Shown here in pieces: positions 1 to 64,000 of a DNA stretch of 64,000 nucleotides. This DNA is from Albugo candida (Eukaryota): NCBI GenBank assembly GCA_040437565.1, contig JBDOQK010000031.1:124001-188000 (forward strand). The letters run 5' to 3'. The notes below the pieces were generated by a model that did no database searches, was not told the origin of the DNA, and saw nothing but the letters and a program-made list of their open reading frames with translations. Both the position numbers and the translations under genes were made by a program. The stretch's first letter is position 1. Every line of letters starts with the position of its first letter.

Positions 1-3000
1 ACATTCGCTGCAGTGAGTTATCACCACAGTGCTGTAGTTTCAAACAATGGCGATCTCTTGACATTTGGAATGAATGATAGTGGTCAGCTTGGGCTCGATC
101 ACGCGCAACATCAGCACACCCCTCAGCTAGTCGAGACACTCTCTAGCCAAAAAGTTTGCAAAGTTGCTTGTGGCCTGTATCATACCGTGGTGATCGTCGA
201 TAATGGAGAAGTGTACTCTTTCGGGAAGAATGAATATGGCCAACTTGGTCTGTCTCACACGCAGAACACCAAAGTCCCAATGCTTGTCAAAATACCACCC
301 GCTCCTCGAACGCCAATCTCAGATACGGTCAATAAGGCAGTCCAAGTCTATTGTGGATATTATCACACTGTTGGAATCCTGGAATGCGGTAAGGTGGTGA
401 CGTGGGGTCGAAATGATTATGGTCAGCTCGGAATCGGCAGCAAGGATCACAAAAGTGTTGCTCAATATGTTCCTCTTCCACTCACGTCTCGAGTTAAAAA
501 AGCTTCCTGTGGTTGTTATCATACGCTCATACTTCTCGTAAATGGACGTGTTATGGTATTTGGTCGCAACAATAAAGGACAATTGGGTGTTGCTTCCCGC
601 TCTCTTCCCTCTGCCGACTTGCCACTACCAATCCCATTGCATCCATTATCATCCGATGAAGTGGTTTATGTTTCTGCTGGATTTTATTGCTCCTATATTC
701 TCACAGGAAAGGAAGCAAGTGACCAAGTTCAAGATATATGTGGTGATCCATCGACGACTTCACCCGAAGAAATGACAGGTCGTGCTTTGAGGACTTCAGA
801 CAAACTATTCCAGGATCTGATGAAGCAAATGGATCAGTATTCGGAATGTATGCAAAAGCTGAACACAAACACATGCGCTAGTGAATACCCGGTCGTTGTT
901 GCATCAAAAAGGATGAACGTCGCATCCGGTAGGACGCTCGCTTTGGTGAAATTATACAGCGCATCTTGGGCACTTGTTCAAGGACTAATGTATCAGTCTG
1001 TAAAGCTGGAAAATGAGACAACAAAAAAGACTGTCGGAGCCCAGAATCCCGTGTTGCTTTCTCTACTTGATTTTTTGTTGACCATCTTCCAGTCGTCAAA
1101 GTCTTTGCAATCTGCCAAGGCTTTAGAAACTCAGTCGTTGGTACGATTTTTAGAGGTCAAGTGTGAGGACGAAAAGGGAGGCGTGAGCAACTCTTGTTTC
1201 TCGTTTCGGAACGCTTCTCTAGGTCTCACAAGATGTTTGCTAACGCTCAAAAGTATCCCAAGTCTCTCATGTCCGACCCAAGCTTCATGGCTTCAGGATT
1301 TATGCCCTCAACTTCTCAACAATCAAGTGTTGTCGATTTTGCTTTATTGCGGCTCAATGAATGACGGGATCTGCTCGATATTGGCTGCAAATAGCTCTGT
1401 GATTGCACACACATTATCTAATTTTGAATCCAATGACCTGACAACAGCAATGATCTCATTTCGTCTCGCGATGTTGCTATTTCCTTTCCATTCCGTGATC
1501 GAAATCAACAATATTTATCGAGAGAAGACTTCGCGTCCGTCTGGCAACGTGCTGCATACATTGATTCTTTTGGTCGGACGTCCCTTAATCACCCGGCCAA
1601 AGCTTTGTCATCATGAACTGGGTATTGAGTGTTGCATTACACGTCCCTGCGAGAGATCTTCTTGTGTGAAAAAGTCTTGTCGTACTTGGAGTGAAAAGGT
1701 TCCGAATGCGTCTGAAGATCACACATTGGCACGCTTACTGGATCGCTATCATGTCGCTCTTGCAAAGTCTGATGAGGCTGTTGCATTACTCCGCTATATG
1801 ACAACGTTCCCTTCGTGGAAAGCTGCTGTGAACGAATCGGTGATCTTGGCTCTGCAGAAACAATGCAGGATTGATGATATGGTACACTCTATAGCCACTT
1901 ACTACCTGCGACTACAAGACAACACAGCCAGCTACGAGGACGATAAGAGGGATGATGACACCATACGTCAAGCCGAGGTCACAGAAGTTAACAGAGATAC
2001 TTCAGATGATGAGAAGCTCAGTAACGATGTCAATTTGGCTGAAAAAGAAGCTCTCAAACGCTTTGTGAAAGCCCGGGAAGCCCTTGATGATATTGCATGT
2101 ATAATGGCTGCAGTCGCAATCTATGGTGGTCACTCCGAGTCCCTTCGTGAAGGATGTGCTGTCATCTCACCTGCAAAAGAACTCTCAACATCGAAAAGCT
2201 CTGTAGGAACCTTGAGCAACGTGGAACTGGATAAGAGCACTCTTGAGCCTATGGCTACTATCTTACTTCCTGAGGCTGGAACAGGAAAGTCAAACCTTCA
2301 AACTGGAAAGACAAAACCCAACTACATCTTCAACGATGGAGTTGGTACTTCCAATATTTTCATGATGAGCACCGCCAGCAATATATCGAAACAAGTTCGC
2401 TTTCCTCTGAAGCAATTACGAGCTCTGGAAAAAATTCCACCCATGTTTTCTATCTTTGATGATATACAAACAGCTATATCCTTACTATCGTCACTGAGCA
2501 CGTTCCAGCTCCATCGTTACTCAGCTAATGGAGAAGAAAGCTATCCGGGAATGCCACAGCTTGAGCAGGGTCAGCTTGATGTCCTTGCTCCTATTTGTGG
2601 AGAATTCTTAGAGTCTGTACAAAATCAGCTACACTGGAGGTCCACGAAAGCCTTATACACGATATTCAAACAAGTGTCCTTGCCAATGAAAAGTGAGGAG
2701 CTATCAACACCGATTTCTGGATTGTTAAATAAGAAGATAATAAGCACTCTTGCTGCCATCATCAACGATGAAAGCCTGTTGCTAGGATCTAATAATATCT
2801 GTGATACGAATGAGAATCAGGACACATGCTGGCAAGGATCTCAATGCAAGGAAAGACTTGACAATCGCTGGCTCAATACGCAGATCAGAAAAGTGTACCT
2901 GGGTGCTCAGAGAGCATTAGATTCTACCATAGATCATCATGAAATTAAGGTCAGAGATGCAGTCATGAAAAAGATGGACGATGAGGACGCAATAAACTGG

Positions 3001-6000
3001 GGTCTTGATGCGATCCAGTCACCGAAAAAAGGCTATGAGCCTGCTTCAAAAAAGGGTAAGCCCCTGATAAAGCAGCAATGTTCGCATGACCATACACCAG
3101 GGTTGGATCAACCAGATCAATCAACTTCCAATACCAGAATCACCATTCCAACTGGAGCGTGGGGTGTGTTGTATCCTCTACCACTTTTACAAGACGTAGA
3201 TGGATCCACATCGGATGAAACTCCATTGAGCACAGCTCCATTTCCGCTGGTGACATCCGTAGTTCGCGTTGGACGGGCACCAGATTCGTGTGATATGGTT
3301 ATTAATGACAAAAGTGTAAGTGGAAGGCACTTTCACCTTCGACGCATCCACGGAAATGATGGGGAACAGTGTTTTGAGCTACAAGACTTTAGCAAGAATG
3401 GAAGTATCGTCAACGGTGTACGCGTCCACGGTACAAGTACCCGCATCAGCCCAGGAACGCGTATTTCAATAATACTATCCCGTGGCGGCCTTGCAAGTTT
3501 TGAATTCCAAATACGTGAGTCCGATAGCACGGGTCTTTTATCCATGGCAGATGCAGGAAGTCGCTTATCATTATCCAATCCACTATTCCAGCGCATGCCA
3601 CCTCCGACATTGATAGCCTCCGGAAGACAATCAAACGTGTACGATGGAGGAGGTAACAGTAGTGAGCTTCAGCACTCAGTTGGCACGGAAACAACCACGG
3701 CCTTTGATGGGAATCCATCGACTGCATATGAACCAAGAAGTCCTGCGCAATTACAAAATCGTGGGGCTAACGAAACAATTACACAAGCTGCTACCGATGG
3801 AGCACGTGTTGGTGCAAGACGACAAAGCCTCAATCGGATAGATGCTTTCCGAAGTAGATTTACTTCTCAAGGACTGAGGCTGATAACCTCTGTCACGGAG
3901 AGTGATGTCCCACGTGCATTGGTCTCTCCTAATCCAGCGATTGATTCACCGAGGATGAGTGGCTTCAATTCACCTCGATCTTCCATTTTCCAGATGCCAG
4001 GAACTCCTTCGGTGGGCTCACCTGCGGGAGGCACATGTACCAATACACCTACACTCCATGGTATTTTATCTCCTGCCTCTTATCAGCAGCACGAGAGCTC
4101 CGCTGCTTATGAAACAAATGCAAATACAAGTCCCCCATCGGCTTCAAATAGCTGTAGCGAGGAAGCAATGATCAATGAGGCTTTAAGAATGGTTTTGGGG
4201 AAAGAGAACCTTCCACGAGAAAAAGTACATGAAGTAGCCAAATCCCGAATCCCATACCTCGGTAGACTACGAACAATGCTTCCAATGTCACTCGGCAACA
4301 GCGAATCAGCAAACACAATCAGTTCTAGCAAGGAGAAATGCCAAATTGATTACACTGCACGCGCTGTTGAGTTACGGTCACGTGTTCACGATCAGTATGG
4401 ATATCAAGTTGCATTCGAATACTGTGAGGAAGCGCTCGTGTGTTCAAATGGAGACCTGAGTGCTGCTTTTCTCCAGTTACAGAGTGCAATCGAGGAAGTC
4501 ACATCCCGACAGAAAGCCGTCACACCTCTCTCATTCAACTCATTCTATTTGGCTCAACTCTTGCACCGAGATGAGAACACCTGTACAGAGGCGCTGGCTG
4601 CAGCTGGTAATAATCTCAGCGACGCGCTACTCCTCCTTTTGAATCAAGACACATCACTCGTACGACAGCCCGCGGAGCTCAACATGGCACAGGCTATCAA
4701 CTATTCAAGTAATAGACAATCTCCGGAAGATAATTATCTGAGGTATCAGGATCCTATGGAGGAGAATCCTTCGTATGTTCTGACCGAGTCGAGCAGTCTG
4801 ATCGATATTGATGCATCGGTGGAGCCAGTACCAATACGTCGTGGCTGGACTTCAACCAGACGAGATCCTTCCAAACGTTCAAAAGAGAATTCTCCTGTCA
4901 AGTTTTGGACTTGGCTTCAATGCAACGCTTCCGCAAATGAGACAATCGGTACCACGAGCTATTACGAGGCCCACATTGAGGAAATCAAAACTGGAACGTT
5001 TATGATGGCTGTGTATGCACGCAAGACTCTGCTTCATTTATTGAGACTGTGTGATGCTTCAGGATATAACGTTGAAGAAGACGTGTTTGCATCCTTCTCG
5101 ACAGCTACATTTCGTCGACTTGTTTTGTCGATGCGAGAAGAACCTGAGAAACAGAAAGGAGATGTCGTATTGCAAACGCTGCAATCAATTCTTAAGAGAA
5201 TGGTTTTGAAGGCTCTTGAAAACTCCTGTGGATGCAACTCTATGGTTTCCATACTGAAACAATCACAAGCAATCTCTATTTTGATGTCAGAGATCGATGA
5301 TTGCGATCCACGATCATCAATGTCAAAGTCGTTCATGATGCGTATGTTTGCATCTTTCCGGATGATGGAACAGTCAGAAAAGAACAAAAATACGACACAA
5401 TGCATCGTGAAAGAACAGAAAGCACCGATTTCACAGCATTTATTCATTGACGCAATCCTGCATATCCTATCGAGGAGCTATTCTGATTCCAACCCGACAA
5501 TGTTATGGGATTCAACCGGAGCAAGTATCTCTCTACAGAGAGAGCCTATTTACTGGAAAGGACCACTCACTCTCGAATGTGGCCTGGATGTCGTTTTAGT
5601 CAATACACTTGATCGTTTATGGAGCCTTGCAGCACCTGATCCATTGCTTCAGTATCGCCATAAATGGAGGAATCAAACGAACGGGAAGAATGATGAGAAT
5701 TTGATCTGGATAAAGGGATCCTACGATAGTCATCTGACATTGTGGAGACCTGTTATTCCGTTTGATTTGACGTCGTCGTCATCCGCCGGAGGTAGGCACC
5801 AACAGCCTAGAACTACCGGACAGCACTTACTGGAAGATGAAAACAATTGGTACAGTCTTGGTGACATTCTCACTTGTACTAATGAAGTTAGTGAAGCATC
5901 TCCCAAGACAGCAGTACTCATCGTATACGATCACCATGACGGTCTGCTAGCCTCCCCGCTTGGCTTCCATCGCATTGATGTCACAGGAAAAGGCCTTCCT

Positions 6001-9000
6001 TTGTGTACATCGGACACCAGCCCTGAATTGTACAAGAAGCAGCAACGTTCAATATGGTGGCCAATTGCACCCCCTGGATATATTTCACTAGGCTGCGTCG
6101 CAGGCACAAAGCACGAACCGCTCCTGTCTCCCAGTTGTGACTCGGTGCGATGCGTGAGGCGAGATCTCGTTCTCCAGTCGACTGAGACTCATTACGCCTA
6201 TCATTCGAAACAAAATCACTTGGAAGGAGAAGAAGTCGATCAACGACCTAACATCGTCTTGCGGGTCACCCGTGAAGATTTCGTTGGCGGAACAGTTTTT
6301 CCATCCTCCCTGGTCGCTGAAGACACAGCTGATTCTCAGTATCAACAAATCTCCGTGCTGAAGCTAAGCGAGGAAGATAAAATTCTATGTGGTCCCGTGA
6401 CTGTCAAATCGGTTTTGCAATTCGTCAAAGCTTATGTGTGCTGTAAGCACTTTGAAAGTAAGGAAGAAGAAGCGCAGAATGACAAGGCACCGTCTGCATT
6501 GGCTCATTCATTGTTTATATTGTTGAAGAAAGTCGTCACGGAATCAAATCCGGCTTCCGCTACTGTTGCAGTATGTGTGGTTCGAGCAATGATATCGGTG
6601 ATAAGAAAAGGAGAGCAGTGGAACGATAAAGCTGGTCTCTTGTTCTGCCGATCAAAGATCATGAAGCTATATCAGGAACAGGAAAATGGATTGATGGTCA
6701 ATTCTCTATGTCAGGCATTGGTCGAACTACTTTTAACCGTGCAGGATCACAATCACGGAAAGGAGGTGGAAAGGATGCAAGCCTGCACACGAAATTGCTC
6801 CAACTTGACGTCTCCGTACCGCTTCCAATTTTCTCGACAAGTGACCAACGAAATGCTAGTCAGCCATTCCTCCAAAATCCTTGTGACAAGATACGCTGCT
6901 GAGGATGAGCGCAAATTCCTACTCGAGTATCATCCAGACCATCCATCCAGCGAAAAGAAGATCAAATACAACCTGGAGGAAGATTTTCATTCGTGTCGAT
7001 TTGAAAACACACCCGAGTTGCGAGTTCTAATGCACGGGGAATTGAAAGCCGAAATTGTATATTACGAGTTGACCATAATGGAATGGAAGGATGGAAGCGT
7101 TTTCACGGATGGTACTGAAAAGAGCGCTCATGGATTCCCTGTGTTTGCTCTTGGTTTCTCTGCAGTCGACTATGCGCTTGAGGGTCCATGTATCGGTATG
7201 AGGAGTCGATTTACAGCCGACGCAACCACACCATCTCGTTCCTACAGTTTCCTTCCTTTCAATTCCACGGTAAACACGTCGGATCCTCATGTAGATCAAT
7301 CAAGATGGAATGATCAAGTGCCTCCTTCCATCACGACTGGAGATAACTTTGGTTGTGGTATCCGTCTCGATTCACAGGAGATCTTTTTCACCAAGAATGG
7401 GTATCTACTCGGAACCACCTTTTTCTCGGTCGAGCATCCATCTGCATTACATCCCACCATTTCGTGTAGCACCGATTGCAAGCTTCTGATCAATTTTGGC
7501 TCATTAAGTCATCAGAGTTCCACTCCTAACGATCACGAATCAGGATCAAATGGAGCGTTATTAGACGTAATCGACAGCGGCTGTGTGGATCCTGGTAGCC
7601 ATATCCCCATGAATTTTCATTATCGATTCGGCTCGATGGACTTTGAAAACTTGATGGCTGCATTTGAATGGTTTGAACCTATCTATCAAGTCTACGGAAT
7701 AATGAAAGCTATGCTGGGTCCAAAGTTGGAAGATTATCACAACAAGAGCGCGTGCAGTATGAATACGATAGACAGTAAGCTAGTCAAGCATCTACCTGAT
7801 GAATTTATGCTGTCAGCGGACACTTTTCTTGCCGAAATAGCTGAAGATGTTTGTCTCCGAGTGGAAAGTAAACATCCTTACGATCTTGAACTCCAGGAGG
7901 CTTTTGTCAACATTCCTCTGGCAAGCTCTATACGCGTACGATTGAGCTCTTCATGTCGAACCGATCCATCACATTGTCTTCAAATTCTACAAGGCGGTGA
8001 TACATCTGCAGAGTCTGATCTTGATGGAAGAGTCGTGCACACAGGCTCCACAAGCGTGGAGTCGGAAGTTCGAGCGTTTACCGGATCTTGTGGTGGTCAA
8101 GAAGTAATGATTGAAGGCGATCGATTCATATGGCGATTCCCAGTACAATCAAACTTTCAAAGTCGTGTTGATCGTGTGAGAAAAGGTCCCTACCTGAGGC
8201 TTGAGAATCGAGACACAAGATTATCACTTACGCGAGACAAAGGGTGGCAAACTGCGATCGGTGTGGCGAGGTTTGACGGCGGTGTGCATATCTGGGAAAT
8301 ACGCATTTCGTTTGTCACTGCAAGCTCCAACATATTTTTGGGAATTGCTCGAAAGGATGTGAGATTAGATTCTTACCTTGGTAAAGATAATCGAGGCTGG
8401 GGATGGATAGGAAATCGGGCTCTTTGGCATAATGGCAGCAAACAACGTGGGACCTATGGAGAGAAATTTAAGAGCGGAGATCTCGTACGAATGACGCTCG
8501 ATCTGAAACGAGGAACGTTATCTTTTGCGTTGAATGGAAAAGATTTGGGTATTGCTTTTGGGCCGGGGGGAACAGGCTCAAGACTGGATGGAGTATTTTA
8601 TCCAGGTTTTGCACTTTACAACCAGCGCGATTGCATCGATCTAATCGGAGGCCATCGTGTCGATGATGGGCATGAGTTTGCAAGAACCCCCGGTCCTGGA
8701 ATGACAGAAAACACGATGGAAGAAGGAGACACGGAGTTTTATAGTGATGAAGACGATCAGCTTGACAGTGAAGATTCCAGTTTACGACTTGAGGCAGCGA
8801 CGGCATTGACCCAAATGGGGTTTCCATTAGATTGGTGTATGTACGCTCTTCGTCAACGTGATGATGATGTTGAGCAAGCTGCGGACTTTTTACTCGCGAA
8901 TCTTCACGTGATGGATGGGATTATCAACGAAGAAATGGAAGATCAACGTCGTCGCCAACTTCGGTCGAATGAACGAGGAAATCGGGATATTGGTGATTCA

Positions 9001-11056
9001 GTGACATCAGCAGTGGGAGACTCGTCGATTGAATCGCACAACGCTGGCTCAGACGCAGAGGTCGTGGGAGAAGAAGAACAAACTGATTCTGAAAATTGGG
9101 GAATCGCGTTTACTGCCGTGCCCGAATTCTCCCTCACTGGTCGTAAACTTTTAGCTGCCAGATACACTAAAAAGCTACAGCAATTGCATTCGGATCAATC
9201 TGTCTTCACACTAGAGCACGATGAAGCGATTACTCGAATTGTCAACGAAGTCTGTGAAAGTCGAGCGGAAGGGCTTCTTAGTTGTGATCCCTTGCGTATG
9301 GCCCCTAAGGAGTTTTCTCCAACTGATGAGCATCTACGGAAATTTCGCTGCCTGGAGACGATATCACTATGTCAGCTTCAAAAGCGATTTCTAATTCTAC
9401 GCAATTTCAACAGCAGACTGCAGACATCGCTCTCATTTGTCGACTTTATGGCCGAGTCAGAGAACTCAGTGCTTGTAAAGGGAATTCACTTTTTACGAGG
9501 TCTGATCTTTCAGCATGTCAAATTGACTTGGTGGCTTGGAGTTTTGCGTGAGCAACAAGCTCCGGTCTCCGCAAGGCCAGAAATTGAGATTGACCGACAT
9601 CGTACCTTTGATTCAACCGAGCAATCCGACATCAAAGACACAGTGTTCTACCAGGCATTCACACAGCTTCATTGCATACAGCCTTCCCTGTTGCGTGGTT
9701 CAGATCGAGCCTTTAAATGCCAATTTGCAGGCGAATTTGGTGATGACTTTGGTGGCCTGTATCGTGAATGTCTCGCACAAGTAAGCTGTGAGCTACAGTC
9801 AAAAGCTTTACCGCTATTTCAACCATGTCCCAATGCTTACAATAGCACGGGTGAAAACCGAGAGCAATATGTTCCGAATGTACAGGCGAGAAGCGACAAT
9901 CAAAACATACAAATGAACGAGTTCCTTGGCAAGCTTATAGGAATTGCCATTCGCACGAAAACTCCTCTGGATCTGAATCTGCCAACAGTAGTGTGGAAAT
10001 TGCTTGTCGGAGAACCTGTTTGTCGACAGGACATTGAACAGATTCATCAAGGCTGCTTCCAGGTACAACGGCTAGAAAACTACTGCTCAAACGAACGTAC
10101 TGAACCTGTATTTGCTTTAGATTGTGGACACCATTCAAAACATCCAAGCTCATGGCATCACCGAGAGCATGTTTGACGAGATCGTTGATACAAACTTCAC
10201 AGTGATTTCAAACACAAATGAAGTCGTTGAACTCGTGCCGGGTGGTGAAGATGTTAGAGTGACGTGGCAAGACAAGGAGATATATGCTCGCGCTGTAGAG
10301 AATCATCGCTTAAATGAATTCCGCCCGAGTTGTGATGACATATTACGTGGAATTGCGACGATTCTCCCGGCCAACACATTATCCTTATTCACGTGGAAAG
10401 AGTTCGCAACACTTGTGTGTGGTAAAGCTACAGTTGATATCGATCTACTGCGACGACGGACGGTGTATGGAGACGGATGCCAAGCGAACGATCCCCATAT
10501 TGTCTACTTTTGGCAAATTCTGAGCGAGTTTACCGATGAACAAAAGTCTTCATTTCTTCGATTTGTTTGGTAAGAGTTGCTCCGGTTGCTGATGTTTCGA
10601 CTCTGACAATGTGAATTTCTTCGCAGGGGTCGATCTCGCTTACCAACTCACGCAGCCGATTTCACACAAGATTTTAAAATATCAGGTCTTCCAAAAGCGG
10701 CGATGAAACCCGACGCTTATCTTCCGGTCGCACATACATGTAAGCATCTTTCTCGACGAATATACCTCGAGATTGTAGCTAAAAGACGATCGTTTTGCGA
10801 AGGCTTCTTTTCGGTGGATTTGCCGGCGTACACTTCGAAAAAAGTTATGCACGAAAAACTGTTGTACGCAATCACACATTGCCAATCCATTGATGCGGAT
10901 AATACGACGCTAGCTCAGCGAGCGGGTCAAGGGATCAACTGGACAAACTTGAATGCGGCTACTGCATCAGAAGCGTCCTCGGCACCTGCATCAAGAGGTC
11001 TTTCATCGGACCCCACAGCCTCGAGGCCTACTACCACACAGAGTTTGGGACTTTAG
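1..11056 (+). CDS. Giant HERC-like HECT E3 ubiquitin ligase (RCC1 repeats, FHA, Vps62-like, 2x SPRY, UBA, HECT); 5' partial, 3 introns near the 3' end
   Basis: The 3387-aa ORF begins with RCC1 repeats (FGxNxxGQLG, CGxYHT). The HECT region has FAGEFGDDFGGLYRE, then FLRFVW-GRSRLP and LPVAHT-C-FFSVDLPAY after removing GT-AG introns at about 10063-10120, 10570-10626 and 10740-10802. Stop is at 11056. Confidence 0.92.
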
Positions 11057-11341
11057 CGCATTGACTAATATATTTCGCAATATGCCTTCATATATGTGTC
11101 ATTACTATTTCGAATGAAAGCATCCTCGTGCAAACGTCTCCATCATCCTTTCTTGACGATCTTTGCAATTTATCTTGGCTTTTATCTCCTTTTTCATTCG
11201 GCCTGCAAAGTGCTATATGTTGGTGGCCGACGTCCCCAAACAGCACGCTGCAAGATGATCCGAATCATCTTCTTTCGATTCAGCCTGCTGGGTAACTGGT
11301 CAGCTAAACGTAGAGACTGCAGGTTACGGTCTCGTACCGAG

Positions 11342-13964
11342 TCATCTCGAATGAGTGTGATCATGCAAAGTGTACAACGCGATGATCATTTGTGTCCATT
11401 GCACAGGCCACGCGGCATCCAAAAGCGTTGCTGTAAGTGACTATAATGCATACGATTTGTACTCAGTCATCCTTGCTTCAATCATACTAATGCTTACCTG
11501 TACAGAGAAAGAAACAAGAAAAGTCGAAGTGCACGGGCTGCACGTCCTCATAGCAGCCAGAATAAAAGCAGTGAGTAATCGTTCCGATCCTACCAAAATA
11601 GGAATGAACAAACGCATCAACGAGGCACGAAACTTACCATTCAAATCCAAAAGAAAGCTATGTCTTGATATTCCTTCGATCACGAATAATAACGGCAATA
11701 GAATACGGAATGTTGCTACCATTGCAGTGGGGCCGGACGAGCAGAAAAACTGGACCAAAAATGCATACCATAGGCAAATCGGTGCCCATGGTGGAGCCCA
11801 TGGTATCACGTGCTGCACCAGTAGGGGAAATGTGTACAGAAATAGGAAGCAGAATCCAACATAACGACGCATAAAGAGGGTGCACAGAGCAACACTGTGT
11901 ACGTGAACCATCCAATAGCTTCCAACTCGATACAAGACCAGTAGTATGTCCCTTAATATTGCAAATAGCATCATCATGTGAGTTGAGGTCATTCTAACAC
12001 ATGGAACCAGAGAAGGCAGAGATCGATGGATTCCCTGAGTGAAAAGATAACGTCCACCCATTCTTGTATTTGTAATGCACGAGATCATTCGAGTGCTCAG
12101 AGTTGATACATCTTGGATGATTCGATCACGCAGCTGCAATAAGCACGTGCTGATATACGTACGACTTGGTGTTGCGTCTGTCGAGAATGTCAGCTCTTTT
12201 TTTTCGTCCAAGGGCTCGCGAGCTGAGTTCAATTGACTGAGNNNNNNNNNNNNNNNNNNNNNNNNNNNNNNNNNNNNNNNNNNNNNNNNNNNNNNNNNNN
12301 NNNNNNNNNNNNNNNNNNNNNNNNNNNNNNNNNNNNNNNNNACGTCCACCCATTCTTGTATTTGTAATGCACGAGATCATTCGAGTGCTCAGAGTTGATA
12401 CATCTTGGATGATTCGATCACGCAGCTGCAATAAGCACGTGCTGATATACGTACGACTTGGTGTTGCGTCTGTCGAGAATGTCAGCTCTTTTTTTTCGTC
12501 CAAGGGCTCGCGAGCTGAGTTCAATTGACTGAGATGAATAAGCTCACTACCTCGCTGGCTACATGAGTCACTTGATGTTCCGTACAAGTATTGCGATTCC
12601 CGTTTGTGATAATTCGCAGTAGCTTCCATAATAGACTCTGTGCAACCTTCTGCATTACCATGCTCCGGGACAGTTGTAGCGCCAAATATACTGAGGGTCG
12701 AATGCAGCGAATCAAAATGTCCTGTGTTGGGCTCTAAACAACCAGCATGTGTAAGCCCCGCTGAAGGTGATCCCAGAGGACCTGGACGATCTTGATTGGC
12801 AGCACCATCCTCTTGTATTGACTCCTCGCGCTCCTCTTTTCTTTGCCGCTCTTGTATATTCATTCGTGAAATTATGCGAGAGCCTTTCTTTTTTAAACGC
12901 TCCGAATCAATTTCAGAGTCTTCTCCTACTTTTTTTGTTTCAGATTTGCATTCAACTGGTTTGGAGGTCTTTTTTGTATCTGTGCGCTTTTGTGCATCGT
13001 GTCGAATTTTTTCTCGAAAGATCTGGCGTACAGGTCTGTGGCTCTTTTGCGAGTTGGGGCTGGTGATGCATTGAGTAGACCTAGAGTGTTTCGCGATATT
13101 CTTGCAAACTTCTAATCGATCCCTTTTGTGAGCACTATGAGTTGTAGGCCCGGCCAAAGCAGATTCTGAGTTGTTCTCACGCTTCCGAAACTGTAATCCG
13201 GTATTTTGTAGCCCTGCTGGCATTGAGCTGTCAACAGCTCTTATAAATTTACTATCGCTTGCACACTGGCGCTTCTTATTGCTTTTGACAGAAGAACGTT
13301 CCTCAAGACCCGTTTTTTTGAGATTTTCCATATCTGGTCTTACTAAAGGTTGCGAAGCGATTACGTCGCGAGATTCTTGATAATGTTTAGAGTTGAAATG
13401 CATGCCTCTCGTTTCATTTCTTGCTGGTTTTGAATTTGTACACACATATGATTTCGTAAATGCACGTCTAGTAGGCGTTTGGACCTGTTCCAGTGGTACA
13501 GATGTCTCATTCAGCTCCGCCAAACGAGAGGTTGTCTGAAACACTTTTGATTCAGCGGCGGGAGCATTGTAGGATAGAGTATCTCTCAAGAAGAGAGCCT
13601 GACGTCTTCCGCCCATCTGAGAAGTATCCCTAGACTTTAGATGATTGTCCTGCTGTCGACTAGTATCGATGATTTCACTCAGTCCCGGAGGCGGTCGATG
13701 TCCGGGTGTTTCATAACTTCCTTTCCTTGGCGTTAATCGTTGGGTTGTATCACCAAAAAAAAGCGCTCTTTGTCCGCCAGCTGGCCCAAATGAGCGATAG
13801 GTATCGTTGTGAAATGCCTTCTGATCGCCTAATTCTCGATACCCTTTGGTAGTTCTAACTCGTCTTTCCACTTGAGCATATTCTCCTTGGCTCCATGATG
13901 ATAATACTCGACTTTCTTCTGATCGATCGATTGCAGGACCTTGGAGTTTTGTGGTGTAATCCAT
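11342..13964 (-). CDS. Hypothetical protein: long low-complexity/charged N-terminus plus C-terminal multi-pass membrane domain; interrupted by an assembly gap
   Basis: ORFs 12126..13964 and 11441..12349 join once the duplicated gap flank is collapsed. The C-terminus is hydrophobic (FLYTFPLLVQHVIPWAPPWAPICLWYAFLVQFF). Introns are at about 11637-11590 and 11497-11431, and the probable stop is near 11342. Confidence 0.7.
12050..12533. repeat. Gap-flanking exact duplication (12050-12241 = 12342-12533), assembly artefact
   Basis: 192 bp repeated on both sides of a 100-N gap inside a CDS. Confidence 0.9.
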
Positions 13965-14332
13965 TTGACTAAAACTTGATGCAGTTGTCGCGTTTGCGTA
14001 TAACGGAGAGAGACAGAATTCACTCGTCGCATGGACGTGAGCTGAGTGCCGGTCATTAGCGGCTCTAAATTGTCAGACATTTTGTTAGCTTATTGCGATA
14101 CTCTATGGCGTGAGATGCTTGCCTTCTCTCTGGAAAAATTTCATCCTTAAGCTCACCAGGTAGATAGAAAACCACGTCATTTTGCTCTTCCGAATCTGAG
14201 TCACATTGACTCGACATTATTGGGACATTAATATGTGAACAAGCTCAGAAGAACAAAGCGTGAGCATGGGACATGGACTAAGTCTTAGGTTCGGCTTATT
14301 GGATGCCAACTACCATTCAATTTCCAGTTTAC

Positions 14333-15715
14333 TTATTCCGCTTTACGACGAGATAGATAGCGCTTTGTTGCAGCCATGATGATCGGAAAAAGACATCCAA
14401 TTCCCAGTAAAATTGATGCACTCCAAAAAGGTCTACAAAAGAGCGCGTCATTGATCAGAACTCGAGTGACATTAGGGACGTACGAATGCATAGCCCATAT
14501 AAGACTCGTAATGCTAGCGATACATGCGATACTGAAAACAGATAGATGAGCTAGATTATTTGACATAAGAATGCTGGGTACCTCATCGTAACCGTCATAA
14601 TCGGCTGTAGTCCTGGATTATGCTCTGCAGATTCAGAAAAGTAACTCGGAATACGAGAATATATGACATTAAATCCGATGTATGCGATAACGCTTGTGAA
14701 TATGCGTAAAAATCGATTCTTTTTTACCTAAACAAGAATTAATTCGATGAATAAGCACAAATTACTGGGACGACGTACCCTGGTATACAAGTGCTTCTCT
14801 AGCATGCTTTCTGGACTTTTGATGCCAGAATCCAGCAGAAAAATAGACTCGCCAGCTTCAGCACGAAATGGAACGAATCCTGTTCCCGATTGTTGGGCAC
14901 AAATGCTAACAGTAGCAGCCGGTAAAACATGGAATGATATCCTCAGATCACCAACACTTGGCTGTGTCGGTGTGTTTCTCAAAATGTAAAAGTAATCGTT
15001 TTCAGAGTGCGTCATATCATTAAGGGACTTGTGGGCCATTGATACTCCTCGCCTTTGCGTAAATAGACTTTGCATATGGTTGAGATTCTGCTTGTTGAGC
15101 TTGATTCGATCTCGACGCTCCATTTGATCAATCAGTCGGTCATCGATTTCAAAGTCTCCAAGGGCGACAACCTTTGCCTAGGAGGCATAACTTCAATTAG
15201 ATTGCATACCGAAGCGCAAACAATGATAACATAACTCGTATTATTTTGGATTGATACTTCCAAGCCATAGAAGACGGATTAACGTGGAACGTGTCGAGAA
15301 ACATATCGCTATTGATAGCTTCTTCTCGCCATTCCATAGAATAGGTTGCAGACTGCGTCGAGCTCTCCCCAAAGCCATCGTCTTCTACCTGTGCAGAACT
15401 CGTTCTCGTCTCTACCCATTGCATCATCTCCACACTACGAAGCAACCGCACGCCATTTACTGCGATTCCAAAGCTCTCGTCAGCCAGGAGAGGGTATTGA
15501 ATAGTGCCATCTTCAAAGGGTTCTTTCGAATGCAAACGACCATAGCAATGGATCAATTCGCCATTCTTACTCGAATCGTAAGTTGGTGACGACAACGACT
15601 TCACTAATCCGATCGATTCCTCAACGCTTCTAGTGATCCTAACGAGTCCTACTTCCTGATACCCCGTAAACAGTGCGGCTGTGCCGATCAAAAGCGTCCC
15701 AAGTATTATTTGCAT
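14333..15715 (-). CDS. TMEM43/LUMA (DUF1625)-like membrane protein, multi-exon
   Basis: N-terminal TM segment, then NGELIHCYG, LLRSVEMMQWVE and PSVGDLRISF motifs typical of the TMEM43 family, followed by C-terminal TM helices. Three ORF pieces are linked by short GT-AG introns. Confidence 0.8.
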
Positions 15716-15828
15716 ATGATAAGCTGAGCTTTTATTGCATAAGTAGCCAGCTTTTAGGACGATAAGAAATAGAAGCGTTTTGAGACTCTAAGGAATTAAA
15801 ATACATTGAGCTCCGTAAAATGGAGAAA

Positions 15829-17007
15829 TTAGAAATCTGCATCTAAAGTGAAAACTTGCTCCTTTGCAGAGACACCAACACCAGATTTCGCATATTCTCC
15901 AACGCGTTTCTCAAAAAAGTTTGTTTTTCCTTGCAGAGATATCATATCCATCCAGTCAAAGGGATTAGAAGCTTGATATAACTTGCTGACGCCAAGTGCA
16001 TGTAACAATCGATCCGCCACAAACTCGATGTATTGACCCATCAAACTTGAATTCATTCCAATTAGCTCGACTGGAAGTGAATCTCGTACAAATTCTTGTT
16101 CGATGATAACGGCGTCGGAAATGATTGCATGAATAGAGCCTTCTGGAAGCTTATTTACCAGTTTCGAGTACATCAGACATGCAAAGTCACAATGTAGTCC
16201 TTCATCACGACTGATGAGCTCATTTGAAAAGCAAAGTCCAGGCATCAATCCTCGTTTCTTCAGCCAAAATATAGAGCAGAATGATCCGGAGAAAAAGATT
16301 CCTTCGACGGCCGCAAAGGCTACCACTCTTTCTGCAAACGAGGCATACTTTGGATCGCACCATTTCAACGCCCATTGTGCTTTATTGGTAACGCACGGGA
16401 TTGTTTCAATCGCGCACAGTAAATGCTGTTTTTCAGTTGGATCTTTGATGTATGTATCAATCAATAACGAATACACTTCCGAGTGTATATTTTCTATTGC
16501 AATTTGGAATCCGTAAAAGCATCGAGCTTCGGGGATCTGAACCTCACTGCTGAAATTCATGGCGAGATTTTCATTGACAATTCCATCACTGGCTGCAAAG
16601 AAGGCCAACACGTGTTTGATAAAGTGTCTTTCATTGTCCGATATATTAAGCCAGTCATTCATGTCATGCACCAAATCGATTTCTTCTGCGGTCCAAAAGC
16701 TTGCCTCTGCTTTCTTATACATGTCCCAAATCTCAGATTGTTGTATCGGAAATAAGACAAAGCGGTTCGGATTTTCTCGGAGAAAAGGTTCTGGAAGCAA
16801 TTCGCCATTCAATTCTTTTTCTTTGAATGAGGAGATTGAGTTGCTATCGCTTAATTCACCACTTTCCATGTCGAAGTCTCTGAGCGTGTTACTGGACGTC
16901 TTCATGTTCTTTGCCAGAGTGGCGTTGAATCCATCGACAGACATTGGGCTTTTCTCTTGAGTAGCAAGGTTCTTGGCGGGAGTTACTGTTGGTGAAGCGT
17001 TCAGCAT
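15829..17007 (-). CDS. RRM2: Ribonucleoside-diphosphate reductase small subunit (class Ia R2)
   Basis: Intronless 392 aa with [45 protein letters not shown] and C-terminal FTLDADF. Confidence 0.98.
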
Positions 17008-17115
17008 ATTGTAAAATCAGGCGGTATGGATTCTTTTTGCTCGTGTAGCAAATTGAAAAATGACACTAAAAGAAGCGCGCATTCTTCACGAGTTACTTAT
17101 TGCCTGGATTGTCGG

Positions 17116-17173
17116 CCAATCAATTTAGCCAAATGCTCTCATTTTATATCAATCAAAACGATTGGCGCGAAAA
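17116..17173. promoter_or_regulatory. Bidirectional promoter with CCAAT boxes and an E2F-consensus site
   Basis: CCAAT at 17116-17120. ATTGG at 17161-17165 overlaps GGCGCGAAAA (TTTTCGCGCC on the minus strand, 17164-17173). Both lie in the ~240-bp gap between divergent genes. Confidence 0.55.
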
Positions 17174-17246
17174 TCATTTTTGTTTCGGTCATTGTCTCAG
17201 AAAAACGTAGTTTAGATTATTACAATCTAGACATGGTTTGAGTCAC

Positions 17247-19819
17247 ATGGAATGGATTCGATGGAGCGATGACGAGCTGTATGTATTACTGCAATTGATC
17301 AAGGAAAATATCGTGGAATATTTATATGGAACGGAATCACTATTTATGAGTACTCTGCATCAGCATTTCGCTACCAAAACTCTTGATGAAATTTGTGCGC
17401 TAGTGCGAGATTTGATGCTGCGATTCAGTGTCGCGCATGCAACGAATCAACTATTTCGGAGTTCAAATATTCAGACATTGAAAAGCATATATATTCCAGG
17501 ATTGGATTCGAAAAGTCCATTGCCGACAAAAACTTGCATGCTCCGATTTTTGTACGAGATCATGACTCATTTGCCAGAAAATCAGTCTCAAATATGGTTG
17601 TTGGATGAGTTACGACGCTTCATCTATAAATTGCGTCAATATCGCCACCTTTTGTCGAAATTACAATCGCAAGATTTGTTCTTTTCCCGCGTGCAAATCT
17701 GGAACAAATCGGTCACGGAAACACGTGAAAAGTTTCTTGCACTCTACCAAATACACCTGAAGCATCAGTGCGGATCAATGCGACAAAGTGAGGCGAACAA
17801 GACTGGTCAGTCTCTGCGACTCGAGGTCCTGAATGAGATATTCCTAGATTATCATGCAAAACAATTGAATCTGATCGATATCACAAATATGTGTACTTCG
17901 GGCTGGTCTTCGGTACAAGTCCAGCATCTCCTTAGTTTTCTTGTTCAAGGTTTCAGACTTCACAATAAATGTGGAATGCCCGAGCTACTCGTACGACTTT
18001 GCGACTTTCTAAGTACCTTTCATCACAGCTTGATGCATTCCGAGAATAACCATTTGGCTGTAGAACAAACTGGGCCTTCCATTTGGAAAAAGCTGCAAAG
18101 TGTACAGAAGGATTTTCAAGATCAGTTAACTAAGACGACATCATTGCGAACAAGTGAGATTTCGATTTATTTTGAGGATCCGATGGCGCAAGTTCGGCAG
18201 ATATTGGTAGCTGGTACGTCTTGAATGATTGCATGCTTGCAGGATTGGGGAGGCAGACCCTGAGCAAGCTCTTTGAATTAGATTGGAATAATGCAAAAGA
18301 TGTACATATGATCGGTATACGCTGTATCCGAAGGCTGTGTACGTACAAGTTGAAATATTGGCCTAAAAGAGATTGATTCTGATATGTAGCGATCATTTAC
18401 ATTTATCGGTATAGGCCTCGAATATTCCACGTCCCGTCGAAAACGTGCTGGCAAAAAAATGGACACTCTTGAAAGTATCACTCAGACTTGGTCTCTTATG
18501 AACACGATAGAAGCCAAGAACTCATCNNNNNNNNNNNNNNNNNNNNNNNNNNNNNNNNNNNNNNNNNNNNNNNNNNNNNNNNNNNNNNNNNNNNNNNNNN
18601 NNNNNNNNNNNNNNNNNNNNNNNNNNCCGAAGGCTGTGTACGTACAAGTTGAAATATTGGCCTAAAAGAGATTGATTCTGATATGTAGCGATCATTTACA
18701 TTTATCGGTATAGGCCTCGAATATTCCACGTCCCGTCGAAAACGTGCTGGCAAAAAAATGGACACTCTTGAAAGTATCACTCAGACTTGGTCTCTTATGA
18801 ACACGATAGAAGCCAAGAACTCATCCTTAAGCCCAATAGACCTCAATTGGCTGACTGCCCCACAACCTGAGCAAGATTACTCAGTATTCATAGATACTAT
18901 CAGCCAAGAGGCTGCTTGGGAATCACACTTGACGTATCGAGTTTGCAAAGCAATGAGTCAGCATATTAATCTTTTTCAATCCCATCGGTATACTGCTTTC
19001 TACAATGAGGTCACCAAGGCCATTCCCGGTAAAGTGCTTTGAAGTCGTTACAACACCTTGCTGACATTATAGTACAGATGTGGAGAAATTTGACTTGATT
19101 CTGAATGGGAATATCATTTTGAGAAAAATCATGACACGTACGTCTCGCTGCTTTGATTGATAGTATTGGAATTTGCAATGTGATATGATTTGTTTAGAGT
19201 ACATAGATTCGGACGAATCCGACATTTCAACTCCGAGCAATCCACAGGTTGTATTAAGAGAAATCGCCGAGTCATTCGTTGATTTGAATCAAGGCGATAC
19301 TATTGGAACTATAGCAAGTAAGCAGGGCTCGCAAGCTGATCAAAATGGCCAATGTGATACGGATGGTAAGTCACACTTTATTGTCCACATGACGCGGACG
19401 AGTGCTTACAATTGAAATTGGAATTTCTTACTTGTGGATTCATTGTAGGTCCGTCTGCAAATCAATGTGATACGTACCTATCTGGCAACCAATTTAGGAA
19501 AATAGAAAAACGAAAACGACTAGGAAGGCTATGCCAATCCCATCAGACTTCCACTATAGGACCTCTGAGACGCCAGCGTAAAAGAAAACTATCACGAAGC
19601 TTGAAAAGATGTGGACCAATCTGCCCAAACGATCTGCCTGGAGATGTATTTGATGGCTTGCCTTGTGTCCAAAAATCGATAACTGCTGAGAATAAATTTC
19701 CAGTGCGAAGTAGGAATCGACGAAAGCACGATGTTTGTCATGAGCAGCAGTGGATGGATCTGGTTGAACCAATGGAAGCAGATGTTATTTTTTTTGGGAC
19801 AATAAATGCCACGCATTGA
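17247..19819 (+). CDS. Hypothetical multi-exon protein with weak Myb/SANT-like W-x3-E helices; spans an assembly gap
   Basis: A ~325-aa first exon is followed by same-strand ORF pieces (18758-19042, 19173-19415, 19412-19819) separated by GT-AG candidates. No family was confidently recognised and the exon structure is uncertain. Confidence 0.55.
18328..18825. repeat. Gap-flanking exact duplication (18328-18526 = 18627-18825), assembly artefact
   Basis: 199 bp repeated on both sides of a 100-N gap. Confidence 0.9.
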
Positions 19820-20172
19820 CAGATATGATGTATTTGGACAAGAAACAAGATTTCGAGCTCACATATAACAATATTGGACAGCAGAGTTATCACAACATAC
19901 GACCTACGACGTGAAAATTGTCCAAGTGGATGCCACACACAAAGTTATCAGCGATGGGTTTCGCTGAAGACAGAGCGACACTATAACACTCTTTGGAGAG
20001 CAGTACATACATACTCGTCATACTGGCGAACAAAGAAAACTCACAATGATCAGAGTATATGACTCGATAGAAAAGGCGCCAGCATTTCCCGTCTTTTGTG
20101 GTCAGGGAATTCGCTTGTCTATTTCTTCTAGCAGCAAGCGCAAAGGACACAGTAGCCTACGTCGCGATCTCC

Positions 20173-20502
20173 ACGTTTTTATTTTCTAAAAGTCCGTAAC
20201 TTATAAATCCATCGAATGTACTATACGAAAGAGAGTGACTTATTGTCTCCCGCGTGTGAGCTCATCTATAGAGTCCACGATGTCATANNNNNNNNNNNNN
20301 NNNNNNNNNNNNNNNNNNNNNNNNNNNNNNNNNNNNNNNNNNNNNNNNNNNNNNNNNNNNNNNNNNNNNNNNNNNNNNNNNNNNNNNACGTTTTTATTTT
20401 CTAAAAGTCCGTAACTTATAAATCCATCGAATGTACTATACGAAAGAGAGTGACTTATTGTCTCCCGCGTGTGAGCTCATCTATAGAGTCCACGATGTCA
20501 TA
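20173..20502. repeat. Gap-flanking exact duplication (20173-20287 = 20388-20502), assembly artefact
   Basis: 115 bp repeated on both sides of a 100-N gap. Confidence 0.9.
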
Positions 20503-20561
20503 ACTACCGCTTACTATCCATCGGAGCGTTGTGACAGTTACCGTCCAGTCATTCTCGGTGC

Positions 20562-22547
20562 ATGGTGGCAGTTACCGCGCCAAATGACACATTGGTGCGC
20601 ATTGCCGCATTACAAGTTGCACAAAATGGTACTCTCATTGAGATACTTGACAATTTAGCGCTTCTATCACTCGAGTCGCGACTTGCAATTTTCTACCAAC
20701 TATCGGATATTCGATTGCGGCAACTCGAATGTGTAGGCACACGTCCAGGCGAAATGTATAACACTCGTATTGGGGAATACAATACGGAGCTTCAGATTAT
20801 GTGGAGCTTAAAACATAAACTCGGGTGGGAGGCACCTCAGAATTATACATTGAAGTATTTGCATTTGATGCGCTATAACGAAGGGGCCATGACAACCTGG
20901 GCAGAATTCACTGACCGCATCCTCGAGATCAAACAGGAGTGGGAATCTAATCAGGCTCTAAGGTACTTTGATCCACGTCGAATCTACTGGGAAAATCATT
21001 TTCGGGACCATGTATCGAGAAGCCATCGAGATAATGCTGCCACTTTGGAGGAATTTATCGATATATTGGATCAGTTATATGAGAACATCGTGTCGCTTGT
21101 CAAATTAAATAGTCGCGACATTGATGAGTACACTGTGGAGCGTATTGTGAGATTGAAAGCTTTACAGAAAATTGAGCTACATCATCCTCCCAAGAGACAT
21201 CGCATTTCGCAGGACTCGGATGAGACAACTATATGGTCACTTTTTCTGCAGCTATTGCAGCGTCAGCGTGTGGTATGCCAACTTGGATTGTATCACGGAA
21301 ATCTACAATCGACACAGCTGCTCGATCTTTCCGAAGCTTTGCGCAGTCGAGTTGACAGATTTGGCCCGGCTGCGGGAATGAATCGTTTTGAGTTGGTTTC
21401 AATAAAACTCACGGATGATCGCTCGGACAAAGCAGCATCTTCTGATTGCTCCACAGAATCTAACGCTGTCGACACGCTTTGTGCAACCATAAAAAAGCTC
21501 GAATATCTTAAAACTCTCAGAATTTCTGGTTCTTTCTTCACAAGCGGATCAACAAGTATGGAACGATCGGCTGCAAAGCTCGTATGCACTGCGTTCCATT
21601 TACCCAAATTGAAATCGTTGTGCTTGGACCATGGTGATTTGGAGGACAACGTCTTTGAAAGAGCACTAAACTCGCTCATTTCGCCAGCGACGCCACCAAT
21701 GATGTGCTCTATCACAAGCATTCATCTTGGGGATAATTCCATCACAGCTCAGACACTAATAACGCTTTGCCAGGTCATTTCTATAGGACAATGGAAGCTG
21801 AAACGTCTAGATCTGCATGGAAGCTTGGGTATCGGGGACGAAGGAATTGATTCCCTTGCCCGCATTCTGGCTAATTCCGATTCATGTTCACTGGAAGATT
21901 TGGATTTGAGTAATTGTAACTTGAGCGTCGATGGAGTTCGAATGCTTTGCACAGCTCTCGAAACAAATCATTCCATGCAACGGATAAACTTGAGCAGTAA
22001 TTTTTTATCTCCGCTATTCGGTGGCTTATTGGCAAACCTTCTTCAGTGCAACACAACTTTGAATACACTTCAGTGTGAATATATCGGATTGACCGATGCT
22101 GGCTGCACTGACGAACTGATTCGTGCATTACAGAACAATTTAGCACTGACTGGAATCACACTGGGCAGCAATCGGTTGGGAGACAATGGTAGTACAAAGG
22201 TATTTGACGCACTGATAAAAAGAAGCTTGAAAAAACCATATTTGAAAATCGACCTCACTGGAAATCTTATAACTTCAGTTGGTTTGAATAAAATGTTGAT
22301 GATGCTTCAACAACAGACACACAATGAAGTCTTGGACCGGAATGCCATATCATCAAACAAGAGGGCTCGTTACAGCTTGTATGGTACCAGATCGAAGTCA
22401 GATGTCGAACCTGACTCAACCCGCCCTCCAAAGATCGAGCAACTCATTTTGCTTGATAATCGCTTTGATACGACAAATTGTGACTTGCGTCAAATGCGTA
22501 AATTTATATATAGCGTGGAAGCTAACGAGTGGACGAGGTCTCAGTAG
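20562..22547 (+). CDS. Leucine-rich repeat protein (ribonuclease-inhibitor-like)
   Basis: Intronless 661 aa. The C-terminal half has RNI-type repeats (LEDLDLSNCNLSVDGV, INLSSNFLS, ITLGSNRLGDNG, IDLTGNLITSVG). An initiator-like TCATTCT lies just upstream of the ATG. Confidence 0.85.
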   Translation: MVAVTAPNDTLVRIAALQVAQNGTLIEILDNLALLSLESRLAIFYQLSDIRLRQLECVGTRPGEMYNTRIGEYNTELQIMWSLKHKLGWEAPQNYTLKYLHLMRYNEGAMTTWAEFTDRILEIKQEWESNQALRYFDPRRIYWENHFRDHVSRSHRDNAATLEEFIDILDQLYENIVSLVKLNSRDIDEYTVERIVRLKALQKIELHHPPKRHRISQDSDETTIWSLFLQLLQRQRVVCQLGLYHGNLQSTQLLDLSEALRSRVDRFGPAAGMNRFELVSIKLTDDRSDKAASSDCSTESNAVDTLCATIKKLEYLKTLRISGSFFTSGSTSMERSAAKLVCTAFHLPKLKSLCLDHGDLEDNVFERALNSLISPATPPMMCSITSIHLGDNSITAQTLITLCQVISIGQWKLKRLDLHGSLGIGDEGIDSLARILANSDSCSLEDLDLSNCNLSVDGVRMLCTALETNHSMQRINLSSNFLSPLFGGLLANLLQCNTTLNTLQCEYIGLTDAGCTDELIRALQNNLALTGITLGSNRLGDNGSTKVFDALIKRSLKKPYLKIDLTGNLITSVGLNKMLMMLQQQTHNEVLDRNAISSNKRARYSLYGTRSKSDVEPDSTRPPKIEQLILLDNRFDTTNCDLRQMRKFIYSVEANEWTRSQ

Positions 22548-23871
22548 AAGCAGCCAAGTAGCGATCAATGCTAGGAAATAACACGTGATTTCGTGTTTGG
22601 GAAGTCACGAGAGATGTTTTAGCGCTGTGAGTATTGTCAGTGATACGTCGATCGGAAAACTGCGAAAAATGACTGAAGCTAAGTCCCTGCAGCTCTGATG
22701 CAACCCAGCTATATTGCAAATTTGCAATCGTGGGAAACAGTCCGAACGCTTTGATTCTTTGTTTTGTGACTATCTGGCAAAGACGACGGAAAGGCCTAAG
22801 AGCACTCATCTTGGGATCGACTGGCCGCTGGAGATAATATATCATCGAGAGGTGGATGTATACTTATAGGACCATCGATCTAAACGACTATATCAGACAT
22901 CTGCGCACTCGTATGAAATGATCATATCATGTATGATCATTGTTCGTATCGTAGAGGACCTAAAGGAAGATCATGCGAGCACAGCTCGTGGAACAGAACC
23001 AAAACTTCAATCACTCTTCCTTCCTCAAGAAAGTGTGGTCGTCGCACATACAAAGCTTGTAATCACAAATGTTGAATTGCAGGAAATGAGTATCCATTTC
23101 TTGGTGAAAGCCGTCACCAACATAAGGTCAACCCACTAGAAGAAAGCATTTACAGCCCGCGCATTTGACTAAGACCGTTTAGTCGGCTATCATCAGACGT
23201 TTGTGGAGACACGAAGTAATTGGTCAGCACAGGCTTTGCCTAAAACATTCGCACAACTTGATCATGTCTGGGCCTTATATTTTACATATACGATCAGCAT
23301 GGCCGCCACCTCAATATATCGCTCCAGCGGAAGCAAAAGTTCTGATCATCTTTCTAGAACCAACGGGAATCCATATGTACACCAAGAATTTCATGGGAAT
23401 GCATTGCCATCTGAGAGTTTGTGCAGATTACGGATGGATTAAAAGTATACAACAAAAGCCTACGCGCCTACCAATGGACAGAACGATGTCAGCACTCAGG
23501 GTCAGATGAATCAGACAATGACACAGAATGGATCAATCAGCTGCAACTTTTCAGCAGATTGAAATTGGGCGCGCAATCACCCAATCGACAAATAATACCA
23601 TTTCATAAGTAGAATTGACAAGCACGTAGCTGATGGAGTCGTCCCATTGTATCACATGACCAATTGTTGTAGACAATTGGTGTCTGGTGATATTGAAGTG
23701 AAAGCAGATGGGTAGGCATGATTGCTTCAATGCAAGCGCTAATCTCAGCAAAAAAGACACAAATGTGATCATAGCCACTTTATTTATGACCATAAACTAA
23801 ACACTTTGTCGCAATCATGTTTAATCACTCGGCTACACAATCTCAGGTGATTCCTGTAGCCATTTGTGGCG

Positions 23872-24009
23872 GAAATGTAATATATTAATANNNNNNNNNN
23901 NNNNNNNNNNNNNNNNNNNNNNNNNNNNNNNNNNNNNNNNNNNNNNNNNNNNNNNNNNNNNNNNNNNNNNNNNNNNNNNNNNNNNNNNNNGAAATGTAAT
24001 ATATTAATA
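23872..24009. repeat. Gap-flanking short overlap (23872-23890 = 23991-24009), assembly artefact
   Basis: 19 bp GAAATGTAATATATTAATA on both sides of a 100-N gap. Confidence 0.8.
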
Positions 24010-24082
24010 TATACTACCAGCCAATCTTTTGTGATCTAATGCTATAAGCGTAGTACGGTACACATCAGCGTGGCTTAGCAAG

Positions 24083-26012
24083 ATGTCGATTGATGACGAT
24101 GAAATGGCATCATTCTTGGGCCCTAAAATGCACATCCGCAACGTATTTTTGACTGGAAATGATCGAACACGGTAAGAAAGTCATATAGTCGAGCTTACCC
24201 TCAATGCTATCTTTTATTCAGCGTAGAGCTTTTCGACCGCGAGCTAGCTGTATTGTTCTATTCTATACTCATTGTGGTGGCACAAATTACATGATTTTTG
24301 TGATATCAGAATGCAATTAACGCAGAGTATATTGGACAAATATTTGGATCTTTGGAGCAATCGCTGAAAGAGCTCACAGCGCTGGATATTTTCACATCGA
24401 TCGACGTGAAACTTGACAAAGGTTTTCACCAGCGCGAGCAATGTTTAAATTGGTTCATTACCTTTTTAAATAGGAAAGGAATGTCAGGATGATGAAGTGG
24501 ATGTCTACATTAATGTGAAAGAGAAAAGCTGGAGAAAGATTAAGATTGGCGCAACTACAGACGGGAGTGAAGAGACCGCGGTAGGATTTCTATTATGTTG
24601 TGAGGGATTTTGGCTAACAACAACGCTTAGGAAACATCGTGTACTCTGACAAATGCATTTGGTAACGCTGAACGACTCACCTTGTCAGCATCATATGGGA
24701 GAACTGGAAGCAATACTGAATCAGCCACCTTGATCCAGCCTCGTTTCATGGATCTTCCACTCACGCTGAGCACTAGTGCTACAAATGAACTTCATGTGCG
24801 AACTTCATTGTAACATTATGGCTGTCATTGTAAATAGCTCATTTTTTTGTCTTGACCAGAGTCATGAAGCATTCAGCTCGTATAGTGAAAAAGTACGCGG
24901 TGCGCTACTTGCTCTTTGCGACGAGTTTGGTAGACACGAATTATCTCTTCATTGCGGATGGCGTGATATTATCCCGAAGCGGGACAAGCTTATTTCGACG
25001 ATATTTCATGCCTCGCCTAGCATCTTGGCCCAAGCACAACCTTCAGTGAAAACGAGCGTGAAATACACTTATCACGATGATGATCGTGATAATCCAATGC
25101 TCCCATGCTACGGGAGCCTACTCCACTGTAGGTGAGTGCCAAACGGTGCAAGTTGATGGGTGACTGACATCTTTCACTCTTGTCATAGTACGGAAATCGC
25201 TGGGCTCTATGGTGACGTCAAATTTGTCAAAACAGAAATTGCAGCGCAGAAGCATAAATCATTTGGGCCGACAATGTATCAGCTTCCTTTGCTTAACTTC
25301 AGCCTTTCATCACGATTCGGTCTTTGTACACGTTACGCAAGCAAACAAGCAATTCTCTCTCACTCTCAACTGGTGCAGGTCTGTTGAAAACAATTGGAGA
25401 TAATGAGCAACAAGATAGTCGTATTAGCGACAGATTCTTCTTGGGCGGTCCTCTTAGCTTGCGTGGATTCCATTTCAAGGTCGGTTGTGAAGTCACTAGT
25501 CAAGCTTCACTGTATTATTCTTTTGAATAGGGAGTCGGGCCTCGAGCATCACCCGCACAAGGTGGAGTTCCATCAGGCGATGCTTTGGGTGGGGATGTAT
25601 TTTACACCGCAAGTGCACATATTGGATTTCCATTTCCGTTTCCAGTGCTTGCTGTAAGCATCATTATATGCTATTTATTCAGAGAATGGTGATTCAGCTC
25701 AAAATCCTGCACAGACGCTAGGATTACGTGGACAGGTTTTTGGAAGCATAGGCAACCTCACTACTTGGGATCGCGTCTTGAACAAGAAACGATGGATGCG
25801 GAATCTTGTTAGCGATACACGCCTTAGCATTGGAATGGGATTGGTGCTACCATCAAGCTTTGGGCGGCTGGAAGCCAGCTACTCGTGGATTGTCAACGCT
25901 CTTCAGCATGTAAGCAAAGGACTTTATTCCTTCATTCTCACATAACAGCACTCTGTACTGAAAGGATAACATACGACGAGGGCAAGTTGGAATCGGAGTG
26001 TCATTTACATAG
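24083..26012 (+). CDS. SAM50: SAM50/Omp85 mitochondrial outer-membrane beta-barrel assembly protein, many short exons
   Basis: Spliced by eye: POTRA-like N-terminus (IRNVFLTGNDRTR, LDIFTSIDVKLD, INVKEK), NAFGNAERL, SDRFFLGGPLSLRGF, GDALGGDVFY, GRLEASYSW and terminal GIGVSFT* (TAG 26010-26012). Confidence 0.9.
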
Positions 26013-26216
26013 ATTAACGAGTACTAAAGTAATACATATGGAAATCTAATTGTGATGCAACAAAAAATACGATACTCATATGTACTCTATGTCTTTGACT
26101 GCTAGCCAAGCTCGAAATCTGTGACTGATAGCAGCCAAGTATATACTATATGTTGAATCCAGAACGATGCGCGTAGACAACGCGGGTGGTCAAAAAGGGT
26201 TGACGCCATCGTGGCA

Positions 26217-26819
26217 TTATGCAATTCCATCGTACATTACCGATGACATCTCATCCAACATGCCAGTAATATTAGTGACAGCCCTCTCCAAAGCATAAAG
26301 ATGCGGATCATTTATCTTCAGCACCCGCATACACTCACACAATCGAAATAAATATTCGATATTAGGTCCACTCAGACCTGATCGAGTAGCAATTTGATGT
26401 GCCATCTCTTCCAGAGTGGACGGTCCTAAGAAGTCAGAATTCCTTGGCGTCGCAATATAAACTAACGCTTTGCGAATTTTACCATCGAGACAATGAACTT
26501 CGACATGCGCCCGATCGTATCCGGCTTGCTCTCGCGTATCGAGGCTTTCCAGCGTCCAATCGATATGTGCATCCGGAACCTTATAGAGTCGGCCCCATGT
26601 AATGCCATCACCTTCCAGCGAAGCGAATTCATCCTGAAACTCTTCCATATCTTTCGCGCTGATTAGAGTGACTACTCGACCAAGAGCTTCAGGAGACCCG
26701 CGATGATCTGGACTTCCCTGCCAGAAACGTCGATGCCATCCTTTAACATATCCGAAAATAGTTTCTTCCGCTGGGAAATCTGTTTTCCAAACGATTGAGC
26801 CGTACCCGAACACCCACAT
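26217..26819 (-). CDS. CHAC: ChaC-family glutathione-specific gamma-glutamylcyclotransferase
   Basis: [54 protein letters not shown]. Confidence 0.95.
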
Positions 26820-27061
26820 GCTAAATTGCTGCGTTACAGTTGTTCTTTGAAGGTGTATGGGATCAACAGTGAGTGATGACTATGTTCCAAATTCAAAATA
26901 GAAATGCTTTAGTATTCTTGTTACATTCCTAAATTAGGGCTCTACTGACCAATCACAGGATCAGTGTGATGCGCCGTGATTCCGTGATGTGCAACTTAAT
27001 ATAAAGGTCCTAGCGAATATTATTGCGTACCCACAAGCCCGCGTAGAATCTCTTCTAGATT

Positions 27062-27886
27062 CTAGACCTGTTCTTCGATATCCATTCCACCGCCTTGTAA
27101 AAAGCCCAATTCATCATCATCTCTGTTTACTGGGCAGTCCCGCAGTAGACCGTGAGCACATGAGAGCGCCGTACTGAACATGAAACACGTGGCTACTCGT
27201 CATTTTCTCGTGATTGTGAACCGTGTAGCTTACCTTGCACCAAAGATAGTGAACAAGACGGAGCCTCCAAAAATTATGATTACGAGAAACGATACTAGAC
27301 CAAACGATTAATTTTGATATGCAGTTTTCGATGAGAAATCAGACCTGTGATCATGCCGAGTCTTCGCTGCTCGGGTGTTATTTCTCTTCCAAAAACCACT
27401 GTTGTATTGTCAGGAGACTCGGAAACGGGAAGATTTAGGACGTAAAACCAAAATCCACCCAAGCATAATAAGACAAACAAGAAGAAAGGATTCAGCATGC
27501 TAAGGAACAACCCCGTATCAGCAACTGTGATTCTGGCGCGTTGTAGTGCTTACATGGCAATACTTCCGACAGCCATGGCTACCACTGCGTAATTTGTAGC
27601 AAAAAACAGCATATTTTTCCGCAGTCGGCTCATAACCACGCTTTTCTCCGGCATGTTGAAGGGCTTTTCTTCACCTATATTTCCATCATAGACGAAGCGT
27701 CGCAATTAGATTATCGACAATGAAAGATTAGCAAGGATAGCTTTACAGCCTACCGAGTCCAAAAAATAAAGAGATGCCTCTGACATTTCTCAGTTTTACC
27801 AGCTCCTGAACATTCTGCTTCACTCGCTGAATTGCGCTCTTTGGCACTTCTACGACTAGTGTTCCGTTCTCACTCTCGCTCATCAT
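27062..27886 (-). CDS. PRA1-family (prenylated Rab acceptor) membrane protein, multi-exon
   Basis: Spliced reading gives RLRKNMLFFATNYAVV, hydrophobic segments and CAHGLLRD with an acidic tail. ATG is at 27886 and TAG at 27062-27064, with GT-AG introns. Confidence 0.8.
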
Positions 27887-28609
27887 TTTCCACTTGATAT
27901 TTGCTATCGAATAACTAGCGCTTAGGATTGGCCAAAATAAAGAGCCTGATATTTCCGACGCACCTTTAGTGACGTAACAGCCCCGCTACAAATAATAAAT
28001 CAATTGGCTGTGCACGTTCTACAATGTAACCAACGGCAGCAGATCTAGTTCATATTATGCTACGAATATGCCCCGTGGAGTCGGATCACAGAATCTTCTA
28101 AAGACTTCAGTGAACGATAATTTCTATTTGCTGCTTATCTGTAACGCGAATGGAAGACTCTTTAACAACCAGTGTGCAAGTGTAATCTTGGCCACGGCTT
28201 GACATTATGGTGTTACTTCTATCTTTGCAACTAGAGACTATAGCGACTGCCTCACGTGATAAAATATTTGATGAAGACTGCAAGATACCAATCAATGCAT
28301 CGCCGACTTATACCATTGCTATTATAAGTGTCCCTGGTGCTTCAAATGGTGCTATGGGTGAACATTTTCGGCGCCGAAGGGAATTGATGTATACCGACCA
28401 ACATCACAACTCAACTGGGCAACGATGCAGATAAGCGCATTGGATGGATCATGCAACCCATCATTGAGTCCTATTTTAAAATAATCAAATCTTCAACACG
28501 AAAGGACCACAAATTGCGCACATCGTTAAACTTCCTATTAAGTGATTGCTAATGTCTTGACTGTAGCATACAAGATTTTGATTGCGTATATCACTCACCG
28601 TTCTATTGT

Positions 28610-28681
28610 GGCCCTGTGGTCTAGTGGTATGATTCTCGCTTCGGGTGCGAGAGGTCCCGGATTCGATCTCCGGCAGGGCCC
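28610..28681 (+). tRNA. tRNA-Pro (anticodon CGG)
   Basis: 72-nt cloverleaf: acceptor GGCCCTG/CAGGGCC, D-arm TGGTCTAGTGGTATGA, anticodon stem CTCGC/GCGAG with loop TTCGGGT, T-arm CCGGA-TTCGATC-TCCGG. Confidence 0.95.
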
Positions 28682-28904
28682 TTTATGATACTTGCTATAT
28701 CTAGGGATTAGATGCGCTCAGTAGCTGTCTAAAGTGTTGCAACAATCTGGACAGCCTCTATTGACTCTATATGTAAATCCTAATTTGCTTTTCGGCGTTT
28801 AATACTACGATTTATACTCTTGTGGCAATGTTTCTGGCTGAAAGTCGAGTTGAATTTTTCCATCGCTGGCGGCGTGTTGGATCAAGGGTCGTCGATAGCA
28901 GATA

Positions 28905-29368
28905 ATGGATTTGACAGATGTATCGCTTCCCTACTGTTTGTTGAATGACGTATATTGATGTTCAACACGTAGACGGAATTCTCGCATCAGAGTGCACTAA
29001 CCATTACAAAGTTGGTCAGTCTGTATCTTTTCGTAAGTAAAGTAATCGTTGTTCCCAAAAGTGCAAATCTCTAGGCGATCGAAACGAGTTTGAAGGATTG
29101 CGTGTACAACCGGAAGAAGGTTCTAGACTGGTCAAACTCATTAGTAGCAACAGTCCTACTAGGATTACAGTCGCTCAACAAGCCGCTCAAGTATGCTGTA
29201 ACATGTGTCTTGATGCAAAAGACAGGCGCAGGATTGGTCACTAGCGCTTCCTGCTTTTGGGATCCGGTCTCGGACGGGCTTTGCACAGTTTTATGGGAAA
29301 ACGCGACAATCTATTGCATCGTCACAGTTTATGGGGTCGGAATTTCCCCTTCATCGAGAGAGCAATAA
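28905..29368 (+). CDS. Dynein light chain, Tctex-1 family (3 exons)
   Basis: KYAVTCVLMQKTGAGLVTSASCFWDPVSDG and WENATIYCIVTVYGV. Two short upstream exons run from ATG 28905, with introns ending at about 28972 and 29074. Confidence 0.92.
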
Positions 29369-29751
29369 CAGTGGTCATTTATTCCTTCCGAACATTTATG
29401 ATGGGATTGTACTAATTGCTGAAGCCGTTCAGTTCGTCTCATTCCTAGCAGTGGCTGCTTCCATTCGGCCAAGCGATTTTATTTTAATAGGTCTTTGACA
29501 CTTAGTCTTTTAGTGAAACCATCTGAAAATTAAACAGAAAAAAATTCCACAGGCATTTGGTCATTTTGCGCTTCCACTAGCACAAATGCCTCGATTAGAA
29601 AAGCTGCTCGCTTGCATACGCATTTCCTCAGATGTCTGTATAATATGCAACAAAACAACATCGCCGCCCCATTATATCACACCAGTCTTGGTGATAATGA
29701 ACAGCAGTGACGAGAAGCAATCACTACTGTTACGAAGCATTCGTTTGCATA

Positions 29752-29999
29752 CTTTCATACATTTACATGTGATCCGATACAATTGTGGTACGTATCAAGT
29801 TATGATAGCCAATCCAAATCTGAAGNNNNNNNNNNNNNNNNNNNNNNNNNNNNNNNNNNNNNNNNNNNNNNNNNNNNNNNNNNNNNNNNNNNNNNNNNNN
29901 NNNNNNNNNNNNNNNNNNNNNNNNNCTTTCATACATTTACATGTGATCCGATACAAGTGTGGTACGTATCAAGTTATGGTAGCCAATCCAAATCTGAAG
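29752..29999. repeat. Gap-flanking duplication with 2 mismatches (29752-29825 vs 29926-29999)
   Basis: 74 bp repeated; T29783/G29957 and A29805/G29979 differ. Confidence 0.9.
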
Positions 30000-30024
30000 G
30001 ATACCGTCGCACAGACATAAAGTA

Positions 30025-33000
30025 ATGGAGCGCCCAGTAGAATTACGCGTGGAGCTACAGCCCGTTTACGATGCAATATCCATAAAAATGCAGCACGATA
30101 TAAACTGTATCCTCGATCCAGATCGGAATCTTCGTCGTCGGTCTTTGGAGAAACTTTATCGATCGTTGAACAGTAATGAGCTCTCCGTGAATCAAGACGT
30201 ATTGCAAGAGTTCTTCCGCTGTAATCTCAAGAAATCGCTTTTATCATGCGCATCTTCAGATCCTATTGAAAAGTGCAGAGAACTGTCTCTACAAATGATA
30301 GGTCATTTTATAGAAAAACGAGTCGTAACGTGCACACAAGAGAATCTTCAAGACCTAACAAATCTTCTTCATGTTCGGCTTGGGAAAGTGCCGTACCCAG
30401 AACCAACCGAAGAAATCCGATTGCTTCTGTTACGACTGTATACTGAGTATATGCGGCAGAGCGCATTGCAAGAACCTTCCATCTCTTTGAAGGACGTAAT
30501 TTCAAATCTTTCCAACGCCCTCGGGAAAGCAGCACTCGATCCATATCCTGATGTCAAGAAGGCCGTGTCGGAATGTGTCATCGTTGTATCCATGTACTGG
30601 CCAGAAGATGTGAAATTACAACTTGGCACCATTGTTAAACCTCTGGTCGGGAATCTGAAACACCAGCACAGTCGAATCCGGGTTTGCACGCTACAGGTAG
30701 AATCATCCGACACTGGTGATCATTTTGTCAGGTGTCACATGAATTCAATTTTAGGCAATACAACAAGTAATACCGTGCGGATCCGAAGCTCTTCCGCTTC
30801 TATTTCAAGAACTGGTGGAACCTGCTTTGAAAAGATTGATGTTTGATCATGCACCTTCAGTGCGGAAACAGCTCAATGTCGCTACTGCGACATGGATGGA
30901 TGAATTAGATGAGTCCAAAAAGTATCGTCAAATACTACTCCCCGTGTTTCTTTCGGGTTTTGTCGATGAGTCGACTGATGTGCGCGATTCTGCATTGCAA
31001 CAAATGCAAAAGTACTCAGAGAAATGGCTCCAACAAAACCTTGATGACGACAAAGAAACCGAAATAATTCCTGATGAGATTCCTCCTACTTTCCCATGGT
31101 NNNNNNNNNNNNNNNNNNNNNNNNNNNNNNNNNNNNNNNNNNNNNNNNNNNNNNNNNNNNNNNNNNNNNNNNNNNNNNNNNNNNNNNNNNNNNNNNNNNN
31201 CGTCAAATACTACTCCCCGTGTTTCTTTCGGGTTTTGTCGATGAGTCGACTGATGTGCGCGATTCTACATTGCAACAAATGCAAAAGTACTCAGAGAAAT
31301 GGCTCCAACAAAACCTTGATGACGACAAAGAAACCGAAATAATTCCTGATGAGATTCCTCCTACTTTCCCATGGTACGACAATGCGGATGCTCTTCAAGG
31401 AATCCGTTCACTCGCTATCAGGTCACTACGTTTTATCAATACCGAGCGTGGTTATCATTCATCTTTGTAATGTTCTCTTGTAGCATACTTGATGAGGCTA
31501 CAATGAATCAATTCTTGGAGAAAACACTTGATTGGACCGTGAGTTGCTGATGCATTTATTCATACTTCGATGTCGATAAAGTATCACGTTCTGAGTATCA
31601 GGTCCAAGTGAAGGAAAAGTATTTGAAGATTAGTGGAGTTTATTACGCGCTTATCGGCCTTCGTGTGAATAAATTCCTGGAGAAGATTCTTAATGCTCTA
31701 TCTGCGATTTGTCAGGACGAGGAACCGGTGATTATCGATGCAGTTCGCCAGATATGCATTATACTTGGAAAGTACGCCGATCAAGAGTTGGTGCTGAGCT
31801 CGATATTGCAAATGGTGATAAGAACATTTTTACTATTGATGTCATCTGACCTCTTCGATGATATAGCTGGATGGTAAGAAGGCAGGCACAGACACCTCCC
31901 ATCATAGAGCACGGGGACTTACTCTTCTTGGGATGACCATCGAAGGGATGGAAGATTTCAGAGATTGTCGAAACGATTTGAATGTATGAAGCGCTTGCTC
32001 TTGTGAGTGTGATTGTTTTATCAATCAACCCGAGTGGGATCGTAGATCGTTTTGGAAGCTTTGATGACTATGACTCTACAGTACTCGGATGCAGAGTCAT
32101 TGATGGAACTTGCTTATGTGGTTGCTAGTATCGTTGACAAGGCAGCCTCATTCATTATGAAAGATGAACAGCGCTTATTTCGGGTGTTCTGGATCCTCAA
32201 TCATATCATGGCCGTCAGTCCGAATGCATCTTTGGCATACAGATCGGTACAGCGACCATATCATGCGCATCTGCCTCATGGAAGTTCTAATTTAGTCTTC
32301 ACAGGCACACGACACGCTGACGAGGATTTCCAACACAACTAATAGATCTTTTAAGGTAAACGAGGATGCCCATCTTGTGCGAAAATCGTGTTGACGGTCG
32401 TATGACTTCACAGCAGCTATATGAGCATTTCCAACAGCAACTGCTGGAAGGCATGCACATCAATAGGGAAAAGCCCACTCAATGGGTTAAATCCGATAAA
32501 GAATATCTCATTTTTGACTTTGTGTGCAGACACGGTGGAAATGTACGTTGTACGTCATGAAGATATCCTATCAAATATCTCATCGGCGGGCAATAGTTTG
32601 TGGCAAACAACATTGAGGAATTGATACCAGTCATCCTACTTCACTTGAAATCGGCTACCGAACCATCTTTACGCCTTGCATTTCTTGCGTTACTGCAGAC
32701 ACTTCTTGAATCTGAAGATTCAAACAAGGTACAGAACGGAAGCACCAGTTTCGAAACGCATTTGATTCTCATGTGGCTTTCACTCAGGCTTTCATACGGT
32801 ATTCTCGCACGATCATTTCAGACGGAATAACACCGAATATAATTTGGAGAGGTGGAAGGGAAGCTGCCACAATTCGGTAAGCAGAATGCGGCAACATGGG
32901 CAATCTCTCATTATTTGCAATAGTAAGGTCGCAATGGCATGTCTGTACACATTATTTAGACATCAGCTCGCCGAACAAAGCTGCTTATTCGAGACAGCAC

Positions 33001-33557
33001 CAGAGGTACCTCCTATTGCTTCGATCGCCACACGGAATCACTTAAACTTTTTTATCAGATCTTTCCGATATTGAAATCTCTTTTGGATGATTTCGATGCA
33101 AATACTCGGCATTTGGTGTGCTTAATTTTCGAGTACTTATTCGCGGCATTGCCAGGCCGTCTCGGAGGTTCAATCATTTGCGATGCTTAGAATTGGTATA
33201 TATCTTACATTAGCTTGACCTGTAGAAGAACCTGTTCACCAGCTCTACTCGGATCTACTCAAGCGACTGGATGACAGTAGCGATATTGTTCGGAAAGCGG
33301 CCTGCAAGACACTTATCGCGTTCTTCCAAGCTTCCCCTCCAGAATATTTTGCAGGGACCATCATTGACTACATACTAAATAATTTATTCATTCATCTGGA
33401 TGACCCCGATGAGAACATACAATCTGCGATATTCCAAGTTTTACAGCACGCTACAAGGATCAATGCTGCCTTAGTGATGGAAAAGGCCAAGGAGAATCAA
33501 AGTCGTCATCGTAGTCCTCATTACTGTAATCAGCTTATAGAGCTGATTCAGAATTAG
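30025..33557 (+). CDS. DNAAF5: Dynein axonemal assembly factor 5 (HEATR2)-like HEAT-repeat protein, multi-exon, spans an assembly gap
   Basis: EPTEEIRL, DPYPDVKK, LKHQHSRIR, FDHAPSVR, IWRGGREAATIR-KVAMACL, LLKRLDDSSDIVR, LFIHLDDPDENIQ and HRSPHYC; stop TAG at 33555-33557. Confidence 0.88.
30926..31375. repeat. Gap-flanking duplication with 1 mismatch (30926-31100 vs 31201-31375)
   Basis: 175 bp repeated; G30992/A31267 gives Ala vs Thr in the DNAAF5-like protein. Confidence 0.9.
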
Positions 33558-33600
33558 AAATGGAGGTGCTCTTATATTCTCCATTTAAACAAAGGTTTAC

Positions 33601-34343
33601 TCAAGCAAAGTCGAGTTTCTTTTGATCAAGTGCATCAAAGTATAACATCGTGTGCTGAAGCTGGCAATGTTCTTGCTCACGTTGTAGGAGATGCCGATTA
33701 TGACGAGATTGCTTCGTGTCAGACCGCGCAGCTCCGCTCGACGAAGTAGAGGTTGTTTGACCTGGAACCACATCAACCACAGTTTTCTTTATTAATTGCT
33801 GCTTGCTTCTCTTCTTTCTCTTCTCCGATTCTCTAGCCCGCACACGTCTGCCACTATTCATATTTCTTTTTGCAACCCGTTTATGGTTTCTTTCCTCTAC
33901 TTCTTCTTGTACCTATGTCAAAGCGTCGTATCGTCAGATGTACTACAAAGCAATCCGAATACGCATATGTACAGGATATTCAGAGAGATGAGNNNNNNNN
34001 NNNNNNNNNNNNNNNNNNNNNNNNNNNNNNNNNNNNNNNNNNNNNNNNNNNNNNNNNNNNNNNNNNNNNNNNNNNNNNNNNNNNNNNNNNNNATATTTCT
34101 TTTTGCAACCCGTTTATGGTTTCTTTCCTCTACTTCTTCTTGTACCTATGTCAAAGCGCCGTATCGTCAGATGTACTACAAAGCAATCCGAATACGCATA
34201 TGTACAGGATATTCAGAGAGATGAGATGCTTCCGTCTTACTACTCTTCTTTTTTCCCCCCACAAATTCCTGTTGTAAAACAGGTAGCTGTTCTAGCACTG
34301 ATAAGCCTCTCCCAGTATGGCCAGTCTTGCGGGATCTTCCCAT
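33601..34343 (-). CDS. Small basic (K/R-rich) hypothetical protein, 2 exons, spans an assembly gap
   Basis: MGRSRKTGH...EYP, then intron GTACAT...CATAG, then VQEEVEERNHKRVAKRNMNSGRR...LDFA*. The reading is continuous once the duplicated flank is collapsed. Confidence 0.6.
33860..34225. repeat. Gap-flanking duplication with 1 mismatch (33860-33992 vs 34093-34225)
   Basis: 133 bp repeated; T33926/C34159 differ. Confidence 0.9.
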
Positions 34344-34533
34344 TTTCCACCGCTTTTGAAGTTGAACTTCACTCTTTCCGCTGAACGGCACTTTAACAAA
34401 TTGACTACAAAAGTATGATAGAAAACTGAAAGCTTCATATCTTGAGAATCACTATTTGTGATCGGTACTTGCCCCAGAAACGAACTTGCTCCGTCAATAG
34501 AGCGATGCCGACACTAATCTATTCTTCCTGTAT

Positions 34534-37500
34534 TCACGTTGTATCCATGCAATCAGGTGATTCATTGTCATAATGTATGGTATCCTTAGCAAGAAAGAGG
34601 ATCTGTTCGAAAGCAACATTTTCGTGTTTGCCCCATAGCCTATGATCACGCCACTTTTGTTGAGGAAATTTTGGACTACCGATTCCGTGCAGCAGTTTTG
34701 TAACGTTGATGCTTGTCCAGACATCGCCACCGGTATCCGTCAAGAGTAATTCCTTGATGTCTTCGATAATAATGCGTCGCTTCTCAGCCGTTAATGCGGG
34801 AATCAAGTCCTCCATCAGTTTGCTACATTGTTCTTCGCCGTCGAAATATGAGGTCAATCGTTTCTCTAGATGTATCTGCCTCTCAATTTGCGCCGAATCG
34901 CTTCTAATATCAAAGAGATTGATCTGTTCCAATTCTTCTTGTGTCGAAATGGATGCTTCCCGGAAAATACTGTACAATGTCTCGAAGCGATTGACTTGGC
35001 GACGTTGTAGCTGTTCATGCTTACGATAGAGGCGAGACGTGACTAGAATCAGGGAGTTTTGAAGCTCTTGATGATCTCTGACAGTAAGCTCTATTTGTAT
35101 TCGACACGCCAGTTTTTCGGCTTGGAATCGACTTATTACACCTCTGGCACTGAACTCCTGCAAGGTATGCCAAAGTCGTTGCTCCATTGCTTCGACCTTT
35201 TCTTCTATCGCATACTCCGGAGAAGGCCCATATAAGTGCATTGCTGTTTCAAGGAGAGGGAATCTCAATATCAGTACTGACGTATATCCTTCATTGCGTC
35301 GTTCCACGTGTGCAACCTTGCTCAGTTTTCCTTGTTCTATAGCATCAATAATACGCATCAGAAAGCTGACGTCATCATCCCCATCATCCTTTGTTGAAAG
35401 CTTTGATGCTGGCAAATAAACTACACAGAGCAAACCACGTGGAGTAAATTCTGCATCCATCTTGAGACCTATGCTTTCCTCTGGAGCAGAGTCCAGCTCT
35501 AAATGGCAAAGCGCCAGAAAAGTTTGTATCATAGCTTTATTCATGTCGACAAACACCTCGAGCCAAGCCAATTCTAGATCGATCACAAGAAATTGGGAAG
35601 ACTCCTCTACGCTTGTACGAACAATCACACAATGCTCATCTGCAACTCTCAGTACGTCTGTGGTCAGCTCGTCAAATGAACGCTTGTGAAGTGCTTTCCG
35701 CGCCACCTGGCTCCCAAGCAAACTGAGTAGTGAAGCCAGTTGCGTCTCTTCTACGCTGCTGTGGAACAACAGAGAGCGTCTGGGTAACACTTCTTCGACA
35801 TAAAGGTAAGATATCCCGAATGCGTGCTTCTGATCGCGGCCAGCGCGACCGATTTGTTGCACATATGCTTCTATAGAAGACGGAAAATGATAATGGATAA
35901 CCCCACGAACATTCGGTTTATCAATTCCCATTCCAAATGCAATCGTAGCGACCATGACCTTGATTAAACCACGCTGGAACTGCGATCGAATTCTCGCCTT
36001 GATCGCTGAGTCGAGTCCAGCATGGAAAGATGCAATTCTGACCGACTTTTTCTTTGATAATGTCAATAAAGGTATGAACTGTTGCTCTAGAAGCATCGCC
36101 ACGTTATCTGCATCTCTTTGTCGATGAACATAGACCAAAAGACCACCTCGGTTTGATTTGTTCTCGAAAAACTGGTGCATTAGCATAATCAAGTGGTCGA
36201 TTCGCTCTTCCTCAGATCCCACACGAACGATGATGATCGAGAAATTCGGTCGATACCACGGTAGACTCATAACCGCGCTTTCAGCTTCCTTGGGTTTGAC
36301 GTCGTGACAACGCTCTCTTCGCTGCTCGATTTGTGTGAGGATATCGAGTGTTACGCGCTTCGAAGCCGTCGCAGTCAGTGCAAGGATACAATCCGCACGA
36401 GGGAAAATCGTGTCGCACAAGCGTAAGAAACTCGGACGAAAATAGTGAGACCACTCTGAGATACAATGCGCTTCATCGACGCACACCAATGAGACAGTGA
36501 CGTTGCTCAAAGAGAGCAAATGCAAAAACGATTTTGTGATTGCTCGTTCGGGCGAAACGTAAATCAATTTGAGCTCTTTTCGATACAGCCGATCCAACAT
36601 TGAGACATAATCAGTCTTTCGCATTGAGTTCGCACTTGATAGTATCGTTGCATGTTGTTTTATCAAAGATGGTAAGTGATCGTATTGATCTTGCATGAGT
36701 GCAATCAGCGGTGAGATTACGATTGTGATACCAGCAAGAAATAAGACCGGAAATTGATAACATAATGATTTTCCGGCTCCAGTTGGAAGAATAAGAACAG
36801 CATCTTTCTTGTCGAGAACACGATCGATTGCCCAAAGCTGACATTGGCGAAAATTCTGATGACCAAAGACAACTTTGAGATTGTGTATCAAGCTTTCATT
36901 CTGAGACTGTATAGAGTCATGCGTCTGCGTTGGTAGCAGACCCAGCTTCTTGGAGGCTATTGCTTTGTCACAACAATCGTGTCTGACCCAATCCTTGCAT
37001 TTATTGACGAGTTGCTTGATCGCAAAGGGAAAATAATCGTCCTCCCAAAGGAAAAAATTACACTGCCCTTCTGCAACGTGATGCGGGCAAGTGAAAAAGC
37101 ACTTTCCATGATTCACATTTTTTTTCTTCACCGTAGAGAGTTTGCATTGAAGCATGTGATAGCAACGAGGAGATGGCGCAGAGTATGCGGCTTGATCGAT
37201 AGAGGGTGAAGAAGATGGTGACGTTTTGTTTGACGTCGATACGACCCTGGTGCATTCGTACAAAAAGTAACTTACATCATCGACGATGACTTCTTCTTGG
37301 CAACCTTTCTGTAGAATGGGCTCAGTTTTCCCTTGATTCACCTCCACACAATCATCTACAAAATCACTGCTACTTTCCTCAATGGATAGAGTGTTGGGCA
37401 AAGTATCATCCCAATTCATCGATGATGCGCGCATGTAAGCTGGAACCTCGCGAGGTGTACGCGATGAACGACCGTGACGGCGCTTCATATTGAGACGAAT

Positions 37501-38106
37501 AAAATTTCCATGCTTTGGGATCGTACGTGATACTTTGCCGTCCGAGTACTGAAGACCGGAAGTGGGCATGTAGCGGTAACCATGCACTTTCGTTGGCGAG
37601 TAATTATTGAACACAGACAAATCGAGATCCCCCAACACCGAACTTTTGGACTCATTTTTACCACGAGTAACTATCTCTTTCTTCGTCTCTTTTCTTGAAT
37701 GCTTCTTTAGGATGGTGGAAGAACGGCTAGTAGGCACAATCGATGCAGACATTTCCAAGTTCGCTATAATGCTGTCGGCAGGCTTGTCGACAACGTTATT
37801 TGTGCTATTTGAGTCATTTTTGTACAATTCGTTGTAAATTCTGTCGAAATCGTCCTCCAAGGGTATAGCCTTTTCTTCTCTTTTTACCGGACACGGAGGA
37901 ACTGCTACAGCATCAGCAATTTGTGTATCCGCTTTCTTTGCTCTCCTTTTTTTCAAAGCGCGATGTAACCATGAGGAATCATTTGACACTTTTGATGCCT
38001 GAGCATTATCGACATTCGTAGCTTTATGTAGTGTAGAGAGAATGGATCGCTTCTGTGTCCGTCCTGAAGATGCAAGCTGTGTAGCTGAGTGTTGCTGAGA
38101 CCGCAT
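34534..38106 (-). CDS. RECQL4-like ATP-dependent DNA helicase with a GRF zinc finger
   Basis: Intronless 1190 aa with LPTGAGKSLCYQ, VDEAHCISEWSHYFRP, LTATA, ATIAFGMGIDKPNVR and QQIGRAGRD. It also has the RECQL4-type NFIRLNMK motif and C-terminal LHGIGSPKFP...W. Confidence 0.92.
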   Translation of the reverse strand: MRSQQHSATQLASSGRTQKRSILSTLHKATNVDNAQASKVSNDSSWLHRALKKRRAKKADTQIADAVAVPPCPVKREEKAIPLEDDFDRIYNELYKNDSNSTNNVVDKPADSIIANLEMSASIVPTSRSSTILKKHSRKETKKEIVTRGKNESKSSVLGDLDLSVFNNYSPTKVHGYRYMPTSGLQYSDGKVSRTIPKHGNFIRLNMKRRHGRSSRTPREVPAYMRASSMNWDDTLPNTLSIEESSSDFVDDCVEVNQGKTEPILQKGCQEEVIVDDVSYFLYECTRVVSTSNKTSPSSSPSIDQAAYSAPSPRCYHMLQCKLSTVKKKNVNHGKCFFTCPHHVAEGQCNFFLWEDDYFPFAIKQLVNKCKDWVRHDCCDKAIASKKLGLLPTQTHDSIQSQNESLIHNLKVVFGHQNFRQCQLWAIDRVLDKKDAVLILPTGAGKSLCYQFPVLFLAGITIVISPLIALMQDQYDHLPSLIKQHATILSSANSMRKTDYVSMLDRLYRKELKLIYVSPERAITKSFLHLLSLSNVTVSLVCVDEAHCISEWSHYFRPSFLRLCDTIFPRADCILALTATASKRVTLDILTQIEQRRERCHDVKPKEAESAVMSLPWYRPNFSIIIVRVGSEEERIDHLIMLMHQFFENKSNRGGLLVYVHRQRDADNVAMLLEQQFIPLLTLSKKKSVRIASFHAGLDSAIKARIRSQFQRGLIKVMVATIAFGMGIDKPNVRGVIHYHFPSSIEAYVQQIGRAGRDQKHAFGISYLYVEEVLPRRSLLFHSSVEETQLASLLSLLGSQVARKALHKRSFDELTTDVLRVADEHCVIVRTSVEESSQFLVIDLELAWLEVFVDMNKAMIQTFLALCHLELDSAPEESIGLKMDAEFTPRGLLCVVYLPASKLSTKDDGDDDVSFLMRIIDAIEQGKLSKVAHVERRNEGYTSVLILRFPLLETAMHLYGPSPEYAIEEKVEAMEQRLWHTLQEFSARGVISRFQAEKLACRIQIELTVRDHQELQNSLILVTSRLYRKHEQLQRRQVNRFETLYSIFREASISTQEELEQINLFDIRSDSAQIERQIHLEKRLTSYFDGEEQCSKLMEDLIPALTAEKRRIIIEDIKELLLTDTGGDVWTSINVTKLLHGIGSPKFPQQKWRDHRLWGKHENVAFEQILFLAKDTIHYDNESPDCMDTT

Positions 38107-38553
38107 TACCCGACAATGGCGGCAACGTGGGTGATTGGATCAAAAGCTCGTTTGATGATAAAATGACTGCAAACTGCAGCTGTTACCATGCAGCTCGAAA
38201 TAAGTACGCTGACAAAGCACAACAGCAAGGTGATCGAAGGATCTATAGAGATTTGTTGATTAAATTTTATCAAAAATATTTGTAGCTGAAATGGATAGTT
38301 TAGCGGGTAAACAAAAAGCTCGAGTAGGCTTATACTTTGCGTCCTTTCCCCGTTGGGTCGAGAGCTTTATATCGGCGACATTGCCATCACTGTACTTCGC
38401 AGTCCAGGCTGCTCTTCGCTTACATTCCTTGTCCGATAAGTTGATGAGCGATCAAGTGAATAGGTGGTTGCTTCCGAGGCGCCGAGTCTCGCAGATAAAT
38501 GATACAGTTTTCAGAGACTGAGTAGTGCTCTAGTTGTGAACGGAGTTATGATG

Positions 38554-40011
38554 CTAGCTGAACATGGAGGGACTTTCGCTCACTCTCTCGTAATAGTGCA
38601 TCGTGCAAAGTCTGTCTCTTTGTGAATTTTTCGTACAATTTGGATGTGTGCACCGCCGTATCGCATTTTGTAGTCGTGTTAGTATGTCGTCATAGCTTTC
38701 GATATTTCCTGGTTGTTCTGATAGCTCCTTGGCTTGTCTGATGATTAAATTGCCATGAGTTCGACATAAATGATTGCGCTGAGAATGCTTCACGCAATCA
38801 GGAAAGCTGCACATTGTGTACGCACAGTTCAATCGACGCTTACTAATGTGCTTTGGTAAACGTCCTGTGGCCATCAGTAACTTCTCATGACCTCGACAAT
38901 ACCCGCGGCCTTGATCATTCTTGAAACATCCTAAAGTTTTACACACTGGAACATTCTGAGCTCGATTGGCCAAGACATCATGAAGAGCCTCCTTTCCAAG
39001 CGAGATATGCTTCGCGCACATCGAATACTTTGCAGCCGCCTTATCGCGACATCCTGGAAAGCCACAGGGCGCAACAATTACGTGCCGATTACAAAACTTT
39101 CCATATATTTGCAGAACCCTCGCTCGATTTGGACAGCTATGATAATCACATTGATGGTGATGACCTTCAATCGGTTTTTGGCGAAGATCGCACTCACTTT
39201 CTTCCTCATTAATTTCATTTGGTGATCCAAATGGGTCTTTTCTGTAGTGTGATGTGTGGCTTTGATACAAGTGATCGACATTGGGATGCAATTGGACCGG
39301 CCCTGGTTCTGTTGTTGCAAAGTACTCAGTGCCTACATTGGAATGACCAGAAGAATCATATCGAAATTTATACATCAGGTTATTGGTGACATTTTCCGGA
39401 TACGTCGCAGGGTGGTTGGATCGCGGAGGAACATTCTCCCCTGTTATTTCATTTCGTGTGCCCATGTATACCTTCTGATCAACTTCTCGCATTGGTACGA
39501 TCGTATCGTGAGCCCGGTTACCAGAAATATCTGACGTTATGTATTGTGAATCTAGTGGATTCAAAATAAAATCAGATCTTCCCGCTGTCGTTCCCCAGAA
39601 TGCTAAATTCCGTTCATCACTAAATGTAGTGTTTTGATCATTGCGTGCTACATACTGATGCGACGTCAGTGAAGGAATGTAGTCCGCACGAGCTCTTCTG
39701 TAGGTCTGTTGCACGCCGATAGGTAAATTTGCCCTCGCATCAACATGGGATGTATATATGATAGAATTTTGAGGTGGATAGTGCGATCTTGGGATCACGT
39801 CTTCGTTCATGATAGGAGCACGATAATCAATCCGATCTGTGTACGTGTCTGGGCCATGATCACCTTTATGTAGATTTTGCTTCATGACGGCGAAGCTTGA
39901 AGTTTTCAAATTCGGGATTGAAAGAGTTCTTCCAGTTTGATCCAAAATCAGTGTTCCGTGTGACCGATTCAAATTCACCTCAGTAGCAGAGACCGGTACG
40001 GTCCCATACAT
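38554..40011 (-). CDS. WRKY19-like zinc-finger repeat protein (putative transcription regulator; no WRKY DNA-binding motif)
   Basis: Five C-x4-C-x(9-13)-C-x2-H units in the C-terminal part and a low-complexity N-terminus. The first in-frame ATG is at 40011. Confidence 0.8.
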   Translation of the reverse strand: MYGTVPVSATEVNLNRSHGTLILDQTGRTLSIPNLKTSSFAVMKQNLHKGDHGPDTYTDRIDYRAPIMNEDVIPRSHYPPQNSIIYTSHVDARANLPIGVQQTYRRARADYIPSLTSHQYVARNDQNTTFSDERNLAFWGTTAGRSDFILNPLDSQYITSDISGNRAHDTIVPMREVDQKVYMGTRNEITGENVPPRSNHPATYPENVTNNLMYKFRYDSSGHSNVGTEYFATTEPGPVQLHPNVDHLYQSHTSHYRKDPFGSPNEINEEESECDLRQKPIEGHHHQCDYHSCPNRARVLQIYGKFCNRHVIVAPCGFPGCRDKAAAKYSMCAKHISLGKEALHDVLANRAQNVPVCKTLGCFKNDQGRGYCRGHEKLLMATGRLPKHISKRRLNCAYTMCSFPDCVKHSQRNHLCRTHGNLIIRQAKELSEQPGNIESYDDILTRLQNAIRRCTHPNCTKNSQRDRLCTMHYYERVSESPSMFS

Positions 40012-40980
40012 CTTGTGCACGTGGATGTGAAGAAAGGCGACAACAACGATTGTGTAGTAAATGTTTTGTATTGACTGAGGTCTCCCTGCAATCACTTTTA
40101 GTCAAGAATTTCGTTCAATCTTGCAGATGGTTTACAGGATCCTCTGCACCGAACTGAACTCGCTCTCGTTAAATGCCCAGAAATACGATAGGTGTGCTGA
40201 CTACCCTCTACGTCAGAAGAGGAGCGGACCCAATGTGTTCTTTTATCTGAACCTAAACAAAATCGAGGATTACACAGATCTGACTTGTGATTGTTAATGT
40301 AAAAGTCTGTTCTGCTGAGTAACACGGTTTAAGCTTTACAGTACATTATACGGTATTGAAGCATGTGTGCGTGCATTAGAATATTCAAGCTACTTTGCTA
40401 CTACCGATCACATCTGGCTAGGAAAATCCCTTTTATCTTCAAACAGTCATCATTTCTGAACTCGAACGCACACACTTGAGCCATCGAGGAACGGATCAAA
40501 GTAAGACAGGCTGGTTCTGATTCGTCAATCAGAAATAGTGATATCAATAAGTACTGTAGAGGCGTAGCTACTCGATCGATGTTGTTAATTCGAATAAGTA
40601 CCATCGAGCTCTGTTTCATATCAAAGGCGCCAAACTGCACCAAATATCCGGTATCCTCTTCTATGAAATTAAAAGGATTATCTTCGGGGGTATCGCATCT
40701 CTTTCTAATTCAAAATCCAGAGTCGGATTACAATAGAAAAGCAGGTGATCGACACAGATGATTCCAAGTATGTTCGCAGTATGCTTACATTCAAGCGCCT
40801 TTCTAGGGAGTAGGGTTACCAACTAGCAGAAGAGCATTCGTCATTTTATATGAGTTTTAACTATGCTACGAGGACTCGTACTTTTGATGAAAAACAGTCT
40901 AAGCTGTTTAGACAGGGTTCTTTAGCTTCATTCTAGCATGGCAGTAATGATTAAAATCAATTTTGGATTCTACAGATAAC

Positions 40981-42305
40981 TCACCGTCTGACATGTGGAT
41001 GTCGAAAGCGAAAGAATCCCATTACAATTGAAGCAATGCTGAAGGAAAACCTGGACATTTGTGATACTTCAGATATCGGATTGTTTACACAAATTCATTT
41101 TCATACCATGTGATTGCATACCCAGCGTGCTTCTCTGGAGTCATGTAGAAGGTTAAATAGTTGGATGGAGTTTTCCGAAGGGGGGAATTCAGAGTGATCT
41201 CGCCCTCGCACTCATCATCATCTCCTGTATATGATATGGGCTCAGTTGAAGAGCTTTTCAATGTTGATACATTACTTGATGCATCGATGATGACAGGAAG
41301 CATGTTTCGAATGCCCATTGCCTCAGCCAATGCGTGATGATCTAGCCAGTACATGTGGCGATTAGCTAGGTCATTTTCAGGAGTGAATTTTCCTTTCTAC
41401 AAATGAGTCATCAGCCAAATAGTCAAGGATCTGATGACTGCATGTACCTTTTCGCCTTTACGGAGAAAGCCGCTCAATGTAACATGACCACCATCTTCTT
41501 TATTGGTGCTTCCAATATGCTTCTCTAGTAATTGATTCGGTAGCCACCCACGATTTACAATCACCGGCGTTCTACAGATCGATGATTACTACACCTTGCA
41601 ATGCTTCGTTCAATTCAGTCTCACGCACCCATTTTCGCGTAAGAGAAGCGAATAAATATATCCGCCGGGCTTAGGACTTGCAATATTATCACTTACATCT
41701 GCGGGTGACGATCTCGGATCTATCACGTTAGAATGTATTTGGCAATAACATCGCATCAAAAGATTTCGGCTTCGTACAAAGATGAAAGGTGCTATTTGGT
41801 TTCCATTCACCCTCGACCCGCAGCTGATGATACTCCAGCTTGTCTCTGACAATTGATCATGCTTTAAAGATGATTTAAGTCGATGTATGGAACTCATACA
41901 TTTCATCTGATTGAACTGCTTTCTCAGGTAAGTCGCAAGTGTTTGCCATCATTTGCGATTCTCGATCGCGGATTAATTGTCGCTTCCAGTAATAGCGCTT
42001 ACTCTACCACGTATCATCAATTGGTGACAATGCGTAATCAGATCCCTAAAGTAACCTGCCAAAATCCAAGAGCTGCCGTACTTGTTGCCTAATTGCATAG
42101 AATTGTATACAATGAGAGCGCTTCCTGATCATAACCTAAAAAAATCTACAATTGTCGAGAAAACTGCAATTCCTGCAAATCGAGATAATCTGCTGTCTGC
42201 GCGCTTGGTTTCGGCGTTTCTTGTTGCATTGACATATTGCTGCCTCGTATATTCGCTTAGCTTTGGTAGCAACACTCGAAATCCATGGCATCTTTGTATC
42301 ATCAT
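40981..42305 (-). CDS. SURF1: SURF1/Shy1 cytochrome c oxidase assembly protein, about 8 exons (mostly missed by the ORF track)
   Basis: Spliced by eye: TAALGFWQ-SKRYYWK, LEYHQLRVEGEW, GGYIYSLL, VIVNRGWLP, FTPEND...MYWLD and HAGYAITW-FSFS. The Arg-rich N-terminus is compatible with a mitochondrial presequence. TGA is at 40981-40983. Confidence 0.88.
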
Positions 42306-43148
42306 CGAGTTAGTAGGTCCTAAATAAGGTGATACCCCAAACTTCAGATGCAGTCATCTTTCATGTGCTTTATTACATCCACTGAGTTTACTGTATGCGT
42401 CATTATCAAATGCCTCCGATTAAGAATTAAGAATGAGACCTCAATTCATGCAGTAAATCTTCTGCGAAGAGAATGACGTCTCGATTTTATATTGGAGAAT
42501 TACGCTTGTTAACAGTGTGGCAACATATTTGAATCCGTATGCAGTGGCGAGATGCAAACACTCTGCTATCATGCAGTAAGAAATCTATTGGTATACTTCC
42601 CCGGTTCTAAAGCTCTCTGTGAATAATATTCTAGCTGTGAGGAGCCTAGATTGCAACAAGATTGTAGTATTATCGTTCAACCAAACGCATATGGCGACGA
42701 AGTACGATCTTCAGTCCAAAGCACTCAATACTTCGTCTCAAGCATGGATACAGCGACAGCGTGCTAAAGTCGTGCCGACCGATATGATAGTGAAATGATC
42801 AGCTCACTACGTTACTGGCATTTGCAAGCTGGTTAATAAGGTTGTCTCCAAGTCATTTTGCTGTCTTACGTAAATAAAATGATCCAATTAGAGACTTGAA
42901 AGCCAGCTTTTTTTCCGAATCTACTGTAAGGATCCCAACGAGTCGTATGTGTAAGATAACGAGGACAATTCGGCATCCATTGCATTCCCTTGTAGTATAT
43001 GCCTTCAGTCGCACCCATTTTGCGACATAATAAATCTACAAGCCGCCTAACTCTTCATCACAGAGGAGCCACACAGCGTCACGCTCACCGCGCGATGAAG
43101 CATGTAATCAGCCATGACGATTTGTGTCAATTCTTAAGCGACTTTATC

Positions 43149-46100
43149 TCACTTGCGAATAGCAGAGCTCGATTTGAAAATGGCGATGGCGACAGCTGCT
43201 AGGTCCTCCCGGCAGCGAGTCTAATCATACATTCACATCACTTAGTCTCGCTGCCACACGTACGATAGTGACAAGACCTCTTTTATATGCTCTACATTGG
43301 CGCAGACTGCGCGATAGTGAACTAGATCCGAAGCTCCCATCGCAACTATCTGTAAATTGAGTGTGAAGGGGAGAATATTGTGTTAACAAATCCGTTACTA
43401 GTTTACCTCTGCGCTCATCATAGCTTTTCCATACGTTTTCCATATAAGGCTGGTAAGCTGTACAAACACGCTTGATAAACTCACAACAATTAAATGTTGT
43501 TCAAAAAGAAAAATGTACCCTCCGCTTTCTTCTTTTACTGCCTAATAAGATTCCAAAATCTTCGTAAAAACTATGTAGATATTCTGGAGAGCAACTTCTT
43601 TTCAAGTTCTGACAAAGTAATTGTCTCTCTTGGTCATTACTCTACTCTCAGGGACACATAAGCATGTTTGCAAATACAATGTGATCAATCGACCACGTAC
43701 CACTTTATCAGGGCCACAATCGAAGTTGTCATGCTCTGGAACGAACGATGGTGATTTGCTAATGCTCCGCTTGCTAATGAAAGCAGCTCGCAAAAAGCTA
43801 CTTTGGTCCCCAGCTTCACTTTTTCTCTGCGCTGGGCTTCGTTCATTTTCCAGCATTCGCTTCTCCTCTTCTACTAGAATCTACGAATCACAACAACCTC
43901 GTAGCATATACGGCGAAATTCTTGGAGATATTATAACAGGCTCACATTCAGATTGAAGAAATTCGGAGTATCAAAGAGAAGCCAGAACTTAGCTCGATAA
44001 TATATTGATACATCCCGACTTTTCCAAAGATCGAAAATTCTCGCCCGGGTTTGCTGGAATGCTTGCACCATTTCCCTATAGAGAGTTCAACTTGAGGCTT
44101 GTAAACTGTATAAGAAGTGCATTCTCGTACTTCTGTGAATGCCTTCGGGAGATGCATCCACGGTGAATGCTCTGCAATTGGACGCAAGAAGATCGCCATT
44201 GTTGTAATCTTTTCCTGGTCATTCTTCCGCGCCAAATCGCTTGGAGACGACCAACGCTGAAGCAGATCTTGTGCAAGCGAGATTTTAACAGAAATTGCCT
44301 CATAAAAGACTGAAGTTTTCGTATCATATGGCGTTTCATGATCCACATTCGACGCTGTATACGCATCCGAAAAATAGCTTGAATTTTGATGACTGCCGTG
44401 CGAATTAAAATAAAGTGCATTCGGTGCCTACGGCCCTGCATCAAGCACTTAAATGAAAACGTTTGGCAAGCTTATAGAATGGAGAGAACCTTGGTCCATG
44501 TGATAACATAGCGCTGGAATGTTTTGAAAGCGAGTATTTGACTGAGATATCGCTTTCGTTGACGGCGCATCCGATAAAACGATTGAATCTGTCATAGTCA
44601 AAGTTGCGTAATTGTAGAAGACGCAAAAGTGGATACATCAACATCACGAACCTGAATGACTGATTTTCGTATCTCTTCCCATCCCGAATAACTAGCTGCA
44701 TTGGGTCGGAAAAAGGCGCTTTGATGGAAATGTAAGTCTTCTCGAATGATGCAAAGATTCCGTGGCTTGCGAACTATTCCGAATAGATTTCTATCCAACG
44801 CAAACATCGACGTTACTACCAAACTTCCCGATTATCATATACAGAGCACACTTTTTCAGCTTGGGAAAATAATTGTACTACATATTTGCGTCAGCCAAAC
44901 ACCATCTTGCGATAAACAAATCGAATCACCTTGTACCTTGTAAGTAATCCCTTCTGGAAGCCCAAAAGCGGATGGAGGAGGAGCCACGAAAGTTTCTTGT
45001 ATCTCTTCAGAGTTGTCCGTCAAAAAGCTACAATCATACTTTTTTTTTCCGATGGTCAAGGAGCGATTGAGCTTTTCATGGATTGACTGATCGAAAAATA
45101 ACACTTTTCCTGATTTCGCATTATCGGCACGTTCAGCACAGAAGCGCTGAAACATCTGCGTCGATAGTAATTGTGTCAAAAACGATTTCGTCCCATTGTC
45201 CGTTATCTCATGGAGAAATCCATCCGCATCAAATGAAGTCTTAGTGTAGAAGGCTTCATCATCATTTCGCTACAAACTCGCGTTTCGTAAAAAATGAAGA
45301 CACAGAGAAAGAAAAGCTTCCGTACCAGGTATTGAGGGTATTTTCGCAGCATACTAACAAAAAATCTCAAAAAGCTTCTCCGAATGCCATGCGTTGAGAA
45401 AGTTTGCGTTTCATTGTAATAACTATCCGTCAAAGATACCGTCGACCAGATATCTTCGTGTTTGTTGAGTGCATTTGGACTTGTGCTTGGCATCACACCT
45501 ACGTTAGGCGATTCCCCATGATAACTAGACGACGTAGACGCACGACTTCCTCTTTGAAAGCTTCGGTGGCGCAGCTGTTCTGTTTTTGAATCCAATGACG
45601 ATGGGGATGGAAGCTGCGACTTGGATGCGGGTGACGATGAATGCGATGACAAGTAAACAGGTGAAGGGGAAGTTACTCCTCGACTTCGTATGCTTTTTCC
45701 CACTTGCTGAGATACGTTGTTGGAGATGCGATGAGAGTTTGATTGAGCATGCAACCTGTTGTGTGGTAGCGTGTGCCCGTCTTCGACCACAAACGCATCG
45801 ATCGGGTTGATGTTGTCTTCATTTGCAAAAGCCTGGTTACAAACGAAATCTTAAATGCACGGTATTACTCTTCACAGACACTCACAAAATCGGCTTTGTT
45901 AACATCGGACGCGAATGGATCGAATATCTACATCAAGTCATTCCTTATGAAAGCTTCACAAGTAGCAAGATAATAAAACTTCATACGTTGCCATATTCCA
46001 AAAGCTTTGAGCGAAGCTTTTTCGCCTCTCGATCGGGCAGCTTCGGGAGTGTAATGGAAATGTCATCTTCATCCAAAGCTGGAATGACTCTAGATGCAGA

Positions 46101-47933
46101 ATAATGAATCCGGGCAGATTTGAGTACTCGTGACATACCGATTATGGTCCAGATCGACAAAGAATATCCCTCTCATCCTGCTTGACATTACTTTCAGCAT
46201 TGAAGCGTGCGCACCAATCAGAAACGGAACCGGAGCTTCAATCATGTCCCACATGGATAACGGAAGCACCGGTATGTAGACACCTTGCCACGAAAACGGA
46301 AACAACAGAGATAAAAGTGTCTCTGCAATCGGAGTCAGGATTGCAATATGTTTGGAGCACAGCACAACCTATCATGCTCATTAGTGTGGGCAATCGACAC
46401 CGATTAGGATGGAAACTTACTTTGTACTCCAAGATGATGCATGTGAAAATTGTAAGTATGTTGTTGATATCGAGCGTCCGAAAGAGCGGACGGAAGGAGT
46501 ACTGCCAAAGAGGGCCGTATGGGGAAATGCAGATAGAAAAAATATCAAAAGTACGTACATCAACCAGAGAAAATGTATTTTTCGGAGGCCTAAATATGGT
46601 ATGGATGTCTTCAGGAAAAGTTATCTGGACTTGAACTAGCCCTTTGGGAGGAACTGGTATCTCTGACACAAAATTGGTAATGTAGCGTTCCAGCGGCATC
46701 GGAGATTCGGATAACGTGACCCGATATATCTAAAATCCGCCCGACGTCAATAACTTTCATATATTATGTTGCAAAAGATGCTTCTCTGCTGCAACTCACC
46801 TGCCGGAGAAATTCCTGAAAAGTTGTAAAATACGGATAATGCGATAAGATTAGGATACATTTTGGACGATAAATTGTTCGCGTGTACGGGAGAGTACCTC
46901 CCTTGTTCAATACGTCAGCGCATACCGACAATTGCCTACATTTGTTCGAATCAAAATCGAATGAATATAAGCGATCATATAAAATCAATTTGGCTGACCC
47001 GTCTGACGTTTTGGTGAACAAAGATATCAACTCCAAAGGATGCAATTTCTCGTAAAACTTGAAGACTGAAGCATACAACTTGACACCATTGACATTCGTT
47101 AAAACAAAAGAGAAAGTTGTTGGAGCTTTGTATGTATTTAAGAGACGGTATCCCTCAGGAAACGAAAACTCTGGTATATGCGATAATAGGAATTCATCTT
47201 CGGCCATAGATTCCCGGGGAACCATATCAACTACCACAGGCACAAAATCAAGACTATCCAATGAGATAATTTGTGCTCCATCTTCCAAATGGCGCTGCTT
47301 GCCTCCAACCACGATAAAGTGATTTATGAAGCGTGTTTTATTTTCCGTCGTATTCTCCTTCGGTTTTTCTTTTTGCAATTCATCTGATTCATATTTTTCA
47401 TCTACCCAAAGTCTCGTTCCCAAACTTTCGTTGTTCTCAAATTCCTCTTGATCAGCGTGAAGTGCTAATCGATACTTCATCCGTATCAAATTCAATTGTC
47501 TCCAGTCATCAGTCAGGTGGCATGGGTCAAAATCGCTACTTTCGTTACCTCTACTTTTGGCCAGTAGCTCATAGTCAGCATTTACTTTCTTGTTGCCACC
47601 GAAACTGATCACTTGCTGAATTTCCTTCTCACTCCAGGTATCCAAATGCAATGATTTTATTCTGGAAGTGTACACACCAAGCTTTCGATGTAATCCAGCA
47701 CATTGAATACAAAGAAATACCCCCAGTGAAGAACTGACCCACACTGAATCCTGTAAGTGTGCATTGCAATCCGCACAGTGTTGATTTTCGAGCTCTGAAC
47801 GATAAAAATCCGTCAACTTACGCATTCGTCTCTGTTGATTTACCAGTGGCGATGCCGTAGCTCTATCAGATACTAATTCTGAGTCGCAAAATGTGGTGGA
47901 GCGGTATATAGGCTCAATTTGAGGCTGCAACAT
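43149..47933 (-). CDS. ArfGAP + uDENN/DENN/dDENN + IQ repeats + NACK-C (DUF3490)-like domain protein, multi-exon; 3' end uncertain
   Basis: CADC...CIQCAGLHRKLG...IKSLHLDTW (ArfGAP); FSFPEG, FSFVLT, PKCILILSHYPYF, LLFPFSWQGVYIPVLP and APVPFLIG (DENN); TQMFQRFCAER (dDENN); 5-6 IQ-like motifs. Confidence 0.85.
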
Positions 47934-48395
47934 CGTAGAGCTCCTGACCCACTCTGACTATGGTTTAAAATACCAGAATTAAAAAGGTATGAAACGCCTT
48001 ATGACGATACAGAATTTGTGCGATTTGCAGGAACCTCTAGCATTACATTCATGGGTCCGACCACGCAGTGAGGTATATCGTGTTTATAGTGTGCTTTAAT
48101 GGCAGAAACAATTGAGAATAATAAAACACAGCTTAGAATTCGAGGCTCCGAGCGTATAATTTGCATCGAGCAAGTGTTAAGAATTCTTTATTAAATACGT
48201 AGGAAGTTTAAGCGACACAAAGCAACACAAAATCACGTTTGAATCATGTAACTAAACGGATCCTACGGATCCTATCGAATAGTATCACGATCTTTGCCAC
48301 GCCTTTTCAGACATTTTTGGTGTCAGAAGGCATTTGGTGTGTCTATCCCGAGACCGTTTAGTTTTTTAATCTTACAAAATCGTGAGGTTGGCGAT

Positions 48396-50099
48396 ATGCA
48401 TCTTCTACCCCGTTTGAGTGTCTGGAGAATCTTCCTTGTATTCTCATCTTCGCAATTGTGTCTCGAAGGATATGAACGGTCGAGGAGTGCGGATGCTATA
48501 TTAACAGTTCCTGTCACGGTGGACGGAAATGTGGAAGATTTACGCTTGTTTGAGGGAGAGAGTTATGAAGATGCTGCAACGGCATTTGCTCGAACGAATG
48601 GGCTTATGAACTTGAAAGATCCAAACAAAGCTCAACAAATAGTTCAGCAGCTTTCGGGTATTCTGAAGGACCGATCGATGGCAATGCAATCAGCAGAGCC
48701 TACTCCAAGCGAGACCGAATCGGAGCGGACCGTGCAGCTCACAATTCCCTTAACGATTGACGGATCGTCCACACAATTAGTCAAGTACAAAGAAGAAAAC
48801 TCTCAAGATGCCGTGAATCGTTTTTTCTCAACTTTGACACTGACAGAGGATGTCAAGGCACAACTCGTTCCACAGCTGCTATCGTTGATTCAGACTCGGC
48901 TTGAGGAAATCCAAGTAAGAAAAGAAGAATTGTTCTCATTCACAGTCACCATAGACGGAAAGGATACGGTCGTTCGTCACTATCAAGACGGTAATCCGGA
49001 AGAAGAGGCCATGGATGTGTTACGAGCTCTGAATATGGATTTGATAACGATGCAGCATCTGGCACCGCAAATCAAAGCTGAAATAACAAAACGCTTGGGG
49101 ATGGGTGGATTATCGGAAGCTCAGTCACACGAGAATGTCATATCGGATTCTCATCGTGAGCTATTCACGGTCCAAGTTACGATCAATGGCATTGCAGCCG
49201 ATCTTGCACACAATGAAGGAGACACATTGGAGGAAACTGCATCATCGTTTCTGCATAAGCATGGAATCATTGATGAAGAAAGTGTTCAAACTTATATGCC
49301 CCAGTTGATTGATATTCTACGTGCACGACTTGATGCCTTACAAGTAAAACAAGAAGAATCAAGCCCTGTGGAGCCTACCTCACACGACCCAAAGTCACTT
49401 GTGGAGGAGCAAGCATTACCAGAGCCTTTTGTCATTATCAATGTACAGGTCGAAGATGGTCACGAGGCATTGCTTCGCTACTACGAAGGTGACGATATCA
49501 ATTTAACCGTGAAGCATTTCTTAGAATCCTTCAAGCTCGCAGATGATGAGATATATCAGCAAAATTTTCATCACTTGGTTACGCTTATCCAAGATCGTGT
49601 GAAAACAAGACTTGAAGAGCTATCACAAGCCGACAATTCCCGACATCCTACTGTGTTTACGGTGCCCGTGAGTTTGGGTGGTGTCGAGCACAACTTTGAG
49701 TATTATGAAGGGCAAGAGCCTTTGCATGCGATACGAACATTTTGTGATGAACGGCTCCAGACCTTCCGCGTCGATAACTCTATCGAGTTTGATAATGCAC
49801 AGATGCAGGAATGCGAAAACGTGCTAGTGTCTCACATGAAGAACATTTTGGAACAGCCCAGAGCGCGAGAGGAGCAGGATGCTGCCGGACATGCTGAGGA
49901 CACCACTCAACTCGATAAAGCGGAACTTCTTTTCACAATCGAAATTGATATTGGAGACTCACGAATTGCGCACCTCAAGTACCATCAAGGCCAGAATCCG
50001 ACCTCTGTGGCTGAAGCCTTTTGTGAAGAGTTCAAGATTGACGTAAAAAACGTCCCGATGCTTGTTGAAGCACTTGAAGGGCAGCTAACAAAGCTCTAA
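48396..50099 (+). CDS. Protein with seven tandem ~70-90-aa PFU-like repeats and a possible N-terminal targeting peptide
   Basis: Intronless ORF with a recurring pattern F-T-[IV]-x-[VI]-x-[IL]-[DN]-G...Y-[EQ]-G-x-x-[PL]-x3-[AV]-x2-F. ATG 48396 precedes a moderately hydrophobic segment. Confidence 0.8.
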   Translation: MHLLPRLSVWRIFLVFSSSQLCLEGYERSRSADAILTVPVTVDGNVEDLRLFEGESYEDAATAFARTNGLMNLKDPNKAQQIVQQLSGILKDRSMAMQSAEPTPSETESERTVQLTIPLTIDGSSTQLVKYKEENSQDAVNRFFSTLTLTEDVKAQLVPQLLSLIQTRLEEIQVRKEELFSFTVTIDGKDTVVRHYQDGNPEEEAMDVLRALNMDLITMQHLAPQIKAEITKRLGMGGLSEAQSHENVISDSHRELFTVQVTINGIAADLAHNEGDTLEETASSFLHKHGIIDEESVQTYMPQLIDILRARLDALQVKQEESSPVEPTSHDPKSLVEEQALPEPFVIINVQVEDGHEALLRYYEGDDINLTVKHFLESFKLADDEIYQQNFHHLVTLIQDRVKTRLEELSQADNSRHPTVFTVPVSLGGVEHNFEYYEGQEPLHAIRTFCDERLQTFRVDNSIEFDNAQMQECENVLVSHMKNILEQPRAREEQDAAGHAEDTTQLDKAELLFTIEIDIGDSRIAHLKYHQGQNPTSVAEAFCEEFKIDVKNVPMLVEALEGQLTKL

Positions 50100-50144
50100 G
50101 TATCAGTATAAAACACCAATGTTTCTTATATGCGCTTTGGTACG

Positions 50145-52823
50145 TTATATCGCGTCTTCAAAATCATTTTCATCCAAGGAGTCCAATACTTCTGCTTTAC
50201 CTAGCTTTTTCAACTCTTCCTGAAGCCTTATCACACCAGAATGCGAGATAGAATTGTTGTTCAGATTTAAGCGACTAAGCTGAGGTAATCGCGGTATCAT
50301 CCATTTCGTAAGTGCTTTCGTTCCTTCCGAGTCGATCTCATTGCCATAAAACGATAAGTCCAGTATGGAGCCATTACATTGTGCTTTGTTTACAGCCAGC
50401 CATTCAGAGAACTCGGACAAACCATCCGAGGTAATCTCATTCTCCTCCAAAACAAGCATCTCAAGATGAGATTGCCTCGCAATCATGGGTGCGATAGCAA
50501 CCAATCCTTCATCTCCTAGTTCATTACCAGAAATGTCGAGATGTTGCAATGAGATTTTCGCCTCATTAATTGCTGTGAGAATTTGAACCAGCCCTTCTTG
50601 ACCCAGAGAAGCATCTCGAAGCTTCAAGAATTCCAATTCCTTTTGTCGACTAATGGCATCAGCCAAAGCCGATGCGCCTTCATGCTGAAAGGAGCAATCG
50701 CTGAGGTCCAAATACCTGAGACGCTTCATGTGAATGGCGATGCTACGCGCTAATTTTTCACTGGCTTCTAAACCAGCACGTGCACTAGCATAACGGAATG
50801 ACGTCAGGAAGCAGCAATGTTCCAGCATTTCAGCAACTGCTATGCAGCCACCAGGCCCACTCATATTATTGTAGAAATGAAATGTCTCCAGAGCCCACGC
50901 GGTTTTGGCCAGATTATCTTTCGGGTCGATTTGTAAAACCACTTCTTGCACGATAAATGAGGCGGCAGCGGCTGAAATGCCGTTATTGCAAAAGTATAGA
51001 TGACGAAGTCTTGGTTGTGGTTTTAACAAACTCAAACAAGCTCGAACGCCTTTCTCGCCTAGTGCATTATCGCTCAGATCGATTTCTTCGAGTTGTTGAG
51101 TACACAATGCGTCACAAACGATTTGAAGGACGCATAATGCTTCATCCTCAGGGCGACCCGCAATGATATCTGCCAAATCTGCTGCTTTGAGATTTACCAA
51201 TCGACTTAAGAAAAGCTCAACAAGCAGTTTGGCTCCATCGGCAGTGTAGCTTTTCCCTCGAAGAGCGATTTTGTCGTAGTGAAGAGGTTTCGATGCATCT
51301 TCGATACTGACACCATTAGTACTCAGTAGCTGCTTGACGCGAGCGGCGTCTACGACCTCTCTGGATTCATCCGTAAACTCAAACAAAGTATTGGTTTTGA
51401 CGAGAGAAATTTCTTGCATCAAAGCAGCCAAATCTTCTACTTCATCATCCTCTTTGACATTGGCGATCCCTTTGTCAACGGTATCGACTCTCTGATTATT
51501 TTTCAAAGATGCGACGATAGCTGTTACTGCTGCTTTTGAGAGATTGCTACCCTCCAGTTTCAAAGAATTTAAATGCTTTTTGGAGACACAAGCATTGATT
51601 AGCGCCAATGCACCTGCTTTCCTGATCCCGCAATTATTCATGTTTATCTTTGCTATTGCTGGAGTGACGTGTGCGCGAAGCAAAGTGCCAGCTAGTATTT
51701 GGGCTCCACGTAATCCAAAATTATTTTGCTCAAGTTCCAAAACTTCCAAGTGTTTCATCACAGGTAGAACCTCTACTAATTTCACCATACTCTCAGAATC
51801 AAGCTCATTCGCTGAGAGATCTAACACTTCTAACAATACACGCTTTTTGCACTTGAAAACTGAATCGAAAGCTTCAGCAATTGCAATCACTCCATTCATC
51901 TTGATACCACAATTACGTAACTTCAAATACTTCATTTGCACTTGCCTTTTCAACGCTTCACCGACGATGATAGCACCGTCGTCGCCGAGGATAGATCCAC
52001 TGAGGTCCAATTTTTTCAGATTGATCGTCGTAGACCTTTTGATACCATTAGCAATACATGATCCATCAAGCGTGGCATGCGTTGCTGAAAATCGAAAGTC
52101 ACATAAAAATGGCGAGCAGCTGAGAATTTCGCTTATAGCTTCCACACCATTATCGTTCAGATTGTTTTGAAAGTGAAGGGTCTCTAGACGAGTCGTACCA
52201 TTTTGTACAAGAATAACTTGGTCACGAATGAATTTTGCGTCTGCGGCAGACATTTCGCAATCACATAAATACAAATGTTTTAGATTTTGCTTGTTTTGCA
52301 ATAGTTTACAACATGTACGAGTGAGCATCTCGCCCAATGCATTGTGACTCAAATCTATACTGTTGACACTATTTGCGCATTCAAATGGATCACACAGCTG
52401 CTGTAGAATGTCCGCTACCGACTCTTTCGGGTGTCCAGCAGTGACATTATTGAGATCAACAATCTCCAGTTGACCAAGTAAATTGTTTTTGCTCATAAGG
52501 TTGACATATGCGGCAAATTGTTGTGCTGCTGCTAAATTGAGAGATTTGTTGCGCAATGAAATTTCGAGAATTGGATTCTTTAATTGTTCAAACGGCATGA
52601 ACGATTTCATCATATCGCATAATTGCGATTGATCGATGATCTCGCATTCAGAATCCGCGAACGCTACCCTTTGGAAAGATGTCTTAACATTAGCATTAGC
52701 GTTCATAATTTTCGATTTTGGAACATCCAGAACCATGGATTCGTAACAGTTAACAAACATGTCATAGCAACTGCGTTTTAATTTCAAAATTGCATATCTC
52801 CGACGCAATTCTTTTCTCGCCAT
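50145..52823 (-). CDS. Ran GTPase-activating protein with two tandem RanGAP LRR domains; true start may be ATG 52736 or 52706
   Basis: Second domain: ADIIAGRPEDEAL, IDLSDNALGEKGVRA, FYNNMSGPGG, ending LDSLDENDFED. The first domain is collinear but diverged (NNVTAGHPKES, IDLSHNALGE, FQNNLNDNG). Confidence 0.9.
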   Translation of the reverse strand: MARKELRRRYAILKLKRSCYDMFVNCYESMVLDVPKSKIMNANANVKTSFQRVAFADSECEIIDQSQLCDMMKSFMPFEQLKNPILEISLRNKSLNLAAAQQFAAYVNLMSKNNLLGQLEIVDLNNVTAGHPKESVADILQQLCDPFECANSVNSIDLSHNALGEMLTRTCCKLLQNKQNLKHLYLCDCEMSAADAKFIRDQVILVQNGTTRLETLHFQNNLNDNGVEAISEILSCSPFLCDFRFSATHATLDGSCIANGIKRSTTINLKKLDLSGSILGDDGAIIVGEALKRQVQMKYLKLRNCGIKMNGVIAIAEAFDSVFKCKKRVLLEVLDLSANELDSESMVKLVEVLPVMKHLEVLELEQNNFGLRGAQILAGTLLRAHVTPAIAKINMNNCGIRKAGALALINACVSKKHLNSLKLEGSNLSKAAVTAIVASLKNNQRVDTVDKGIANVKEDDEVEDLAALMQEISLVKTNTLFEFTDESREVVDAARVKQLLSTNGVSIEDASKPLHYDKIALRGKSYTADGAKLLVELFLSRLVNLKAADLADIIAGRPEDEALCVLQIVCDALCTQQLEEIDLSDNALGEKGVRACLSLLKPQPRLRHLYFCNNGISAAAASFIVQEVVLQIDPKDNLAKTAWALETFHFYNNMSGPGGCIAVAEMLEHCCFLTSFRYASARAGLEASEKLARSIAIHMKRLRYLDLSDCSFQHEGASALADAISRQKELEFLKLRDASLGQEGLVQILTAINEAKISLQHLDISGNELGDEGLVAIAPMIARQSHLEMLVLEENEITSDGLSEFSEWLAVNKAQCNGSILDLSFYGNEIDSEGTKALTKWMIPRLPQLSRLNLNNNSISHSGVIRLQEELKKLGKAEVLDSLDENDFEDAI

Positions 52824-54151
52824 GTCGACTGAAAGAGCACCACTCTCATCAAATGATAACACATCAGCAGTAAAATCTCAGGAATCAATACCTGCGTTCT
52901 TGTCTCCAGTGTCTAAACTTGAATTGGCACGTAAATATGCTGCTGACGAGCAACAAAAGCGAATTGAAGCTGCCAATGAGCGTTTAGTCAACCAATTAAA
53001 ACAGCGCTCAATAAAGCGAAAGAAAACCGAAACTCAGCTTGAAGAACATATACAGAAAAAGATGAAGAAAATCGTGACGACGGAACGACTGCATACATCA
53101 TATCTGAGTGAAGAAACGACAAATGACGCTGACTCGGAGGCTGAATCAGGGCCCAATTCAATGAGGGTCATCAGTCAGATACAGAGTACTGTCGTCTCAA
53201 ATGAGAAACCAGTACTTTCTGTGGATGGCGGTCAAGTGAGCATGGATTCTGATCAGCAACGTCTACCAGAGCCAGGTACGATTTGCCTCTAATGAGATCT
53301 CTCGAGCAATCTACTATCACAGAATCTCACTTTCTATTTCACTGAGTTAGTCGATCTCAGAAATGTTAGTGATATTAGCAGTTTGGAAACAGTAGAAGAT
53401 GAAGGTATCACTCGAACGTTGCTACGGTCTGTGTCGAATACATTCAGATGTATCATTTATCGTGCTTTAGTCAACCAACCGATTCAATGTTCATAGGGAG
53501 GCTAGAAAGAAGCTGGACCGAATAGCAGCCAATAGTGTATCGAATCATAGCTCTCCGACGAGTTTTCAAAGCCCGAGCAAAGCGGCTATGCTAGAAGACT
53601 TTGAAAAAAGTCATTCGCACAGCGATCCGAGTCAAAAAAAAGCAGGAACAGAGCTTCATCGGCCGTTGACCAACTATCATTTGAAACAAATGGGATACGC
53701 TGACAATGTCAACATATACGCTCCTATGCATGAACAGCAGTCGCAACTCAAGGAATTCGAAGCGAAGCAAACGCGAGTGGAACGTGATTGGAACATTCAC
53801 AAGAAGATTGAATTTCAGTCTCCAAATCCCAATGAAGATTCTGAGTACGATGATGAGGACTTCTTGTCGTACGAGGCAGATGATATGGAAGCATACACTA
53901 AAACATCAAAGAACGAGATAAGAGGATCGAATGCACATATGCAAACTCAACGGTATCTACCACAGCATTCAGAGCCATTGCAGCGCACTGAGCAATTGAA
54001 GAGGAGAAAAAATACGCGCTCATCTTCTCTGTGGTATGTACCATTATATATGATATCGTTATTTTTGATGATTCTAGCCATCATGCTCGCAACGGATGTT
54101 TTTGAGGAGTACCATAACAATTTCTGGTCTCTAATATTACAATATGTTTAG
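52822..54151 (+). CDS. Hypothetical protein: coiled-coil N-terminus, acidic middle, single C-terminal TM helix; multi-exon
   Basis: ORFs 52822..53292 and 53588..54151 lie on the same strand with GT-AG candidates between them. The C-terminal hydrophobic helix (LWYVPLYMISLFLMILAIMLA) follows a basic patch. Confidence 0.6.
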
Positions 54152-54204
54152 CATAGACACTTCGAGCTTGGTCATTGTGGCTCACTTTTGATTTCGAGGA
54201 CTCC

Positions 54205-54840
54205 CTACCAGCTCGTCTTTAAATATACCTTGCAAACCTGAGCGCCGATTTCTGTACGATCTATTGCATCGATCAATGCCAACCACGCAAGATATAATGT
54301 GAATATATACAGCGGGAACCAATACATCACAGAGAAAAATCTACTCCGATAGTCTCCAAATTGCGACTGCTGAAAATATTCTTTGGACACGAGGGAGTGC
54401 AAATCTTGTGCAGCGTCTTTGAACAAGGATGCTGTTTCTTCAGAGTCCAAAGAAGCAACAGACCGCCAGTCAGACATACTGGAGTCCGCTGTATCGCTTT
54501 CTGTCGGACAATATGTTTCATCATTTTCCGCCAGGGACTCGGTTGTATTTTCAAATAGTGTGCACCAGTCTGCGAATGATAGCTCAATTTTCGATAGTAT
54601 CGTTCGCGTCTTCGAATAACTAGCAAGAAGTCAGCAAGATGAAAGTCACCACATACAACTTAATCTACTGACCACAAGAACGCTCGGGTTATTTCATCGC
54701 CTTCCACAGTCTCAAGCGCCGAAACTGATGGAATTTTTGCCAAGTCGACAGCAGAATCAGCCTCTACAAAACTATTGTCAGATATGCTCGAACAACATAT
54801 TGTCAGGAAAACACGCACTGGACGATAGTATTCGTTTCAT
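54205..54840 (-). CDS. Hypothetical protein, multi-exon
   Basis: Frame-consistent splicing from ATG 54840 (MKRILSS-K-ADSAVDLAK...RAFL-C-YSKTRTIL...) into ORF 54205..54477. No family recognised. Confidence 0.45.
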
Positions 54841-55327
54841 CTCTTTTCTTGACCGAAAATCACAAACTAATCAATGCGATGCAGTAGTCGGTCTTGAGTC
54901 ATAAGATTTCACACGGTCGCTGAACTCATCTCAAGATGCTACTATGCGTCACTCCTTCACGGATAAGCGACATTGCATCAACAATAGTCACTACCGATCT
55001 TGTATCTAATTTCGTGTCAATCGTCAGATACGTTGGTCACAAATACTTGGAGCCGAGTTTTTCTCGAATCAATAATTGATCGCTGATTGATTGATATGGT
55101 TGCGCTCAATCGGGCTACTCACAAGACTAGATTGCAGGGGCGCTAGCTATCCCGAGCGCTTGACACTGCATCAGAGCGACTAGCATACAGTACTGACCGA
55201 TATAGGGAACCGGGCAATGCCTTTTCTGTCGAATCGCTTGGATCGCTTATGATTCACGTGTTAATGCCGTAAAAAAGACGAGAGGACATTGACCTCTCAA
55301 TAGCTCTTTTCTAAAGTTTACAATCCA

Positions 55328-55427
55328 NNNNNNNNNNNNNNNNNNNNNNNNNNNNNNNNNNNNNNNNNNNNNNNNNNNNNNNNNNNNNNNNNNNNNNNNN
55401 NNNNNNNNNNNNNNNNNNNNNNNNNNN
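55328..55427. other. Assembly gap (100 N) without substantial flanking duplication
   Basis: Run of 100 N; the flanks share only about 3 nt. Confidence 0.9.
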
Positions 55428-55652
55428 CCAATCATATCTTCTGTAGGTATTTAGACCAATCAAGGTGATCCTAGGATTATAGGTAAAGATCGGCGTATTG
55501 TACCGACGACGTGGTACCGTGAGGAGCTAGTAAAGTTTAGTCAGAAGTAATTACTCGCATCAGTGACATAAAAGATTTTGATTGTCCATTACGAAGCCCA
55601 ACAACCGACTGAAAGAGTTGTTTGCGACGTATTCAGTTGAAGTAGCATCAAA

Positions 55653-58600
55653 ATGGTCACTTTACGAGGAAAGAAAGCATACACAAGTGTGAAAACGCGA
55701 CCTGTGCGAGAAAAAAACACAGCCACGAGTAAAAAGAATTCCACGCGTGCAAATAAAAGACTCGATGCGATACCCAAACAAGAAAATATGGAGACTATCC
55801 CATCGGAAACCTCGCTTCACTTTGCGAATTTATCAAAAGAAGATCAATGGATTCGAATGATGCGATTTTTAGTGCGCTCCACCTTATTTCTGAACAACTC
55901 AACGTCAATACAAGCGATGAATCTGGAGTCTTGTGCGAAAGTATCATCTCATCGTGGAGGTACTCAAAGCTCAAACGAGGCAGAGCGGGCTCAGAATGCT
56001 CAGAATAAGAAAGCAACGGATGGAACATCTCCCATTCAATTTCTTTGTGACTCACTACTGGTTGCTCAGTGCCTCACTCCGAAAGAAAATAAGTTGGACG
56101 CTCATCAGATTATCGACAAAATGGACAGAAGTACGCGGAAACGCATATGTGGGGAGGTTTTCGGAGCTGATGAAATTGCTTACAGCTGTCGAGATTGCCA
56201 AGTCGACCCAACCTGTGTTATTTGTAATGATTGCTTCTTGCAAAGGTTTGGAAATTCCCGAGTTGAGCGCTTTTTCAGTTGATAATGAGCTTATTCTTGT
56301 TAGTGACCATACCGGACATGTCGTATATTTTCAAAGAACAGCGGCCGGTAGCTCATGTGATTGTGGTGATCCTCAGGTTCATTGCATGTCTAGCAGGTTA
56401 TCAATACTGTTTGCTGACATTGAATCTAGGCCTGGAAGCGAAGTGGGTTTTGCTGTAATCACGCTGGCATGGACGCTTTGGATGCAAGCACAATTGACGG
56501 TCGCATCTGGACCGACGCTTTGAAGTTTGACGGAAAGACAGGGAAGACATTTGCAAAGTGGAGTAAGCAACTAAATTTGACCACAGCAATGTGTCAAAAC
56601 GCTTTTGAAGTCATTGATTCGGTGATCGATCATGTGCATCAAACATTGATCGCGATCGAAAACGCTTTTGAATTGGCGGAAGCTTTTGAGCTTTTTTCTC
56701 GAGGCATACACAACAAGGCTATAGTCTCCACGATTGAACACACCACGTCAATATCACATACGCCGACTGGAAACACACCCAACATACGCGTCCAACCGAA
56801 TGACCACGTGCGAGGAAGGGTCGACGCCCAAGGAAAATCGGCTTTAAATCGCCCCGGTCAAGACAAGAGTAATTCACAAAATCAAAAATGTGAGCTATTT
56901 TACATACGCCTTCACAACGATGACGTACACACATACCACAAGGTAGAAGAAACACCAGCAATTGTTGAAGTGGACTTTAATTCTTTCTGACTGTATTGAA
57001 CAGGTCGCTAATACGCTATCGACCACATTTCAACTCTCCGAATCGGTGTCCACTCGAATAGTTGATTCGATCGATCGACACGGCGATGCGATAATTCGAC
57101 AGGATTTCCACATACTGGAGTGTCCCTACCCTGTTGCAGAATGTGCTTGGGCGACACTGAATGTGTCCGTGGCACCAGCCTGGTTAGATGAACAGATAGC
57201 ACAACTCGAATCTTTACTAGACTGGCTGTACAAGCTCATACGACGGTCTGATGGCTACGACGTTCTGGCCACACATGCCCTCTGTAAGCCGAGGAAAGTC
57301 TCATTGCGGACAGTCGAGGAGATATCGAGCATGTTTGACACTAATACGACTTTGCTGGATCTGATAAAGGCAGGCAATTTCGGTGTGCATCATCAGACTC
57401 GTAGCGTGTTTGAGAAAATGATTGGAAAAAAGTCGGTGCATACATGGGCTTACGAACTCGAGAAACAGATACGCTCTCGTTATGTCTTTTTCGGTAAAAG
57501 AGGCGACCAAGAGTCGACGAACGGACCTACCATTGCTTCAAAAGAAAAGCTCCAAAAGATTAAATGTAACAATCAGTTCATTAGCAGCTTTGTGGAACAC
57601 TTGGCAGAGACACCGGAGGAGGCACTTCAAACGAGTTCCGTCAATGTGAAAAAGATTCGGGATGGGTGCGAGGCTATTTTACAACATTACTACGTCGATA
57701 GAAATAAGGATGTCCCATTCCACTCAACGCTGGAGTTGTTGATGCGATACGATGCTGTCTTTCGCAAAAGAACCTCGGAGAATCTGCATCGGATTCTTCG
57801 TGAACTACTGCTGTGCTCCTCTATCTTTCGAGACAAGATGCTGAAGAACTACCTCTATGCGTATAAGCCAATGACAAAGTTTTATCTGCAAGGACTGGGG
57901 AACAGCAATGAAACAATATTTGATTTTGCAGTCCAGTTTCTGACCGACTCGAAACTTGTGCAAAAGTATACGAAGGCCGCAATACGACAAGAGGACGAAC
58001 AATGGAATGAAGAAAAATCGTTAATTTCGATACCTCATCGACGACGTCCAGAGATTATCAAGGTATTCCTGGATGCCCTCTACGCCACTTTGTTGATTGC
58101 GTCACAACCGAAAGCCGACACTGGGGAAAACATCGTCATAGCAGGATCGTTAGACCCAGAATTGACCGTGATCAGCAATCAAAAATACAAGGTGAGCTAT
58201 GTGATCATACTTTGCTACGATCACAACGCTGACAAAAGTTGGCTCGTTAGCATTGTGTGGACAATTTGGAATACGTGCTCAATGTCGGAGGAATCTCAAA
58301 TGAATTGGTTTGTGTCGAAGAAAATCTCACTTTGTGGCTTTCGTGTTTACGGATATTGCAGGTAAGTTGATTTCAAGAAAGAGTATGTGCACGTGATTAT
58401 GACTCGCTTGTGGTAATAGAATGGAGACGCCGAACGACGTCGGGGTCCTTGGGAAGCTCACGTTGAGTATGAATCAGATACCTGGCTGTCAATGTTTAAT
58501 CTCGGCATTCGAATGCATTCAATCTTTCCGGTTGCGTGGAGTCGGTTTGGTGCTAATGCACTCCATCAACATGAAATGACAATTCCTCAAATCTTCAAGG

Positions 58601-61600
58601 TGATCACGAACGTGATAATTACGACATGTAAAGAGCTCCATGCGGGAAAGGAAGATAAACATGTTCTGCCGGTATACGCACTCGCGTCAGAATCTGACTC
58701 ATCGTCTGAAAATGGCTTTTTGACACACAAGTTTGACTACGCGTCCTTCAAGGTGTCAATGCATGTACCACTTCATCGATTATTTGCGTGTGCTGTACGT
58801 CGCGTCTGTATCTACGACATGGAGCATTCTCAATCACTCGAGCAATACGGTCTGCTTGCAACACTTGGTTTGGATACATTAACCATTACTGAGCGCGTGG
58901 AGCTGGTAGAAGCTCCACTACGCTGTCTCGTGATGGCTTCGCAGATTCATTCGAATTTGTGGCGACGTAATGGGGACGAGAATATGATGGCTCAATTATA
59001 CAATTATTCTGCATTACCGTATTGCATCCATTACCGAGATGCAGATGTATTTATGATGCAGCTTGGAGTTTTGCTACTTGGAGCAGAAAGTATGATGGCA
59101 CGTATTATGGATCGTTTCGAGATCGCAGCATATTTCGCACGCGATACTGCTGGCGATTCCGTGTCACCAGTTGATCCAGAACGATATTGTAAAGTGCTGG
59201 GGTATTATACACTATCCAACGACGCCATTGATAGTCAGCGATATTTGCAGCTGGTCGAAGAATTTCTGCGATTAATCATCATCATTGGAACAACTCTTCC
59301 GTGCTCTATGGGGGCAGAATATGACGAAACTTTCCTCAAACAGGAGATGTTGCAGCAATTATGTGCAAAACCGTACCCATTCAGTCGTCTCTTTGAGCTC
59401 GCAATTCTACCGTCTGGACAAGACGATATCTCTATTTCGAGACTAGAAGACATTTTGTCGCAGATCGCAGACTTTAATCCTCCGTTGGGTCTCGAACCTG
59501 GGCGTTATACCCTCAAGTCAGGACTCTTGGAACAGTACAATCCTTATTTTCTTCATTTGAATCGTGAATCTCATGAATTGGCTCGCGATCGATGGACCAC
59601 ATTTCGAGCACAGCTGCGGCAAGAAACTCACACTACTAAAAGCATTTCACAACCCGTTTATCCACCACCACGACCTACACCGTTTATACGACCCGTGCAA
59701 GAAATTCTTACATGTCGAAGTACGATGACAATCATCGGAACAATTTTGGAGCGTGCTCTCCGTTCGGATTCAGTGACGACCCAACAACCTCCAGCAATAT
59801 TTGGAGTGTCTGATGGAGTGCTCACGACCAATTTGCATTTACTTGCTCTCAGTATACACGTCTTGGTGATCCGTCAGGAACAAGCGGAAGCACCAGATAT
59901 ACTTTTTGATCAGCTTTGTACGAAGACTAGCACTTTAAAACATTCTCTGATGGAGCTTTTAGTACAACTTTCAGCGGGCAGTTCTTTGTTGGATGTCGAT
60001 CAATTGGAAGTGGTTGAATGGATTTTGGCATTTGTGTCGGATAATTCATCTGAATGCAAACGATCGATTGAGAGAGCGACTGATAAAGTGAAGCAAAGCG
60101 TTGGTGGAAGTGGAGCACATGGAGATGCGGGTACACCAGGTTCGGAGTCAATGCATGACCGAAAAGAAGCCGCTAGGAAGCGTGTCCTTGATGCAATGGC
60201 CAAACAACAAGCATCTTTTCAACTTATGATGTCGCAAAACGACGAACGCAGTCACGAAGAATCCGACAATGAAAATGAGACAACATCATCCGTGACGCCT
60301 CCTTCTCAAAGTCGAGAGCGCAAAATGATCTTAAAGAGACGAAATGCAGACAGTGGGGACACACTCACCGTCATGGGACAGCATAAGCGACATAAAAGTC
60401 TCATCGAACTGAAGTGTATTTTGTGCCACGACAGCTCGAAACAGGCTGAAATGGGTGTCGCTGCACTTGTACATCAGTCAACCGTAATGTCAACTTCATT
60501 TCGTCCAGACCCCAGTGTGGCCTTACAGGCTAATGGAGCAAAAGCGAGGCGAAATATCAAAGATTTGATCGAAAAGATTGGATTGTGCTCTGGTACTGAA
60601 AGTCTATTGAGTCACACTTTTGGAAGTGAAGCAGACATGCATGCTTTTGGCTCCCCCCTGGAAGATTGGATTGGTAGAAGTGTTCCAGAAGATGGGTTTT
60701 CTCTCGAGATAGATAATACGATGGAGTACTTACCGGCAATCCAGGCTTTGGGAACAGAGACCAATCCCGCAAATGGCCGAATGATGCTCATTGAGGCCGA
60801 CATAGATAACTTTGTGGTCGAAGGTGGGGAATCGGGTGATTCAGCTGGCAGTCCCTTATTAGATCTGTCTCGTCCTACTACCTTGCGACGAACAGAACGT
60901 CAAGCCACACGAACCAATCGTCAACGCAACATGACTGCTGAAGATGAAAGCACAGAACGGATCGGAACAGCCTCAGCACGACGAACGACAGTGTCACATT
61001 CGCCTTCAAAATTATACCTGCGTCCTTGCGGATTGCACATTCGGACGTGTCAACACGCTGTTCATCGATCCTGCTTGGATGGATACATTCGCTGTTTGCA
61101 TGAAAAAGCAACTCGAGGAGAGGATTACGATGGTGTACAAGCAATTGATCCCGACTCGACCATGATGCAATTTCTATGTCCTCTGTGCAAAACAATCTCG
61201 AATGTACTCATTCCAACATCAGACTGTCTGACATGTGATGAAAAGGATGTCTCGTACGACAAAACCAGCGCAGCATCTTCAAAAGCGCATTGGTATGACA
61301 TTTTGCAAGAACAAGCTACTTTCTCGAACTGGTACCGTGTAGTCTTTGGTCGCAATGGAACCAGCAAGGATAACGAGCCAAGTCTCGTGGAACATGAACA
61401 ATGGCGAGATTATTTCGAGCAGACTCTGTGGGAACCTCATGGAAGTCTGGAGAAGGGAGCTCCTTATCTCTGGTCAGCTTGCGCATACTCCATTGCCTCT
61501 TTCAGTAGAATTGTGGAGGAAGAATTCAGAAATGCTTCTGGTGGAGATGATATATTCGACCCACTTGTTCATCCTTGTCCTTCTACTTTGAAAAAGGAGA

Positions 61601-63100
61601 TGCACTCGTTGACTCTCACGACCAAATTCTGTCGATGGTCTTTCACGCTTTTGGAACACAGTGAAGACGCTAAAATCATCTGGGAAACTGCAAAGCGGTG
61701 CTCTCCCTTACACTACGAGACGAAGCGTGATCACAACAAATTCACAAAAGTCTTGGGCACCATCGATCCATGCTTGCGCGGTACGATTTGGGGATTACTG
61801 GTTGCCGATAATTTCACGGTCAGAAAGTTTGATTGTTTGCAAAATTTGATGCACGAACTTAGTACTCGTTCTTTTGTAGGCGTTCGTGGTGGCCAGCGTA
61901 TTATCGTTAAAGTTGGAGAAAATTGGTCTCAGCATCCCGGTGTTTGCTGCAGCTGATCTACTTCAGCGACTCTACCTCGAGTTTTTTGCACATGTCGAAT
62001 GTGGTGCCGGTATTCTTCTTCAAGAAAGTGAGAACGCTGCGTCAAATGAATCGTCCGAGTTGGATGAACGAGCTTCAACGAGGAGGACGAGGATGGAAAC
62101 ACGTAAAATGAAGGCTCAATCATCAAGTGCACAATACAAATCGATTCCAGTTCAAAGCACAGAAAGCATCAAGACGCTTATTCAAACAAAACTTGACAGC
62201 ATAGAAGTGGATGAACACAGCGCATACATTGTATCAATTCTACAGATATTGTTACGCATAGCTTGCTTGTTTCCTGATCAAAAGCTGAAAAATCGAGGCA
62301 TCAGCAATTTTGAGCAGCGAGTCTCAAGGATCGTACAATCCAACCAACTGCTAGTGCGTCGGATGAAGCTATTCTGGAGGTGCTTATTTGTCGATACTCA
62401 ATGGTCAGAAAGCATGCGACATCTGATATCAGTACCCTCAATGGCAGAGTTTGCAGAGAGTCCGGATAATGTCTTGACGCAACTATGGAAATGGTGCGTG
62501 GATCGTCGAAGCAATCAGCGATATTTAAGTGTTGCCAACAAGCGTGAAGTCTGTGAGCATACTGAGGACTGCAGTGATTCCTACACAGCAAGCATGTTTA
62601 TCTTGCGAGAGAACTCTCTTGACCCGCAATTAGTCGACCTCCCCATCCAGTACGACAAGCTGTACAGTCAACACATGGGTCAAAAGTGTGAGCGGTGCGA
62701 TAAAGTTCCGACAGAAGCAGGATTGTGTTTAGTTTGCGGGCAATATCTTTGCTGCGGTGATTCGTGTTGCGAGACCCCGTACATGCTTGATGGTCCTCCT
62801 GTTGGCGAGTGTACACGACATGCGGCTGAATGTGGAGGCGGTGTCGGAATCGTGCTTTTACTGGATCAATGCCGTGTTGTTATTATAGCAGGAAGTATGG
62901 CAGCGTACTTTCCAAGCCCTTATGTCGATGCGCATGGTGAAGAAGATATTGGCCTACAGCGTGGTCGTCCATTACGTCTGGATATGGCGAGGTATCGGCA
63001 TTTGGAGAGCTTATGGATCAATCATCGTATCTTTGCTGAAGTGTCCCGCCAACGGAACTTGTGTGATCCTCAGTATGCGATCAATCTCTCGTATTTGTAA
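55653..63100 (+). CDS. UBR1: UBR1/PRT6-like N-recognin E3 ubiquitin ligase, about 7 exons
   Basis: UBR box (CGEVF...YSCRDCQVDPTCVICNDCF...HTGH...CDCGD), ClpS-like N-domain (LHNDDVHTY), WRRNG, split RING (CILC...TCQHAVHRSC...FLCPLCK) and C-terminal domain (CLVCG, SPYVDAHGEED, RGRPLRL). Confidence 0.93.
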
Positions 63101-63216
63101 GGTTTTGATATGAAAAATCATGAAGTTCGACTGACATTTTGTATGACCAATTGCGAATCTCTACTTTGTGAGATGACGACTGCTTGCTTCCGACAGCACA
63201 AGAGCAAGAAAAGCTT

Positions 63217-63560
63217 CTATTCTATTACGATGTGATTCTTCTCATTACAAGTGGCCAAAAGCGACAGGTAAGAGGGCAATTGGTTGTCGTTGTATTGTTC
63301 TTTTCGAGAATAAACGCGCAACAAACGACAAAAGCCGCAAACTCGGATATGTGTGGTAGCGCATATGTTCAGTGCCGAATGCTTGCATCGATAATTCCTT
63401 GAGATCCATGCACAAATATCGCCATCCTGTCTCAAAGCCAAAGGAAAGAGAAATTTGAGATTTACTTTGATCCGCATCGACTATCGCTAGGCTTTCTGAC
63501 AATAAGAGGCGCACTTGTGGATATATGTGCTTACACGACTGATGAGATCGAATTGATGCA
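63217..63560 (-). pseudogene. CFAP20 (DUF667)-like domain remnant with an apparent 1-nt frameshift; pseudogene or sequence error
   Basis: GWRYLCMDLKELSMQAFGTEH in one frame continues as CATTHIRVCGFCRLLRVYSRKEQYNDNQLP in another. Together they resemble the CFAP20 C-terminal half. Confidence 0.55.
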
Positions 63561-64000
63561 GTTCGAAGACCTCTTGGCTATATTTCAGCCCGCTCCTTGA
63601 ACTTATTGCTTTGATATCGGCTTTTGAACGCCATTCTGCGATACGAGTCTCCAAATTCTAGAGGCCATATCACGGTCACGATTTTAACAAGGTCTGCATG
63701 GTTTTGACATCTGGGACGACGTCATTACTCATGAGATGAAAGATCGTCTAAGTAGTGTATAGGTGGTAGCCTATCTATTCGATCAGCTCACCATTCGGCC
63801 ACCATATGATCTCAAGAATGTAGCTGCGCTCAATATATCATGTCGATAAATTTATCGTCGATCTTGCGTTAAAAGCGTTGCTATTGACCAATGCGGCAAC
63901 GATCAGCGCTTTTTGTGACATCTATTCTGTATGCATGGCAATGAGCATACTTGAATGATACTCCAAGATAATCCCAGAAAAGCTCATCGACAGCTCTGGT

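Follow-up and report, generated by a model that had tools for sequence, protein, structure and literature searches.

A spliced Albugo candida gene joins ArfGAP, DENN, IQ and DUF3490 parts in a predicted regulator of membrane traffic in oomycetes and ochrophyte algae

What would a single protein do with a domain predicted to turn Arf off, a module predicted to load a Rab, a neck of IQ-like motifs and the tail of a plant kinesin, and do these parts belong to one protein at all? These questions are raised by a locus in the window considered here, a stretch of 64,000 nucleotides of Albugo candida DNA (contig JBDOQK010000031.1, positions 124,001 to 188,000), the features of which are collected in Table 1. 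The answer favoured on balance is a single-copy, vertically inherited regulator of membrane traffic that is found in oomycetes and ochrophyte algae.

Table 1. Features of the locus, numbered from the first letter of the window; introns run from high to low position.
Feature	Position	Strand	Details
Transcribed leader	47934..48197	minus	spliced contigs up to 48073 (X1) or 48197 (X2)
Coding region	43149..47933	minus	19 exons, 3735 nt, 1244 aa; ATG 47933, stop 43151-43149
ArfGAP domain	47469..47801	minus	aa 45-155; ArfGap profile E 1.9e-24
uDENN / longin lobe	47055..47340	minus	uDENN E 1.2e-10; Pfam aa 232-293, lobe from ~aa 199
Central DENN, exons 2-5	46090..46868	minus	~aa 335-520; DENN E 4.2e-11
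Ser/Pro-rich insert between DENN and dDENN	45400..45780	minus	~aa 591-705; poorly conserved
dDENN	45087..45233	minus	E 1.8e-8; Gln773 matches DENND1B Q359
Strongly conserved stretch after dDENN	44740..45086	minus	~aa 791-870
IQ neck	44131..44588	minus	aa 902-1035; IQ profile E 5.2e-5
DUF3490-like tail	43149..44075	minus	two conserved halves and a variable insert
3' untranslated part	42870..43148	minus	within spliced contigs
Introns 1-6	46998-46936, 46799-46730, 46558-46502, 46420-46369, 46138-46090, 45986-45928	minus	
Introns 7-12	45885-45833, 45325-45270, 44936-44878, 44851-44791, 44651-44589, 44489-44436	minus	
Introns 13-18	44130-44076, 43945-43881, 43700-43642, 43518-43458, 43406-43350, 43277-43221	minus	

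The 18 introns are all of the GT-AG type and 49-70 nt long, and their removal leaves a frame that is open over 1244 codons. A single spliced contig of 4154 nt (X1) crosses the whole gene, and the spliced length of the gene model is identical. Fourteen of the 18 introns are seen as joints in contigs of X1, X2 and X9, runs that are guessed or unlabelled as RNA and that amount to at most two independent libraries, since X1 and X9 are equal in depth and seem to be the same data; among the matches listed, the unspliced run X6 shows none of these joints, and its contig is independent and unbroken across the gene. The remaining four introns follow from the record coordinates together with the 4154-nt match of the spliced model to the X1 contig. 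The spliced contigs also place an in-frame intron at 46998-46936 and set the acceptor of another at 44436. Of the four upstream ATGs in the leader, none is in frame ahead of the stop at 47958-47960. The Albugo candida genome yielded one copy of the gene. It is almost certain that all the domains belong to one protein made from one spliced gene. The original prediction had the start and stop right, and its single polypeptide stands, as does its placing of the ArfGAP and uDENN parts in one stop-free frame, both within exon 1; introns are absent from its account, and with 19 exons the gene is not a single genomic open reading frame. By profile matches the DENN, dDENN and IQ parts follow in other frames, with the DUF3490 tail behind them, in the order that had been proposed.

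The N-terminal ArfGAP domain scores 86 bits against its Pfam profile (PF01412), for which the cut-off is 28.7. Its zinc finger is formed by Cys53, Cys56, Cys75 and Cys78 (CX2CX18CX2C), and Trp65, the catalytic Arg83 (47687-47685) and Asp98 are present as well, the pattern CX2CX18CX2CX4R spanning residues 53-83, so that the zinc finger and the arginine of the CAGLHR motif are in place as first described. Where the 27 aligned rows have a residue at these positions, Cys75 and Cys78 are present in 24/24 and Arg83 in 23/24, although the rows are mostly from Phytophthora and the counts overstate independence. From these residues the oomycete domain is likely to be an active ArfGAP. The best structural matches are ArfGAPs of the SMAP type (PDB 2IQJ and 2CRR, E 1e-18 versus 4e-14 for ArfGAP1), but the spacer of the zinc finger exceeds theirs by two residues, and a tree of ArfGAP domains, in which 9 of 13 inner branches lack support, neither upholds nor excludes a grouping with SMAP. 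A clathrin box is given as a feature of the SMAP subfamily in the available part of PMC6724607; a search of the gene model with a clathrin-box consensus pattern gave no match. The same genome encodes another ArfGAP, L013, with a short domain and a Met/Pro/Gly-rich tail, which we infer to be its SMAP, and the ArfGAP of the present gene comes in addition to loci that resemble the ancient ArfGAP types.

The uDENN, DENN and dDENN parts each pass their own Pfam cut-offs, here as in the full-length relatives. The insert that separates the last two is of low confidence in the predicted structure of a relative, while the stretch that follows dDENN has no Pfam match and is conserved almost to the level of the central DENN (0.71 versus 0.72). 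The assignment of function draws on the seven Rab-contact positions of DENND1B, taken from the available part of PMC7812876 and mapped by hand through a phmmer alignment to 3TW8. Six lie in the central DENN and the seventh, Q359, in dDENN; I226, P242 and Q359 are identical in 27/27 rows of the family, and the other four carry the hydrophobic substitutes A/V/C, L/M, V/I/M and V/I. Because this contact surface is kept, a Rab GEF is favoured, and there are good grounds for predicting that activity for the module; since four of the seven residues differ from DENND1B, they point to no specific Rab, and a Rab8- or Rab1-type target is a guess. DENND1A/B (connecdenn), a GEF for Rab35, shares the complete uDENN-DENN-dDENN module (E 6e-19) and supplies the top fold matches, 3TW8 and 6EKK, a nearness that does not amount to orthology as these were the sole classical DENN structures returned; an Atlas search with the DENN part gave only generic DENN clusters and no subfamily.

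The neck contains five IQ-like motifs, at residues 902, 952, 975, 998 and 1021, the last four spaced 23 residues apart, and these include every motif quoted at the outset (IQSFYRMR, IQAIFRMR, LQSFMRQ, LQAIWRGR and LQSIHRG). The IQ pattern matches five times in the 153-residue neck and nowhere else in the protein, against a mean of 0.42 in shuffled sequences (0 of 10000 shuffles reach five), and 23 residues is the commonest IQ interval (59 cases), as in myosin levers, where the spacing is also about 23 residues. The glycine of the full consensus is present in only two of the five motifs. In the predicted structure of a relative the neck is one long helix. A profile search with the neck exon returned 175 proteins with generic IQ matches, most of them with several matched stretches and one named ASPM-like, and the exon weakly matches the myosin VI lever family (E 0.002). 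The neck thus resembles the levers of myosin V/XI and the arrays of ASPM-type proteins in its tandem motifs on one helix, but differs in having five or six sites only and neither a motor head nor a calponin domain. It very probably binds an EF-hand protein.

The two tail exons match DUF3490 with E values of 6.9e-5 and 0.0027, each alone below the curated cut-off, while 8/8 tails from the family match PF11995 (best E 1e-17), which bears out the NACK-C-like tail noticed at first. The conserved halves are modelled with pLDDT 82-94, and a run of Lys/Arg lies at residues 1175-1180. The Albugo candida protein ends five residues past the last conserved helix, whereas 24/26 relatives run on for 43-189 residues. 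Fold searches with the tail against the PDB and libraries of viral structures gave no match at E<=0.001 (best VIA Z 4.5), which does not show a new fold, and the sequence has no match in the PDB and no Atlas hit. The available part of PMC6385969 describes DUF3490 as the C-terminal domain of HINKEL and NACK1; a role for it within NACK was not found in the literature searched. In these kinesin-7 proteins the homologous domain likewise follows a long helical stalk; here, by contrast, there is an IQ neck, the domain is split by a variable insert, and Pfam scans of exons of the gene and of 12 relatives detect no kinesin motor. No motor family was present in any of the 25 matches to the tail profile, in a word-limited search that missed the plant kinesins themselves. 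Read from its sequence, the protein has the plan of a head, a lever-like neck and a NACK-kinesin-type tail, with predicted GTPase switches in the place of the motor.

How far is this plan shared? ArfGAP, DENN and DUF3490 parts occur together in 24/30 family matches, from Phytophthora, Pythium, Aphanomyces and a brown alga, so that the layout recurs in other oomycetes and in algae. A tree of the DENN-to-tail core follows the expected kinship, with support of 98/98 for the Albugo candida protein with Phytophthora, Pythium and Lagenidium, 98/99 for the Saprolegniales and 95/98 for the algal group; in this core tree the Albugo candida protein has an end branch of 1.27 and evolves faster than any other oomycete member, and an earlier DENN tree had long-branch problems. 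Peronospora, Hyaloperonospora and Bremia are not named among the matches listed, from searches too limited to show absence. Two metagenome relatives, L084 and L085, have the DENN-IQ-DUF3490 parts without the ArfGAP, both genes beginning with a Met directly at uDENN and only about 600 AT-rich bases separating L085 from the preceding gene; in an algal relative, P0033, the catalytic Arg is replaced by Ser and the zinc finger carries a long insert. By these comparisons the stable core of the family appears to be DENN-IQ-DUF3490, with the ArfGAP as an add-on that is absent or inactivated in some lineages, a division between constant and variable parts that is new here.

The mechanism envisaged for the complete protein is as follows. 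On one membrane the DENN module would load GTP on a Rab and the ArfGAP would switch Arf-GTP off, such that a carrier would shed the coat held by Arf while acquiring a Rab identity. With five or six chains of the calmodulin type bound to it, the neck would become a stiff spacer some 20 nm long (134 residues x 0.15 nm), and a partner or an acidic surface would set the site at which the DUF3490 tail anchors the protein. The genome has genes that resemble Arf1, Rab8 and calmodulin. That Arf-off and Rab-on act in one step has marginally better than an even chance, and gating by calcium is less likely than not. The predicted structure of a full-length relative, with a mean pLDDT of 50.7 and pTM of 0.27, is uninformative on domain packing. 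A DENN GEF under the influence of an Arf is already known: Arf5 binds DENND1 and stimulates its action on Rab35 (PMC7812876, available part), an Arf-to-Rab link of another kind, and that text reports no ArfGAP, IQ or DUF3490 part in DENND1, in contrast to the present protein with all three.

A strict Arf-to-Rab hand-off as the essence of the family is weakened by L084 and L085, with no ArfGAP, and by P0033, with no catalytic Arg. The same relatives lend themselves to the strongest rival, a lever-borne Rab GEF whose ArfGAP only serves to target it by binding Arf-GTP or a coat, or can be dispensed with as a passenger, so that no hand-off is obligatory; the lower conservation of the ArfGAP domain (0.57) than of the central DENN (0.72) points the same way. 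Yet a passenger is hard to square with the retention of the Arg and the zinc ligands by all the oomycete rows and by the brown alga, and P0033 is a single transcript sequence. This reading is unlikely.

Could the protein instead work in cytokinesis or zoospore cleavage as a switch gated by calcium, which would alter the calmodulin-bound neck and free the head at the cleavage plane, with the NACK-type tail holding the protein there? Beyond the shared DUF3490, plants require both NACK-type kinesins and SCD1, a putative Rab GEF, to form the cell plate, according to the accessible part of PMC8774047. The best non-family match to the DENN profile of the family (E 4e-86) is a slime-mould DENN-WD40 protein with an SCD1-like layout. 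SCD1 is itself a DENN-WD40 protein, whereas no WD40 was detected in the exons or full-length relatives scanned, and the genome has a separate locus of DENN then WD40 (G000:C7:419500-428500), so the gene is not simply SCD1. Moreover, IQ motifs often carry calcium-free calmodulin as a structural light chain, and such necks are often calcium-independent. The identifier of the Phytophthora orthologue is missing from the flagellar gene lists in the available part of PMC3471859, a weak negative as identifiers are written differently; it is also missing from the available part of the stage-expression table of PMC5322657, which speaks neither for nor against. That the protein serves mainly in cell division or zoospore cleavage is rather doubtful, and the calcium-gated form of this role improbable.

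Much less probable is a double Arf brake, in which the DENN module would be an Arf GAP or Rab effector akin to Avl9/DENND6. The accessible part of the Avl9 preprint (10.64898/2026.01.05.697756) cautions against taking a monomeric DENN protein for a GEF by default, but also describes the Avl9 group as lacking the conserved DENND1B GEF surface, which is kept here, and as conserving an Arg in the loop that links longin strands 4 and 5. With that loop placed by sequence and not by structure, the best Arg column in the family reaches 14/27, in a run found in Phytophthora-type rows and missing from the Albugo candida protein, Aphanomyces and the algae. The chance that two adjacent genes were read as one, or mis-assembled, is negligible: the genomic sequence has many frame breaks, P0002 and some other database relatives are wrongly fused to their neighbours, and a contig alone cannot prove one transcript, but each break is a short intron, the first two domains share an exon, the independent X6 contig is unbroken, and the order is identical from Phytophthora to the brown alga.

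Other proteins or complexes in which two small GTPases are met include GAPVD1/RME-6 (RasGAP and Vps9 GEF), ARAP (ArfGAP and RhoGAP) and the Avl9 DENN GAPs, but none is known to combine ArfGAP, DENN, IQ and DUF3490. No description of this architecture was found in the literature searched, although eukaryote-wide ArfGAP surveys and oomycete domain-combination surveys may list it; an ArfGAP-DENN fusion was absent from the text and supplements of PMC2705460 by term look-up and from the available parts of PMC3521125, PMC8923023, PMC13714605 and PMC5634486, and DUF3490 appears only in plant or effector work as far as listings go. The undescribed system first proposed is judged to be an undescribed architecture made of known parts.

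Most known Arf-to-Rab hand-offs run through a series of separate proteins, whereas both predicted catalysts here share one chain, which opens their order and coupling to point mutants and split constructs, with the relatives that lack the ArfGAP or its Arg as natural controls. The one copy found and the layout common to oomycetes and algae suit the gene to knockout, in organisms whose traffic machinery is little studied, and DUF3490, on record as the tail domain of kinesins that serve plant cytokinesis, gains a second setting in which its function is easier to ask about. The boldest version, held as doubtful, is a motor-shaped switch in which an Arf-off/Rab-on catalyst stands in for the motor head, the tail docks at a landmark that NACK kinesins use too, the neck is a calcium-released ruler of about 20 nm and carriers flip from Arf to Rab in one step; if true, oomycetes and algae would have a trafficking machine unseen in animals and yeast, and DUF3490 would have a role beyond plants.

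The gene under study encodes one polypeptide that combines an ArfGAP domain, a DENN module, an IQ neck and a DUF3490 tail. ArfGAP and uDENN had been placed in a single open reading frame, and the ArfGap (E 1.9e-24) and uDENN (E 1.2e-10) matches do share the first stop-free frame (47957-46764, minus strand), downstream of which the Pfam scan of the window's frames puts DENN, dDENN and IQ each in other frames. When relatives are compared with the window by tblastn the segments are collinear, with short gaps bounded by GT...AG borders, and spliced joints are present in contigs X1, X2 and X9, which derive from short-read public runs whose RNA label is a guess and of which X1 and X9 appear to be the same data. 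Contig X6 has no spliced joint and holds the whole stretch in one unspliced piece. The spliced contigs set an in-frame intron (46998-46936) and an acceptor at 44436, and in the model corrected accordingly 19 exons join into a coding sequence of 3735 nt that contains a single stop and encodes 1244 aa; of the model's 18 introns, 14 are listed contig joints and the other four were inferred from record coordinates. From 48073 to 42870 its spliced length is 4154 nt, which is the length of the X1 contig, in keeping with the original prediction of one polypeptide. The surrounding genes and related loci are listed below.

Features of the window and loci elsewhere that are discussed in the text
Location	Strand	Feature	Remarks
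43149-47933	-	Gene studied	ArfGAP, DENN, IQ neck, DUF3490 tail
42400-42814	+	Spliced transcript	Intron 42576-42634; stops 55 bases from the 3' end of the gene studied
48396-50099	+	Intronless ORF, 567 aa	Head to head with the gene studied; roughly six repeats of 70-80 residues each; PFU match in last copy (E 1.8e-9); N-terminus signal-like or membrane-like; deep contig coverage in X1
50145-52877	-	Leucine-rich-repeat protein, 910 aa	Two tandem RanGAP-type repeat blocks by impression
34534-38139	-	RecQ-like helicase with GRF zinc finger	DEAD, Helicase_C and GRF matches; presumably RecQ4-like
38554-40101	-	Zinc-finger protein (WRKY19-type fingers), 515 aa	E 1.4e-9
15829-17016	-	Ribonucleotide reductase small chain	
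29998-30846	+	DNAAF5-like (dynein assembly) fragment	
58420-63100	+	UBR1/PRT6-type ligase	
L084:2235-5693		ArfGAP-less family member (metagenome)	Beside primase-like gene on opposite strand
L085:1771-5080		ArfGAP-less family member (metagenome)	Beside primase-like gene on opposite strand
G000:C68:128759-148058		Calmodulin-like loci, five in 20 kb	Three read: intronless, 149 aa, differing mainly in C-terminal lobe

The key residues of the ArfGAP domain are Cys53, Cys56, Cys75, Cys78, Trp65, Arg83 and Asp98. The catalytic arginine, predicted to be intact, is Arg83, and in an alignment of 27 rows (the model and 26 relatives picked from matches, mostly Phytophthora) this column contains Arg in 23, Ser in one and a gap in three. 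The closest solved structures are those of SMAPs and the ArfGAP tree gives no resolved subfamily; unlike the SMAPs, the window protein has no match to a clathrin box. Elsewhere in the genome there are ArfGAP1-like, ArfGAP2/3-like, BAR-PH-ArfGAP-ankyrin-like, SMAP-like and C2-bearing loci, labelled by reading of frames, so that the window ArfGAP is an extra one. The available portion of a review sets out six ancient ArfGAP types and describes none of them with DENN (PMC6724607).

For the DENN module, the accessible text of one study names seven DENND1B residues required for Rab35 binding (PMC7812876), which were transferred by hand via alignment to the DENND1B structure 3TW8. Within this residue set the equivalents of I226, P242 and Q359 are identical in all 27 rows and the other four positions are hydrophobic throughout. 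Avl9-type DENN GAPs are distinguished, in the available part of a preprint (10.64898/2026.01.05.697756), by a conserved Arg in the longin loop together with an unconserved GEF face; the window protein lacks this mark, as does the family, and that identity was rejected. Three further DENN loci of the same genome (L002, L003 and L005) have long helical N-terminal parts, RGS-like by eye, and are possibly another unusual DENN layout.

The predicted IQ-like repeats are present as five motifs in the neck against 0.42 expected, a number reached in none of 10000 shuffles; the final four are spaced at 23 residues and a sixth, weaker site lies near residue 925. In the predicted model of a relative, the overall confidence of which is low, the neck forms one helix. 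The NACK-C-like tail is likewise recovered, with DUF3490 matched by 8/8 family tails, a domain given in the accessible text of PMC6385969 as the C-terminal domain of the plant kinesins HINKEL and NACK1. It is predicted with confidence to fold into a unit of helices (pLDDT 74 on average; 82-94 across most blocks of the conserved halves), with no clear match to its fold among solved structures.

The layout is found well beyond Albugo. The C-terminal half of a relative, used as query, returned 33 proteins, comprising 30 family members and three generic IQ proteins; ArfGap with DENN parts occurs in 29 of the 30, and DUF3490 as well in 24. They come from the oomycetes Phytophthora (PITG_03240 in P. 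infestans), Nothophytophthora, Plasmopara, Pythium, Globisporangium, Lagenidium, Aphanomyces and Thraustotheca, from the brown alga Nemacystus and from one marine-protist transcript, and their automatically assigned database names include 'putative Arf GTPase activating protein' and 'uDENN domain'. Of the 25 proteins matched by a profile of the tail, 24 have DENN and not one carries a motor family, and the Albugo candida genome holds one locus with a full match. In a tree of the DENN-to-tail region (14 rows) the window protein sits at the end of a long branch and adjoins Phytophthora, Pythium and Lagenidium (98/98), Aphanomyces and Thraustotheca branch next, and Nemacystus with three other proteins makes up its own group (95/98), a pattern that fits plain descent. 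Eight exonic bases differ between window and public runs (43547-47917), none making a stop; six change a residue, which, in small numbers, fits the long branch. The database models of five relatives extend into foreign domains, SPRY in three of P0004, P0023, P0025 and P0030, and ribosomal L35Ae with F-box/LRR in P0002; these are probably neighbouring genes wrongly joined.

A metagenome scan gave seven loci, two of which (L084 and L085) include the gene plus upstream DNA. Both share one start Met, placed immediately at uDENN, and contain DENN, dDENN and a DUF3490-like tail, with an IQ match in L085; both keep the three GEF residues invariant in the set taken from the DENND1B study. No ArfGAP match was found upstream of either, and in L085 only some 600 AT-rich bases lie between the gene and a Kelch-like gene. 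As close kin they count as one lineage, in which ArfGAP may never have been gained or may have been lost, the tree allowing either. The relative P0033 keeps the domain with Ser in place of the catalytic Arg, and P0212 and P0211 are without it because their sequences start late. Conservation is 0.72 in central DENN, 0.71 in the post-dDENN stretch and 0.57 in ArfGAP. The ArfGAP-less loci, the Ser of P0033 and the lower ArfGAP conservation together identify DENN-IQ-DUF3490, as judged from sequence, as the constant core of the family. That the protein is a Rab GEF whose ArfGAP serves targeting only is unlikely. The calcium-gated cleavage role proposed originally is more doubtful again: NACK and the plant putative Rab GEF SCD1 act in cell-plate formation, according to the available text of PMC8774047, which is circumstantial, but a separate DENN-WD40 locus exists in the Albugo candida genome.

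Every part of the window protein belongs to a known family, and the original claim of an undescribed system holds for the combination alone, of which no description was found in mostly open-access texts; a table of a published ArfGAP or oomycete domain-combination survey may mention it. In its putative activities it can be likened to a GEF of the DENND1 type fused with a SMAP-like GAP, but it lacks the WD40 of SCD1 and the kinesin motor of NACK. We consider it reasonably probable that the protein unites an Arf-off/Rab-on head, a stiff calmodulin-type neck and a place-fixing tail; the fuller picture of a motor-shaped switch, with a calmodulin-clad neck and a tail docking at a NACK-type landmark, is speculative and less likely. 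The genome offers candidate substrates (Arf1-like, two Rab8-like, Rab1, Rab11 and others, from reading of frames) and intronless calmodulin-like genes. On membranes of the Golgi or of endosomes, the head would strip Arf-GTP and load a Rab, changing the identity of the carrier, whilst calmodulin-type chains would stiffen the neck and hold the head about 20 nm from the tail, which would set the place of action.
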